From Neodothiora populina (Eukaryota), in assembly GCF_041146345.1 (NCBI RefSeq), contig NW_027191411.1:1922001-1986000 (forward strand): DNA of 64,000 nucleotides, given 5' to 3'. Positions 1-64,000 of this stretch are shown here, piece by piece. The position numbers and the translations under genes were made by a program. The notes beneath the pieces were generated by a model, which did no database searches, was not told the DNA's origin, and saw only the letters and a list, made by a program, of their open reading frames with translations. Within the stretch, counting starts at the first letter, position 1; the number at the start of each line of letters is the position of its first letter.

Positions 1-1160
1 TTGTCTTCGAGAGTCTTCGAACACACGTAGCGCGAGACTCTTCTCCTCCTTTGAGCACGACTTGATCTTACTCAAGCAGAATCCGAGCGTAGCCCCGTCC
101 TCAAGACTCATTCCTGCTCCTGAGGCCAGATAGGGTAGAGTTGCGTGTACAGCATCGCCAAGCAAGGTAAACGTTGCTGACTCGTGCGACCAAGAGGTAT
201 CCAGTCCAGCACGGTAGCAAAGCTTCCACTTCTGCACAGATTGACAAAGGGCTAGCAGCTTGGGTATCCGGGGATCCCAATCCTTGTATAGTAGTCGCAT
301 CTCCTCCACGTTACCATCTAATGTCGTTGCATCGGCGGGCATGTCATCTGGTACCAAGAGGACCATGTTGAATAGGTCGCCGTCACGTAAGACGTAGTTG
401 ACGGCATGAGCGCCAGGACCCATCCAGTATCTGACCTTGTGTGGGTGCTCTAGCAGGGGAGCAAGATCTGGATCTTTGGCCATTTCCTTTGTGTTCAAGA
501 GCATACGATAAGCAAGATCGCCAGTCGGGGTAGGCGGGCTCGGCTTGCCTAGAAGAATCTCTCGGCAGGTTGAAAATATACCATCCGCGCCAACGACCAG
601 ATCCGCAGTCAGACATTCGCCGTTTTGCAAGAAGATAGTGGCAGTATCTTTGCCGTCTTCTTCGCATTTGATGTCAACGACTCGTGAGTTGATTTTGAAT
701 GTTGCGCCCAGTTCTTGCGCCCTGTCTAGCAGTGCGCGGTGTAGATCGGCTCTGTGGAAGTCCCAGAAAGGAGATTGATACTCGGCAATGGCGTCTGGGA
801 AAGACATGGATGAAAGCACCTTGCCTTTCCAATCAAGCATCATACAGTCAGTGGGGAATGTTGCATGTTTCAGCAAGGTCTCCTCCAGACCCCATTGTAT
901 CAATACTCTCGAACTATTGGGAAGGACTTGGATGCCGGCCCCAACTTCGGCAATCTTGGATGCACTCTCGAGGACATGGACTCGGTGGCCAGCGAGTAAT
1001 ATTGAGATGGCGGCTCCAAGACCTCCAAGACCAGCACCAATGACTATGACCTAATATATGTTCAGAACTCATCTTCAAATCAGCGAGCAATAAGACTCAC
1101 GTTCAATTGGTCTGCCTCAGCTCTCTCTTGCTTTACCAAGATTGGGATATGTGAAACCAT
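1..1160 (-). CDS. hxnX: FAD-dependent aromatic monooxygenase (salicylate hydroxylase / 6-hydroxynicotinate 3-monooxygenase family), HxnX-like; 3' end runs off the window
   Basis: Missed by the ORF track. Manual translation: exon 1 1160-1101, GT..AG intron 1100-1051, exon 2 1050-<1 open throughout. Motifs VIVIGAGLGGLGAA (GxGxxG), EVGAGIQVLPN, WDFHRADLH, DLVVGADG, LLGDAVHATLPYLASGAGMSLEDG. The family is secure; hxnX orthology is inferred from recalled similarity and cluster context. Confidence 0.85.
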
Positions 1161-2094
1161 GGCTTGTGTAAGATAATGATGCTATGAATCGTTGTTCGAA
1201 TTATCGAGGTCTCAAGCCTTGATGATATTTGTGCTCTCCTACACTGAACAAAGTTCTTGTTGAGAGTCTGATACCTGCATAATCAGACATCGTTCGGTCC
1301 TCGACTTATCAGTATATAAACAGATTACACGTCATGTAGCTACTACTGTATCGATGACCCTGCAGGCAAGGAGAGCAATGGTGGGCGTGTAAGGCCAGAT
1401 CGAGCCTACGCCAAGGATGGGGGTGGTTCCCCATTCCCCTCATGTCCATCCAACCCGATATCCCGGGAATTCAATATCGATCATAGGCAGATAAATGAGC
1501 CATGAGCAGCACTATCATTGATTTTTGTAGAGGTCGCATACTTCTCATGAGACAGGTTCGTACGTATTCGATCGTGAAGGGACAGATATGCCCAACCCTT
1601 GAATGATTGATTATTGTCAAGGGTCTACTGTGGCATACCTTCGAAGGGTCCTGTCAGTGCGCCGTTGCCTGCCGATCAACTCCCCCCTCAGCCCTGTCTC
1701 TACGCTGACTTCATGTGCTGCTACGTACAAAGTTCAATAATGTACTACCTGCCTAATCCTACCTCGGGTGAATCGAAATAGTAAGGTAAGTTAGTTTTCT
1801 GACCGTCGTTGGTTTCACGGTAGATCCGCCTCGTGTACTGGCTGAATATCGAGGAGTGGGGTACCTTAGCTCCTATCATGCACCATACACCGTAACTATG
1901 CACGCTTTCATGCAATTGGTTCGCCTGTATATGCATATCTGACCTATCAGATACGCGGCATCTATTGCTTACATACCGGTTTTCAATCATAAAGCTGATA
2001 TCCTCGTGACCTTTGCGACCTGCGATCATAAACTACAGTGTACTGCTCAAAGGCCTCCTCAGAATTTACATTACCAGTGAAACTAGGACTCACA
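1161..2094. promoter_or_regulatory. Divergent promoter (monooxygenase / P450) with GHGGGG and GATAA motifs
   Basis: CCCCTC 1436-1441 and 1684-1689, GTGGGG 1856-1861, inverted ATGGGG-N6-CCCCAT 1417-1434, and GATAA-type sites at about 1171, 1305 and 1489. Confidence 0.5.
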
Positions 2095-3703
2095 ATGGAG
2101 CTCTCTCGTTATTTTACGCTGATCTGCGTGTTCCTACCAATATGGTTTTGCATGTACTATATCTTGCCCTACTTCACCACGTATAAAAGCCACAGGACTA
2201 TTCCTGGACCATTTGTTGCGAAATTCAGTAACATTTGGCTGGCGTCACACACCAAGAAAGGTAGAAAGTTTGCTGCTGTTGATGCCGCTCATCGTAAGTA
2301 TGGGAAGGTGGTCCGTGTTGGCTACAACTTCATCTCCATCGCGGATGAGAGAGGTCTTCACACGGTCTATGCGCATGGTAATGGATTTTTAAAGGAGTGA
2401 GTAACCTTTTCTTCCACTATATGCGCGCTGGGCTGATTTAGATTGAAGTCACTTCTACGAGGCATTTGTATCTGGTGTTCCAGGGGTCTTTAACGTCAGA
2501 GACCGCGTTGACCACACTCGGAAGCGTAAGATTATTGCTCATGCCTTCTCTCCTGGGGCCGTTGTGGCATTCGAAAGCCACATGACAGACAATCTACGTC
2601 GTTGGATCAGGCAATTGGACCGTATCGCGTCGACACCAACACGTGAGGGCGGGTACGCAGAGTTCAACATTATGCCATGGTGCACTTTTATCGCCTTCGA
2701 TATCATAGGAGACCTTGCATTTGGGGCACCATTCGGCATGGTCGAGAAGGGTCGTGATGAGTGTGAAGCCCAGTTCGTCAAAGATGGACCGATTATCCTC
2801 GCTCCTGGTGCCGAAACGTTAAACCGTAGAGGCGAAGTCAGCTCTACGCTTGGTTTACTCTTGCCAATCCGTCCATACGCCAAGTACCTGCCGGATCCAT
2901 TCTTCTCAAAAGGTCTCGAGTCGGTAAGAAATCTGCACGGTATCGCCGAAGTTGCAGTCAACAAACGTCTCGACGCGGCAGAAAAGGGTGAAATGGGTGG
3001 GAAGCGACGCAACGACATCCTGGACATGCTTGTTCGAAGCAAGGATGCCAATGGTAACCCTATGGGCCGCGAGGAGCTCGTTTCAGAAGCCTTGACCGAA
3101 TTGATTGCTGGTAGTGATACTGTATCCAACACCACATGCGCAATCTTCTATTGGGTCCTGCATGGCGAGCGAGCCGCACCGGGAACAATTGTTTCACGCT
3201 TACAGGCTGAGCTTGATGCTGCTGTCCCAGCCGGGGAGATTGCGACGCATGCTCAGGTCAAGAACCTGCCCTTCCTGCGTAGGTGTATCGATGAGGCTAT
3301 GCGTCTTCATTCGACTTCTGCTTTGGGTCTTCCTCGGATAGTCACGAGTGAGATGGGTGTTGAGTTCGACGGTATTCATTTTCCGAAAGGCACGGTTCTT
3401 TCGGTCCCGAGTTACACGATCCACCATGATGCTGATGTCTGGGGTCCCGACGTTGAAGAGTTCAGACCTGATAGGTGGCTTCCTGGCAACCTGACCGAGA
3501 GACAGAAGATCTGCTTCAACCCGTTCTCGTACGGGCCTCGTGCTTGCGTTGGTCAGAATGTAGCACATATGGAGCTGGCTCTGATCATCGGAACGGCTTT
3601 CAGGAGATATGACTTCACACTCTATCAGGAGCGCCTAGAGTCACACGAAGGATTCTCGAAGAAGCCTAACGAGTGTTATGTTGGAATCAAGCGAAGGATG
3701 TAG
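2095..3703 (+). CDS. Cytochrome P450, CYP53 (benzoate 4-monooxygenase)-like, 518 aa
   Basis: Exons 2095-2396 and 2449-3703 (GTGAGT..AAG intron). N-terminal TM anchor, I-helix LIAGSDT, ExxR (DEAMR), FRPDRW, heme motif FSYGPRACVG. CYP53-type segments LNRRGEVSSTLG and HSTSALGLPR. Confidence 0.92.
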
Positions 3704-4379
3704 ATGTCCGATCGCGCTGTATGGGAAAAGTCCTGTTGAGCTAGTGCAAATACAAGCATATCATTCTCATGACCACTTGAGTTTGTCACATCTAAATCGC
3801 AAGCCATGGCCACCCCACTCAATCCCACTGCGCACAGATCTACTGTAGCAACATCTAGGCACACCTGAAGCAAGAAGTCTCGAGTCAGTACAGCATCGGA
3901 CCCTGCTTTCCAAAACACTGAGATGTGTTTCCGATGTGTTTACAAGGGTCAAGATTCCTCAACGATAGGCTGGCTCATCATCATACCCCGCCAAACCCAA
4001 GCGTCAATTGGCCCACTGAGAATCAACCGATAAGCAAACGTGGGGGTCTTTCGCTGCCTATCAACCATCGGACCCTTGAACTTTTTGTGGTTGACTTACG
4101 AAGGTACTGAGCAGCACTGTGGAAACCTCGACACGCAGATTGTTGCGTTGCATCGCAAGCATAACGGAACATCTCAAACACATTTGCTGTGACACTGTAG
4201 ACGCACCCCACTCTGTGTGCCACTTCCGCCATTCCAAGGACACAACTTCTGGTTGAGCATGGACCATTGAGGTTTTAGTTAACAATGGCGATGTGCCTTT
4301 GCTTCTGTTTACTTTCTTTCATTCCGCTTCGTCTTCTTGCATTCTATCACGTGAACCCGAGAAACAAAGTATAAGCAAA

Positions 4380-5654
4380 ATGCCTGCCGCCACATCGCCT
4401 CCGCAATTCACACCCCTCAAGGACACTGTCCTGTTCAAGCCATGGAAATTGGGCTCCTTGTCATTGGAGCACCGCATTGTGCAAGCCCCCTTGACCCGTA
4501 TGAGATGCTCTCAAGATGCTGAAGGAATCAATGTGCCATCAGACATGATGGTGGAGTACTACGGCCAGAGAGCTAGCAAGGGCGGCCTACAATTGACCGA
4601 GGCTACTGATATCTCTCGCTGGGCAAGTGGATATCCTGGAGTTCCTGGTCTTTTCGCCGACTCGCAGATTGCCGGATGGAAGAAGGTCACAGATGCCGTG
4701 CACGCAAAGGGTGGTTTCATTTACTGCCAGATGTGGCACACCGGCAGAGCATCCCCGAAGGGACTGCTCAACGGCCAGCAGCCAATCAGTGCAAGCGATA
4801 TCCCCATCTCGGGCAAGGCTTTGGACGGCACCGAGTACGGTGATGCTCCTCCAAGGCCCATGACTGTCGAGGAGATCCACGGGGTTACCGCCGACTTCGC
4901 AAAGGCTGCTAAGCACGCACTGGAGGCAGGATTCGATGGTGTTGAGGTTCACGGTTAGTCGTTCCGATTCATTTGTTATAGAGCAGTACTAACATGAATC
5001 GAAGGTGCCAACGGCTATCTCCTCGATCAATTCCTTCACGACAACGTCAACAAGCGAACCGACGCATACGGTGGCTCCGTAGAGGGCCGCTGCCGTTTCC
5101 CTCTCGAAGTCATCAAGGCTGTCTGTGGAGCCATCGGAGCTGACAAGGTCGGCGTACGTCTATCGCCATACAACTATTTCCAAGACACCAAGGACAGTGA
5201 TCCCAACGCACACTGGGCCTATATGTGCGAGCAGATCGCAGCTCTCGCCGAGAACGAGCGACCTTCATATGTTCACAGCGTAGAGCCGCGTTTCGACGAG
5301 GTCCTCGATGAGCAGGCTAAGCTCGACGCTCTATCAGCTTACAAGACTGGCGCTGGTGCAGAGGCAGAAACAACACGCAAGACTGCACACTCACTCATTC
5401 CATTACGCCGCATCCTACAAAAGGGTGGCGTGAAGTTCTTCACCGCTGGCGCTTTCAACCGGGATAATGCAGTTCCCAAACTTGAGGCTGATGACGCAGA
5501 TGCCATCGTTATGGGTAGATGGTTTATCGCCAACCCCGATCTACCGAGACGTCTTGCGGAGGGACTTCCGCTCAACGCCTATGATCGTACTACCTTCTAC
5601 GGAGGAAACGAGAAGGGATATACTGACTACCCGTCCTTCACTGGTTCTTCTTAG
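4380..5654 (+). CDS. hxnT: Old yellow enzyme (NADH:flavin oxidoreductase), HxnT-like
   Basis: Exons 4380-4953 and 5005-5654. Splicing restores the catalytic HGANGY. Also APLTRMR, YYGQRAS, QMWHTGR, GRWFIANPDLP, TFYGG..GYTDYP. hxnT orthology is inferred from recalled similarity (RLSPYNYFQDT, EPRFDE) and adjacency to the hxnR-like gene. Confidence 0.88.
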
Positions 5655-6334
5655 TAGCTGCATATAGATTCCCCTTAAGTTATAGCATACATTACCACAA
5701 CTTTGCTCGACGTTGCCAACGACCATAGTGATCCTGTTTGTCATTTCGGAGTGTGTATTGTATGGCATGTCAAATTGACCCCCACTCTTGATAGAGAGGA
5801 GATAAGGTAGGCTTGGAGGTAATCCATACGCTTGGACCAGCAGCTTACCTTTATTATGGTACAGGCAAATAGGCTAACGTCTGCATACCTGGGGTACGGC
5901 TATACGACCAATCAGTCTACACCAGTTGGTTGGTCTGTACGTCCCGTTTTTCGGCCGCGGCAGATGTAGGAATATAATTGCTCTTTCACGATTGGTTAGG
6001 TCAAGGGAGTGGCACATGTGGGAGTCGGCAATTGGTCAACTACTTCGGATCATGGAAGGATCCTGCTAAACGGTTCGAGTGGCGGCTCCTTCTCGAGGTC
6101 CAGTTCCACGGCGTTGAGCCCCGCCAAAGATAGGCTGTCTGTTATCGCGGGAATTAATCATTGTACTCTGTGTGCAGTATGAGCCCTCAATGAGTCCAAT
6201 TCGGGTTACTTTACATTGCCTCATTCAAGTCGGACATCCGCTTTGATATTTTGGATTGTTTCGTCGATGGTCATTCTCTTGCAAACGTCCACAGCTTGTG
6301 CGAACTGCGTTTCAAGTATCAACTATCTACAGAA

Positions 6335-9285
6335 ATGGTGAAGAGAGCGAAGAAGTTCAGCTGCACATTCGAAGGCTGTGATAGAGCTTTCACTCGTCAA
6401 GAGCATCTCCAACGGCATAGCCAGAATCACTTGGGTGGCGATTATACTTGTGATCGCTGCCGCGCTCATTTCAAGCGACGTGATCTTCTTGATAGACATA
6501 TCACTCGCCACTTGGAAAAGGACGCCGAAGGAAGGTCGCTGATGACGCGGAAACGCTCATGGAAGGACGCGGATGGGAATATAGTTGCTAAGAGGCCGAC
6601 TCTGGAACCTGAGAAGAATGGCGCAGAAGAAAGCAATGCAAATGGGCCACACCCAATCTCTCCAGCTTCAGCACTAGTCTCGGAACCGCACCAGACGTCA
6701 GTTTCCAATGTCACTGAACCTCGCCGACCGTCTGCCGTCGACGACTCATGGACTCGACCTCAACACGATGATCTTCCTCTGAACGACACCATCAATTCCT
6801 TCCGGGAGGAAGACACATTCTGGGAGGTGCCTGCTGCAAAGGGCAACGACGATCAGATTGTCAATGAAGACGTAATCGGTGACAATGTCTTCAATCCAGA
6901 TACTGGTGAGTTCATCGGCGGCATCATATTAAATCGAACCAAGGCACTGATATCAAAAAGCGAGCTCGTTCAATATGCCATTTACCACGATGAGCAACTA
7001 CAACTGGTTATTCGATCTTGACCCTAACACATCTAACGCTTTCCCTATGGAGGGTCTCTACTTCGACTCGTTACCGTCTCCGAAGCCTTCAGAGACAATG
7101 CAGGCGACGAATGAGCGGTTCGATGCGGGCCATTTTGTTGAAGCTGTGATCCCTTCGGCGGATCACATGGACTCACACCCTACAGCGGACGGCCGAGTAC
7201 CAGGGTTATCTCCAATGGCATCTATGCCCATCATTCAAACTACGAACAACCATCACTCTCAGTCGCCTAACGCGGAACGGTTCCCGGTCACGAGCAATGC
7301 AAGTGACTCATCTGCCTTGACTGCCACTAGATGGCAATCTTCGCATGCGGGATCCGTAACCCATGCTACTTCCGTGACGACTGCAAGTCAATCAGGAGGT
7401 AGTCCAGCGCGGATCCAGTCCAAGTCATCGCCTCAAGCGGAAATAGAGCGTCCTATGGCGCATCTCAATCAAAATGGCAGCTTTCCCACGCTCGACGCAA
7501 TTGCACGCTCTCAGGTCTTGCAGCTCATTGAGACCATGAAGCCTGTGATGCCTGATGGCTCCTTCGTGACTGCAGATCACCCTCTTCTGTCATTATCTTT
7601 CTTGCAAACTTATTCTGATCTATACTTTTCTCGTTTCAACACGGCTTACCCTCTCATACACCAACCAACGTTCGATCCTTCCCGAACCGACACTCTCCTC
7701 TTGATATCCATTCTACTCCTAGGAGCCACATACTGTGAGAAGGATGCACATCAATTGGCAGTAAGTCTTGAAAATCCTCGATCACCCAACATACAATATT
7801 GTCGCTGACCAACTCAGGTATGTATTCATGATGTCCTACGGCCGCAAATCTTCGCTCATGCAAGCTTTGATGCTCGCGCGGAGTTGTGGATGTTACAGAC
7901 AATCTTACTGGTAGAATGTTTCGGTAAATCTAGAGCCGGACAAAAGCAACACGACATGTCACACCTGTTTCACGGGCTACTCATCAATCTTATTCGACGT
8001 AGTGACTGTCAATCGATTCGTTTAGATGCTCCTCGTGATGGTCATAAAGACTTGGAGGATAATTGGAGGGATTGGGTCGAGGCAGAGCAGAAGAAAAGGT
8101 CCGTCAATCATGCTTACAGGGACGAAAACCCCACTGATAAACTCCAGGCTGGCCCTACTCTGCTTCATGTGGGACACTCAGCATGCTGTCTTGTTCTGTC
8201 AATCCCTTTGCATGTCAGCCTTTGAGCTACTTTCCACCTTACCATGCGATCAACAAATTTGGGAAGCGGCGTCCGCGGAGGAGTGGGCAAGGCTTCAGGA
8301 GAAGCAGAAACCATTACCACTGTTTTTGACGGTCCTCAAGTCGTATCTGTCTGCAAAGGCACCTCCAGCTGCTCGAGAACTCAACGCTCTTTCGAGAGTA
8401 CTGCTTCTTCATGGCTTAATGTCGATCGCTTGGGATATGAACCGAAGAGATCAAACTTCTTTAGGTATGGGCTCGTGGCTAGATCAAAAGTCTCATAGAC
8501 TAAGTCTTGCAGGTATCATGGGCAATGATCTTTTGGGGGATTGGAGACAACGAATCGCAAATGCATACGACACCTGGAAGGCCGACTTCGACGCATACAC
8601 TATGTCCATCACTCAGATCCTTGCTTCACCATCTGCCAGCGCGGTGGTAACTTCTTCTGATCAACGCCGACGAGCCCGCTCTGAATTCTGGATATACACG
8701 ACTGTCAATTGTGGTCTCTACCATGCCGCCCACGTGATGCTATTTTCAAACTTCCTGGACTTACAAATTTACGCGGGTGCACGACATATTCTGGGCCATC
8801 CAGTTGGCAAAGCGGACTACGCTCGCTCTCAGCGTGTAGCGAAGCGCTGGGCCACTGAGGATATATTGCATTCCTCTAAGGCGGCGTGGCATGCGGCGCA
8901 AATCATCAAGGATACAGTTATGAACCTGGAAGATTTTGACGCGGGAGGTTTATTTATTCACCCGTGGTGTTTGTATCTGGCGACGATAACCATATGGAGT
9001 TTCAATCACGCCCAGCCATTTGCGAACGACGGCTTCAATGAAGGAGAGGACGAGATGGTATGGGATGCTTCCGCCGACATGAACGCTTTGATCAGTAGTA
9101 TGACTAGTGGGACGTCTGAGCAGCTTGCCAGATCAGTGGCTGCGAACAAGTCGGTACGTACGGCCGGTCTGACAGCCGTTATTGCTACGCATCTGAGCAA
9201 GGTCCGCTGGGCCATCATTCACGAGGGTATGCTGGTACTGAAAGGCCTGGTTCCATGGCGACTGATCGGAGATAACCCACGATGA
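6335..9285 (+). CDS. hxnR: C2H2 zinc-finger plus fungal-specific TF domain regulator, HxnR-like (nicotinate cluster activator)
   Basis: Two Adr1/AmdX-type fingers (CTFEGCDRAFTRQEHLQRHSQNH; CDRCRAHFKRRDLLDRHITRH). Introns 6906-6960, 7761-7817, 8099-8147 and 8465-8512 join the ORF pieces in frame. HxnR-like segments TRKRSWKDADGNIV, PDTASSFNMPFTTMSNYNWLFD, HPWCLYLAT, KVRWA. Confidence 0.82.
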
Positions 9286-10793
9286 CTTTGATACTCGCAC
9301 TCAAGCTAGAGTTACCATAATGATTACGGCAATACACGCATTCACGCAAGTATCAGATTACGGATACAGAGACCATTGATCATGTCGCTTTCCGATGTGA
9401 GGATACTCTAAACAGCCTGTGCATGTCTCAAACTTGAATACCACAGTCAGCGTTGTTTTCACACCAGCAAGTTTATGCAGTACGGCTGGGAGTGATGATC
9501 CGTCGAGTTCTACCGGTCTACGCAAGTTCACGCTGAGTAGCGACGTGGCCGAGTATCCATCTCGCCTTCCTTCCCAAGCAGGTGTCTCACACGATCTGTC
9601 AGCTCAAGCGGCGAAACACATACGAGTTTGGAAGTAGCATCCCCAGCAACAATCCCTAGCCGAGACGGTCCCCAGCATATCAAGAATCTAGCCCTTCGAG
9701 TTCGGCGTCAATTGCGAAACCACAGCGCGAGTAATCTTCGCGCTCGGAGAAAACACCGGTAGCTGCACAGACAAGTATCACTTGCCAAAGGTCAGCAAGA
9801 TAGCTTCTTATGACCGATCGCAACACGAGGGATAGTGCCCAGCCTAGATCGTCGACCGAAAGCGGACAAACAAACATCGACGCAACTTTGCGGTAAAGGC
9901 TGGGCATGAATGCGCCTTTCGAGGCGACTCCGTTGTCCTATGAACACTCTGGATTAAGCGCAGCCTCGATGGGAATGCATGTCAGTCGCATGTAACCTAG
10001 ATCTATGGAATGAGCGGGCGAGTCTGGGGCTCGCATAACACGTTTTCTGTACTCTGCTGCATGGCTTGTTACACAACATGTTCGTGGCTTGCCTTGGGCT
10101 ACTGTTCTGCTCGGAAGCTCCGAAGTGATATCCGTCACATATGCATCGTCCCGGACGGCAAACTACTCGTTCATCACCCTGCCACCGCACGAGAAAGCGC
10201 ATAATGTCAGTCACCACACAATCATACGTTGTAGGCCCCCTTGCGCTTCTGAGACTTCGATCCTCACCGTCTTAGTATCAGTGATCATTGGAGGGGATCC
10301 GCATTCACCATTACACTGCAGATTGCATCTAGCTACCCCTCAAAACACGGCGTCCATGAAGACAAGAGCACGACTGATAAGACATCCTGATCTGCGCGGC
10401 TTCATGCTCCCTTCTGCACGTTGCCTTCAGAGCCACTTCACACCTGACACTCTGCTACTGCACGACGCCGTCGCACCCGCACAGGACAACTCCATCATCT
10501 CGCTTGCTCGTGGATCTTCGGAATACCTTATCCACGATTCACAGCATATGTCGCTTGAGGCTATTGCTGCTGCGCCACCCTCCCTCCCCGCGCTTCTGCA
10601 GTCGTTGAAATTCCCATATCGGGAACGAGGCGCATGTCACCACCCCTGTCGGTGCAGGGGATCAACTACACACCATGATCCTTCCCGGGTGAGATCGGTT
10701 TCTGTCATGAAATTTTCATTATATCGTGAAGCGTTCTCTTTTAGTCTAGTATCTAGAGTCCTCGTGTCATATTGAAGTCTTCCAAAGGATGGA

Positions 10794-11188
10794 TCATTCA
10801 GAAGTTGATTCTCGTTGCTGATTCTGAGAATACGGATCATTGATGCTGGACGAAGGGGCCAATTGCCGTTCCATCTCGTCAGTTGCGGCTTGGAGACTGA
10901 TGCCGAAAATCGATGAGAGGTAAGCTGCGTAGCGTTCACGATAGGCGGCGGTGATGCGTTGAGTGCTTGTTATTGTGACCATTGGTATTGCTGGACGAAC
11001 TTTCACACAGAAAAATCAGTCTGCCAGTCCAAACAGCATCTCGTAGAGCTGAACTTACCAGATTGCAGGATGGCGCTATGGTGGAGAGGCTGATCGATGG
11101 ATGTGATACTCGATGATCTTGAGTCACTTGTTGTCGAAGCTCCCGGAGCGTGCGATATGGGAATAGCATAGTGCTCAGTTGAAGACAT
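10794..11188 (-). CDS. Small two-exon hypothetical protein (~108-111 aa)
   Basis: Exon 1 11188-11059 (MSSTEHYAIP...LQS) ends at a GTAAGT donor, with a CTGAT branch-like site. Acceptors at 10999 or 10990 both restore the frame into ...AYRERYAAYLSSIFGISLQAATDEMERQLAP...*. TATA-like sequence at about 11270. Confidence 0.6.
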
Positions 11189-13289
11189 GGTCGTGGTAAT
11201 GGATGGCAGTGATTGTATCTCGAGGAGTATCCTATGATTGGTGTTTTCTTTCTAGCACAAAGTAAGGTATATAGAAATCCCAATAGATCTATACCAATCT
11301 AGTGATAGCCAAACAAGTATTGCGCGTTGTCGAGCTGATATATCGCAACCCTGTTCCACTCATTATATACCTCCTCCTTACCTTCCTCTCCACAGATTGG
11401 ACAACAACAATGAGCCATATACCTCCTCCGCTGTACCTCCTGCAATTCCCCTCCACACCATAATGTCGAAGCGCGTCCATTATTTCCCTCTCCCTCACAT
11501 GAAACGTCGGTCTAAGAAAATCACGCAAACCAAGTGGCACATGTCAACACATCCCCTTCAAAGCGGTGTTTTTCTGTCCCACCCTATCCATCCAATGACA
11601 CGAAAAGACTAGCGAAGGCAGGAAGAAAAAACGAGACAGCGCATGAGCAAGACTGCGCGATATAAACCCCACGCGCGAAATTGCGAGATAAACATACCCA
11701 TCTGTCGTTTCCAAGCGGCGGTGGGAAACTCGAAATGTGAAAAGCTATTTTACCCCAGCCGGGGACCAGAAAGTCTATCTTTTTATGGGTTTGACTGACT
11801 CCAGGTTGCGTTTGCTGCACAGCCTCGATGCCTGCCTGCCTCTGTTTCCCCCGGGGTTTAATGGCTGTGATACTACCCTCGGGGAACCGATAGAGCTGCC
11901 GAGCTAGATACCATACTGTCATCGCCGGACTCGAATGTAGATATAATTTTTCGTATAGGTGGTATATGCCTCACCTGGGTATAAAAGATGGAACAGCGTA
12001 TAGTAATGTAAGAACCAACTCGCCGCGACGATATGCATGTCGTCAGGAGCGACACTACTGCCACTACACACAGTCAGCTCGAAAGGAGCGAGAAGCTGCA
12101 AAACCGCGCAGACACATTCCTGCCACTGTTCGGTTCTGCTCGATCATTCCCGTTAGCGATGGGCACAAGGATGGAGACATGCAAGATATCGTCATCGCTT
12201 CGATCGCACCGTCTCGAGTCACCGACTCTCGAGTCAGTATATGAGATTGTATGCGCGAATAAGTGGATGAGTCCATATTCCCCCATCCGACACAGCCTCT
12301 TCCCCTTGCTCGTCCCCTTGCCCTTCTAATTCTCCAATCCGCATCGACGGGTTCTGAAGTCTTCCTCATGTCCCTTGCCTGCCTTCGTAACAATACTGTG
12401 ATAACGTTCCCTTCCTGCCATATCCCCTCAGACAGGCAGACGATGGCAGAACAAAAGAGACCGCGACCAAGTGAGACAAGTAACGATTGCACCTCCGTGA
12501 AGATCGAAGACAAAGACAAGCTTCGAGAGAGACCCGTACGTACGCTTCACTGCGTCAAACTTCGCTAACGGTCAGGAGGCGAGGGAAGAAAAAAGCTTAG
12601 TGGTGCTTGATTTCGCTTTAGGTTAGTCCTAAGGGGTTTGTCCCTTTTTTGTTGTATAGCACTGTTGACGCACATGTTGCGTATGTCAGGGTTGAACTCT
12701 GGGTCACGAGTGCTGTTCTCTAGATATTGTAGGGTACTGATCTATGTTGGGGGAGAGTTTCCTCGCTCTAGGTATCATGGAACGACGAGGTGCATGACTG
12801 TGCTTGGGGTACTAGAGTCACGTCACGATCATAGGTGGCAAGGCACTGGAAAAGGGAGATAGATTCAATCTGCCTATGTAAACCAACGTACCGTCGACTG
12901 GCGATAGCAAGGCAAAGCAAAAAGTGATGATCGATTCAACGTATAGTAATGATTGTATCGAGTCATGAGAAAAGAAGACCACCAAAAGGGGTTAAGATAT
13001 CTGCTACAAATGTCTGAACGCTAGAATCAAACAAAACAAAAAGCCGAGATGTTTGCAAGAAAGTCGACAAGATTCCTTTCTCTTTGATGCAAGTTGTGCA
13101 TCTTGTGTCGTGTCACCTAAGCAGGTGTCACTTCACCTAAAACAGGAGACAACAACAGAGCCGCGTATCATATTGTCGAAATTGTTCGACGATAAGCCCT
13201 TGCTTTCCACCATGTAGATTCGATATCCTAAAAAGGCACAGCCTCTCCGTGTGTAGTGGTGATAGCAGCAATAGTAGTAGTGGTGCAGT

Positions 13290-14066
13290 TCAGAGACTGG
13301 GAACGAGATTCTCTGGTGGTCCAGCGTCGTCCTGAGGTGTGAAGTAACACACGAAACACTGAACTGCAAGTGCATCCGGTGCGAGTTTGGTGCCATCGGC
13401 CTCTTCAATGTAGAACCTGACTGAGCCGCTGCCGATGTACCAAACTTCATCTCGATTGACAGACATGTTGATTCGGCCATGCTGCCTGGGGTGGACTGTT
13501 TCAATACGCAGAGTGACACCTTGCGCCGTCCAGATGGGTGTCAACATGATGTTGTAAGGTGACTTTACCTCGATGTATGGACGAGAAGCGTCTGCGGGTT
13601 TACGGATCGCGAGCGTAGTTTCTGGCTTCAGCCGGCGGCCCATAACCGGAGAATCGTTATTCAGATATGTGTAGACACCAGTCTCGATGGCGGTATGTTC
13701 GTCCATCCAGTCCCAGAGAGCTTCGAACAGATATCTCGTATGTTCACAAACAACCTCTCGCCAAGCTGTGTCCACTTCCGGGGGTACTTCGAGCTCGGTG
13801 TCGTCGAGCGTCTGGCACTGTCTGGAGGCGATCCTACTTTCTTCTAGTGCTTCGCGCACAAGTGCCCTCAGATCGTCTGATGAATCTGACCCATGCCCAT
13901 GCAGCCAAACGTCTCTCAGTGCTTCAAGCTCTGAGAGCCAACGAGGTGCAACATCCTCTACGGAGGACGTGGAAGCAGCAGGGGCGCCAAGACGGATCTT
14001 GTGCAATCGAGGGAAATAATCGAATCTATAGCTGCTGTTGCTCAAAGCGTCAATGATGGAGTACAT
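13290..14066 (-). CDS. Hypothetical protein, 258 aa, no family recognised
   Basis: Uninterrupted ATG-initiated ORF with globular-protein composition and a TTATAA element at about 14200 upstream. Confidence 0.65.
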   Translation of the reverse strand: MYSIIDALSNSSYRFDYFPRLHKIRLGAPAASTSSVEDVAPRWLSELEALRDVWLHGHGSDSSDDLRALVREALEESRIASRQCQTLDDTELEVPPEVDTAWREVVCEHTRYLFEALWDWMDEHTAIETGVYTYLNNDSPVMGRRLKPETTLAIRKPADASRPYIEVKSPYNIMLTPIWTAQGVTLRIETVHPRQHGRINMSVNRDEVWYIGSGSVRFYIEEADGTKLAPDALAVQCFVCYFTPQDDAGPPENLVPSL

Positions 14067-16154
14067 GATACCGAAGAGTTTGGATGATGATGTGCTTTGG
14101 GGGATGAAGTGACAATGTGTGAGAATGACACAGAAAATTTGTCAGACCAGAGGCAGGAGCGTGATTAGGTATGAAAGAACAGAAGAGACATACGGTCACT
14201 TATAACCGCGGCCATAGTGACACCGGCCAGAATGTCATGCAAGGAGGCATAGATTGAATAGACCAGAGCAGGTCGTGTGCGAAAGGTTCGAGGTAGGACC
14301 AACTTCCCTCACCTCGCCAGGCTGCATAGAAGATGATCTATCAACGGCAAAAGATTGAGGTGTCTGTGGTCGAATATGAGTGTTGTGGAACATCGTTTAG
14401 CGACATGAAGGTCTTGTAGACTCCACCCTCTCTTGCCTGCTCATGCGTACCCTCATCCCTGCGGTGTTTGTGAAGATGCAGGGAGGCAGAAATGTCATTG
14501 ACAAAGTTGGCAAAGACCGTGCACAACACTCGCGAGCCTCGATAAGCAGTAGGATCGTATGAAGACGCTCGGGAGCTGCACATGTAGTAGGACTGGCCGA
14601 TTGCCGGTACCTAATCGAAGATCGACAGGTGTGACAACTGGAAGGCACTTTACGAGTCAGGACACATGCTTAAATCGATCGAAACCTCCCGCACTATTCC
14701 ACATACGTTCTCAGTGGCTGAAGCTGCGCTATACGTGCGAAGTGGATGTCGATAGGGAGATTCTACGTTGCGCCTGGTCATGTCTCAGAAGTTTCGAGGT
14801 GATTATCTTTCTCGTCCGTCTCGAGTCGTAGTGGATATCATGTGAGCTCCTCGATGTCCATGGCCGAGTCTGTTTGAGCAGCGGATCAGACTTGCGCATC
14901 CAGCGGCAAAACAATGGACAACAACAACTTGGGGACGGTTCAGCAGCAAGTAAACATGTACCGCATATCCCTGCGTAAACCTGAATCTCTACATGAGAAC
15001 TGGTAACACGACATAATGAACGTGTCAGTGGGCTGCCAGGCCTCTAACCAGGTCATGGTACTGTGGATTCGCGTGCAACCCTCTTCACCATTCAAGCGTT
15101 CCCACCTGCATCGAAGAGGATCTTTCAAACAACGGCCAGGGGGGATACGGTGCCTGGTTGATGGTATACAAAAACGGAATGATTCATTGATCAGGGTGGC
15201 GTGACTGGGCTAGTCAACGGGAAGGCATCACATGACTATCCGGTCTTAAGGTCAGAAATGGTAGATTCCTTTCTGTAGAGCCAATATGATTGTACAATCA
15301 TCAGGCCTGTACTTGAGATTTTTATCCGTTTTCTAACGACGGTAGTGTGATGGCAACCACCAAAGGTGGATTTGGAGTGTTGTTTGACCAATATTCTCTT
15401 GATCTATTGCTTTGTGTTTTTCTCGGTTGCTACATCGATCAGTGTTGACGATATAATGTCCCAATAAGACTTGGGTGGACTTTTGTTGGTCCGGAGAGTG
15501 GTAGATGGATCAACACAGCCTGTTGCATATCACGCGTATCAGCCGCGCGAGGCGGCCGGCGGCTTCAGGCGCATGATTGTTGAGGTTCCAAATGAAGGTG
15601 ATAAGAGAACCGCGTTTGTGAGGCGCATATGGAAGATGCGATGGATGGTTTCAAGAGGCGAGGTCGGGTGCTGAGGTGGCGGGTGCGCCTTCTCCACTCG
15701 TATTTGTTTACGTCTTCGATACTCTATCTCCCACAAGCGCAGCGACCTGTGCACGGCAGCCATATGCGTCGTAGCACGGCAATCATTTGCTAATCCCATC
15801 CCTGCTCTTCGATGCAAGCTGTCGAAGGTCAACATCAGAAACAACAAGTCAACTAGGCAGATAGCAAAACAATTTGTCGAGTTGCGAGATTATTTCATTC
15901 ATGTTGCTTCTAAAATCTGCCAGATGACGGTCCATGCACCTCTAGCACCATCAATGACATTTTACTTGCATGCAGTGCAGCTTTCTCGTGACCAGAGATA
16001 AAAAGAAAAAAACACCCCTCCCCGCAAAGCAGCAAGTTTCAGAAAAGCGCCATGAGCCGTTAATGATATGCCCAAATAATTCCTTCCCAATGTTTGTCAA
16101 CTAGTCTTTCGCCACCAGCCAGCGAAATCAAAAAGTCAATTAGAATCTACGAAC

Positions 16155-18140
16155 TTAAGCGCTGAATTCCTTGATACCCTCGTGGTACTTGCCGGGGACA
16201 AGAGCGAGAGGGACGATGCCAGAGACGTGCATCTCGGGGCCGAAGACCTTCATGTTGAGGCCGAGCTCGACAGCGACGCTCTTGATGTTCTTGAGACCCT
16301 CCTGGTAGTTGGGGCCTGCACGACGCACCCAGATGGCAACGTTGTGCTCGATGAGCAGAGGAGCGACCTCGCGGAGAGCGCGAATGACACCCTTGAATGT
16401 AGATGCAACCTGACGAGCGTTAGACACGGAGTAGCTGCAGCTGCTGAGAAATAAAACTTACGTTGGTGAAGTTGGCAATACCGCCACCGATGAAGAGGAC
16501 CTTGCCCTCGGGGTGCATGGGAGCCCTCAACATCAGGTCGAAGACAGTGCGGGCGTAGTGGAAAGTCTGGGTCTCGGTGGGTGCACCAGAGTATTCACCG
16601 TAGTTGGCAAGCTCACCGGCGAAACCAGCAGAGGCGATGGCATCGGCGTAGACGACGGAAGCACCACCACCAGCGACGAGGGTCCAGACACGGCCGGAGG
16701 CGTTGAGGATGGTCAACTTGAGAGAAGCACCGGTCTTGGCGTCCATGTCGGCAATGTAAGCCTCCTCCTTGGTCAGCTCACGACCGAAAGGAGCGGGGAA
16801 CTCCATTGGTGGGCCAGCATCGATGGTGACCTTGCTGGGCGCAGCAGCAGTGATGCCGAGGGCAGTGTTGGAGCGGGCAATGGCCCACTTAACACCGCAC
16901 TCGAACTCGGCGGTCTGGTCAAGCTTGGCAGCGAGATCGAGGAAGTGAACCTCTGCAGAGGTGGCGTCGGCGTTGGGGATGACAACAAGAGGGTTGATCT
17001 CGAGGTAAGTAAACTGGCAGTCGACGTAGACGGCATAGAGGCGGGAGATGAAGTCAACGAGGACATTGTGCACGCCCTGGGGGACCTTGGAGAGGAGGGT
17101 GGAAGCGATGACCTCGTTGGAGGGGTACTCGGAGAGGTCGACCGGGATCAGGAGCTTCTCGGCCTTCTCGTCGACATCACCAACGTCGACACCGCCCTCG
17201 TGAGTGAAGAGAATCCAGTCACCCTATTGGAACAAGGCATTAGCGAGGCTGGTATAGATAAAAGGGGATGGATAAGCGTGTGATGCGGCGACTAGAACGA
17301 AGCGAGGGTGATGATCAGGGAAAGCTTGTGAGATTGCAGACGGGTAGATCCGCAGCATCACGATCGGGAGAGAGTGGTCTAATGCAGGCACCGATACTTT
17401 GGTGAAGCACAAGAGGGAGGATAGTCAGGATGGAGCGTGCTTGCTGGGGGAGGAGAGGGTCAGAGTGGGTGGGTGGATCCGCCCATGTGCTCCTGCTCCA
17501 TTGATCCGGCGGTAAAATAGCCGGGGTGAAGCCACCGCCTGCGCAAACGTGACTTTCACATGCAAGCAGCGCCAACACATTTGGGCCAATGCAATTTCCT
17601 CCCCTTTTCGCGTTTGCGTAATAATAATAAAAAACCCTCTCTGTTTTTTCTTTCTTTTTTCTGGTGAATGAAATCAAAAACAATATTCAAACGACTTACC
17701 TCGCGGACGGACATGATGTTGATGTAGTATTCGCAGTCTTGCGAGTGAGGAACAAAGGGCTCGACGAGGAATTGTCTGAGGTAGCCCTCGACGTGCTCAA
17801 CCTTCTGCAGAGTGCCGGCGCGTGCCTCGATCCACTCTCTGGCCTCTGGCCAGGTCTTGTTCAGGGCGAGGAGACCGCTCTTGCCTCGTCTCTTGATCAG
17901 CTGATCGGGCTTTGCGACAAACTTTGAGCCAGAGACGAGCAGCCACGGGTAGGTGACCTCTGCCTGGTCGAGGACATCCTTGACCGTCTTGTCCTCGGGA
18001 AAGTGTAGAGAGGCAAGCTTGGGGGCAGGGTTGTGGGTCGACGAAGGCGGTAGAGGAGTGGGCTTGATGACTGAAGCTCGCGTGAGGTGGTAGTTCAGGA
18101 TGGCTTTGCCATCGGCCTCGAGAATCGACTTTGCGGACAT
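16155..18140 (-). CDS. acl2: ATP-citrate lyase subunit 2 (ATP-grasp / citrate-binding half)
   Basis: [60 protein letters not shown]. Exons 18140-17700, 17223-16462 and 16409-16155. Confidence 0.97.
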
Positions 18141-18822
18141 TTTTTACGTTCGAGATCTGGACGGAGAGAAGATGGTGAGCAAGAGAGGGGTTTGAGAAGA
18201 GTCTCGAGGCTACAGCACAGAGAGAAGGAGCAAAGTGCACGAGGTGGTGAGAAGAGAAAGGGTGCGAGTGAATGGAGAATGCAGTGCAAGGCGAGGCAAG
18301 GCTGGAATCAGAACCGATGATGGTGGTAGAGATCAAGGTGGTGTTTCGGCATGTGTCCAAATGTCTTCGGCCTCGGAGCTCAACACAACCACACGAACCG
18401 GGTGGATCATGCTGATTCCACACAATCTCCAGCAAAGCGATCAAAAAGTCCGAAGCTGCAACTCTTCGCTTCGGCACGATTCGAATGACTCTGCAGCAGG
18501 TTGCACCCAATTTTGGAACAATTCTTGGACGATTCTGGATTCGGCTGCCGAAGATGCGGGAAACGGAAGGAGCTGAAGCTTACATACCTGCGGCTGATGA
18601 AGAAGAAGAGAAACTCGTGAACCGGATGGATGGAGGAGAGAGGGAGAATAAAAAGTCCGAAGAAATAAGAGATGGAACAGTCAATGGTCAATGGAAGCAA
18701 CGACGACGACGACAATAAAGTTGTAGAGGTATGGAGGGGACGACTCAAGGGCTTTGTTGCTCGGACAATTTCCTACGACAATACGCAAAAGGTGAGCTTT
18801 CCAGGATTCTCTCGGGCGGCAC

Positions 18823-18858
18823 GAAGCTGAAGCTGAAGCTGAAGCCGAAGCCGAAGCT
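18823..18858. repeat. (GAAGCT/GAAGCC)x6 hexamer tandem in the acl2-acl1 intergenic region
   Basis: gaagctgaagctgaagctgaagccgaagccgaagct read directly. Confidence 0.85.
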
Positions 18859-20504
18859 CTCTTTCTTGCTGAGACGTGGAATTATTGAATTATGGAGCTT
18901 GGCCTTTCCTGTCCATCAGGGCTACCGAGTGAGGTGGCTAAAGCTAAGCGCTCTACAAAAAATGGACAGAAAATGAGCCCCCTCCCCTTGCCGGAAGCAC
19001 TCGAAATTGACGCTAAAGCGGGCGGGGCGGTCGTCGGGCTGTCTCTAATCTTGTTGGGTGCTAGATCGGCGTCTTGACCCAATTCACCGAGTCACTGGAA
19101 TCACTGTGGCAGCAAACGGGTGAACACTGAACACGCATCACGGTGCATACACATATCGTTGGCCACCGGATGGGACTCTTGACCAGAGGTACGGTGACAT
19201 CTATTGATATCTATTGACAAGCAACAGATTGTCGCTGACCCCAGTACAGTGACAAGCAGGATGCAGGATGGCTCAACACGAGCTAAGGCCTACCGTTGTG
19301 CCTTGTCGACTCGGTCGCGTGGGGTAAGCTACTGTACCGTACTGGATTGTTTACCGAACAGTGCAGTGCATTCCACTCACCGAGCTGCACTGTACAGTAC
19401 CCTGGATCTTGCAACCCCACCAATCAGGACTTTATTATTGTCATTGATGGTAATAGTGTTGTCTCTGAGAAGATACAAGAGGGAAAGGTAAGGTAATTAT
19501 CTGCTCAACCAAACCTGCCCAGGTAGGTAGATTATGGTGGTATCGCAATTTCAATTACAGGTAAGTAAAAAAAAAAAATGGTTCGATTTTCCAAGGCTCC
19601 CAAGCTGCATCGCAATATCCGGCAAAGGTAAGAAATGAGGAGACCCGAGCTTTTTTTTTTCCCTGTCTGTCATTCTGGCAAGCTGTCACCAGTGAGCGGC
19701 GAGCGACGAGCGGCAATCGGAGCAGAGTGGGACAGAATGAGCAAAAGTCGGACGATTTGAGGGGGTCCAGAGGGAAGGATTTGGGGTCTTTTTCGGGGTC
19801 CGGTCGCGGTGTTCTGTTCTCTTGACAAGAAGCCACAGGAACCTGAACCTAACGCTCCACAAAATGCTCGGAGCTTTTCATAGCTTTGCCTCGTCACGCT
19901 AACGCTCAACTGGGAACTCGGCGGGTACAGCTTGCATTATTTCGGACTTTGTTGAACAACACCTCGAAAGAAGGAATTACAGAAGTGTCAAGCAGAAAGA
20001 GTCGATATTATCGTTCTGTTCCATTTCAGAGCAAGCCAGCCTCGTTGTTCACCCACAAGTTCGCATTGTCCTGCTCTCTGGCCATCTGCTTTCAACACAA
20101 AGAAAGGTACAGTACCTTCCTCACCTCACCCTGCCTGCCTAACCCTGCCCAAGCCGGCCTCTCTCTCTCTATACCATTCCCGCTGTCTACTCTCTGACCC
20201 ATTGTTTTTCTCACACCCCTCCCCTCTCTCTATCTTTCCCTCCCATTCCCCCTTCTGTCCCTCTATCACTGTTATATTTCCAAACAGTAAGTGTCGCGTC
20301 GCCCAGCTATATACAACTCCTCAAGCATTGCTCTTCCCCCACACACAAAAGGTTGCAGCCTTGAAAATCTCCATGTCCCAGAGAGCTCCCACAGAGCTCT
20401 TGCCGGACCTGTCACAGCTTCTATTACAGCCACGCGACTTCCCTTTTTACAGTCTACCTTATCTTAGTCACTTGATTTGAATTTCTCTCCTTTCTCGTCT
20501 CTCT

Positions 20505-20554
20505 TCATCATCATCATCATCATCATCATCATCGTCATCATCATCATCGTCATC
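20505..20554. repeat. (TCA)n microsatellite upstream of acl1
   Basis: About 16 TCA/TCG units. Confidence 0.9.
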
Positions 20555-20644
20555 AACCACACACATTTGCTGATCAATTCCATCTCCAGATTGGATTCCG
20601 CATCCGATTGAGCTGAGATATAGACGACAGCAAGACACACAAAT

Positions 20645-22800
20645 ATGCCTGCCGCCACCTCGACCTCCGCGCCCAACGGTGCCAATGGCACCCCCGTCGC
20701 CGGCCCCAACGACAACATCACCCGCTTCTCTGCTCCCAGCCGAGCACTGAGCCCGACGCCGCAGCACACTCTCTTCCACCCCAAGACGAGATGTTTCGTC
20801 TACGGTCTCCAGACCAAGGCGGTGCAGGGCATGCTCGACTTTGACTTTATCTGCAAGCGCAAGACTCCCTCGGTCGCCGGTATCATCTACACCTTTGGCG
20901 GTCAATTCGTCAGCAAAATGTGCGTATTCATGCAGAGACATACAAGAAAGAGGGACTTAACACAAACAAAACAGGTACTGGGGAACCAGCGAGACGCTCC
21001 TGCCCGTCTACCAGTCGACAGAGAAGGCCATGGCCAAGCACTCGGACGTCGACACCGTCGTCAACTTTGCTTCTTCTCGTTCCGTCTTCCAGTCGACCAT
21101 GGAGCTCATGGAGTTCCCTCAGATCAAGACGATCGCCATCATCGCCGAGGGTGTCCCCGAGAGAGTGAGTCTGTCCGAAGGAAAAAGAAGCTACGAGTGC
21201 TGACTTGAGATAGCGCGCCCGCGAGATCCTCCACGTCGCCAAGAAGAAGGGCGTCACCATCATCGGTCCCGCCACGGTCGGAGGCATCAAGCCCGGCATG
21301 TTCAAGATTGGAAACACTGGAGGTATGATGGACAACATTGTCGCCTCGAAGCTCTACCGCGCCGGCTCCGTCGGCTACGTGTCCAAGTCCGGCGGCATGT
21401 CCAACGAGCTCAACAACATTGTCGAGCAGACGACCAACGGCGTCGCCGAGGGCATTGCCATTGGCGGTGACCGATACCCCGGCACGACCTTCATCGACCA
21501 CATGCTCCGCTACCAGGAGGACCCCAACATCAAGATCCTCCTGCTTCTCGGAGAGGTCGGTGGTGTCGAGGAGTACCGTGTCATCGAGGCGGTCAAGGAG
21601 GGCCGCATCACCAAGCCCATTGTTGCCTGGGCCATCGGCACCGTCGCCAGCATGCTCAAGACGGAGGTGCAGTTCGGCCACGCCGGCTCCATGGCCAACT
21701 CGCAGCTCGAGACTGCCTCGGCCAAGAACAAGGCGATGAAGGAGGCTGGTTTCCACGTGCCAGACACCTTTGAGGATCTCCCCGCTGCTCTCTCCGACGT
21801 CTACCAGAAGCTCGTGGCCGACGGCACCATCAAGCCCCAGCCCGAGCCCGCCGTGCCCAAGATCCCCATCGACTACTCTTGGGCGCAGGAGCTCGGTCTC
21901 ATCCGCAAGCCCGCTGCCTTCATCTCGACCATCTCCGACGACCGTGGCCAGGAGCTCCTCTACGCCGGCATGCCCATCTCCGAGGTCTTCAAGGAGAACA
22001 TCGGCATCGGTGGTGTCATGTCTCTCCTGTGGTTCCGCCGCAGACTGCCCGACTTTGCCAGCAGATTCCTCGAGATGGTGCTCATGCTCACTGCCGATCA
22101 CGGTCCCGCTGTGTCCGGTGCCATGAACACGATCATCACCACTCGTGCCGGCAAGGATTTGATCTCTGCTCTCGTCTCTGGTCTCTTGACCATTGGTTCT
22201 CGTTTCGGCGGTGCCCTCGACGGTGCCGCTGAGGAGTTCACCAAGGCCTACGACAAGGGTCTTTCTCCCCGTGACTTTGTCGACACGATGCGCAAGGAGA
22301 ACAAGCTCATCCCCGGTATCGGTCACCGTGTCAAGTCGCGCAACAACCCCGATCTCCGTGTCTCTCTCGTCAAGGACTTTGTGCACGCAAACTTCCCCAA
22401 GACTCCTCTTCTCGACTACGCCATCGCCGTCGAGACCGTCACCACCTCGAAGAAGGACAACCTGATCCTGAACGTCGACGGTGCCGTTGCTGTTGCCTTT
22501 GTCGATCTTATGCGCAACTGCGGCGCTTTCTCCCCCGAGGAGGCCGAGGACTACCTTAAGATGGGTGTCCTCAACGGTCTGTTCGTTCTCGGCCGTTCCA
22601 TTGGTCTGATTGCCCATTTCCTCGACCAGAAGAGACTCCGCACCGGTCTCTACCGTCACCCTTGGGACGACATTACCTAGTGAGTTTTTTCTGCTGTGAC
22701 ATTACGAATTCCCGCTGACTCTTTTTTCTCTCACAGCCTCCTTCCTTCCCTCGCCAAGGGCGCCCCCGGAAACGAGGGCCGTGTCGAGGTCCAGGTGTAA
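20645..22800 (+). CDS. acl1: ATP-citrate lyase subunit 1 (CoA-binding / ligase / citryl-CoA lyase half)
   Basis: [19 protein letters not shown], phospho-His motif [21 protein letters not shown]. Introns 20920-20974, 21165-21213 and 22680-22736. Ends ...EGRVEVQV*. Confidence 0.97.
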
Positions 22801-23126
22801 GAAAGCACATGTCGGGATTGAGAGCGGGGCACGAAAGATTTCCTTCTTCTTCTCGCGTTCGTCGTTTTACACTACTGGACAGTGGAGAAATATATTGGGG
22901 AATGGAGTTTTTACCTTTTTGTTTTGGTTGAATCTGCACAATCCGGTACTACATGGAGGCGGGGGAGCTGGAGTCACGCATGACAACGCAGATTTGTTTG
23001 GAAGTCGTTCATAAGAAGCAAAAACCAAAGCCTCTTGAAGATCATGAAACAAACAAGATAGCATTAATAGCCATCATTTTCGCCACCACTTGACTTTTGT
23101 GACGAGACGTGCGTCGAGGTGACTAG

Positions 23127-23785
23127 TCCTACGCGGACGGCGCCACTGCGTGGTGCCTGACTCTTCTGTTCTACAAGGCGTCGAAAGTAGGGGGATAGCA
23201 GTCCTACGCGGACAGCGCCACTGCGTGGAGCCTTTCATTCATTCGTCTCCATTCCCTCGGCCAAGTCAGCGGCTACTACTGTAGTATATCAAAAGCACCC
23301 AGGTCTCGCGTAGAGTCTTCCTTCTCTTCTGATCAGAAAGAACGGCGTTTGTCCTGGACGAACGGACAGGGTTACTGTGTCTTCGAGCCTCTACTCGTAC
23401 GGTATTGGGGTCAAGGTCGGGATACATTCCTATTCTAAGAACGATCCCATCAATAAGAGAAGAAGAGTCTTGCGAAGGTCAAGGTATGGTTCAGTGTACG
23501 ATAGATATGCATATTGTGATATTGACGAAATAGCGCATCTCAGACAGCAGTTAGGAGTGAAGCAGCCATGGTGGATTGGCTGATTTTCTTCGCTTCGCTT
23601 AGGGTACTTCCGTTCTCGTATGAGGATTTGATTTGAGTCAGGAGTGCTCGGAATGGTGGCTATCGAGTAGAAGAAAAGAAGGCACCACGCAGTGGGCGCC
23701 GTCCGCGTAGGATCCCATTGCTCTGATCACTTTATAAAGCCGACGAAAGAGAGGGCTCCACGCAGTGGCGCTTGTCCGCGCAGGA
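23127..23785. mobile_element. Putative non-autonomous element (MITE-like) bounded by four ~32-bp hairpin-forming repeats, two direct and two inverted
   Basis: TCCTACGCGGAC(G/A)GCGCCACTGCGTGG(T/A)GCCT at 23127-23158 and 23202-23233. Reverse-complement copies at 23680-23712 and 23753-23785. No coding capacity recognised and no clear TSD. Confidence 0.55.
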
Positions 23786-23919
23786 CATGCACTACTAGAT
23801 CTGTGCAGGTGTATCATCGCACGACCTTGTGGTTAAGACAGGGAATGAGACAAGTTTGCTTCTCGAATTCGTGAAGGACTAGATACCGGATCATACTTTT
23901 GTCGTTGCTATCATCATCA

Positions 23920-26900
23920 CTACTGATACCCGTCCCCGCCGCTGCCGCCGCCGCCAACGACGGTCTCGTAGTTGAACGTGTTGTTGAACCATTCGTCGAA
24001 GTCGTGCATTTCTGATAGGTCCATTGCTTGCTCTGCTCCGTCGTCTTCTTGGATTTGTAGGTTGTTGTTGCCGCCAGGGGTCGGAAGGGGGAGGAAGTGT
24101 CCTGTCGCTGGTACGTCGTGCTGTAGATTGCTCATTATGCTGAACTCGTAAGGGGCTGATGAGTTGAGACTGTGATGTTGTTGCTGTGGTACAGGCGCGT
24201 TGACAGCTGTTGGAGAATTGAGGCCGGTGTTCGTGGACAACATCCCTTGAGACGCGAGATATTCGAAGTTATTGACCGCAAAGAAGTTCTCGACGACTCG
24301 AGGGAGATTGATGAGTTTTGTTCTGCGCTCCGCCTTGATTGCTCCTTGTCCGCCGACTGCAGTGCCGTCGTTGACGCCGTACGCGGATGCAGCAGCAGAG
24401 TCGGAAGAGTCGTTCTGCTCCCGCTCGAGAGATATGACATCTATCAACGTCACGCCTCTAGATGCCAGAACATCTTCCCTGCGTGCCAGCAATCGGTCTC
24501 GCGCTGCTTGGATTGCGGTGCGATAAGTCTCAATGTCTGCATCATCGTTCCCCTCTCCGCTAGCCTGTCCATACTGAGGAGACGCGCCGTTGTTGGTAGA
24601 TGTGGCGATGCGATAGGACACCTCGAAACACAGTATCACAGCAGCTGTAATGCAGAATGCCGTATGCGTCCATATAGACAGGTCGTCCGAGGCTGCGATA
24701 GCGGCGTGTTCGCGCAGGATGGTCATGGCCGCCGCCACACATGTTTTCCTTGTGTAATTGTACGACGATGTGTTCACGGGAGACTGAAAGGCTCTGAAAA
24801 GGAAGGGTCGATGTATCATTATGATCTTATTCGAGTAAGCTCTATCCGTACAATGAGAATGGCAGAAACATAGCTTACCTTGTCAGCTGCAGTAATCGCA
24901 AGACTACGTCTTGCGATGCTAAGCCACGGCGCTCTCGACTGGTCTGTTGCATCTTCCCGAAGCATGAAAGATGGGATCTGTCTGACCATCTCGCGCATCT
25001 TCTGGTCCATACGAAGAACGTGCTCATATTGTTGTTGCAGCGGCTTTCGCTGTTTGACCGGCCCCAGGCCTTCGGCAAGTTCAGGCATGAGGAGAGCCAC
25101 TATGCAGGAGATTAGCTTTCAGAGAAAGAGTGAACAAGGTTCATGCTGCAGAACACAGAAAGTACTCACGTTGAGACAGCACGCGACAGTACGACGAAAC
25201 AGTCGGTATGCTCGGATCCTTGGGCACTAGATCGTCGTCGCAATTCATCGGCAGATCAGTAGAGCAATAGGGTGGTAAAATGCCTGTATCGGACGTCAAC
25301 GGACCCTAGAACCAAAGAACAGAGATATATATGGGGTTTCACTACCATAAGTGTCGTTGAAAGGGATGGCAAACAAATCCTGAATGACCATCTGACACCA
25401 AACGCGCTTGCCAACCTCAAGATCTACAAGCTCGTTCCAGTGAGTCCGTCGGCTGAGTTCATTGGATTCCCTGTTGACAATCTTATGCAGACCAAGACAT
25501 TGCGCCACTCGGATTGCAGCGCCAATGAGAACAGCATTGAGTTGACTGAAGCCAAGGTTGTGGGCGACTTCTGTGGATATAACGATTGATTGCACAGAAT
25601 GAACTGTCGCCGTGTTAGTCCAAGAGTCTTGGATGAGAACGGAGACTGATGTAAATCTTACGAGTCACGTCGCCGAGAAAGTCTTCCGAGTACAAGACAT
25701 CGATCATGTCGGTGAACAGCTTTCGCGAGGACAGCAGCCCGAGATCTGGAGAGGATGTGAGCATATGGCATGCTTGCGCCTAGATGGACAAAGCTCACCA
25801 ATGCCCAGCTCATTGCTGAACTTGCGACTATTATGTGCACAGTATACAGTGCTCTGGTCCAAATGTCAGCGGTTGGACGAATGAACGGCAATCAGATGAA
25901 TTGCAAAGAGTCAGATGAGAACAACAACTTGCACTGCACGACAGGATCACTAGAACACTTACGCTCAGTACAGCAAGGTACAACGCAAGCCATTGTGGAT
26001 GCTCGTTGGACCAAGTGCCCCCGCTCCTCCAAAAGGCTTCACAAGTTTCCAGAAAGGCGGCAGAATGGAGGCAATTATGATGCCAAGCCAAATGCTTGAG
26101 ATGAAACTCGACCAGTCTTTTCGCCACAGCAGCATCAGGCAACCCCAAGACCAAACGCTGCAGACTCCGAGATTGAGCAGTAGGAAACGAAGTGTTGCCG
26201 GTGGAGGTGAGGATGCTACTGCTGCTCGTGCTGCCGCCGCTGCGACCATTGTAGTGATGGTGGCAAGCGCATGTCCGATGAGGGTAACAGCCTCCGAAGC
26301 TTCGGCCCCATGCCATGTACTCCAGAGCAGTCAGGATGGAAGCATCTGTGTTTTTGGGCTCTGCGGACAGGACAGCGGGTGCTGCGGGTCCTGCAGGATG
26401 TGTCAATGATGGGTCTGTCTCGGACTGTTGTTGCTGCTGCTGCTGCTGGGAAGCTTGTAGAGGCAGCGGTTGAAAGTAATCAGATGAATTTGACGTCGAC
26501 AACGACGACGCTGCTGCTGCTGATGAGTCTCCTCTCTGAATAGTGGAGGCAGACGGAGAACGAATGGCTTCCGTGGTGCCGAACTGCAGATATGATATGC
26601 GCTGGTCGATCCTACGCACAACCGCGGCATCCGGATTGACAGAGCCGCCTATCACGTCGTCTCGGAGAGAATGCAGAAAGGATATCTCGTCGGCGTTCTT
26701 CGCAGATAGGTTCCTCAACCGGACCGTCTCTCGAGTGCAGTCTAGCTTCAATCGTTGGCATCTGCCGCATGGTAGTTGCTTATCGCATTTGCGTTTGCGC
26801 TTGGTGCATTCTGTATGTTATGAACAATAAGATTCAGTAAGCTACTCTCAACCGCAGACGGATCTTGTCGAAGTTCAATACCCTGACATGCTTGCGGACG

Positions 26901-26933
26901 GCGCTGACTCAACCGATAGTTAGGCGAGTCCAT
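23920..26933 (-). CDS. Zn(II)2Cys6 transcription factor with fungal-specific TF domain
   Basis: A first intron (about 26881-26811) splits the cluster; spliced ACQECTKRKRKCDKQLPCGRCQRLKLDC. Middle-homology segments WHHNCLH, AIRVAQCLGLH, EVGKRVWCQMVIQD, IHRPFL. Several further introns. Confidence 0.88.
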
Positions 26934-27248
26934 CTAGAGGCATATAACAAGAAAAGACATGGTCGTAGTTGTTCAGTACTCGTCACGGCGATTAATCATG
27001 GCACAAGACGGCGCCAAGGCTGACTAAGAGTCAATGTGGAAGGTGGGGGAGGATCTCGACTGTATGCAGGTGGTTGTTGTCATGGCATGTCCACATCAAC
27101 TCCCGGGAGGCCTACTAATGTATGCTATGCTATGGCCAATGTGCTAAGAACGCTATCACTAAAATAATAAGCCGCCAAATGATCCGCATCCTGACATCAC
27201 TCGTCCATACGAGCGAGGTTCAGGGCTTTAAATCCAACCTAGATCTGA

Positions 27249-30200
27249 TCAACCCTCCATCATCCTCAGCTTCTCCTGCTCATCCGGCGTCAGGGCGGCA
27301 AAGACTTGACCAAACTCCGGCCGTTGGGCCTGTGCGCGGAAGAAGTCGAGCAGATAGGCCTGAGTCTCATCGTCTTGTCTGCGTCCGACAGGTCCATCGT
27401 CTGCGGCGTATGCCATGAGCTGTTCCTTGGTCATGCCGGAACCAAGATCCAAGAATCCGCCGTCGGCTTCGTCTTCCCAGTCCCCGTTGTCACTGTCGGC
27501 ATTGCCATCCTCGTCCTCTTCGGCTTCGAGTTCGGCGGCTGCTGCTGCGTCCAGCGCGTTCTGGCGTGCCGAGTTGCCCGATGCAGAGAGCAGCTCTTCG
27601 ACAAGTACCTTGACAATCTTAAGGGATGCAGGGATGATTGTATAGGTGTCGGGCATCTGTTTCGCTCTGGATCTCGTCATGATCCTGCCCGAGGCGTTCG
27701 GGTTGTGTATTAATTCACCCTTGACGTGGATTTGTGAGAGTCTCGGGTCATGTAGGTTGTACAGGTTGCAGAGGGCCATGACGTTCTGCCTGATCTCGTC
27801 GTATCCGGCAAAGTTCACGCTGTTCTCGAGCCATTTGCTCAGCACGACCTGCAGACCGTTCTCGTTTCCGATGGCGAGCTGGCCGAGAAAGTCGACGACC
27901 TCGCGGGCGGAGATCAAGGACAGACGGGCAAACACCAAGATCAGAGACTGGATGAACTGTGCGGCTTCGGCCGTGGAGAGGCGCACAGCGACGGCGCCCA
28001 GGAGTTGAGTCAAGTATGGACCCAGGCGTTCTGAGCCAGCCTTCTCCACGAGCTCGGCAGCCAGCCCGCCCACTTCGGCGGCGGCATTGTCGTCGACCTG
28101 GGGGCTGAGCAGACGATCGATGATGATCAGAATGACCTCGAGCCCGGACTTGCCGTCTGCGTTGTGCCATGAGAACATCTGATCGGGGTCATGCTCGAGC
28201 ATGAATTTGACAGCACTGGTGGCCGCCTTGAGCAGCTCCTCCTCGTTGGATTCGAGAAGGAGACGGGTCAGTTTGGGCATGGTGGTCACGATGAAGTTCT
28301 GAGGCAGAGGGGTGGAGCCGTATTCGGCCAAGAGAGAAAGCATCTCGGCAGCGAGCTGTGCATGCGTGTCAGTTTTTTTTTTTGTTTTTTTTTGTTTCTT
28401 TTTGTTTTGATGGGCAGGAGAGTCAGTGACAGCACTTACGTTGGTGAGATCGCTCTCTTCGGTCAGCGTGGCCAGGTCAAAGGCACCGGAGAGAGAGGGC
28501 AAGACCTTGCGACACAGTGCATCGTAGACCTCGGGACCGGTGGCGGCGAGGTTCGAAGTGACTTCCTCAAAGGTCTCGGTGATGAGCATGGCCAGCTGGA
28601 AGTTGCTCGCGCCGTGTTGGGCGACGGTGAAGAGAACGTCGAGACCCTGTCCGGTCAGGCAGATTGACGTGTCCAGCAGGATGGCGTCCCTCAACGTCTC
28701 GACAATGGCAATCATGATGTCCTCGCTCTCGTCGAGATCACTGAGGTCCTGCTGCGAGAGGTATTCCGAGATGGCGGCGATGATGGCGGGCTGCAGCGGC
28801 ACAGCGGTCGAGGCTGGAGTGGCGACAAGATACGACTGCAAGGCGCGGATGCAGGAGACCTTGACCACGTCCGAAGGGTCGTTTGCGATGGCCTGCAGCG
28901 AGGTCTCCATAAAGGAGGCGGCAACGTGGAGCAGGGCATCTCCAGACGTCCTGATCAGACTGCCGGCAACGAGGAAGCCGCGGGCGCGCAGGAAGCTGTC
29001 CTCGTGCTGCATCGAGTATTTGGTGAATTGGAGAAAGGCATGGGCGGCGTCCGGGGTGATTTGCTTGTCGCCCTCCTGCATGTCGGTGAGCAGCTGATTC
29101 AGCAGATACAGCGCAGACTCCTTGGCTTTCCAGCTGCTCTCCGAGGCGAAAAGAGCGTGAGTGTGGTGCAGCAGCCCCTGCACCGCTCCCGCGTTTTGCC
29201 ACTCGCCCAGCTTGACCACCAGGTCGGCGCACGCTGCTCTCGGCGTGTAGTTTGCCGTGACGCTGGACTCTTCGGCGAGAAAGATGTTGACGTCGATCTC
29301 CCAGAGGCCTTCTTCTTCGTTGGTGATCTGTGCATACGCCACGGCCAGGCGCATGACTTCGGCCAGCCAAGTGTCGGCGGTGGTGGCGTTCCGCAGCTGC
29401 TGCTCGAGTTCCTTGCGCACAGGAGGCGCGCGGAGACAGGCCTGCATGAAATCCAGCTCTTCGAGCACGAGAAAATCCAGGGTGTAGGGCAGACCGTCGG
29501 CATCCTCGAGCCGGCCCTGACGGTCTTCTTCGATGTACATGAGGTGGTATTGCGGCTTCAGCATGTTCAGCTCGTCCCAGGTGGCGGAGAAGAGCTGCGG
29601 CGTCTGAGGCGACAAGGCGGCGGGGAAGGTGGAGCGCACGCGCATGAGCACCTTGACCACCTGCAGCTTCAGGGCGACAAGACCGCGGTAGTGCTCGGCG
29701 GTGGCGGCGTCCGTCTCTCCCTCGATCGGGGCATTGGGCAGGGGCGACTTGAGGGTGGCGAGAAAGAAGGGCGACCAGGTGGCCAGAGTCTCTTCGGCAA
29801 AGGCCTTGACGGCGAGCTTGTGGTCCTCCATGACCATCTCGAGCATGTCGAAGCAGGATCGGAAGACGGAGACGGCGAGGGCGCGGAGGATGGCGGATCT
29901 CTGGTCGTTGACGGCGACGTTGTAGACGGTGAGGACCAGGTCTCGGGCGACTCTGAAAAACTGCTCTTCGCCGAAGCAGTCGTCGACGAGGTCTTGAAGT
30001 ACTCTGAGCGCGCCGTGCATCTGGCTGTCGGCGCCCGTGTTGATGACGTGCAGCAGGGTGGGCAGCAGTTCAGGCCACTGGTCAGGGAAGTCGGCAGTGG
30101 CGATTTTGCTCACGACGGAACTGGCGGCAGACTTGATTTTCCTGTCCTGTCCCTCCCTCGTCGACAGCTCCAGCACCATGTGTCTGATTCTCTTTCTCTC

Positions 30201-30458
30201 GTCGTCATTGCGTATGCACACCTGGCCCTTGAACTCGTCTAGCGTTGGCGACCAGACCTCTTGCAGATAGCGTTTGAGGTAGAGCAGAGCCGACTGGCGG
30301 GACTGGATGGGCAGCTGTGCCTGGGCGGCGACGGAGATGAGCGCTGCGGCAAAGCCATCGTCGGTGTAGAGCTGGCGCAGCTGCAGTTCGGCCTGTTTGC
30401 GACGAGTCTCCTGTGATGCTTGTGTGTCGGCGAGGAGACGCACAATCTCCTGTTCCAT
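27249..30458 (-). CDS. KAP114: Importin-9 / Kap114 (importin-beta family)
   Basis: IBN_N start (RKQAELQL), DFPDQWPELL, EDADGLPYTLDFLVLEELD, RIMTRSRAK and an acidic C-terminal loop. In-frame 84-nt intron at 28439-28356. Confidence 0.92.
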   Translation of the reverse strand: MEQEIVRLLADTQASQETRRKQAELQLRQLYTDDGFAAALISVAAQAQLPIQSRQSALLYLKRYLQEVWSPTLDEFKGQVCIRNDDERKRIRHMVLELSTREGQDRKIKSAASSVVSKIATADFPDQWPELLPTLLHVINTGADSQMHGALRVLQDLVDDCFGEEQFFRVARDLVLTVYNVAVNDQRSAILRALAVSVFRSCFDMLEMVMEDHKLAVKAFAEETLATWSPFFLATLKSPLPNAPIEGETDAATAEHYRGLVALKLQVVKVLMRVRSTFPAALSPQTPQLFSATWDELNMLKPQYHLMYIEEDRQGRLEDADGLPYTLDFLVLEELDFMQACLRAPPVRKELEQQLRNATTADTWLAEVMRLAVAYAQITNEEEGLWEIDVNIFLAEESSVTANYTPRAACADLVVKLGEWQNAGAVQGLLHHTHALFASESSWKAKESALYLLNQLLTDMQEGDKQITPDAAHAFLQFTKYSMQHEDSFLRARGFLVAGSLIRTSGDALLHVAASFMETSLQAIANDPSDVVKVSCIRALQSYLVATPASTAVPLQPAIIAAISEYLSQQDLSDLDESEDIMIAIVETLRDAILLDTSICLTGQGLDVLFTVAQHGASNFQLAMLITETFEEVTSNLAATGPEVYDALCRKVLPSLSGAFDLATLTEESDLTNVSAVTDSPAHQNKKKQKKTKKKTDTHAQLAAEMLSLLAEYGSTPLPQNFIVTTMPKLTRLLLESNEEELLKAATSAVKFMLEHDPDQMFSWHNADGKSGLEVILIIIDRLLSPQVDDNAAAEVGGLAAELVEKAGSERLGPYLTQLLGAVAVRLSTAEAAQFIQSLILVFARLSLISAREVVDFLGQLAIGNENGLQVVLSKWLENSVNFAGYDEIRQNVMALCNLYNLHDPRLSQIHVKGELIHNPNASGRIMTRSRAKQMPDTYTIIPASLKIVKVLVEELLSASGNSARQNALDAAAAAELEAEEDEDGNADSDNGDWEDEADGGFLDLGSGMTKEQLMAYAADDGPVGRRQDDETQAYLLDFFRAQAQRPEFGQVFAALTPDEQEKLRMMEG

Positions 30459-31296
30459 CCTTGGTGATTCTGCTGTTTTTCGTTCTTGCCGCTTTTGTGG
30501 GCTTTCTCATGCAGCTGCAGCAGGAGCGACTAATCCAGGGAAGGCGCGAAGAGAAAGAGACTTTTTTCCCTTGAGACTTTCAGGCCAGCCGTGATGTGAT
30601 GTGACAATTGTCCCGACAGCTCTGAGGACAAGACAGTTGCAGGTGTGATTGGTCGTGATCACACCGGCAGAGAAGGGAGATGATCGAACGAGGCTCTCTC
30701 TTTCTGTTTCTTTCTTGTGAGTATATTAGAGACAGAGAGTAAAGGCAGAGATGGCCGAGGATATCGTCGGATCAAGAGTTTCGTAGCGTCGGATCAAGAG
30801 AAGAAAAAGAAGAGAAAGAGAAGAGAGTGACAGGCAGGACTCTTGCAATAAGTCTTGTGACGTGTTGGGTCTGTGTGAGAATGAAGGATATGGTACTGAT
30901 CAAATCAATTCCTGCCCAAATACAGTCAACTCAACTCAAGCGCGTCTGAAGTCTGAACAAAGAAACAAGGGTTCGCTCTGCTTATCGCTGGCCCGATAAG
31001 AGCCCCGCCCTCAAGGTTGTCAGCATTATCCGTCATGACTCGTATAGGCTTCTGTCATCCTGTCATCCTGTCACCACATCACGGCATGCAGACGAAAAGG
31101 TCGCATCCATGACTCGTGTGACAACTACCCCTCCGTGTGCCTCGGCGCTCCGTTCCTGCCCCTTACGGCAAGGCACAGAGTGTGTCGCAACTGCTGTTTT
31201 GGTGCCGTAGTTGCAATTCATGGCTTCTTCATCATGTCCTTTCTTCTTCTCCTTCTTTCTTTCTCCTAGCTCGGCCAAGTCAACATGAAACATCCG

Positions 31297-31332
<36 letters not shown>

Positions 31333-31406
31333 GCACCATCAGCACCATCAGCACCATCAGCACCATCAGCACCATCAGCACCACCATCACCATCACTTTC
31401 ATCATC
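31297..31406. repeat. Compound (TCA)n-(TCAGCACCA)n microsatellite upstream of REV7
   Basis: About 11 TCA units followed by about 6 TCAGCACCA units. Confidence 0.9.
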
Positions 31407-31420
31407 GACAAATCATAAGC

Positions 31421-32161
31421 ATGGATGAAGTAGACGCAATCGTCACCTTCCGCTCCTTCACCACCACCTTCACCGACTTCCTCTGCGTCGCCATCCACAC
31501 CATCCTCTACGAACGCTCCATCTACCCCGAGACCAGCTTCCTGTCTGCTCGCAAATACAACTTCGCCGTGCGTCAGAACCGCCATCCCAGAGTCTGCGCC
31601 TACGTCCTCGATGCCGTCGCTGCAGTCGAGGCGGAATTGCTCAAGGGCAGCGTCGACCGCGTCGTCGTCGTCATCTACGACAAACACGACACTCCGCTCG
31701 AGCGATTCGTCTTTGACGTCTCCTTCTTTCCCTATGTCCCACCCGAGCACCAGGCCACCCCTCTGCGTCAGGCCCAGGCCCAGCAGGACGAAGGTGTCTT
31801 CATCCTGCCTCTTGTCGATCTCCAGGAGCAGCTGAGGGCCACAATGGTCAAACTCACCACTTGCTCCTCTCGTCTCAGGCCGCTTCCGCCGAACAGCGAG
31901 TGCACCTTTGCTGTCGCCATCGAACTCAAGGAGGACTCTCGAGAACCGCCTGTCGGTCATCCGCAGCCGTGGATCCCCGTGCAGCCTCGGCTAGGCAAAG
32001 GCAAAGAGAAAGAGAAGGCCATGGACACCAGCGCCGCCAACGACGCCCAAGCCCGCACTGTCCCGCTGCGTGCCGTTGAGGCTGGCTACATGGTCTTCGA
32101 GTCATGGATAGAAGAAGCAAAGGCTAAATTCGACACGCCCGTCTCGAGCGCTGAGGACTGA
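31421..32161 (+). CDS. REV7: HORMA-domain DNA polymerase zeta accessory subunit Rev7/Mad2L2
   Basis: FLCVAIHTILYERSIYPETSF, RQNRHPRVCAY, PLERFVFD, CTFAVAIEL, PLRAVEAG. Confidence 0.9.
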   Translation: MDEVDAIVTFRSFTTTFTDFLCVAIHTILYERSIYPETSFLSARKYNFAVRQNRHPRVCAYVLDAVAAVEAELLKGSVDRVVVVIYDKHDTPLERFVFDVSFFPYVPPEHQATPLRQAQAQQDEGVFILPLVDLQEQLRATMVKLTTCSSRLRPLPPNSECTFAVAIELKEDSREPPVGHPQPWIPVQPRLGKGKEKEKAMDTSAANDAQARTVPLRAVEAGYMVFESWIEEAKAKFDTPVSSAED

Positions 32162-32171
32162 ATCATCACAA

Positions 32172-34279
32172 TCACAGATAGGTTCCCTGGAGAAAGCACC
32201 CCATGTCGTCCCACACCACCTCGCAGTCCTTGGGCGAAAACCGCTCTGTCCAGGGGAACCGCCGCAGAAAACTCTCAAAGCTTTTCACATCGCCAATCTG
32301 TAACACAGCCCTCGTGTCGTTGAGCTGGCTGAGAAGACGACGTGCCGCGAGTTCGTCCTTGACGCCCCCTGTCAACCTCCTGACCACGCTCTGCGCCACC
32401 GACAAGACCCACAACAGCGACTCGAGCGACTCGATCGACCCATTCGCCGCCACCCACTCCTCCGTCAGCGGCAACGGTGTGCAACACTGCCGCGGTGTCG
32501 ATGCCATGGCGAGACTATCGTACAATCGACGCAGTATCCGTCGTTGCGACGTTGACTGCCATGTATGATAAGGGAACCGCATGCAAGAGTTGGCAAATGC
32601 TTGTGCTGCAAGCACCATTGTGAAGAGCGGGTTGAAGCTGGCTTGCCTGGTGTTGTTGTTGTTGTTTTTGTTGTTGTTGTTGTTGTGGTCTTGCTGCTCG
32701 AAGAAGATTGTGCTCATGTGATACTCGATCCAATACATGACGCCCTCCAGTGCGTTGACATCCTCGGGCGCGGGTTCGTCCAGATCACACAGTTGTGTCA
32801 TCTCATGCAGCTTGATGAAGAGATCGTGCAGCTCCGCCTTCTGTGTCGTTGTGTACATGGGGTGACTCGGTAATAGCTTCATCGTCTGCTGGGCACCATG
32901 TTTTGCCACTTGCCGGATCCGGGCATTTGACTCTGGGTATGGATATCTGTGTATGAACGGCAGCATCGGCCTCCGGTCATAGCCCCTCGCAGCCGTCAGC
33001 CGGAGATCGTTCCTGACGATGAATCGAAACGCCGTTCTGTCAATTTGAGACAGGGCATCCTTTTCTGTCACCAATCGAACGATGGAATCCATGTGCATCT
33101 GGGCGGCATCCAGTCCTTCGTCGTGCAACGCCAGTCCCACGAGACAAGACATCAAGACCACGAGGCGGATGTTTGCTGCCATGCCATCAGTCACTCTCTT
33201 CGCAAAGTCAAGCGAAAGCGGGTAGTCAACGGCTTACCTTGCGGTTCCTTCCGGACAAGTGCAGAGGTCTGTACTTTGTGGTGCAGATAGTTCGCTTTGT
33301 CTTTCCTGCCCGTGATGTACGCTCTCTTGGCCTCGATCAAACAGATCAGACCATGCAAGTGCGCCTTGTCGGAAAGTGCGATCCACCAGTAGGCCAGCAT
33401 CCGCCGTTTCACCATGTGCTCCACTGCGGGTATTCGAACCACCGCCGCCTTCGCTGCCGCTGCATCCTCGTGCACCGTGTTCTGGAAATGCCACCATGCG
33501 AGGCGATCGGTATGGAGATCGGTCAACGGCAGACATGCGAAAGGGTCGAAACGGTGCGACTGTAGCGAACGCGGGTCGAAGGTCAGTGAGACACTGTGGG
33601 CCGCTTCCATCTCTTCTTGTTTGACTGGTGGTTGGGCATAACTGCTGCACTCGGTCTGCGTTGAAGTCGAACGCATCATGACATTTTCCGAGTATGTCGA
33701 GATGGTCGAGTACGGTGATGCAATGGAAAGAGGTGTCAAGTACGAATCCGCCGCATGACTTGTCGATATGCCGTCCACGTCGACGGCATTTGTGTTGGTA
33801 CTGATGATGGATGCCGCAGGAGTCAGAGCCTCGGTGACGGATCCCGACGAGTACTGCTGGCGCGCTTGCTCCTCCTTAGGAAGCTGCTGAACCACGGAGT
33901 CATGCCGTTCGACACCTCGATTGTCACTTTGGCTCTTCCGCCTCTTCTGCTGCTGCTGCTCCTGCCGCTCCTGCCGCTCCTGCTGCTCCTGCTGCTCCTG
34001 CTGCTGAGCCGCCCTCCTGTGCCCAGCATCGCGGTCGCAGCCCTGCTTCTCGCCCAACATCCTCCGTCGCTGCTGCTGTTGTGCTTGCTGCATTTGTTGT
34101 CTGCTGCAGTTCTTCTTCCGTACATGATTATGCATGACGTGTTGCCGCACTTCTCGCTTCACCCGCCCTCGCTGGGCGGCTACCTTGGGATCCTCATTGA
34201 CGTTGATGAAGTGAAACAGGAGAGGCTGTGGGACCAGTTTTACTTCTGGCATCCCAGGCAATCTTGTGTTGTTGGTCAT
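32172..34279 (-). CDS. Fungal TF-like protein lacking a Zn cluster (FINV / VRxHVM / DPF type) with polyQ and polyN tracts
   Basis: FHFINV, REVRQHVMHNHVRKK and RFDPFACLP, followed by a helical domain. Two long ORFs are joined by a probable short intron (GTAAGC donor at 33237). The acceptor and start codon (34279 or 34252) are unresolved. Confidence 0.7.
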
Positions 34280-36639
34280 CTGTGCTCTTCTCTGGTCCGT
34301 GGTTATGCTGTAAGATCGCTGTCCGCGAAGATATCCGGATGCTTGGATCGATTCGAGGACGGAAGATAGCCAGAAAGTCAAGAAACAACGAGTACAACTG
34401 TTTGCTCGGTGGTATGCAAGGCCGCGGAGACACAAAGGCGCCGTGGCAGAGGGGCTTGCTTTTACTTGCGAGCGGGCGACCAGTGATCGGGGCCAAACGA
34501 CTTCTCAGCTATGCGTCAGATAGGCTCGCTACGCTGCCTGCTACTAGTCCGAAGCGAAAGGTGAGGAGAGTTGTAAATATAGTAGGGTAGCGGGCGCGAC
34601 ACATGAATACTAATTCTAGTCAGTCGCCAGCGTTGCACATGTATTGTATAGACTAGAGAGGCGCTGGAGTCGTTGCACAAACGAAGAAGGGTGACGAGGA
34701 TAGGTAATGTGACAATGAGTATAATATGATATGTAATCCTGGGGAGGAGTGGGGGAGGGACAAGGTACAGGGTCTCCCAAGGCGCAGTGATGCAAAAGGC
34801 AAGGTAGGTATGGCAAGGTGAGGTAAGGTTAGGTAGCTCGAGGATACCTAAGATCGGGCAGGTAGGTACAGCTTGAGCGGTACCTGTTCTGCTGTAAGCA
34901 CCTTAAATAGGCAGACTAGACTAGTGTATTGTGCCTACTCGATGACCAAGACATGGAGAAGGGGATGAGAAGAGGAAGACAGAAGAAGGGAAAGAAGGTC
35001 CCGAGACGTGACAGATGCCCTTGGCCTGGTGCCCTGCATGTTGGCGACTGTCTAACCATTATCTTGGACACGGCAGTGTGCTACTGTACCACCGTGCTCC
35101 AGTTGAGTACATGGTGCGACTACCGGTCAATAGATAAGGCGAGATACCTTGGGCAAAGCAGTCGGTTGCAGCAGCATGCGGCACGCCAGCCAGCCATTCC
35201 CGTCAGTGTCGTCCTGTACACTACTTGCATCTTAAGCGATGAACTCTTTTCTGGCCCTACGGTATAGTGGTACCGTAGTTTATTGCCATGTGAGCAGGTG
35301 GATCCAAGGTCCACTTCTACTTCCTTCTGTACCTTTGCTATTACAACCACGCGGGCAGCCTTGGATATAGTAGGTACATGTCCCATGTCCATTCAATAAG
35401 CGAGCATCATACTGTATCGTACTATATTGTACCTTGCCTCTCTTGCTGCACCGACACCTTTCCTCACGGCATCCCATCGCCCTACCTCCCAGCACGTTCG
35501 GACTTTTGCTTCGGGTAAGGATTAGGTAGGGTAAAGTAGTTACTCTTTCTTAGCGTGTCATCTAGTCCCTTCACCAGAGAGTCTAGCTTCGGGGCGCCTG
35601 AACCCAGTCGTATCCTAAATCTACGATTTGTTTCCGCAGTCATGTCTACTCACCGCGTACCATGTGCGCTTGAGTACAGTATCTCGAATAATGACAATCT
35701 CACACCATAAACTTTGTCAATTAAATGTTTGAATTGAGGTGCTGCTAGTTGGAAAGAGGAATCCGGTCTCGTCCCGACAACGGAACATTGCGCACGGCTG
35801 ACTGATTCTTGCGACACAAGCAGATGAACCACACCACCGGGCGACACAGCCGCGGAATGCATCCTATTCATGCATGCATGACCGTTCCCTAAGGTACCTG
35901 CCCTCCATCCTATTCAACTCTTTCTGTGGTTGTTCTAGTCTCGTTCCAGCGACATTTTGGAACGTGCTCTGGTTCAGGCAACACAAGTGTCCTGACCTTG
36001 CCTTAAGATAGCTTCTTACTTGTTCGGTATGCACACCGGGCTCTCGCTACGGCTCCTGTTGACAGCAATCCCGTGCGCGACTTGGCTTTTGGCTTGCTAA
36101 ATCCTCCGTTAGCATTACTATTGGTGAGAAGGTACCCCGGTCGAAGATGAGTCATTCTGTGCCGGCCAAGGTACAGGGGTATCATTGCAGACATTGCCGT
36201 GAACGTTGCATAGGCAACTTTCGTCATCGCGAGCAAGGCGTGGCTCTGGCGGCCCGCGCCCAGCACAAGTGGTCTATACCATCCAAGAGACCACATTAGC
36301 TAGGTAGGTACCGTAGCTGCACCTCTATCCACTCCACGAGTCTGACTGACTACCGTCCCCGCCTTGCAGGGAGCTCAGAAATTTCGGCGCCGGATCACGT
36401 ACATGTACATGCACACATCAGGCACGGCATGAGTCTCTTCAAAACAATTCGGCGATGACGTCTATTTCAGGCAGGGATATCAGGCAACACACTTCATACC
36501 TGGTTAGTCATATTCTCCGATCGCATGGAAAAGACCTTCTTCGTTTCATTAGTCTGTTGCACGAACTGCAACTGCAGACGGGATGTGTCTAATCATGACA
36601 CTGGGACGCCTGAACTTCTAATCTCGATATACCTTTCCA

Positions 36640-36675
36640 ACATCATCATCATCATTATCATCATCATAATCATCC
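36640..36675. repeat. Imperfect (CAT)n microsatellite
   Basis: catcatcatcatcattatcatcatcataatcat read directly. Confidence 0.85.
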
Positions 36676-37520
36676 CTCATCTTTTCTCATTGGCTTACCT
36701 ACTCGCTGAACCCGCCGCCGGGCTCCGGATAACGTTTGTGGTGTAAGAAAGGTTAGGAGAATAAGAGTAAGCGTGGGCTTTATCGCTGTTGTCCTAGCCG
36801 GCCCCGAATTTGGACGAGACGCCATTGATTACTCGGCTCGAGAAACAAGAGGTGGTCAGGCTGACCGCATGTTCGACCGCCTCTGTTGGTGTCGTGTGTG
36901 TATCGGTAGGATTCATCCATCTCACCGGATCGGTCTGGACTTCTCTCAAGTTATTCCTTTCGGAACAATATCTCGATCTCGTCTTTCTACAGAACCAATG
37001 ACCTTTGCTACTTTTTCGCTTTACACTCCGAAGTAAGTAAGCAAGCAAGATGACAGTGCTCTATGCCCATGTCGATGCATGTTACTGCGAAAGGATCAGG
37101 CAACTATATTGAGCAGAAATCGCGTGAAGGATGCCCTCGCAATGACTACCCTACCTCTACGTTGACTGTTGAAACTTGACGGGGCAGTGCTCGATAGATT
37201 GCGGTCGGTTGTTCAATCGGTCTCCTACGCACGTACTCAAGGAAGACGGCAGGTCGTCAAGCGAAGATAATTACAGTAGGTGTCACCGGACGACGAATCG
37301 AAGGGCTGCCTGATGTTTGTGTTCTACCTTACGCCCGTACTACCAACCCCCACTCTTTCATTCTATGTCGGCTCTGGAGGATAGTACTTTATATTGGCTC
37401 GGGTTGGATAGGGTATTGCGGAAGATAGCCGCACATAGCTTAATCCGACTGTTTGGTTCATGGGTGCGCAAATGTTCATTTGGCTCACGAGCTACCTTGC
37501 TTCCTCAGGTATATAAAAGA

Positions 37521-37550
37521 GCTCTACGCAGTGGCGCCGTCCGCGCAAGG
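37521..37550 (-). repeat. Solo fifth copy of the 23.1-23.8 kb hairpin repeat
   Basis: GCTCTACGCAGTGGCGCCGTCCGCGCAAGG matches the inverted copies (CCACGCAGTGGCGCCGTCCGCG core) with few mismatches. Confidence 0.8.
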
Positions 37551-38638
37551 CTTGATATCAGTCCTGAACATACGGTTCTCACTATACTAGAATCATGTCG
37601 GGTTTTGAAGGGCTGCGCTACCCTGTCACAAAATTGAGAAATGAATTGGTGAGTATAGACGATGTCGGAAAAGCATTAATACCAGTGCTAGCCATTCATT
37701 TATAATGCGCCTTTGGTCGTAGAAGAACCCCCGAGCAATCTTAGCCTACAAGCGAATTACAGAACAAGGTACCCACACTGACTCGGCCGCGACATGTTCT
37801 TGCTATCCACATAAAGAGGCGCCACCACTCCACATCCTGTAGTACGGAAAGATAGCTTATCACCACTCCCAGTCTGGTGGATCTGCCGCGTCCTTACTCG
37901 GAGAATCCCCCCTGCATCGGTATTGCTGGTTGATATTGCTGGCGTTGACATTGATGCGATGCCATGCCTGGTGAAAACAACAAGTCGATGCTACACTCCT
38001 ACCTGCTCATGCGAGCAGGTTACATTCGTCAATCACAGCTGAATATGCCACATGAAAGTCAAGACGGTCAGTCATTGTCACAGCAATCATTGCTCAAGGG
38101 AAGACAGTCTCTGCTTCTCTTTGGTAGCTCACTGTTCGGATTCAACTACCATTGTAGACATTACCTGCGAATTTCCATTTAGAGCTCCAGCGTCGCGGCA
38201 TCGTTGTACGCAGCGAACGGCTTCAAGGCGTCGTAGATGAACGTAGATGAGACTTCATACTTTGAAACACTCGGTGATCACGGCAATGATCAGAAGACGA
38301 GAAGCAATCGGACACAACAAAATATCGAGATCTTATATGTGACGGACCTGCAAAATCATATATACAAGCATGGCGTGACACTACGCGAGGAGAGAGCACC
38401 GGCGATATCGTAACGACCGACGGGCAAGCTTTCCGTTTAGCCGCATGAATCGCTTGCTTGGGGTCAGCCAGGGCAACTTAAACAACCTTCGTAACGATTA
38501 TATCATGAGTATTGATTTGTATACACGTTCTTCGTCATCTGTATCACTTTACCCGTGTCAGTAGTAACGCTATCATTTTTGACTTGGACGTATTTCGTTT
38601 GTATTACTGCGCTGTTTCCGTCGTGCTAGCCGGCCAAG

Positions 38639-39839
38639 ATGTCCAAGTTGTCACAGCCACTCAAATCGCTGATAAGCGCTTCACATGCTCGGCCGAACAC
38701 CACGCCTGCACCGAAGAACATCAAGTCGTTGTTCCAGAGTGTTGCGCAAAGTGCCCAGACGAAGAATGTCGGGACTCCAGCATGGCTGACGATTGCCGTA
38801 AGTCTCTCCCACGGCAGTTCGCAGTCTCTTTGATTCACATGAGATAATGCTATGCGATGATGTCCTGTCCATGTCATGATTATTACAACAATTGAGCGGA
38901 TTCCGTATACTGATTCAGATTGATCGCAGACTGCCACATCAATGACGCTGAACTCGCCCGAGTCGATGTTGGAACTGTACCACACTGCCGTGGCGTCGTC
39001 GGACTCTGCTGGACCGGTAGGCACTGCCGAGTTCATGCGTGAGGTCGGGTTGAAGTGCATGTGTATCAATGGCGTGAGTATATTTCCCTGTATTTCTCTC
39101 TCCACTGTCTACGTGAGTGGGCGGGAAACAATGTCACTGTCGGCTGATCAGATGGATCAGGTGCCTCGTGTGATCAATACATTGGGTGGTTTCCGAGCTG
39201 GTCTCCCCGAGGATGTCGTCAAAGGACTATCAACGACCGTTACGAGGTGAGTGCCTACCTTGACACAATATGTCTCCATTTCCAAATCGTCTTGTGGCTG
39301 GTGAGCTCGGTATTACTACGGAATCACAAAGTGTGGCAAAACAAATCTTCAAGAAACTGATCACTCCATAAAAAAGACAACTCAACACATCCAACATCGA
39401 AGCCGTGACATCTCGCGGCGCCCAACTTTGGAAATCAATCTACAACCCGTTGCACGACAAGCTCTTCGCCAAACTCGGCGACTCGCATCCGAACCTGCCC
39501 GTCTACATCCTCGAAGCCGAATATGGCGCTCTGCTGGCCGACCCTTCACCCAACATGCCCGGCCCATGGAAGGTCGGGCGCGTGCTGACGAGCATGATGG
39601 CCGTTTCATGCCTGCGCAGTCAGACTGGTGTCGGCCCGCAAGTCACGAGTCATGTTTTCGGACTCCGCAAGGCCTACGCGGATGGCTCTGCCAAGGCCGA
39701 GGATGAAGTGAAAGGTGGTGAGTGGTTGGCTAGCGACGAGGGTAGTACGTGGTTGTTGGAGACTGTGGATAGGATCAGTGGTGCTATTGCTGAGGGACAG
39801 GGTACCACATTCGCGCCAGGGATTAGAGCTAAGCTTTAA
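38639..39839 (+). CDS. AhpD / carboxymuconolactone-decarboxylase-like fold protein with a C-terminal PTS1 (yeast Pxp2-like family)
   Basis: Exons 38639-38797, 38930-39073, 39161-39246 and 39377-39839 splice in frame. Motifs MREVGLKC..INGVPRVIN, RGAQLWKSIY, EYGALL, GRVLTS, SHVFGLRKA. Ends AKL*. Confidence 0.78.
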
Positions 39840-40153
39840 GGAGATTTGAGAAGGAAGTCATGTGTCTGTAATGGTGGCATTGTTGACTGCGGTAGACCAT
39901 GACCAATCTTGAATGTAATCTGTAGATAGATGAGACAGACGTTCGAGTGCGACTTGGACAGAGCTTTAGCATTCAGTGTGGTAGGATTGGGGACTCGATA
40001 ACTGAACTGCTAACATAGCGATGTTTACAAAAGTGTTTGCGAAAGTGTTTTTATTCCTTTTTTTATTCTCCATATTTGATCTTCTATTATATTTATTGTT
40101 TGTGCTCAAGCGAACGCCTATCCTACTTGCAAGAGACTGCTAGTAGTCCAAAC

Positions 40154-42027
40154 CTAGTCCATGGTCAAAAGGTCCTTGCTGACCTCGAACCTGGCATCCG
40201 TCTTCTCTTTGATCTCATCAACGGTGACTCCAGGAGCCAACTCGGTGAGCGTCAAGCCTCCGTTCTGGCGGTCGACTTGGAAAACACACTACAAATCGCC
40301 ACATGTCAGTCGAAAGGTCACGAGGAAGCAGGAAAAAACAAAACTTACGAGGTCGGTGATGATGGTGCTCACGACTCTGGCACCAGTCAGAGGCAGACTG
40401 CACTCCTGCACGACCTTGGAGCGGCCGTACTTGTCCTGGTGGTCAGTGAGACAAACGATCTTGGTCTGGTCGGGGTTCGACACGAGATCCATAGCGCCAC
40501 CCATTCCCTTGAGCACCTTGCCGGGGATCATGAAGTTGGCCAAGTCACCGTTTGCGCTGACCTGCAGGGCACCAAGCATGGAGACGTCGACGTGGCCGCC
40601 ACGGATCATGGCGAACGACTCGGCAGAGTCAAAGGTCGAGCCGCCGGGGACAATGGTGACGGTTTCCTTGCCGGCATTGATCAAGTCGGCATCGACCTCG
40701 TCTTCGGTCGGGTAGGGGCCCATGCCGAGAAGACCGTTCTCCGACTGGATCCAGACCTTGGTCTCAGGGTCCAAGAAGGAAGGTGCGAGGGTGGGCATGC
40801 CGACGCCGAGGTTGACGTACATGCCGTGCTTGAGCTCGCGGGCGGCGCGCTTGGCGATTCTCTCTCTTCGCACAATGGCCGCCGACTTGTCCGACGAGTC
40901 GCTCTTTGCGCCCTCGGGCTCGCGCGTCTTCTTGATTTCTACAGTCTTGTTGGCTGTGGCGGGCACGATGCGGTTGATGTAGATTCCGGGAAGGTGCACG
41001 TCGTCGGGGTGGATGCTGCCGAGAGGGACAATTTCCTCGGCTTCGACGATGCTGATCTTGGCGGCTTTGGCGACAAGGACACCGAAGGCTTGAGTGGTGT
41101 AGCTGTTGTAAATTGGTCAGTCTGTCCATGTGGAGCACAATGGTCAGAATTCGTCTTTTATCACGTACCGGAAGCGGCAGTTTCCTGCCTCATCGACCTT
41201 CCATGCTCTCAAGATACCGACATCACCCTGGATGGCGTGCTCCATGTTGTATTTCTTGCCGTTGAACTCTCTGGTCTCGCGCTTGTTGCCGTATTCGAGC
41301 ACTGTAAGCTCCTTGGAGCCATCCTTGGCTGGGCCGAGTCTGACAGGAATCTCGCCAGTCTCGATCTGAGTGTTGACGCCAGTGGGAGTGTAGAAGGCGG
41401 GAATGCCAGCACCTCCGCATCGGATTCTCTCGGCGAGAGTTCCCTGAGGGCACAGTTCAATTGCAATCTCTCCGGCGTAGTATTTTGACTCGAGCGCCTT
41501 GTTGTTTCCGAGGTATGACTGAATCATCTTGGTGATTTGACCAGACTTCACCAGCGATGCCAGGCCGCCGTCTCCGGCACCTGCATTATTTGATACTGCA
41601 GTGAGGTTGTTCAGTGATTGAGGGCCTCTACGCGCTAATGCTTGGATGACGGTCTCTATGGAAGCAGGGTTGTTCAGTAATTTGTTTCTAGGCTCGGTAA
41701 TCGGTTTCGGATGAGCATCTCCTTACCAGCCACTCCGCAAAGGCCGAATCCTGATGACAGAATCGTAGAGCCACTCTGGATGTCTGCCACAGCCTCGTCG
41801 GCGTCCTTGAAAAGCTTCGACCTTGCTCGGTCTTGTGTGGGCGCGACATCCTGACTCTGCTTCTTGATCGAGGCAGCAGTGCTTCCTAGCCTCCGTCCGG
41901 TGGTGTTGTAGAAGTAACTTGCTTTGTTGGTACAGGTTGCGCGAGGAACTTGCAGGCTGTTCCTTAAAACTACTGTGACTCTGGCACCAGCTGCCAAACG
42001 CGGCATTGTTCGAGACAGAGAAGCCAT
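40154..42027 (-). CDS. Mitochondrial succinyl-CoA:3-oxoacid CoA-transferase (fused alpha+beta, SCOT family)
   Basis: Arg/Ser-rich presequence, SSGFGLCG, SNNAG, ELCPQGTLAERIR, catalytic IQSENG, GMGGAMDLV, CSLPLTG. Exons 42027-41727, 41655-41169, 41102-40349 and 40288-40154. Confidence 0.93.
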
Positions 42028-42654
42028 AATCTACAAAAAGAACAGAGCAGAAGTGGAGATTTGGAAAATGCGAAAAGGACTGATGTTCTAGAAAAGAGCA
42101 ATGGCTGTGAGGAAGAGCCCACCAGAAGCCAGTCAATTATAAAACATACGCATCGGCTATCGTTCGGATGCTTCGAATGACGTTTCCGTGTGCCCGTCTT
42201 CGGCCTGAACAGACAATAGCAGCGGACCCAAGGCGGCGAGAGCGGCAGAGGACTCTGGGGGCGATTTGGGGGAGAGTGCTCTGGGATGTGCCCGTACCTT
42301 AATTTGCGCGCCCGGCAGAAAAAGCGTTGCACTGTGCTCTCCACCCAAGGATCACCTCCGTGGGCATAATGTCCTCGTCCTTCATCGGAAGCTCTCCTTG
42401 CCGGTGCCACAGATGACCACAGAGACCAATACCGCAGACTAGTCTCCACTACTCCATAACTTTGCGGGTGGTTTCGTGGAGTCACGCGCAACATCAGTCA
42501 GTTGTGCACGAAAAGAGTAGCGCGCACAAGTACTGTACTCGTTGCCCTGCTGTAACCCTTTTAGAGCGACCGGTCATAGTTTCTTCGCCGTGCCAATCCG
42601 ATTCGGCCACTTAATCAACGCCCGATCTCATGAGCGGCAGCGACAAAGTTCAGA

Positions 42655-45634
42655 ATGGTTGATATGCAGCAAGGCATGACTCCGTCGCCTGACGTACACG
42701 CGCCACCTAGCGACATTGCGGCGAGTACGAAGCAGGCAGCCTGCCTATCCTGTAGAGCTATCAAGATCAAGTGCGCACGTGGTGTCGGGTCTGCTGCGTG
42801 TAGTAGGTGCTCGAGTAAGGGGCTCAAGTGTGAAACTCCAGACTATCGCATTGGCAGGCGGAAAGGAGTACCCAAGTAAGCCCAAAGACCTTGTCACTTG
42901 TCGTCAGCTACAGTTGTCGTCTCTTGGTGCATTCCCTTCTCCTCGAGGCAAGGCGTTGAGATACGTCTATGTCTGGAGAAGCGCCGAGGAAGCTACCTAT
43001 GTATAGCGCCGAGTCTTGAACCCAAGATGGCATTGACATGTGCAATCTTGTGGGTGCAGCGCGCCGGCGTTGAAAAATTCCCATTGGCGTCTTGTTCACA
43101 TACCTTATGTTATAATGCAACTACAAGCCCATAGCGACTACCAACACAGCCTAAACTAACAAACGCTTCCCCTCGCAGTAAACGCAGAGGACTGGACAAG
43201 GCAATCCACCAGCTTGAGCAAGCCCTCACCGATGCCAAGACCAATGCGGATAATGCAGGTCAAGACAGTGTTACTGCCGTCCGTCTTCAGCAGCTCTTGG
43301 GAGAGGTCGGGTCTATAGTTCAAAGGGAGCCCAAGGGCCAGACTGTCTCTTCACCAGCTAGCCACAGTACAGGTAGTACCTTTCCAGTCGTAGCAACGCC
43401 GAACCCGGAGCCTTCCCGTACGACCACCAGTTCACCAATCCTCGCTCGACATCGAGACGATGCGGCGGAACGCCTGGTCATCGAGGATGCGGAGAATCCT
43501 CTGCAACTCCTTGCTCATGCCACAGAGCATTGCTTGCCACTCAGTCCGCTCGCTCAGCATCAGAAGTGGCCTTCGAGTGTCACTGCTAGATCAACGAACG
43601 AGTACCAGAACAACAGAGCCGAGGATGTCTTACGAGTCTTCTTCGGGGCCTCAAGAGTTAATCTAGATATAGGACCCGCTCTGGATCCAATCAGTCTTGG
43701 CTTTGTAACGTTAAGGGAGGCTGAAGAGCTCGTCACTTAGTAAGTTCTGCTCAAGGTCGTCAGCGATGTGGCAAAAAGACGAGTCTAATCCCATAAGGAC
43801 GGGCTGCCACTCAACGACAGACCATCATCACCTGATTCCACGGTCAAATAATCTGACAAATTGTATAGTTTCCACGACAATCTGGGACTTACAAGATGGG
43901 GTTTAGACCCGGCGATCCACACGACAAACTTTCTTAGACAGCGCTCAGCATTCCTTTTCACCACGGTCATGTTTGTCTCATCCAAATTCATTCCCACTGC
44001 TGGCGCACTATGTACAAGGCTTGCAGCGCATTGCAAGGCTTTGGCCCATCACGTCATGAACAATCGTAACAGATCTGTGGAGATAGTCGTCGCTTTCATG
44101 TTCAATGTTCCATGGCTACCCGCTGGAGAGCAGTGGGAAGATGACGAGGGAAGCTCGTTCCTTGCCAACGCACTGTCTATCGCCCTCGACCTATCTTTAG
44201 ACAAGGCTATCGCTTCCCCATCTGACATCCAATCGCATCAGGGCTTAACAAGCCGCGATGTTGTCAATGCTCGGAAGGCGCTAGCCCTCGATGGATTCGA
44301 CTCCGTTGATCCGACATCCGTTCTAGGTCGGAGACTGCTGCGCCGTCGAGAAAGGGTGTGGCTGTCGCTGTTTATCCTCGACAGAGGGTAGTGTTCCCCA
44401 CACAGCACGCGAGATTCGAACCATGGCTAATACTCCTCCAAGATTTTGTATGGCTCGCGAGCGACGCTCCTTGTTCCCTCTAGACACTCCATTGCTGAGC
44501 CGTTGCAACGATTGGCATCTGTCTGACATCGCAGCTCCAGCTGACAGTTCACTCATATCCATTGTTGTCATAAGAAGGAATCTAGTAAGTTGAACTGAGC
44601 ATCATGCTACACGGCTTGTCGATTGACGCTTATGCAGACTGGACTCATCGTCAGTGCCAAAGGACTATGTGATTCTTACAACCCCGAAGCAGATGATGGT
44701 ACTGCTGTCGCTGAATCGTAAGGACTCCCTCTATGTGCTAGTCGCGGATTGGCAACTGACCATGTTACCAGGATTCGTGACATGATCGAGACCTACATTG
44801 AGGATTGGTATGCTACGTGGGGTCCAGTTGTTGCTGACTGGAATGGTACGGGTTCTTTCGGATCTCGGCGCTCCCTTCTTCACTAACATCGTATCGATAG
44901 AAAACCAGCTGCCTCCATATGTCGAAATACTCGGCTGTCATACACGTCTGTCCTTCTACGGTCTGGTTATGAATTACCCTACCGCTCCGGCGGAAGTTCA
45001 TAGATTCTTTCGCGTTGGAGGTCTTTCGGCGAGCATTAACGTGATGCGAATAGCCTGCAAAGGCGAGGCCCTCTGGAAGTCAGTGCCGAACAATACCATA
45101 GTTATGGTCGCTTTTGCAGCTTGCTTGGCTCTGCGCCTGAGCAATACACAAATCGAAAGCAATCCGGGCATCGCGCAAAGTGTGCGAAGCCTAGTACACC
45201 AGACCGCGGACGTCTTCCACAGGATCGGATCCTTTCCAGCACACAGACAGGGTGCTTCCGTCCTGTATGCATTGCTGTTAAGAGCAATGATAAAGAAGTA
45301 TCATCCTGAAGCGCAATCACCTGATACAGGCCTAGAGCCTTCGAAACGTGTAGCAATGCCGAGTGGTCCAATTCCGGAGGCTATTGCATCACACGGAGGC
45401 CCATGGTACGGCCCCAACATGGACCACACAGTCTATCGAGGAGGCTACGTTTCCCCTGTCGATTCGTCGCAGCCGTTCAGTCAGGCTCCTCCTTTTGCTG
45501 ATATGTCTGATCTTGAGTTTTCACAAGCTTTGAAGACTGTTGAAAGCGAGCTTTATGCCTCCGAAGGCACGATACCCCCTGAGTGGTGGAACAACTTCGA
45601 CTGGCTGACTTGGGACGATCGATTGAATCAATGA
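42655..45634 (+). CDS. Zn(II)2Cys6 transcription factor (Aro80-like architecture), divergent from the CoA-transferase
   Basis: ACLSCRAIKIKCARGVGSAACSRCSSKGLKC, ENPLQLLA, DPISLG, RRRERVWLSLFILDRG. Multi-intron; first intron about 42876-43178. Confidence 0.85.
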
Positions 45635-46256
45635 TCTTGGCAGTATGAAGCGTTTTGTCTTTCCTTATACGACCGCATGCCATGCCCTCATGCCATTCAC
45701 GAAAATACGTTTTATCCTGTGTAGGATATCTCGTCTTGATGACTCCTAATTATTGATTACTCAATGTCACTGAGCCTTGTATTCGCGATTGCCGACCTGG
45801 AAAGGGGCCAGTCAAGTCGAGTTGTATTCATCCATAATCGCTTTGTGTTACCTATTTATCTGACCAACGACACCGCAATCTATGCCACAATTTCGATTCA
45901 GCATCAATGCAATAGACGACTCAGCTTCGCTTGAACTTAGCAACAAGTAGGTTGTGTGCATTCCGGTCCTAATCCCTGTGACATGCTATTGCCTCTTCGC
46001 CCCTATCTTGCGATCATCATATGCCTTTGGCCAGGGTCTCCCTCTCGCCATTTCTTGGCATGATTTCGCTTTTCCGGAACATGTCGGAAAAGCCAGATTG
46101 TGCCACTATACTTTTCCGACATCGATCATTCTCACCACAGTAATCGGTATACTGAACGACCCTGACATATACTCCACTCAGCTAGTGTGAGAGCATCACT
46201 AGCGTACGTTCATTTGATTGGTCATATTAAACAGATCTTCTGTCTCCAAAACACGT

Positions 46257-48596
46257 ATGACACCACAGCCGACTTTTTCGAGAATCTCATTGGAGAAAGC
46301 GGTCAGCCAACGCGACGCACGTAGAAGGTCGAAAGTCACTAGAGCTTGCGATAGTTGCAAGTCGAAGAAGAAGAGATGCACCGGTGACTTTCCGTGTGCA
46401 ACTTGTCGTAGATTGGGTAAATCATGTACGTACGATGCCACATATAATCGGGGTATCGTGGGACCGCCATCCCCAGCGCCTTCTGCTGTGGGTCGTGGGT
46501 CGTCAGGTATAGATAGGATTATGGACCGGTGGGACGTGGCTCGGTCCAACGCAGTAACGAGTGAGGAGGATACTGCTATAGGCACATCGTTGCGAACAAA
46601 TATGCAAACTACGGCAAATCGCAGCAGGAGCCCAGTCCTGCGTGCGTCACCAGCGTTGGGACAAGCACCGGTCGAATCAGCGGAGACCGACCAGCTAGCC
46701 GGACAATACCATGGACCAACTTCAGCTCATTTCTTCCTAGGCCGAGCTTGGAGACCACTTGAACAGCACAGCTCACCTGCAACCCCAGCTCAAACTGATG
46801 TCGATGGTGCGACTTCGATATTTGCGTTTGGAGATCGTACATTTCCTCACGCTGACGGTTCACGACCCGCTTGGCCCTCAGATGCTGCTGCGAGCGAATT
46901 CATACGAGTCTATTTTGAGTACGCGAGTCCCACTTATCGCATACTCCATCGAGCTACCACGGAGAAATGGGTCAATCAAATGCACGAAGCACGACATAAT
47001 AGATCGAAACAGGTACTCTCCACCGCTACTGAAGCCGTCGTTTTCCTGATTTTTGCCACCTCGCTTATGTATCGAATCGACGCAGACGGTAATGTTCAAG
47101 ACGCTGATGAAAACAATTGGAAAGAAAGCGAGCAATATTACGCGGAAGCCCAACGACTGTTGGATCATGAAACTGGTGCTCCGTCACTCGAGTCTGTTCA
47201 AGCACGCTTCCTCATCGTGCTTTGGCTACTTAGTACTTCGAGAATGAATCAAGCTTGGTTTTCTCACGGGACCATGGTTCAGCTGATTCTAGCAATGGGA
47301 CTACATCGTTCAAGGGCAGAATCGAGTGCGTCGACGGAAGATGCACAATGCAAAGTCAAGCGCGAGTGTCAGAGACGAACGCTGTGGTGCTCTTACTCGC
47401 TTGACAAATATATCAGTTTGATCCTTGGACGCCCTAGTCTGCTTCGATTAGAAGACATCGATCAACCTCTTCCGTCGCATGTAAATGACGAAGATCTTAT
47501 GACAGATAAAGCAATCACAAGGCCAGGTAGAGACTGCGTCATGACTGCACCTGTTATGTCCGCGTTGCTTGCTCAGATTCTTGCCCGATCATTCCGCGAT
47601 CAATATGCAATCACCGGCATATCCGACCGTCAACAGATCGAGGCGTCCATGACCCGGATTGACGAATTGACAGCATGGCAGGCTATGCTTCCTCCTTTCC
47701 TTTCAGGAGCAGTGCATGCTAGTAGCCTGATCCCGGGGTTCCGAAGACAACACACGGTCGTACGCCTAGCTTACGCGCACTCGACCATGTTTGTCACTCG
47801 TCCCTTACTGTTACGAGACTACAGTCAAGTCGTTCCAGAGTACGAAAGTGCATACAGTGATCAGATAGTGAGATGTCTAAGAGCTGCACTGGATGCAATT
47901 GATACAGTCATGGGTTCAGTATCCGAGACTCCACTATTTCCTCATTTCTGGCACTCGCAATACGCCACTTTCAATGCTCTATCTATCATCTACATATTCC
48001 TCATCCAAGTAAGTAAGGGACGCATTCCGATCGACAATCTGAGAGCCCTGGGTCGCGGTCTCGACGAAGTAGAACTATTCAAGCTTGCGGAAGTCTCCCA
48101 GCAGCACCTCGCCAAAGCCACCGCTAGGAATGCGCCTGCGTGGAGGTATAGTGTTATCCTGGAAGGCCTGCGAAATGAGGTCCGACGTCTGATGAGGACC
48201 GCCTCGGGCCCGACTCGCAACACTTCACAGGACCCTGGCGGAGCTATGGAAGCAGTTGCAGCCAGTCGCTACTCGGCCGGACCTTTGGATAGCATCCCGA
48301 ACAGTAGCAGTACGGTGGACCTGGATACCCAGCTCACCGGAGGTGACTTGTCAAATCAATCGACAGTGTATTCAGCCATAGGTGGAGCGGTCAATGCGAG
48401 CATAGAAGAGGTTTATGGACTCAACCCTCTCGGTGACTTTACGACAGATACAGGAGACCTGAATTTTAGTCTCGATTTCTGGCCGCAACTCGACAGTCTA
48501 CCTCTATGTAAGTCAGGTATGGTGCGCAAAACACATCAGTTAGGCTGATTTTTGATAGCATATCTTGGTCACAACCATGGTGAGCCAGGCATGTGA
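46257..48596 (+). CDS. Zn(II)2Cys6 transcription factor with fungal-specific TF domain
   Basis: ACDSCKSKKKRCTGDFPCATCRRLGKSC, YHGPTS, AMGLHR, RRTLWCSYSLDKYISLILGRP. Terminal intron about 48508-48558. Confidence 0.92.
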
Positions 48597-49945
48597 AGCC
48601 ACTCGGCTTCTCTAGCCTCGGCAGTCCTTCTCAGTACGCCTATTATGTCTACATTTATTGATGGCTTGAGTTGAAAGAGATAACGAGGAGCATTTCCAGG
48701 ATGTGATTCAGGTACGTTTCGAAGTCTTCCTTGTAATGATGAAACGGTGCCGCCCCGTGGTCCATAGCGCAAAGTTAGTATAGAGTGAGCTATGCAAGGC
48801 ACTAGACGCTGTTAACAATCTTCAACACCGTAAATCGCCCACTCACTACTTGTAGCAGCTATATCGCTTATAATTTCAGTGGATATGAAGAGACCTCAGC
48901 CCGCCTCCCGCCATGCTTCCTCTTAATCGTACGTTTACACTGGCGCCAGCTCTCCGAATATCGGGAGGTGGGCTTTCCGCCATCCTAGTTCAGAGCTTAC
49001 AGTAGACAGGATTGCTGAAAGGGTCAAGACTCAACCGAACAGCCTGTTCAAACTTCGAATTCTCAACGAACCGCTGGCATCTCGTTGTTGTGATGACTTC
49101 TGGATAGCTGCGTTCCGGCCAATACTAGGTATGAATTCGACGAATAAAGTAAGGGACACATCCGATGAGCGTGCGAGTCTGTATCGCTGCAGAGCTGCCA
49201 AGATACACAGCCAGGTCTACGGATATCGACAAACCGTCCAGCTGGATCAATCCACGACTTGGCATGCTTGGGTGATCTCGCAAACAGACGCCAAGCAAGG
49301 GTTTGATTATCTGATCCTCTAAGGATCTGCCACGTGGGGTTAGAGCGTCGTTGACCCCCAAGCCCAAGTTTGATCAGCGGCGCATGCGGCCAAGACAACT
49401 CTCGGCTATCGCATCCCCACTAGTCGAAAAGCGGAGTAAATCATGGAGTTCAGAGGAATTCTTCTCTCGATCTGGTCGCCAACAAGTAGAGAGGACCAAT
49501 AGGGGCGATTATCGACCTGCAATGAGCTCTTGTGCGAAGCTGTGGTGCTGCTCTTTAGATGCGGATCGCGGAATGAGTGTGTCTCGCCGAAGCAATGCAG
49601 CATAATTAACGGCCTTCATTACCAAGCTCCAGCAATTATCGATCGCGCAAACCGTACCATTGATTCATCTTTCCTTCTTTATACTCCCAACATGGCGTAG
49701 ACCGAACGAGTTTTACAAACCAAGAGCATTTGTATCATTTCCTTAGCCTTGTGTGAAGCTTAACCTACCAATGTCTCATCTAGCGCGATGCATACACGTG
49801 GACCTGGGCTTGGTGCCTCCCAGATCCAGACTCAGCTAAGTAGGAGTCCGACATCGCTCATAAATGTATATAAAAGCCATAGGTCTCTCAGGAGAGTGTA
49901 ATCTTTGGACCAATTGCAGGCCTGGACAACTTTCTCTTCATAACC

Positions 49946-51650
49946 ATGAAATTATCTACAATAATATCAGCGCTTGCATTGGCGCCATCGGCGTTTGGAT
50001 TGTCAACCTCGCCAACAGTGAAGATAAACAATGGAACCATCTTAGGAAGACATCTCCCCGAGTATGACCAGGATCTTTTCTTGGGTATCCCATTTGCTCA
50101 GCCTCCGACCGGCGAACTTCGCTTCAATCTACCGAAAGCCATCAACGAGACGTGGAAGGAGCCTTTTAATGCAACAGAATATGGCCCAATCTGTCTTCAA
50201 TTTCCTACGACACCTCCACTGGGACTTCCTCAAAGCGAAGACTGCCTTTCCCTAAACATCGTCAGACCAGCCAACATCAGCAGTGACGCACGCTTACCAG
50301 TGCTTGTGTACCTCTATGGAGGAGGCTTCCATGAGGGAGGTAGCGCAGATGGCAGTTACAACACCTCGTTCTTGGTCAAGAACTCTGTACAGATGAGACA
50401 GCCTGTCATCATGGTAACTCTGAACTATCGCCTGTCAGGCTTCGGACTTCTCGCTGGTGAAATTATGAAGAACCAGGGCTTGGCAAACATTGCACTGCAC
50501 GATCAACGAATGGCGTTTCAATGGATACAAGACAATATCGGTGCCTTTGGCGGCGACAACAACAAGGTCACCATTCAAGGCGAATCAGCAGGAGCTATAT
50601 CTGTCGGATATCATCTTTTAGCTTACAACGGTCGAGACGATGGTCTCTTCCAAGCTGCTATCTGTCAGAGCGGTGGACCATGGTTTTTCGCTGCGTATAC
50701 ATCCACCGAGGACCAGGACAAGGCCTTTCAAACACTGTTGAATGCCACAGACTGTACGAATGCTGTCGATCCGGTCTCCTGCCTCCGAGCTGCACCGTTA
50801 GACATCTTGAACGCGACTATGTTCAAGCTGGATTTCCTTCCTATCGTCGATGGTGGAATAATACCCACTTACAACTCAGTCGCGTTGAAGAGAGGCAATT
50901 TCGTCAAAGTTCCGCTTCTTATCGGATCGAATACGGACGATGGTTCGCTTTTCGCAGGCTTTGGTACCAACACGACAGAAGAGTTTCGTGCATTTGTGAA
51001 GTCTAACGGATACGTCAAAGTAGCAGACAATGAGACAGTCGACCTCATGGTGGAAGCTTATCCTTATATCGCGAATGAGAGCATGACTCTTCCGGCTCCG
51101 TATGGAGATCAGGTTTCGCGAGCAAGAACGTATACCGGAGACGTGTACTTTACTGCTGGACGACGCTTTGCATGCGAGCAATGGACGGACTACGGAGTAC
51201 CATGCTACAGCTACCGCTTCGATACCTATCCTTTGGTGGTGGATCCTCTTTTGCTTGGTGTTGCTCATTTTGAAGAGGTGGCCTTTGTTTTCAACAACAT
51301 CATCGGCACAGGACGACTAACTAGCGCATTTGAGACCAATGAAACATCTATAAGACAGCGCTATGAAGACTTGAGTCAGGTCATGAGTCAGATGTGGCTG
51401 AGCTTCGCTAGCACGCACGATCCTAACAATCACAGAGGTATGTCGATAGGACACACGCATGTACGTAATGGATTGAATGCTAACATATACTCCAGTCAAG
51501 TCTTTTTCGCCCCACTGGCCAAGGTACGACATCGAACAGCCACAAAACATTGTATTGAACGCAACTGCTGGCAGTTGGGTCGAGAATGATGACTACCGCA
51601 AGGAGGGTATGAGACTTCTTGTCGAGCGGGCTTTGAGCTTCTATCGCTAG
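49946..51650 (+). CDS. Secreted type-B carboxylesterase/lipase
   Basis: Signal peptide, FLGIPFAQPP, SEDCL, YGGGF, nucleophile GESAG, GSNTDDG, GVAHFEE. Intron 51438-51495. Confidence 0.93.
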
Positions 51651-52123
51651 TACATTTTTCCATTATATCAAGAATTTTCAGTTTTAAAGTCAGGGCATGT
51701 GATCAATATACACATACACTTGCGCCTGATTCCTCTCTGGTCAGCTATACACCATTAGTTCTTAGGTGTCGCGACCTAATGCGCAAACTCTTCAGCTTTC
51801 GCAATGAAATTCAAAATCACGACCGAGTCGAAGCCGATGACAGTGCACTCGATGATAGAGAGCAATAATAAGTCTTTTACGAGTAAACACTCACATGCAG
51901 GACCAGGCAATAGGATGTGCTTGGAGTCAAGGTCGACCTTAGGGTAGGTATAGCAGATGTTGCCCTTCTTGGCGTTATTCCTCATTAAGCTTTCGCGCCC
52001 TATGTCAAGATGTCAAACATGCTAAAGAAGGTGTTCAACATAAATATCAAAATTACCCTACCTTGTCTTATTCTCGAGTCTCTGAATAAGTGAGTAAAGC
52101 TTTCCAAAGGGTGATCATCAGCT

Positions 52124-53652
52124 ATGTCTAGTACAACTGCGACGACTGGACTTGGAGTGGAAGAAGGTCTAGACACTCATCCCTCGTGGACGCCAGTGAT
52201 TGAACCTCTTACTATTGTCGATGGACAACATGTCAATGAGGAACATGTCAACGAGGAACATGTCAATGAACAACATGTCAATGATCAAAGCCTAGAACGG
52301 ACAGACGGGGGTTACTCAGCCTGGAGGTTCCTGTGTGCTGCATTCGTGTTTGAAGCCGTACTTTGGGGTAAGCTAGCTTGTCCAGTCTGTATCAAGTCAT
52401 GCGTTCAGATTAGGATCCAGTGACTCAATGATTAATGTTCTTTGGCAACAGGATTCCCACTCTCCTTTGGTATCTTCCAGGACTACTACACACGTCTTCC
52501 ACAGTTCTCACAAAGCCCTTACATTACGTATATCGGCACAATCTCAACTGGAATAACATACATAGGAGCACCGCTGATGTTGCCATTCATTGGACGATAC
52601 CCGAAGTATCAACGACATATGATCTGGGGCGGTTGGGTGTTATGTATCTGTGGCCTTCTAGCAGGCTCGTTTGCCGATACCGCTACTGGCTTGATAATGA
52701 CACAGGGCGTCTTGTATGGCAGTAAGTACATAACCGTCTTCGAAACTCGACCGGCGTTGACGAAACTGCAGCTGGCTATCTCATTGTATTCTACCCCATC
52801 GTGAGTATGATGAATGAGTGGTGGGTTGCTCGTCGTGGTTTTGCTTGGGGAATCATGCTTGGTGCATCGGGTGCCTCCGGTGTGGTCTTTCCATTCATAA
52901 TCCAGTCGTTGCTCGCGAGGTATGGCTACAAGACAACCCTGGGATCGTTGACAGTGGCGACTACAATCTTGACAGGTCCGCTTCTTCCACTGTTCAAGAA
53001 ACGCCTCCCACCTCCTCAGACCATAGTCACAACTAGAACGGACTGGGCCTTTTTGAGGAAGCCACTTTTCTGGCTCTATGTAGTGTCTACGGTTGCGCAA
53101 AGCCTCGGATTCTATCTACCAGCGCTATATCTGCCGTCATACGCTTCATCAATCGGGTCGGACTCCAGAAAAGGCGCTTTGCTCCTCGCACTGATGAGTG
53201 TTACCCAAGTCCTTGGCCAATTGACATATGGATATCTCTCAGATGGTCGTGTATCGCTCAATCTGCTTCTGCTGTCCTCGTCTGCTGTCGCTGCCATCTC
53301 TTCGTTCACACTTTGGGGGCTGGCACGATCGTTGCCACCTCTGGTTTGCTTTGGCCTCGTCTATGGCTTCTTTGCATATTCTTACATGGCAATGAGAGTA
53401 CGTATGGGTACCATGGTCAGTCCAGATCCGACCGCAGCGATGACTCCTTTCTCCATCTTTTCTTTTGCTCAAGGAATCGGCAACATACTCGCAGGCCCAA
53501 TCAGTGCAAGTTTGTTGAGTTCTATGACCGACCTGAGCGACTATGGTTATCACAGATATAAAGGGATCATTGTGTTCACAGGATCGGCGATGGTACTCAG
53601 TGTTTTAATCATTGGATCATCATATGTGAAGATATTGCGGCAGAGACTCTAA
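52124..53652 (+). CDS. MFS transporter, monocarboxylate (MCT/Mch) family
   Basis: DGGYSAW, GFPLSFGIFQDYY, EWWVARRGFAWG, YLPSYA, GYLSD, about 12 hydrophobic segments. Two introns (about 52368-52451 and 52722-52771). Confidence 0.9.
52228..52285 (+). repeat. 15-bp tandem repeat x4 (ACATGTCAAYGARSA) encoding (HVNEE/Q)n in the MFS N-terminus
   Basis: QHVNEEHVNEEHVNEQHVNDQ in exon 1. Confidence 0.9.
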
Positions 53653-53849
53653 GCCCTCGAACGTCAAACAAGGAACTCCTCACCCGCACATCGCGCATCT
53701 ATCTAGGTCTATGTACAGCACTCTATTTTGCTGGGAGAAATATTTTCGGATCGATTCATCTAGAACATGTCCGATGAACATGTCAAAAGTTGGCAGTACA
53801 ACGACACGCTGAAGGCCGTACCGTGCTTGTCGAGGCATTATGTTGCCTT

Positions 53850-54909
53850 TCATTCTTCATCTCGAGTCAATCGAAACATACGGATGCTGTTGATCCAGGC
53901 AGAGGTCATCACATCATCGACGGGAATATGCTTCAGGCCAGCTACAACAAATGCAACTTGGCTTATCGCACAACTCTCATTGCGATCTTTGACCATGCAC
54001 TCCATCTGATGTTTATCTCTCTTTTTACTGGCTGGCAAGGGAAATGAATTGGTTAGATAACGTCTCGCCACTTCTGAGCTCGGGGGAATCAGACCCCAGG
54101 GCGCATCGGTCTCGATCTGCAACTTCGCCAAGGGAAGAGCACGAATCATCTCTAAAGAGTCTTTGTCGCGGAAACTGAAACCGTTCACACTGATCTCGAA
54201 GCCCATATTTGTGAGAATTCCCATCTGTGCCTTGGTTCCGACAAAGGAGTGCACCAATCCTCCGCGAGGTAGTCTGGGCAGATAAGGCGTGATCACCGCG
54301 GCAAAATCATCGAAGGCTGCTCGACAATGAAGGAAAAGAGGCAGATCGAATCCATTCGACACAAACACATCGAGTTGTGCCTCGAAAGCGCGTAACTGCG
54401 CATCTTTCGGTGCGCGTTCTAGATGATCATAGTCGAGTCCGAGTTCTCCGAAAGCTACCAAGAGTGTCGAGGGCTCCGCCAACAGATCTCGGACAACACT
54501 CGTGAGCTGAGCATAATATGCGGGGCCTTTGTCTTCAGCCTCTGAAGCATGATATGGGTGGATGCCAACAGTGATGGCACACTGTTGCGGACGCTGACGC
54601 GCAATCTGGAGGTTGAAATCGACATCATCCAGGGACATTCCGGTCAGCATGACCTTGTGTACACCAGCCGCAAGTGCACGATCAAGGACAGCAAGGAAAT
54701 CTGGTTCATGGTATTGTTTGTTGCGATAAATGCCCGCGAACTCCTTCGCTGTTGCAGTGACAGCAACCTACCGGGATGTTGAGCCAACGGAATAAGACTA
54801 TCGTCTGAGTATTACTACTTACATCTACGAAGCGTGGTGCTTTACCTGAATGTATTGGTGCCGCGACGGGGAAGCCGCTAAGCATATCATCCTTCGAGGT
54901 GGTGCTCAT
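53850..54909 (-). CDS. TatD-family metallo-nuclease
   Basis: Exons 54909-54823 and 54767-53850. Motifs TVGIHP, FGELGLDY, LFLHCR, LVHSF, IETDAPW, KDRNES. Confidence 0.9.
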
Positions 54910-56142
54910 TGTATTTAGGACAGCAAATCTCCTCCAGAACTATGAGTCGTTCCGCTCGCTTTCGAAGAGTCAATCCAGTCTTTGTGTCCAATCGCTATCC
55001 GCAGTCCATTCTAGAATCCGATGTCGGAGCTTACGGTGTTCGATGCTGCATTTCCACACCGAGCGTAAGTCTTGGTGTTTGAGTCGAACCGCAGCTTAGT
55101 AATCTATCTCTCACTGCGGCATGACTCGATGCGCTCAAGCCCAGTGCCTCGCGGCCTTCATGCTTCCACGAGTACAAAGATCCTGTTAGCTTCTGGTAAT
55201 TTACCATGTTCTATGGAAACTAGATCTTGAGAGTGTTCCTCTCACGACTGCAGAATGTATCAGTCAGGTTCGATCACGAAGACGCGGTCGGTATACATGA
55301 TCAAGTGGTTGAGCAAGAAGGAGAAATGCCAAGTAACGTGCTGGAACATGCACCATCGGCATCACTGCTTGGCAGCAGTATGACTCTCTCTTGCAAGCGA
55401 AATGGCCCTTTGCCACGAGGACAACTCATCGCCAAGCCCCATCGCTACCTCATGCAAGCTCAAGGTCTCGATCCGGTAGATGTCTTCATGAGTTAGTGTT
55501 GCGAGGCGCACGGTCTGATCGATTGGTGCAAGCGCGGCCTCGCTTAAGCAAGGAAATTTCTGGAGCAATTAGACTTCTTCCGATAGATCATGCAGCTCCT
55601 CCAACCAAGTCACATCATTGTATCCGACAGAGGATGGGGTGCGGGGTACTCCACAGATCGACGACGTTTGTATCGTCACGCATACTTATACTGTGCAGTG
55701 GAAATTTGACAGCGGCTACACGCTACGGATCGACGAGGTTATGGTATAATGCGATGGTAGAGTCTTCAGTGGGACTCATTGAATGATTGTTTCCTTGTGA
55801 CGGATGGACTTCAGAGGAAAGTGCGTGTGCTCTTACTTCCAAGACCGATATTTGTGCCAAGGTAACTTCGGGGTATGTGCCTCGTACCCTGGTCGAATCT
55901 TATATCTTACCTTAATCTTTGACCACCAGCACCATGCTTACTTGCTCATGATAAGACGTCTACCGGAGAAACCAGACGCCTTCGTAGTGGGGCTCGTCGG
56001 GGAATCATGTCTAGTACGTAATGAGGCTGCACTCGCAGTGAGGCGTATGCTGTGTATATATATCTATTCAAGCCCGTCTACACCTGGACTTGAAACATAT
56101 CCTCGTGGCTTTCTGTTTATCAGGACAACTTAGCAGAACAAC

Positions 56143-57821
56143 ATGTGGCGACCGCTGACTTTTCTACTCTGGGCCATCGTGACAGTCTGCCAGGCTGCAC
56201 CCGGAAAAGGCAGACATGGCGACTGGGACAAAGGCCTCGTAGTGTACACCTCGTCAGGTGAGGCGCATGGCAAGATCGACTCGGCTTATCCACACGTGCG
56301 ACAATTCCTGGGCATCCCTTTCGCCCAACCTCCTGTTGGCTCTCTTCGCTGGATGCCCCCACAGCCGCTCCCTCCTTCCGCTGCCAGGACCAAGATCGAA
56401 GCAACAAACCTGCCTCCTAGCTGTATTCAATATCTTGGCACAGGCCCGTCACTATACCTTGACGATGTCCTTGAGTTCAACCTGGAAGGTCTGAATCGAA
56501 CAGGAATCATTAGTGAGGACTGCTTGACGCTTAGCGTCTGGGCGCCAACCGGCAATGACTGTGGACCCGGCTTGCCTGTGTTGCTTTATATCTATGGCGG
56601 AGGATTTGAAACCGGAGGCCAGAATGTCCCTTACCAGCTTCCTTCGCAATGGGTAGAGAGAAGTAGAGACCACATCGTGGTTTCATTCAAGTCTGTCGTG
56701 TCTTAGCAACGAATATAAATGCATTCCAAATACTCACGTCTCATAGTTATCGGCTGAACATTTTCGGGTTTCCGAACGCGGCAGGCCTTGACGATAAGAA
56801 CGTCGGTTTGTTGGACCAGCGTCTCGCGTATGTACAAGCCAATCACCGGCTCTGAAGACTGCAAGTTTAACAAAATCTCAGGGTCGAATGGGTTTCGGCG
56901 AACATTGCACGGTTCGGTGGGGATCCATCGCGTATCACACTCTGGGGTCAAAGTGCTGGTGGAGCTAGCGTTGACCTCTACAACTATGCTTGGTCCGACG
57001 ATCCGATTGTTTCATCCCTGATCATGGACTCCGGTAATACCTTCTTGCTGAGCAGTAACGATTTCACACAAAGCAACTTCTCCTTCGTTGCCTCGAGTCT
57101 GGGGTGTGGAGGTGTAAATGCGACTGCTGAGCTGGCATGCATGCGAGGACTGAACGCATCTACCATCGAAAATTTCTTGTCGGTGTATCAACAGAATGGC
57201 TCTTTGCCTGCGATCAGCTTCGCGCCTATTGCAGATGAGAAAGTTGTGTTCAGCAACTACACATTGCGTGCTTCGCAGGGACATATTTCCAAGATTGTAT
57301 GTAATCAGCCCTTGCCGGATTGTACCACGTAGCTGACCCCATCACAGCCAGCTATAATGGGTACAAATGCTCAAGACGGAGTACCGTTCGCCCCCTACAA
57401 CGCTGCTGGTGTCAATCAAACACTTGCGCAAGCCGCATATCTTGCCCTGTTTTTCTGCACCACCACTGAAGCTATCGAGCTCCGACAGCTTGCTGGCGTC
57501 CCGACCTATACATACCTCTACTCCGGAAACTTTAGCAACATCTCTCCACGACCATGGATGGGCGCTTATCATTCGTCCGAATTGCCATTGATCTTTGGAA
57601 CTTATGGAAACTATCGTGGTCCTTCGACCGCCCTGGAAGTAGATACCAGTAAGGCCATGCAAGATGCCTGGCTCACTTTTGCTGCGGATGGGCCTGAGGG
57701 ACTCAATGGAATTGGCTGGGAAGAATACGTACTTGGCGCTAGTTCTGTACGTGACTTTGGAAATGGTGTCGCTGTGAAGACGACCAGTCTAGCAGCCACG
57801 GAAGCCCTTTGTGCTGCTTGA
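56143..57821 (+). CDS. Secreted type-B carboxylesterase
   Basis: Signal peptide, FLGIPFAQPP, SEDCL, YGGGF, WGQSAG, GAYHSSE. Introns about 56691-56747, 56828-56881 and 57297-57347. Confidence 0.9.
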
Positions 57822-58123
57822 TCAGGCACGCTGTGATAACAGCACGCGATCGATTCGACGCAGATTTTGGGCGCGCTTGAGAAGTATCATGATATTGTAC
57901 AACTCGATCGAAATGGTAGTGGTCGGGCTAGGGCGTACATGACAAGATCCCCAAAAGTCTTTCAGGTATGATTGTGATTCTGACAATCACAAAGTAGCCG
58001 ACCCAGATCTGCGAAGATTGGATATATACTTCAGCACCGAGCTTCTGACAGTTTACGTTCAATACGGCCGCAGACCTTGCTCATGTCAACAATGTGGTAC
58101 TAGTGCGTCCACATTTGCCACCA

Positions 58124-60262
58124 TCACGAGCCCCGTGTCTGGTAGTCCTTAATCAATTGATCCCAAAATTGCCAGTCAACTTTCTCGGTATTGAAGTTGT
58201 CGTACGTGTCCATGCCCATGTCGTAAGGGATGAAATCGGAAGATCCTGTAGAAGAGACCTCATGGGTCAGTAGTGATTGTGATGTATCCTGCTCTTCCAC
58301 AGTAGAAGCAGTAACACTACTTCCGTGAGCCTCTGACTGCTTGCTGGACTTTGGCCTCAACGCAGACCGCAGAGTTGTGACAAAGCTTGGCTGCGGTTGA
58401 CTGTGGCTTGGTGGGTTGATGTCCCAAGCTACCAGCAGCAGACGGCCAACCGCTTTTTGAAGTGCGCGCTTAGGATCAAGGAGCTCGTTATGACTTTGGT
58501 ACACTTGCCCTACTTTGCTCCAAGCGGCATCGCTTTCCGAACGTGAAAGTAGATCGGAGCGGCGCAAGCTTGTCAAGACCAAGATCAACGAATCCCATGA
58601 ACCCCAGGCGAAAAGTGGCCTCACGAGCCACTGGAAGCTTTTCAAGCTAAGGTGGTTGTATGTTGCTGTGTGAGTATTTATTATCTTCTCAGAAAGCTGA
58701 AACAATTCCCTTGCTTCTTCGTGAGTGACGGTTGTATCTTTGGCCTTTTGAAGCCGCATACGCAGACGCATGGCGGTGATGGCGGACCTGACAAAGCCAA
58801 TGGTCAGAAAATGCAGAGGATGAGCAACATCGCAATAGCGAATATATCTCTCCTCCACTTCGTTCTCAGCCTGATCGATTACCGAATTGAAATCGACATG
58901 GACTTTGGAAGATTGCTGCCCGGCGCCATGCTTGTACATCCCGGCCTTGACGACATGTGTTCCAATACACGCGCGAGCTAGACAGAAGATCATCTCGGTA
59001 GGACCTTTCTTCTCTACTGGCATCTCGGTCATTCCCGGCGAGATCTGGTCGTCGTCAAGATTGAGGGGTGGTTGTGTGTCCCATGTGTCATTGTCCGGCA
59101 CGATGCCTATTCCAGTCCCTGACATTTGACTTGCAACCCCATCAAGAGGTAAGATCTGATAGAATAGCCGCCGCCTCATTTGCACATCGAAGGGTGACAC
59201 GCCTAGACTTTCTCCGTCACGATGCAGACCCATTCGTTGAGATATCCGGACTGCAACACCAGTCAAGATCCAGTACGTTTGAGGATCATAAGAATGGCGA
59301 CAAGAGAGAAGAAACAACACGAGAGCTTGTAGAACGGACATATCCGTGGTCTTAAGGAAAGAGGCGTTGACAAGGGCCTGGCGAGTCGCAAAGTGATATC
59401 TTTGCATCAAGAAAGCCCTTGACTGCTCGAATTTGGCTAAACATTCATCCTCCGTCGAAGAGAAGACAGCGAAATGGTAAATGGCAAACAACAAACTTTC
59501 ATCGGTTTTGGACGCTAGTGCTGGCTGTTGTGATACTATGCTTACCATGGGCGAGACTGAAGGAACATGTAGGATTTTACATATAGGTTCCACGTTCTCA
59601 ATGTGCATCTTCCATAAAATCTTGGCGTCCGCATGTGTTGGGTGGCAATGTAAAAGACTCTGGCGAGAGCCCATGAGCGCTCCGGTCAGAGGATCCGAGG
59701 AGAACGTCCAAGAGGTATTGACTTCCAGATGCTCCTCGTTATCATTCTCCTCATCATCCTCATCCTCAGACATACCTTGGAACGCATCATCACCAAGATG
59801 AGTCCAAAGATGGCTGTCTATATATCGTGATTTGCCCTGGCCTGCTAAGAGTCTCCCTAAACGGTATGTTTCAGGTTCCATGAAGGGGACATTTATATCT
59901 TCTGTTCGCTTCTCACCAATTGAGACGGGTGTATACGGATCCTGAGGTAACAAGCCATGTTGGCCCAGAATCTGTTCATAACGAGCAAGTCTTTCTTCGA
60001 CATCGTAGCTCAACTTTCTCTTCTGTCGCCGTGGGGGAGGTGCTCGATAGATGCACTCCATGCTACCTTTGCGGCAGCTCGAACATATTGGCGAGGCCTT
60101 ATCACATCTTACCTTCCTCTTAACGCAAGCCTGGCAGGCAAAAGGCATTAGTTGTCGGGGGGAGTCTCCTTCCGTGCTAGGGTTGTTGGCCGATGAAGCC
60201 TTCGGGGGTGCTGGGGCAATAGTTGCGGGCCTGGGATGACCATGGACACTGGTGGAGGACAT
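58124..60262 (-). CDS. Zn(II)2Cys6 transcription factor with fungal-specific TF domain, intronless
   Basis: ACQACVKRKVRCDKASPICSSCRKGSMEC, KILHVP, RISQRMGLHRDG, QMRRRLFYQ. First ATG at 60262. Confidence 0.92.
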   Translation of the reverse strand: MSSTSVHGHPRPATIAPAPPKASSANNPSTEGDSPRQLMPFACQACVKRKVRCDKASPICSSCRKGSMECIYRAPPPRRQKRKLSYDVEERLARYEQILGQHGLLPQDPYTPVSIGEKRTEDINVPFMEPETYRLGRLLAGQGKSRYIDSHLWTHLGDDAFQGMSEDEDDEENDNEEHLEVNTSWTFSSDPLTGALMGSRQSLLHCHPTHADAKILWKMHIENVEPICKILHVPSVSPMVSIVSQQPALASKTDESLLFAIYHFAVFSSTEDECLAKFEQSRAFLMQRYHFATRQALVNASFLKTTDMSVLQALVLFLLSCRHSYDPQTYWILTGVAVRISQRMGLHRDGESLGVSPFDVQMRRRLFYQILPLDGVASQMSGTGIGIVPDNDTWDTQPPLNLDDDQISPGMTEMPVEKKGPTEMIFCLARACIGTHVVKAGMYKHGAGQQSSKVHVDFNSVIDQAENEVEERYIRYCDVAHPLHFLTIGFVRSAITAMRLRMRLQKAKDTTVTHEEARELFQLSEKIINTHTATYNHLSLKSFQWLVRPLFAWGSWDSLILVLTSLRRSDLLSRSESDAAWSKVGQVYQSHNELLDPKRALQKAVGRLLLVAWDINPPSHSQPQPSFVTTLRSALRPKSSKQSEAHGSSVTASTVEEQDTSQSLLTHEVSSTGSSDFIPYDMGMDTYDNFNTEKVDWQFWDQLIKDYQTRGS

Positions 60263-60984
60263 CGTTGCAGCTCGAGAACGAGAAGCTGCCGATAATTCTG
60301 AAATCGTTCTTGTCGCGATTATCACGAGTTGAGTTGTCCTAGGGTGTCTTAGGTGATGTGCCTACGGCAGGAGCGATCATCTTTCCACGCATGTTCTCAG
60401 ATTAGGTCGTGGGCGGGCAGCGAGTGTATTGGCTAGTACTTGGTATGTCGCGAATTGACTCCGCTCACACTGTTACAAGATATATCAGACACTACGGGTC
60501 TTGTGTAGTCCTAACGAATCCCAGTGTTGCATACTGCGTGTATGCTGATCTGGCAGTTATATCTAGGTATGTAAGGTACTTGTATGTATTATGATCACCA
60601 CTTTGGGGGATCCGCGTCATCCACGCCGCCAAGCCCGCCTCCACTTTCTGCACCATCGACCGCAGATCTCCGTTGTAGATCGTACAATATACATCAGGTG
60701 CTTTGTAGGAGACGGTCATGAATCAGACAACAAATCATGAAGTACTATTTAACAGCATACTGGATGATGTTATGTAGAGAAAGGCCGGGCAACCCGAGTG
60801 AGCTCGTGTGGGATTGAGCGATTCGATTTAGCTACATGTCTCTATTTAATCTCCCTTGTGTCATACCTACCACTTCGGGACCCATTGGCCCAAAAGTTCT
60901 TTACGACACCTGATATGTGCTTTGAGGCCACAATGCTTCGGATCCCCATCAACATGACCGCCCGCAAGGTTCGTAAATCGTTGT

Positions 60985-63900
60985 TTAAATAGGCTCATCT
61001 CGAGGCTCGATCAGAATCTCGTTTACAGCGACATGTGCTGGTTGCTTGAGTGCGTAGATGATGGAGTTCGCAATATCTTGAGAATCCAGAATCTTCGCGC
61101 CCGAGGGCTCGCCGTATTTTTTGATAGCTTCTGCATCAGTCGACATTCCGAGTAAGTCTGTGGCTGTGTTTCCGGGCTGCACGCTTGTGACACGTAGACC
61201 AGTACCCGCTGTTTCGAGCCGCAAGCTCTGGAGGGTTGCCTCCACAAAGAATTTACTTGCAGAGTATACGCCCAGGCCAGGGAATACCTTACGCCCGGCA
61301 TCGGAAGAGATGGCAACAATATGACCGCTCCCACGAGCGAGCATGCCTGGGACCGTCGAAGACAGACAGTGCAGTAAGCCCTTGCAGTTGACATCAACGG
61401 TGCGGTCCCACTCTTCAGTCTGCACGTTCGCCATCATTGTGAAATACATGACTCCCGCACATGAGATCAGAATATCGATTGGCCCAAGCTCGCGCCTTAC
61501 CGTCTGCATGAGGTCTTCGACTTGCTTTCTGTCTGTCACATCCGTCTGTTTGACGAGTACCTTACCCTCGCGTACTATCAGTTTGCGCCTCACTGCCTCC
61601 AGTGAGTCGAGTCGCCGAGCTGCAAGAGCTACATGACATCCCTCTCTGGCGAGAGCGGCAGCAATGGCAGCTCCCATGCCAGAAGACGCGCCCACCACTA
61701 CAGCGACACGCCAGCTGAGAGTTCCGGTTCGGATTGAACGTGCTGATCCGCCTACCGAATTTTGACGTGACGGAGGCCGAGGCAACCAGCCTCTTGCGAA
61801 CCAGTGCCGGGTATACGTCTCCAACAGATTAATGTCGACCTTAGGTCGCTCGACCACGATTCGAAGTGGTCTGGTAATTGCATTGTTGAGAACAACTATG
61901 CCTCTCAAGAAGTCCACGGATGGCATACCGCCGCGAAGAATATCAATGGTGAAGGCACCGTCCCCACCCTTTTGTGATCCACGCTCCTTGGTCCAAAGCG
62001 CAACCCATTCGTCCCACCCCAGTCTCTTCGTCGGATATCCTAGGTTTGCAAGGTCCTCGAACACATCCCTAGTGTCAACAGGGTCTGGATCTCCAACGTG
62101 GAACACCGCTTGCTTTGATTGGACTTGGTTAGACAGATGAATGATAGCCTTGCTCACGAAGTCGACCGGCGTCATTTCGGCCCTCCAGCCTTCGACGTCT
62201 GGAGCATATCCGAGACGCATTGACTCTACCAACAAGGCGTTGAACAGATCCCAGGCGTTCGCTGCTCCAGTTGTGCTGTGACCACTGATAGTTCCGACTC
62301 GCATGACACGAATGGGCAGCCCACGACGGCCAGCTTCGAGGACAAGCTGCTCGGCAACCCATTTCGAATGCCCGTACCCATCCAACAATTTCTCCGGGAC
62401 TTCCTCCACGTCAAGTATGGTATCTTCAGGCCAACCTTCTTGGGAAGGCGGGAGTACACCGTTTGTGGAGATGTATTGCACAGTTGCACCTCCAAGACAA
62501 GCCAGTCGAAGAATCTCTCTTGTACCGCCTACATTGGCTGCTCGCATAGTGGCGTATGGGTAGACCAGATTGACAGTGGCTGCAGCGTGGATAATGACCT
62601 GCACACGACTCGCAAGTGACTCGAAAGCGTCCATTGAGAGGCCGAGGTGTTTGCGTGAAAGATTTCCAGGGACTATCTCGATGCGTTCCATGATGGAATC
62701 ATGCCATAGACCCAAGTCAAGCAAGTTCCTACGTATCCTGGCAAATCCGCTGGGTTGGTCGTCGTCGGACGGTTCACTGAAGCGGACCATGCAGAGAATC
62801 TTAGCTGAGGTAGAATCCAAAAGATCGTTGAGTAAGAAAGCACCCAGAAAACCGGTTGCACCAGTCAGCAGTATCGTGTCGGCTTGATCCACTCGACACA
62901 TCATCTTGTTAGATGGCTTGATCTCTTCTTCGAGCACTGAGTCTGCACGAAGGACTGCCGGTAAATCGGCCTGCACAGCAGCAGTGTATCCATCTCTCAC
63001 ATCACGAACAGTCTGCACGTGACCATCAAGAGTTGGCGGATCTGCAAGCCGAGTGATGGGAATGCGGAGATCGAAATGTTTGGAAAGCTTCGAGGCGAGA
63101 TTCGCGAGCGACAGAGAGTGACCACCGAGGTCGAAGAAGCTATGCTCCGGTGTGATGACACTACGAGGCGTGTTCAGCGTCGTTGCCCATATCTGAGCAA
63201 TTGCGTCGACACTGATCGGATCGTCTTCAACCTTCTTCCCATTCACGCTGTCTACCTCGGGAGTAGGTGGAGTTGGAAGACGTTTGACATCAATCTTTCC
63301 GGAGACCTCGTGAGTAGGTAATTCGTCAAGTTCCACCCAGACAGCGGGAATCATATACTGGGCAAGATATGGGGAGAGGGTGCGACGCGCAGCTGGGCTG
63401 TAACCTGACTTATCGATGTCGATGACGTCGGTTCCTGCATCAGAATCCTTAACGACGTATGCAACCAATTGCCGATCAAGGCCTTCGCCATGAGCTACAA
63501 CGATGCACTGCTTAGCCGCAAGATGAGTGACGATTGCTTTCTCAACCTTGGCAGGCACAACCGAATAACCACGTAGTTTGATCATGGCGCCGACGCGACC
63601 AGTAATCTCGAGCAATCCAGAGGGCAGGATGCGAGCAAGATCTCCCGTCTTATACATCAGAGCCCCTTCTCCTGAAGAGAACGGATCATGCGAAAAGGCT
63701 TTGGCAGTGGTTTCCGGAAGATTCAGGTACCCGCGGGCCAAGAGCGAGCCACCGACGAAAAGTTCTCCAGCATCGCCAGCTTTGACTTTCTGGCCATCCT
63801 CACTCAGAACATAGGTGTGCTCCAAGTCCATGGGTGGACCGACGGGACAATATAGGGCCTCGGAATCCAGCACATCCAGCATGCTTCCAATGTCGCCACA

Positions 63901-64000
63901 AGCGATCTCATGAGTTTCGCATGCGCTGTAACAGTTGAGAAGACGGACTTTGGGCATGGCTTTCAGGGCTCGACGAGCCAGGTCAACGGTTACAACTTCA
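60985..64000 (-). CDS. NRPS-like A-T-R1-R2 enzyme, glycine betaine reductase (ATRR) type; 5' end beyond the window
   Basis: A-domain YKTGDL and IKLRGY; carrier FFDLGGHSL; thioester reductase LLTGATGFLG and GYGHSKW; C-terminal SDR GASSGMG and YSASK. Confidence 0.9.
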   Translation of the reverse strand, partial: EVVTVDLARRALKAMPKVRLLNCYSACETHEIACGDIGSMLDVLDSEALYCPVGPPMDLEHTYVLSEDGQKVKAGDAGELFVGGSLLARGYLNLPETTAKAFSHDPFSSGEGALMYKTGDLARILPSGLLEITGRVGAMIKLRGYSVVPAKVEKAIVTHLAAKQCIVVAHGEGLDRQLVAYVVKDSDAGTDVIDIDKSGYSPAARRTLSPYLAQYMIPAVWVELDELPTHEVSGKIDVKRLPTPPTPEVDSVNGKKVEDDPISVDAIAQIWATTLNTPRSVITPEHSFFDLGGHSLSLANLASKLSKHFDLRIPITRLADPPTLDGHVQTVRDVRDGYTAAVQADLPAVLRADSVLEEEIKPSNKMMCRVDQADTILLTGATGFLGAFLLNDLLDSTSAKILCMVRFSEPSDDDQPSGFARIRRNLLDLGLWHDSIMERIEIVPGNLSRKHLGLSMDAFESLASRVQVIIHAAATVNLVYPYATMRAANVGGTREILRLACLGGATVQYISTNGVLPPSQEGWPEDTILDVEEVPEKLLDGYGHSKWVAEQLVLEAGRRGLPIRVMRVGTISGHSTTGAANAWDLFNALLVESMRLGYAPDVEGWRAEMTPVDFVSKAIIHLSNQVQSKQAVFHVGDPDPVDTRDVFEDLANLGYPTKRLGWDEWVALWTKERGSQKGGDGAFTIDILRGGMPSVDFLRGIVVLNNAITRPLRIVVERPKVDINLLETYTRHWFARGWLPRPPSRQNSVGGSARSIRTGTLSWRVAVVVGASSGMGAAIAAALAREGCHVALAARRLDSLEAVRRKLIVREGKVLVKQTDVTDRKQVEDLMQTVRRELGPIDILISCAGVMYFTMMANVQTEEWDRTVDVNCKGLLHCLSSTVPGMLARGSGHIVAISSDAGRKVFPGLGVYSASKFFVEATLQSLRLETAGTGLRVTSVQPGNTATDLLGMSTDAEAIKKYGEPSGAKILDSQDIANSIIYALKQPAHVAVNEILIEPRDEPI

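Follow-up and report, generated by a model that had tools for sequence, protein, structure and literature searches.

Comparison with described nicotinate clusters

Among the closest described systems to the locus analyzed here is the hxn regulon of Aspergillus nidulans, with cluster 1/VI (hxnS-hxnT-hxnR) and hxnX (Amon 2017; Bokor 2021, 2022). Both this regulon and the locus in the Dothideomycete Neodothiora populina have an HxnR-type C2H2/PF04082 activator with a P-x6-Y-x-W patch, an old yellow enzyme (OYE) gene directly beside hxnR and an HxnX-type FAD monooxygenase in the cluster. In contrast to A. nidulans, hxnS was not found at the N. populina locus (in the window, that is the whole 64,000-nucleotide stretch of DNA analyzed, including the right side of the cluster), a cytochrome P450 gene is situated upstream of hxnT in tandem instead of divergent orientation, and the divergent partner of hxnX is this P450 and not hxnW. 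The term "P450" has 0 occurrences in the main text of Bokor 2021 (PMC8478523). Under our main reading the P450 would share its proposed reaction and its place at the start of the pathway with the Moco nicotinate hydroxylases, i.e. fungal HxnS and bacterial nicotinate dehydrogenases, while being unrelated to them in protein family, cofactor and oxygen source.

Positions 1-9285 of the window hold four intron-bearing genes in the order hxnX(-), P450(+), hxnT(+), hxnR(+), with exons and splice sites read directly from the sequence. A preliminary description of this stretch had proposed tightly packed genes for a FAD monooxygenase, a P450, an OYE and a C2H2/Fungal_trans regulator, and Pfam together with ORF reading located all of them at the expected place, with matching public proteins of N. 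populina. Pfam matches were obtained for seven of the eight translated pieces, the sole piece without a match being the 101-aa first exon of the P450. No XDH-type domain was detected anywhere in the window, and neither an XDH-type hxnS nor a remnant of one was present in the 55 kb that follow the cluster on its right. The segment very probably belongs to a genuine fungal nicotinate (hxn) catabolic cluster and is a real variant of it; orthology of HxnR and the adjacency of OYE and FAD monooxygenase to hxnR, which is kept in Aureobasidium, uphold the earlier assignment.

The hxn genes of the cluster

The regulator gene (6335..9285, + strand; exons 6335-6905, 6961-7760, 7818-8098, 8148-8464 and 8513-9285) corresponds to the long, 913 aa isoform of the public protein AAFC00_007104 (also P0451/P0145), whose other isoform has 844 aa. 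Its pieces match Pfam zf-C2H2 and Fungal_trans (PF04082), with two C2H2 fingers at the N-terminus. Within NMPFTTMSNYNW it carries P-x6-Y-x-W in the same spacing as P219, Y226 and W228 of A. nidulans HxnR, where P219A, Y226D and W228R are constitutive alleles (Amon 2017 Table S2) and where this region is conserved among HxnR orthologues only (PMC5746545 section 3.4). The patch is present in 116/121 members of the regulator's orthogroup, among them Capronia epimyces A1O3_08403, which is HxnR in Amon 2017 Table S3. Judged from this HxnR-specific patch and the orthogroup shared with a described HxnR, the HxnR orthology of the regulator is genuine, as had been supposed.

In the OYE gene (4380..5654, + strand; exons 4380-4953 and 5005-5654, intron 4954-5004; 407 aa) both exons match Pfam Oxidored_FMN (1.9e-42 and 1.8e-35) and splicing restores H-G-A-N-G-Y. 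Exon 2 shares 77% identity with the OYE portion of Aureobasidium melanogenum P0148, a gene model in which the OYE is fused to hxnR, and the accessions of OYE and transcription factor (TF) are consecutive in A. melanogenum CBS 110374 and in A. pullulans. By this conserved adjacency to hxnR the OYE is hxnT-like. The same holds for the FAD monooxygenase (1..1160, - strand; exon 1 1101-1160, intron 1051-1100, exon 2 1-1050), which is hxnX-like: over 349 aa it shares 81% identity with the corresponding part of A. melanogenum P0149, a gene model in which the FAD monooxygenase is fused to the hxnR orthologue. It was identified by position as AAFC00_007101 and matches Pfam FAD_binding_3 on 1-1050(-) (2.3e-19); because the gene is cut by the left window edge, beyond which the last ~100 residues fall, its C-terminus (with a possible PTS1) is unreadable.

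The best solved relative of the FAD monooxygenase is 8gsm, a '4-hydroxybenzoate decarboxylase' (3.3e-89, 303 bits over ~330 residues), and the MNX1-type structures 8x38 (PcMNX1) and 8r2t (GsMNX1) score 267 and 241 bits over ~330 residues, whereas the match to NicC is far weaker (~1e-37, 133 bits). A section of PMC13559804 describes PcMNX1 and GsMNX1 as oxidative decarboxylases of 4-hydroxybenzoate/vanillate. With the MNX1-type 4-hydroxybenzoate/vanillate 1-hydroxylases (8gsm, 8x38, 8r2t) our protein shares an H-x-V-x-Y stretch; unlike them, it and its Aureobasidium orthologue adjoin hxnR and hxnT.

The P450 and its clade

The FAD monooxygenase and the P450 are divergently oriented, with 934 bp (1161..2094) between their start codons as a putative shared promoter. 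This region contains three sites of the HxnR-site motif GHGGGG, at 1436, 1684 and 1856, which are uninformative because an unrelated promoter of the same window holds the motif at the same density. The P450 (2095..3703, + strand; exons 2095-2396 and 2449-3703, intron 2397-2448) has 518 aa, is 100% identical to the public AAFC00_007102 (P0001) and matches Pfam p450 on 2447-3700(+) (1.4e-63). Its orthologues, with 66-86% identity, are spread across four fungal classes, it is 50% identical to 'pc-bph' of the basidiomycete Schizophyllum, and every source names its clade benzoate 4-monooxygenase.

In the tree the P450 clade is monophyletic and its sister consists of sequences of 45-58% identity with the same intron position. 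This sister clade, putatively the canonical one, resembles BphA. The two clades are separated by 11 fixed differences; at six of these the sister state is the outgroup majority, while the state of the P450 clade is so at 0/11. Derived states of the P450 clade at otherwise invariant positions are R112 to P, R470 to Q, L504 to S and R505 to K. Loss of R112, R470 and L504, which are invariant in canonical and outgroup CYP53s, argues for a changed specificity.

With CYP53A1/BphA of A. niger and the single-copy CYP53 of aspergilli the P450 shares a cluster at the 50% identity level, the intron position seen in the sister clade, and conservation of the ExxR and Cys-pocket regions. However, it is less than 60% identical to any Aspergillus sequence except a copy in A. 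saccharolyticus (P0015), as judged from the best 120 relatives of that copy: down to 60% identity, 0/119 others come from an Aspergillus, although de Vries 2017 (PMC5307856) counted one CYP53 in each of the 19/19 aspergilli examined. We therefore rejected the P450 as the canonical single-copy Aspergillus CYP53 (CYP53A), a possibility the preliminary description had left standing; of its CYP53-like label the likeness stands, with clade structure and derived residues placing the protein outside the canonical CYP53A1 lineage. The tree and these residues place the P450 in a clade of its own, which is derived, highly conserved and sister to the canonical CYP53 benzoate 4-hydroxylases. The A. saccharolyticus copy was apparently transferred.

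Linkage to hxnR and distribution of hxnS

An orthologue of the P450 lies 2-8 genes from hxnR in four of the 11 comparable genomes: N. populina (P450 AAFC00_007102, hxnR AAFC00_007104), Dothistroma septosporum (EME43063, EME43068), Zasmidium cellare (KAF2170959, KAF2170954; in a second assembly PRZ48_007426, PRZ48_007421) and Pestalotiopsis fici (PFICI_03289, HxnR PFICI_03297). The distances of 2, 5 and 8 genes represent three different arrangements in two classes, and we estimate that chance alone would bring a given pair this close (8 genes or fewer) in about 0.1% of genomes. Amon 2017 Table S4 assigns the code 'R', for hxnR without hxnS, to D. septosporum, Z. cellare and P. fici, so that linkage of the P450 to hxnR recurs in hxnS-less fungi. 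Linkage is nevertheless the minority state, being absent in 7/11 genomes. P450 and hxnR are on different scaffolds in A. melanogenum CBS 110374 and A. subglaciale EXF-2481 and on different contigs in Neoarthrinium moseri, Xylariales sp. AK1849, Coleophoma cylindrospora and Massarina eburnea; in A. pullulans no hxn gene was found within 10 kb on either side of the P450 on contig L002. In Aureobasidium, the sister genus, the order is OYE, TF, FAD monooxygenase, with the P450 elsewhere. In none of 79 metagenome loci with a P450 relative did tblastn (E<=1e-3) find a match to the FAD monooxygenase, OYE or regulator; the recurrent neighbor there (5/9 loci scanned) is a divergent carboxylate-permease-type MFS gene, of the anion:cation-symporter type with HpaX-like similarity. 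An association of the P450 clade with hxn clusters is seen in four species and missing in the majority of comparable genomes, and a functional tie of the P450 to the hxn cluster is reasonably probable.

Nine P450-bearing species have a recorded status, a count that, like the whole phyletic pattern, ignores kinship: seven are R, one is L (both genes, linked) and one has neither. The seven hxnS-less species favor a takeover of the first step by the P450; against it, Neofusicoccum parvum has the P450 clade alongside linked hxnS and hxnR. Penicillium rubens/chrysogenum has the clade (Pc22g07440, 67%) and neither hxnR nor hxnS (Amon 2017). The hxnS-less aspergilli of section Flavi are missing from the lists of best 120 relatives, which favor close relatives, and the P450 is therefore no general substitute for hxnS.

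Possible role of the P450

The P450 occupies the place of the usual molybdenum enzyme and may therefore have taken over the first step. Our leading reading, put forward tentatively, is that of a candidate nicotinate 6-hydroxylase: the P450 would have been recruited to act upstream in the nicotinate pathway and would hydroxylate a (hetero)aromatic carboxylate in the para position, the foremost candidate being nicotinate, which would give 6-hydroxynicotinate. The HxnX-type decarboxylating hydroxylase, whose gene lies on the other side of the putative shared promoter, would receive the product, both genes being controlled by HxnR. Such co-regulation, as well as substrate and product, we infer. 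A para-hydroxylase of aromatic carboxylates has exactly the chemistry that hxnS-less fungi lack; in Bokor 2021 (PMC8478523 section 2.4) the inference for them is that they 'should be able to use 6-NA but not NA', and para-hydroxylation of aryl carboxylates is the known chemistry of the CYP53 family (PMC4164535). If true, a P450 would replace the Moco enzyme in the first step of fungal nicotinic acid (vitamin B3) catabolism. To our knowledge, all characterised nicotinate 6-hydroxylases are molybdenum enzymes which act at the electron-poor C6 with oxygen from water, and there is no precedent for P450 chemistry at pyridine C6. Compound I of P450s is an electrophile, and the nitrogen of a pyridine can act as a haem ligand, both of which count against such a reaction. 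The replacement of HxnS proposed in the preliminary description has the cluster, the non-canonical P450 and the four linked species in its favor, and the unlinked genomes and P. rubens, with neither hxnR nor hxnS, against it.

Only slightly less probable than this reading, in our judgement, is that the P450 keeps ordinary CYP53 chemistry and 4-hydroxylates benzoate or a substituted benzoate, paired with an HxnX/MNX1-type enzyme which decarboxylates 4-hydroxybenzoate to hydroquinone, so that HxnS is not replaced; linkage would then reflect the shared decarboxylating hydroxylase or cross-talk of aromatic and pyridine catabolism. The FAD monooxygenase is nearer to the decarboxylating hydroxylases of 4-hydroxybenzoate/vanillate (8gsm, PcMNX1, GsMNX1) than to NicC, which makes a benzoate route equally natural, and the likeness to 'pc-bph', the naming of the clade, the symporter-type MFS neighbor elsewhere, the clade's retention in P. 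rubens without hxnR and the induction of the A. terreus hxn cluster on salicylate (reported in part of PMC7842363) all agree with it. On the other hand, the remaining hxn pathway (imidase, amidase) is N-heterocycle-specific as far as a section of PMC9304392 describes it, no ring-cleavage dioxygenase was seen at the locus, the lost residues argue for changed specificity, and it would not be explained why the linked species with a record are hxnS-less.

The same linkage would also fit a P450 tied to the cluster through another pyridine compound or step, e.g. another pyridine carboxylate that feeds into the pathway, or synthesis or removal of the inducer. In A. nidulans a late intermediate acts as the physiological inducer, and redundant enzymes still to be identified serve some steps (PMC9304392); still, no positive evidence favors any particular alternative substrate, the family is known for aryl carboxylates, and we regard this as improbable. 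Unlikely to a lesser degree is that the P450 is a neighbor with no functional tie, put between hxnX and hxnT by a rearrangement in N. populina, with the other proximities due to chance or inherited synteny. This would accord with the Aureobasidium order lacking an intervening P450, with the metagenome loci, with the GHGGGG motif showing no specific enrichment, and with reports that unrelated genes (nfsA, pfdB, a kinase) are sporadically inserted in hxn clusters and that the cluster is a possible recombination hot spot (Bokor 2021, PMC8478523 sections 2.5, 2.10). Against it stand the three arrangements in two classes, with such proximity estimated to arise by chance in only about 0.1% of genomes, and the inserted gene comes from the single P450 family with a chemistry suited to the missing first step.

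Gene content of the locus

All four genes named in the preliminary description, coding for an FAD monooxygenase, a P450, an old yellow enzyme (OYE) and a C2H2/Fungal_trans regulator, were recovered as open reading frames (ORFs, read from stop to stop), and seven of the eight translated pieces gave Pfam matches that confirm them. The splice sites were read directly from the sequence. The FAD monooxygenase lies on the minus strand with exon 1 at 1101-1160 and exon 2 at 1-1050, and continues past the left edge of the window, while the other genes are on the plus strand: the P450 with exons at 2095-2396 and 2449-3703, the 407-aa OYE with exons at 4380-4953 and 5005-5654, and the 913-aa regulator with five exons at 6335-9285, equal to the longer NCBI isoform (P0451). 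The divergent arrangement of the FAD monooxygenase and the P450 was likewise found as described, with 934 bp between the two start codons. The large P450 exon matches AAFC00_007102 of the Dothideomycete Neodothiora populina, a "hypothetical protein" of 518 aa on a 2.02-Mb contig, at 100% identity.

To the right of the regulator, 7 kb without a recognisable domain separate it from the two ATP-citrate lyase genes; an importin and further unrelated genes follow. We looked there for hxnS or a decayed remnant of it, and Pfam revealed no XDH-type or other hxn-like domain right of hxnR in ORFs of at least 130 aa (9-64 kb) or at least 55 aa (9286-16400); Fer2, FAD_binding_5 and Ald_Xan_dh_C2 domains were absent from all ORFs searched in 9-64 kb. 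In 9286-16400, 64 ORFs reach 55 aa, and Pfam matched only a sub-threshold UPF0240 and, at the 16.2-kb edge, Citrate_bind from the beginning of the lyase gene. The longest ORFs in this interval, at 10014-10775 (plus strand) and 13290-14141 (minus strand), carry no convincing Pfam domain. The ATP-citrate lyase subunit genes (16420-18143, minus strand, and 21214-22680, plus strand) are divergent around an intergenic region of about 3 kb. An ORF running off the right edge (60985-63999, minus strand) contains AMP-binding, PP-binding and NAD_binding_4 domains and a C-terminal short-chain dehydrogenase domain, which is the architecture of an NRPS-like carboxylic-acid reductase, and is adjoined by a Zn2Cys6 regulator (58124-60361, minus strand).

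The predicted HxnR site, GHGGGG, occurs nine times in the three intergenic regions of the locus (2.28 kb), compared with about one per kb window-wide. This density was rejected as evidence for control by HxnR, since the unrelated ATP-citrate lyase promoter (18.1-20.4 kb) is equally rich with ten sites and shuffling yields more sites on average (74.8) than the window contains (63). One sequencing run yielded four short contigs at low depth and probably represents DNA, not RNA.

Assignment to the hxn cluster

The regulator had been proposed to be hxnR, and several features agree with this. It carries a zf-C2H2 domain (Pfam 3.5e-07) and a second finger, followed by Fungal_trans (PF04082) on two pieces. 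The 913-aa isoform begins with both zinc fingers, which are in frame in the window (6335-6541); the 844-aa isoform (P0145) starts at MTRKRSW, without them. Between the fingers and PF04082 lies NMPFTTMSNYNW, with the spacing P-x6-Y-x-W, and the same spacing is given by the constitutive alleles P219A, Y226D and W228R of A. nidulans HxnR (Amon 2017, Table S2, supplementary file 3). According to sections 2.4 and 3.4 of PMC5746545, the patch around these residues (208-239 in A. nidulans) is kept only in HxnR orthologues and is missing from the universal paralogue AN6733/Klf1. The 120 best proteins found with the last exon of the regulator, at most one per assembly, have 42-63% identity and come from Dothideo-, Sordario-, Leotio- and Eurotiomycetes, and the patch is present in 116 of 121 orthogroup members (the 120 listed matches and the long isoform). 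One member (P0251, 46% identity) is A1O3_08403 of Capronia epimyces, given as HxnR by locus tag in Table S3 of Amon 2017. Judged by these motifs and the published tables, the regulator belongs with the HxnR orthologues.

The OYE has PF00724 (Oxidored_FMN) on both exons and the motif H-G-A-N-G-Y at the spliced junction. The substrate-binding pair of A. nidulans HxnT is reported in PMC9304392 as H183 and N186; the His/Asn pair is present here as well, as a feature general to OYEs and so non-discriminating. The OYE directly adjoins the hxnR orthologue in the window, and hxnT is described directly beside hxnR in A. nidulans (PMC5746545). The FAD monooxygenase is less than 5 kb from both. In Aureobasidium melanogenum one gene model (P0148, 77% identity to exon 2 of the N. 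populina OYE) fuses OYE and regulator, and another (P0149, 81% identity over 349 aa) fuses regulator and FAD monooxygenase. The FAD monooxygenase is immediately downstream of hxnR in that species, also in models of 1627-1651 aa, which share 90%-identity clusters with these and, judged by length, are probably triple OYE, regulator and FAD monooxygenase fusions. The accessions of OYE and regulator also follow one another in A. melanogenum and A. pullulans (KEQ66400/KEQ66399 and THY88163/THY88162). It is this synteny with hxnR in Aureobasidium that supports the earlier naming of the OYE as hxnT-like and of the FAD monooxygenase as hxnX-like. A. nidulans HxnX carries the C-terminal PTS1 SRL, which is reported to be conserved across Pezizomycotina. 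The A. melanogenum orthologue (81% identity) has -AQL at its end, no canonical PTS1, and the N. populina C-terminus lies beyond the window. The locus is a new arrangement of the known hxn cluster, and the gene arrangement in N. populina, which differs from the order OYE-regulator-FAD monooxygenase of Aureobasidium, is lineage-specific.

Origin of the P450

The P450 had been described as CYP53-type, which holds at the level of the family. Membership of a CYP family requires at least 40% identity to named members, and the P450 is 50% identical to the Schizophyllum commune "cytochrome P450 monooxygenase pc-bph" (the source's name), above the CYP53 threshold. Its orthologues, named benzoate 4-monooxygenase in the sources, are unusually conserved (66-86% identity over the 417-aa exon in four Pezizomycotina classes) and form one cluster among 50%-identity representatives. 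The next full-length representatives are basidiomycete "pc-bph" types (50%), a Taphrinomycotina yeast (44%) and a Fusarium paralogue (40%). A metagenome scan with the P450 gave 79 loci in two identity classes.

Nevertheless, the clade stands apart from the canonical Aspergillus lineage. The sole Aspergillus protein in the clade, P0015 from A. saccharolyticus, has its nearest relatives in Neofusicoccum (81%) and Xylariales (82%) rather than elsewhere in Eurotiales, and none of its 119 other best matches, down to 60% identity, comes from another Aspergillus. All 19 aspergilli studied by de Vries 2017 (PMC5307856) are reported there to carry a single CYP53. Together with the separate cluster and the two classes of metagenome loci, this argues that the P450 is not the canonical CYP53 and, as far as sequence comparison goes, is outside the single-copy Aspergillus CYP53A1 lineage. 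P0015 itself looks like a horizontal acquisition.

The same separation is seen in a FastTree phylogeny built on an alignment anchored on the N. populina P450 (P0001, residues 103-517) and rooted with a basidiomycete. Its 157 rows are made up of 97 proteins, 480-600 aa long, and 60 loci that have 330 or more aligned residues, shorter rows being excluded. The P450 clade is monophyletic, its sister is the class of 45-58% identity, and an intron after codon ~101 is common to both. Eleven positions are fixed differently between the two clades; the outgroup majority shares the sister state at six of them and the P450-clade state at none, which indicates that the P450 clade is a derived paralogous lineage. 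It has lost the arginines at 112 and 470, both invariant in the sister clade, and its C-terminal "EGF..KP" turn shows L504S and R505K. The sister clade may be the home of the characterised A. niger enzyme, a lead that comes from sequence resemblance. The tree also gives odd positions to the P450s of T. marneffei, Exophiala and N. parvum. Aureobasidium sp. EXF-12298 has two P450s of the clade in different 90% clusters (P0132 and P0503), so the clade has been duplicated within Aureobasidium.

Linkage to hxnR and presence of hxnS

To compare gene order between genomes we used consecutive accessions or locus tags as a proxy for gene distance, with the members of each pair on same-sized contigs. 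P450 and hxnR are two genes apart in N. populina, five gene models apart in D. septosporum (EME43063 and EME43068) and in both assemblies of Z. cellare (KAF2170959 and KAF2170954; PRZ48_007426 and PRZ48_007421), and eight apart in P. fici (PFICI_03289 and the published HxnR PFICI_03297). By our own rough estimate, a given gene pair would lie at most eight genes apart by chance in about 0.1% of genomes, so chance is an unlikely source of three such arrangements in two classes.

The expectation that the P450 accompanies hxn clusters is only partly borne out. Such proximity was found in four of the 11 genomes in which both positions could be compared; in the other seven the genes are unlinked. 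They are on separate scaffolds in A. melanogenum CBS 110374 and A. subglaciale EXF-2481, and on differently sized contigs in N. moseri, Xylariales sp. AK1849, Coleophoma cylindrospora and Massarina eburnea; in A. pullulans, 10 kb of contig L002 to each side of the P450 are free of hxn genes. No tblastn match (E<=1e-3) to pieces of the FAD monooxygenase, OYE or regulator turned up in any of the 79 metagenome loci. Linked and unlinked P450s intermingle in a single subclade of the tree, which indicates that the linkage was gained or lost repeatedly.

D. septosporum, Z. cellare and P. fici are all coded as having hxnR and no hxnS in Table S4 of Amon 2017, and so is Aureobasidium, the nearest sampled relative of Neodothiora. 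Hxn status is recorded for nine P450-bearing species, and seven have this code (the three named, A. pullulans, A. subglaciale, Myriangium duriaei and Talaromyces marneffei). Neofusicoccum parvum has both genes, linked, and P. chrysogenum/rubens has neither. Of the Pleosporales, which are heavily sequenced and carry hxnS, only Massarina appears among the best 120 matches. This pattern is suggestive only, as it is drawn from best-120 lists with no correction for phylogeny.

Possible function

CYP53-family enzymes are described as hydroxylating para to an aryl carboxylate (PMC4164535), and the substrate given for HxnX is 6-hydroxynicotinate (PMC9304392). Bokor 2021 notes many fungi that keep hxnR and downstream genes without hxnS, and infers in section 2.4 that these should be capable of using 6-NA, not NA. 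A recruited CYP53-type paralogue would hydroxylate nicotinate at C6, para to the carboxylate, and the product, 6-hydroxynicotinate, would pass to HxnX. Because para chemistry fits C6, HxnX takes the product and three of the four linked species are recorded without hxnS, a paralogue supplying 6-hydroxynicotinate, as the preliminary description proposed, would be the most economical single reading of genes and gene order, though a tentative one. That the clade is a Mo-independent, O2-dependent nicotinate 6-hydroxylase, which arose from a benzoate 4-hydroxylase and replaced HxnS in several hxnS-less lineages, seems to us possible but rather doubtful, and the same reserve applies to the lineages that would be concerned (Dothideales, Mycosphaerellales and Amphisphaeriales). 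Unlike HxnS, the P450 is no member of the XDH-type Mo enzymes and could only work like one.

Our doubt has four sources, of which one is the nature of the FAD monooxygenase. Its closest solved relative is 8gsm, whose deposited name is "4-hydroxybenzoate decarboxylase" (303 bits over 327 residues; we found no paper on this structure), and other near ones are the basidiomycete MNX1 enzymes 8x38 and 8r2t, whereas NicC, the bacterial 6-hydroxynicotinate monooxygenase, gives only 131-133 bits. It looks at least as close to decarboxylating 4-hydroxybenzoate hydroxylases, and P450 and FAD monooxygenase could form a chemically parallel pair leading from benzoate through 4-hydroxybenzoate to hydroquinone. 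Bokor 2022 (PMC9304392) equates H232 and Y236 of HxnX (with V234 between) with the NicC substrate residues H211 and Y215; the corresponding H-A-V-N-Y is present in the N. populina enzyme, and the H-x-V-x-Y stretch is also found in 8gsm, a 4-hydroxybenzoate enzyme. Fungal HxnX may belong to a single family with 4-hydroxybenzoate 1-hydroxylases, and their substrates may overlap. The other three sources of doubt are the persistence of the P450 clade in Penicillium without hxnR, the section Flavi aspergilli, which are hxnS-less and have no P450 of the clade among the best matches listed, and the chemistry of the reaction. We know of no nicotinate 6-hydroxylase other than molybdenum enzymes, which place water-derived oxygen onto an electron-poor carbon. 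Such a pyridine carbon is a poor target for the electrophilic oxidant of a P450.

The word "P450" does not occur in the main text of Bokor 2021, including its "additional genes" of hxn clusters, and its supplementary maps may show one. In the literature we found no proposal of a P450 nicotinate hydroxylase and no paper naming locus tags of the P450 orthologues; the only study found that joins hxnS, hxnR and P450s concerns A. terreus on salicylate, and the P450s it reports are unrelated. If correct, the enzymatic claim would describe something new in kind. A P450 found repeatedly beside hxnR in hxnS-less fungi is a concrete candidate for the puzzle noted by Bokor 2021. Nicotinate hydroxylation by it would explain why such fungi retain an otherwise headless hxn cluster, and would represent a new enzymatic way to activate the pyridine ring, a clear non-orthologous gene displacement inside a primary-metabolic cluster and a useful biocatalyst for 6-hydroxynicotinate. 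If it is refuted, the locus is still a well-documented new hxn arrangement, and the P450 clade a strongly conserved paralogue of a proposed antifungal target.

We also scanned the neighbourhood of the P450 in nine high-identity metagenome loci with flanks (136 ORFs, each 150 aa or longer; L002 and L014 stand for their duplicates L001 and L015, which were excluded). A recurrent neighbour, in five of the nine, is an MFS permease gene on the minus strand (L005 744-2045, L006 3642-5039, L012 3-494, L014 2940-4079, L018 7373-8785), located 1.3-1.7 kb upstream of the P450 and transcribed divergently. The idea that hxn-linked P450s are a separate paralogue from MFS-linked ones was rejected, as both intermingle in one subclade. 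The ESM Atlas offered generic names only for this neighbour and for the regulator. The permease falls into the anion:cation symporter group (TIGR00893 6.4e-60, HpaX 2.6e-45, both under curated cut-offs), and its position suggests that MFS gene and P450 are an uptake-plus-hydroxylation pair for an organic acid.
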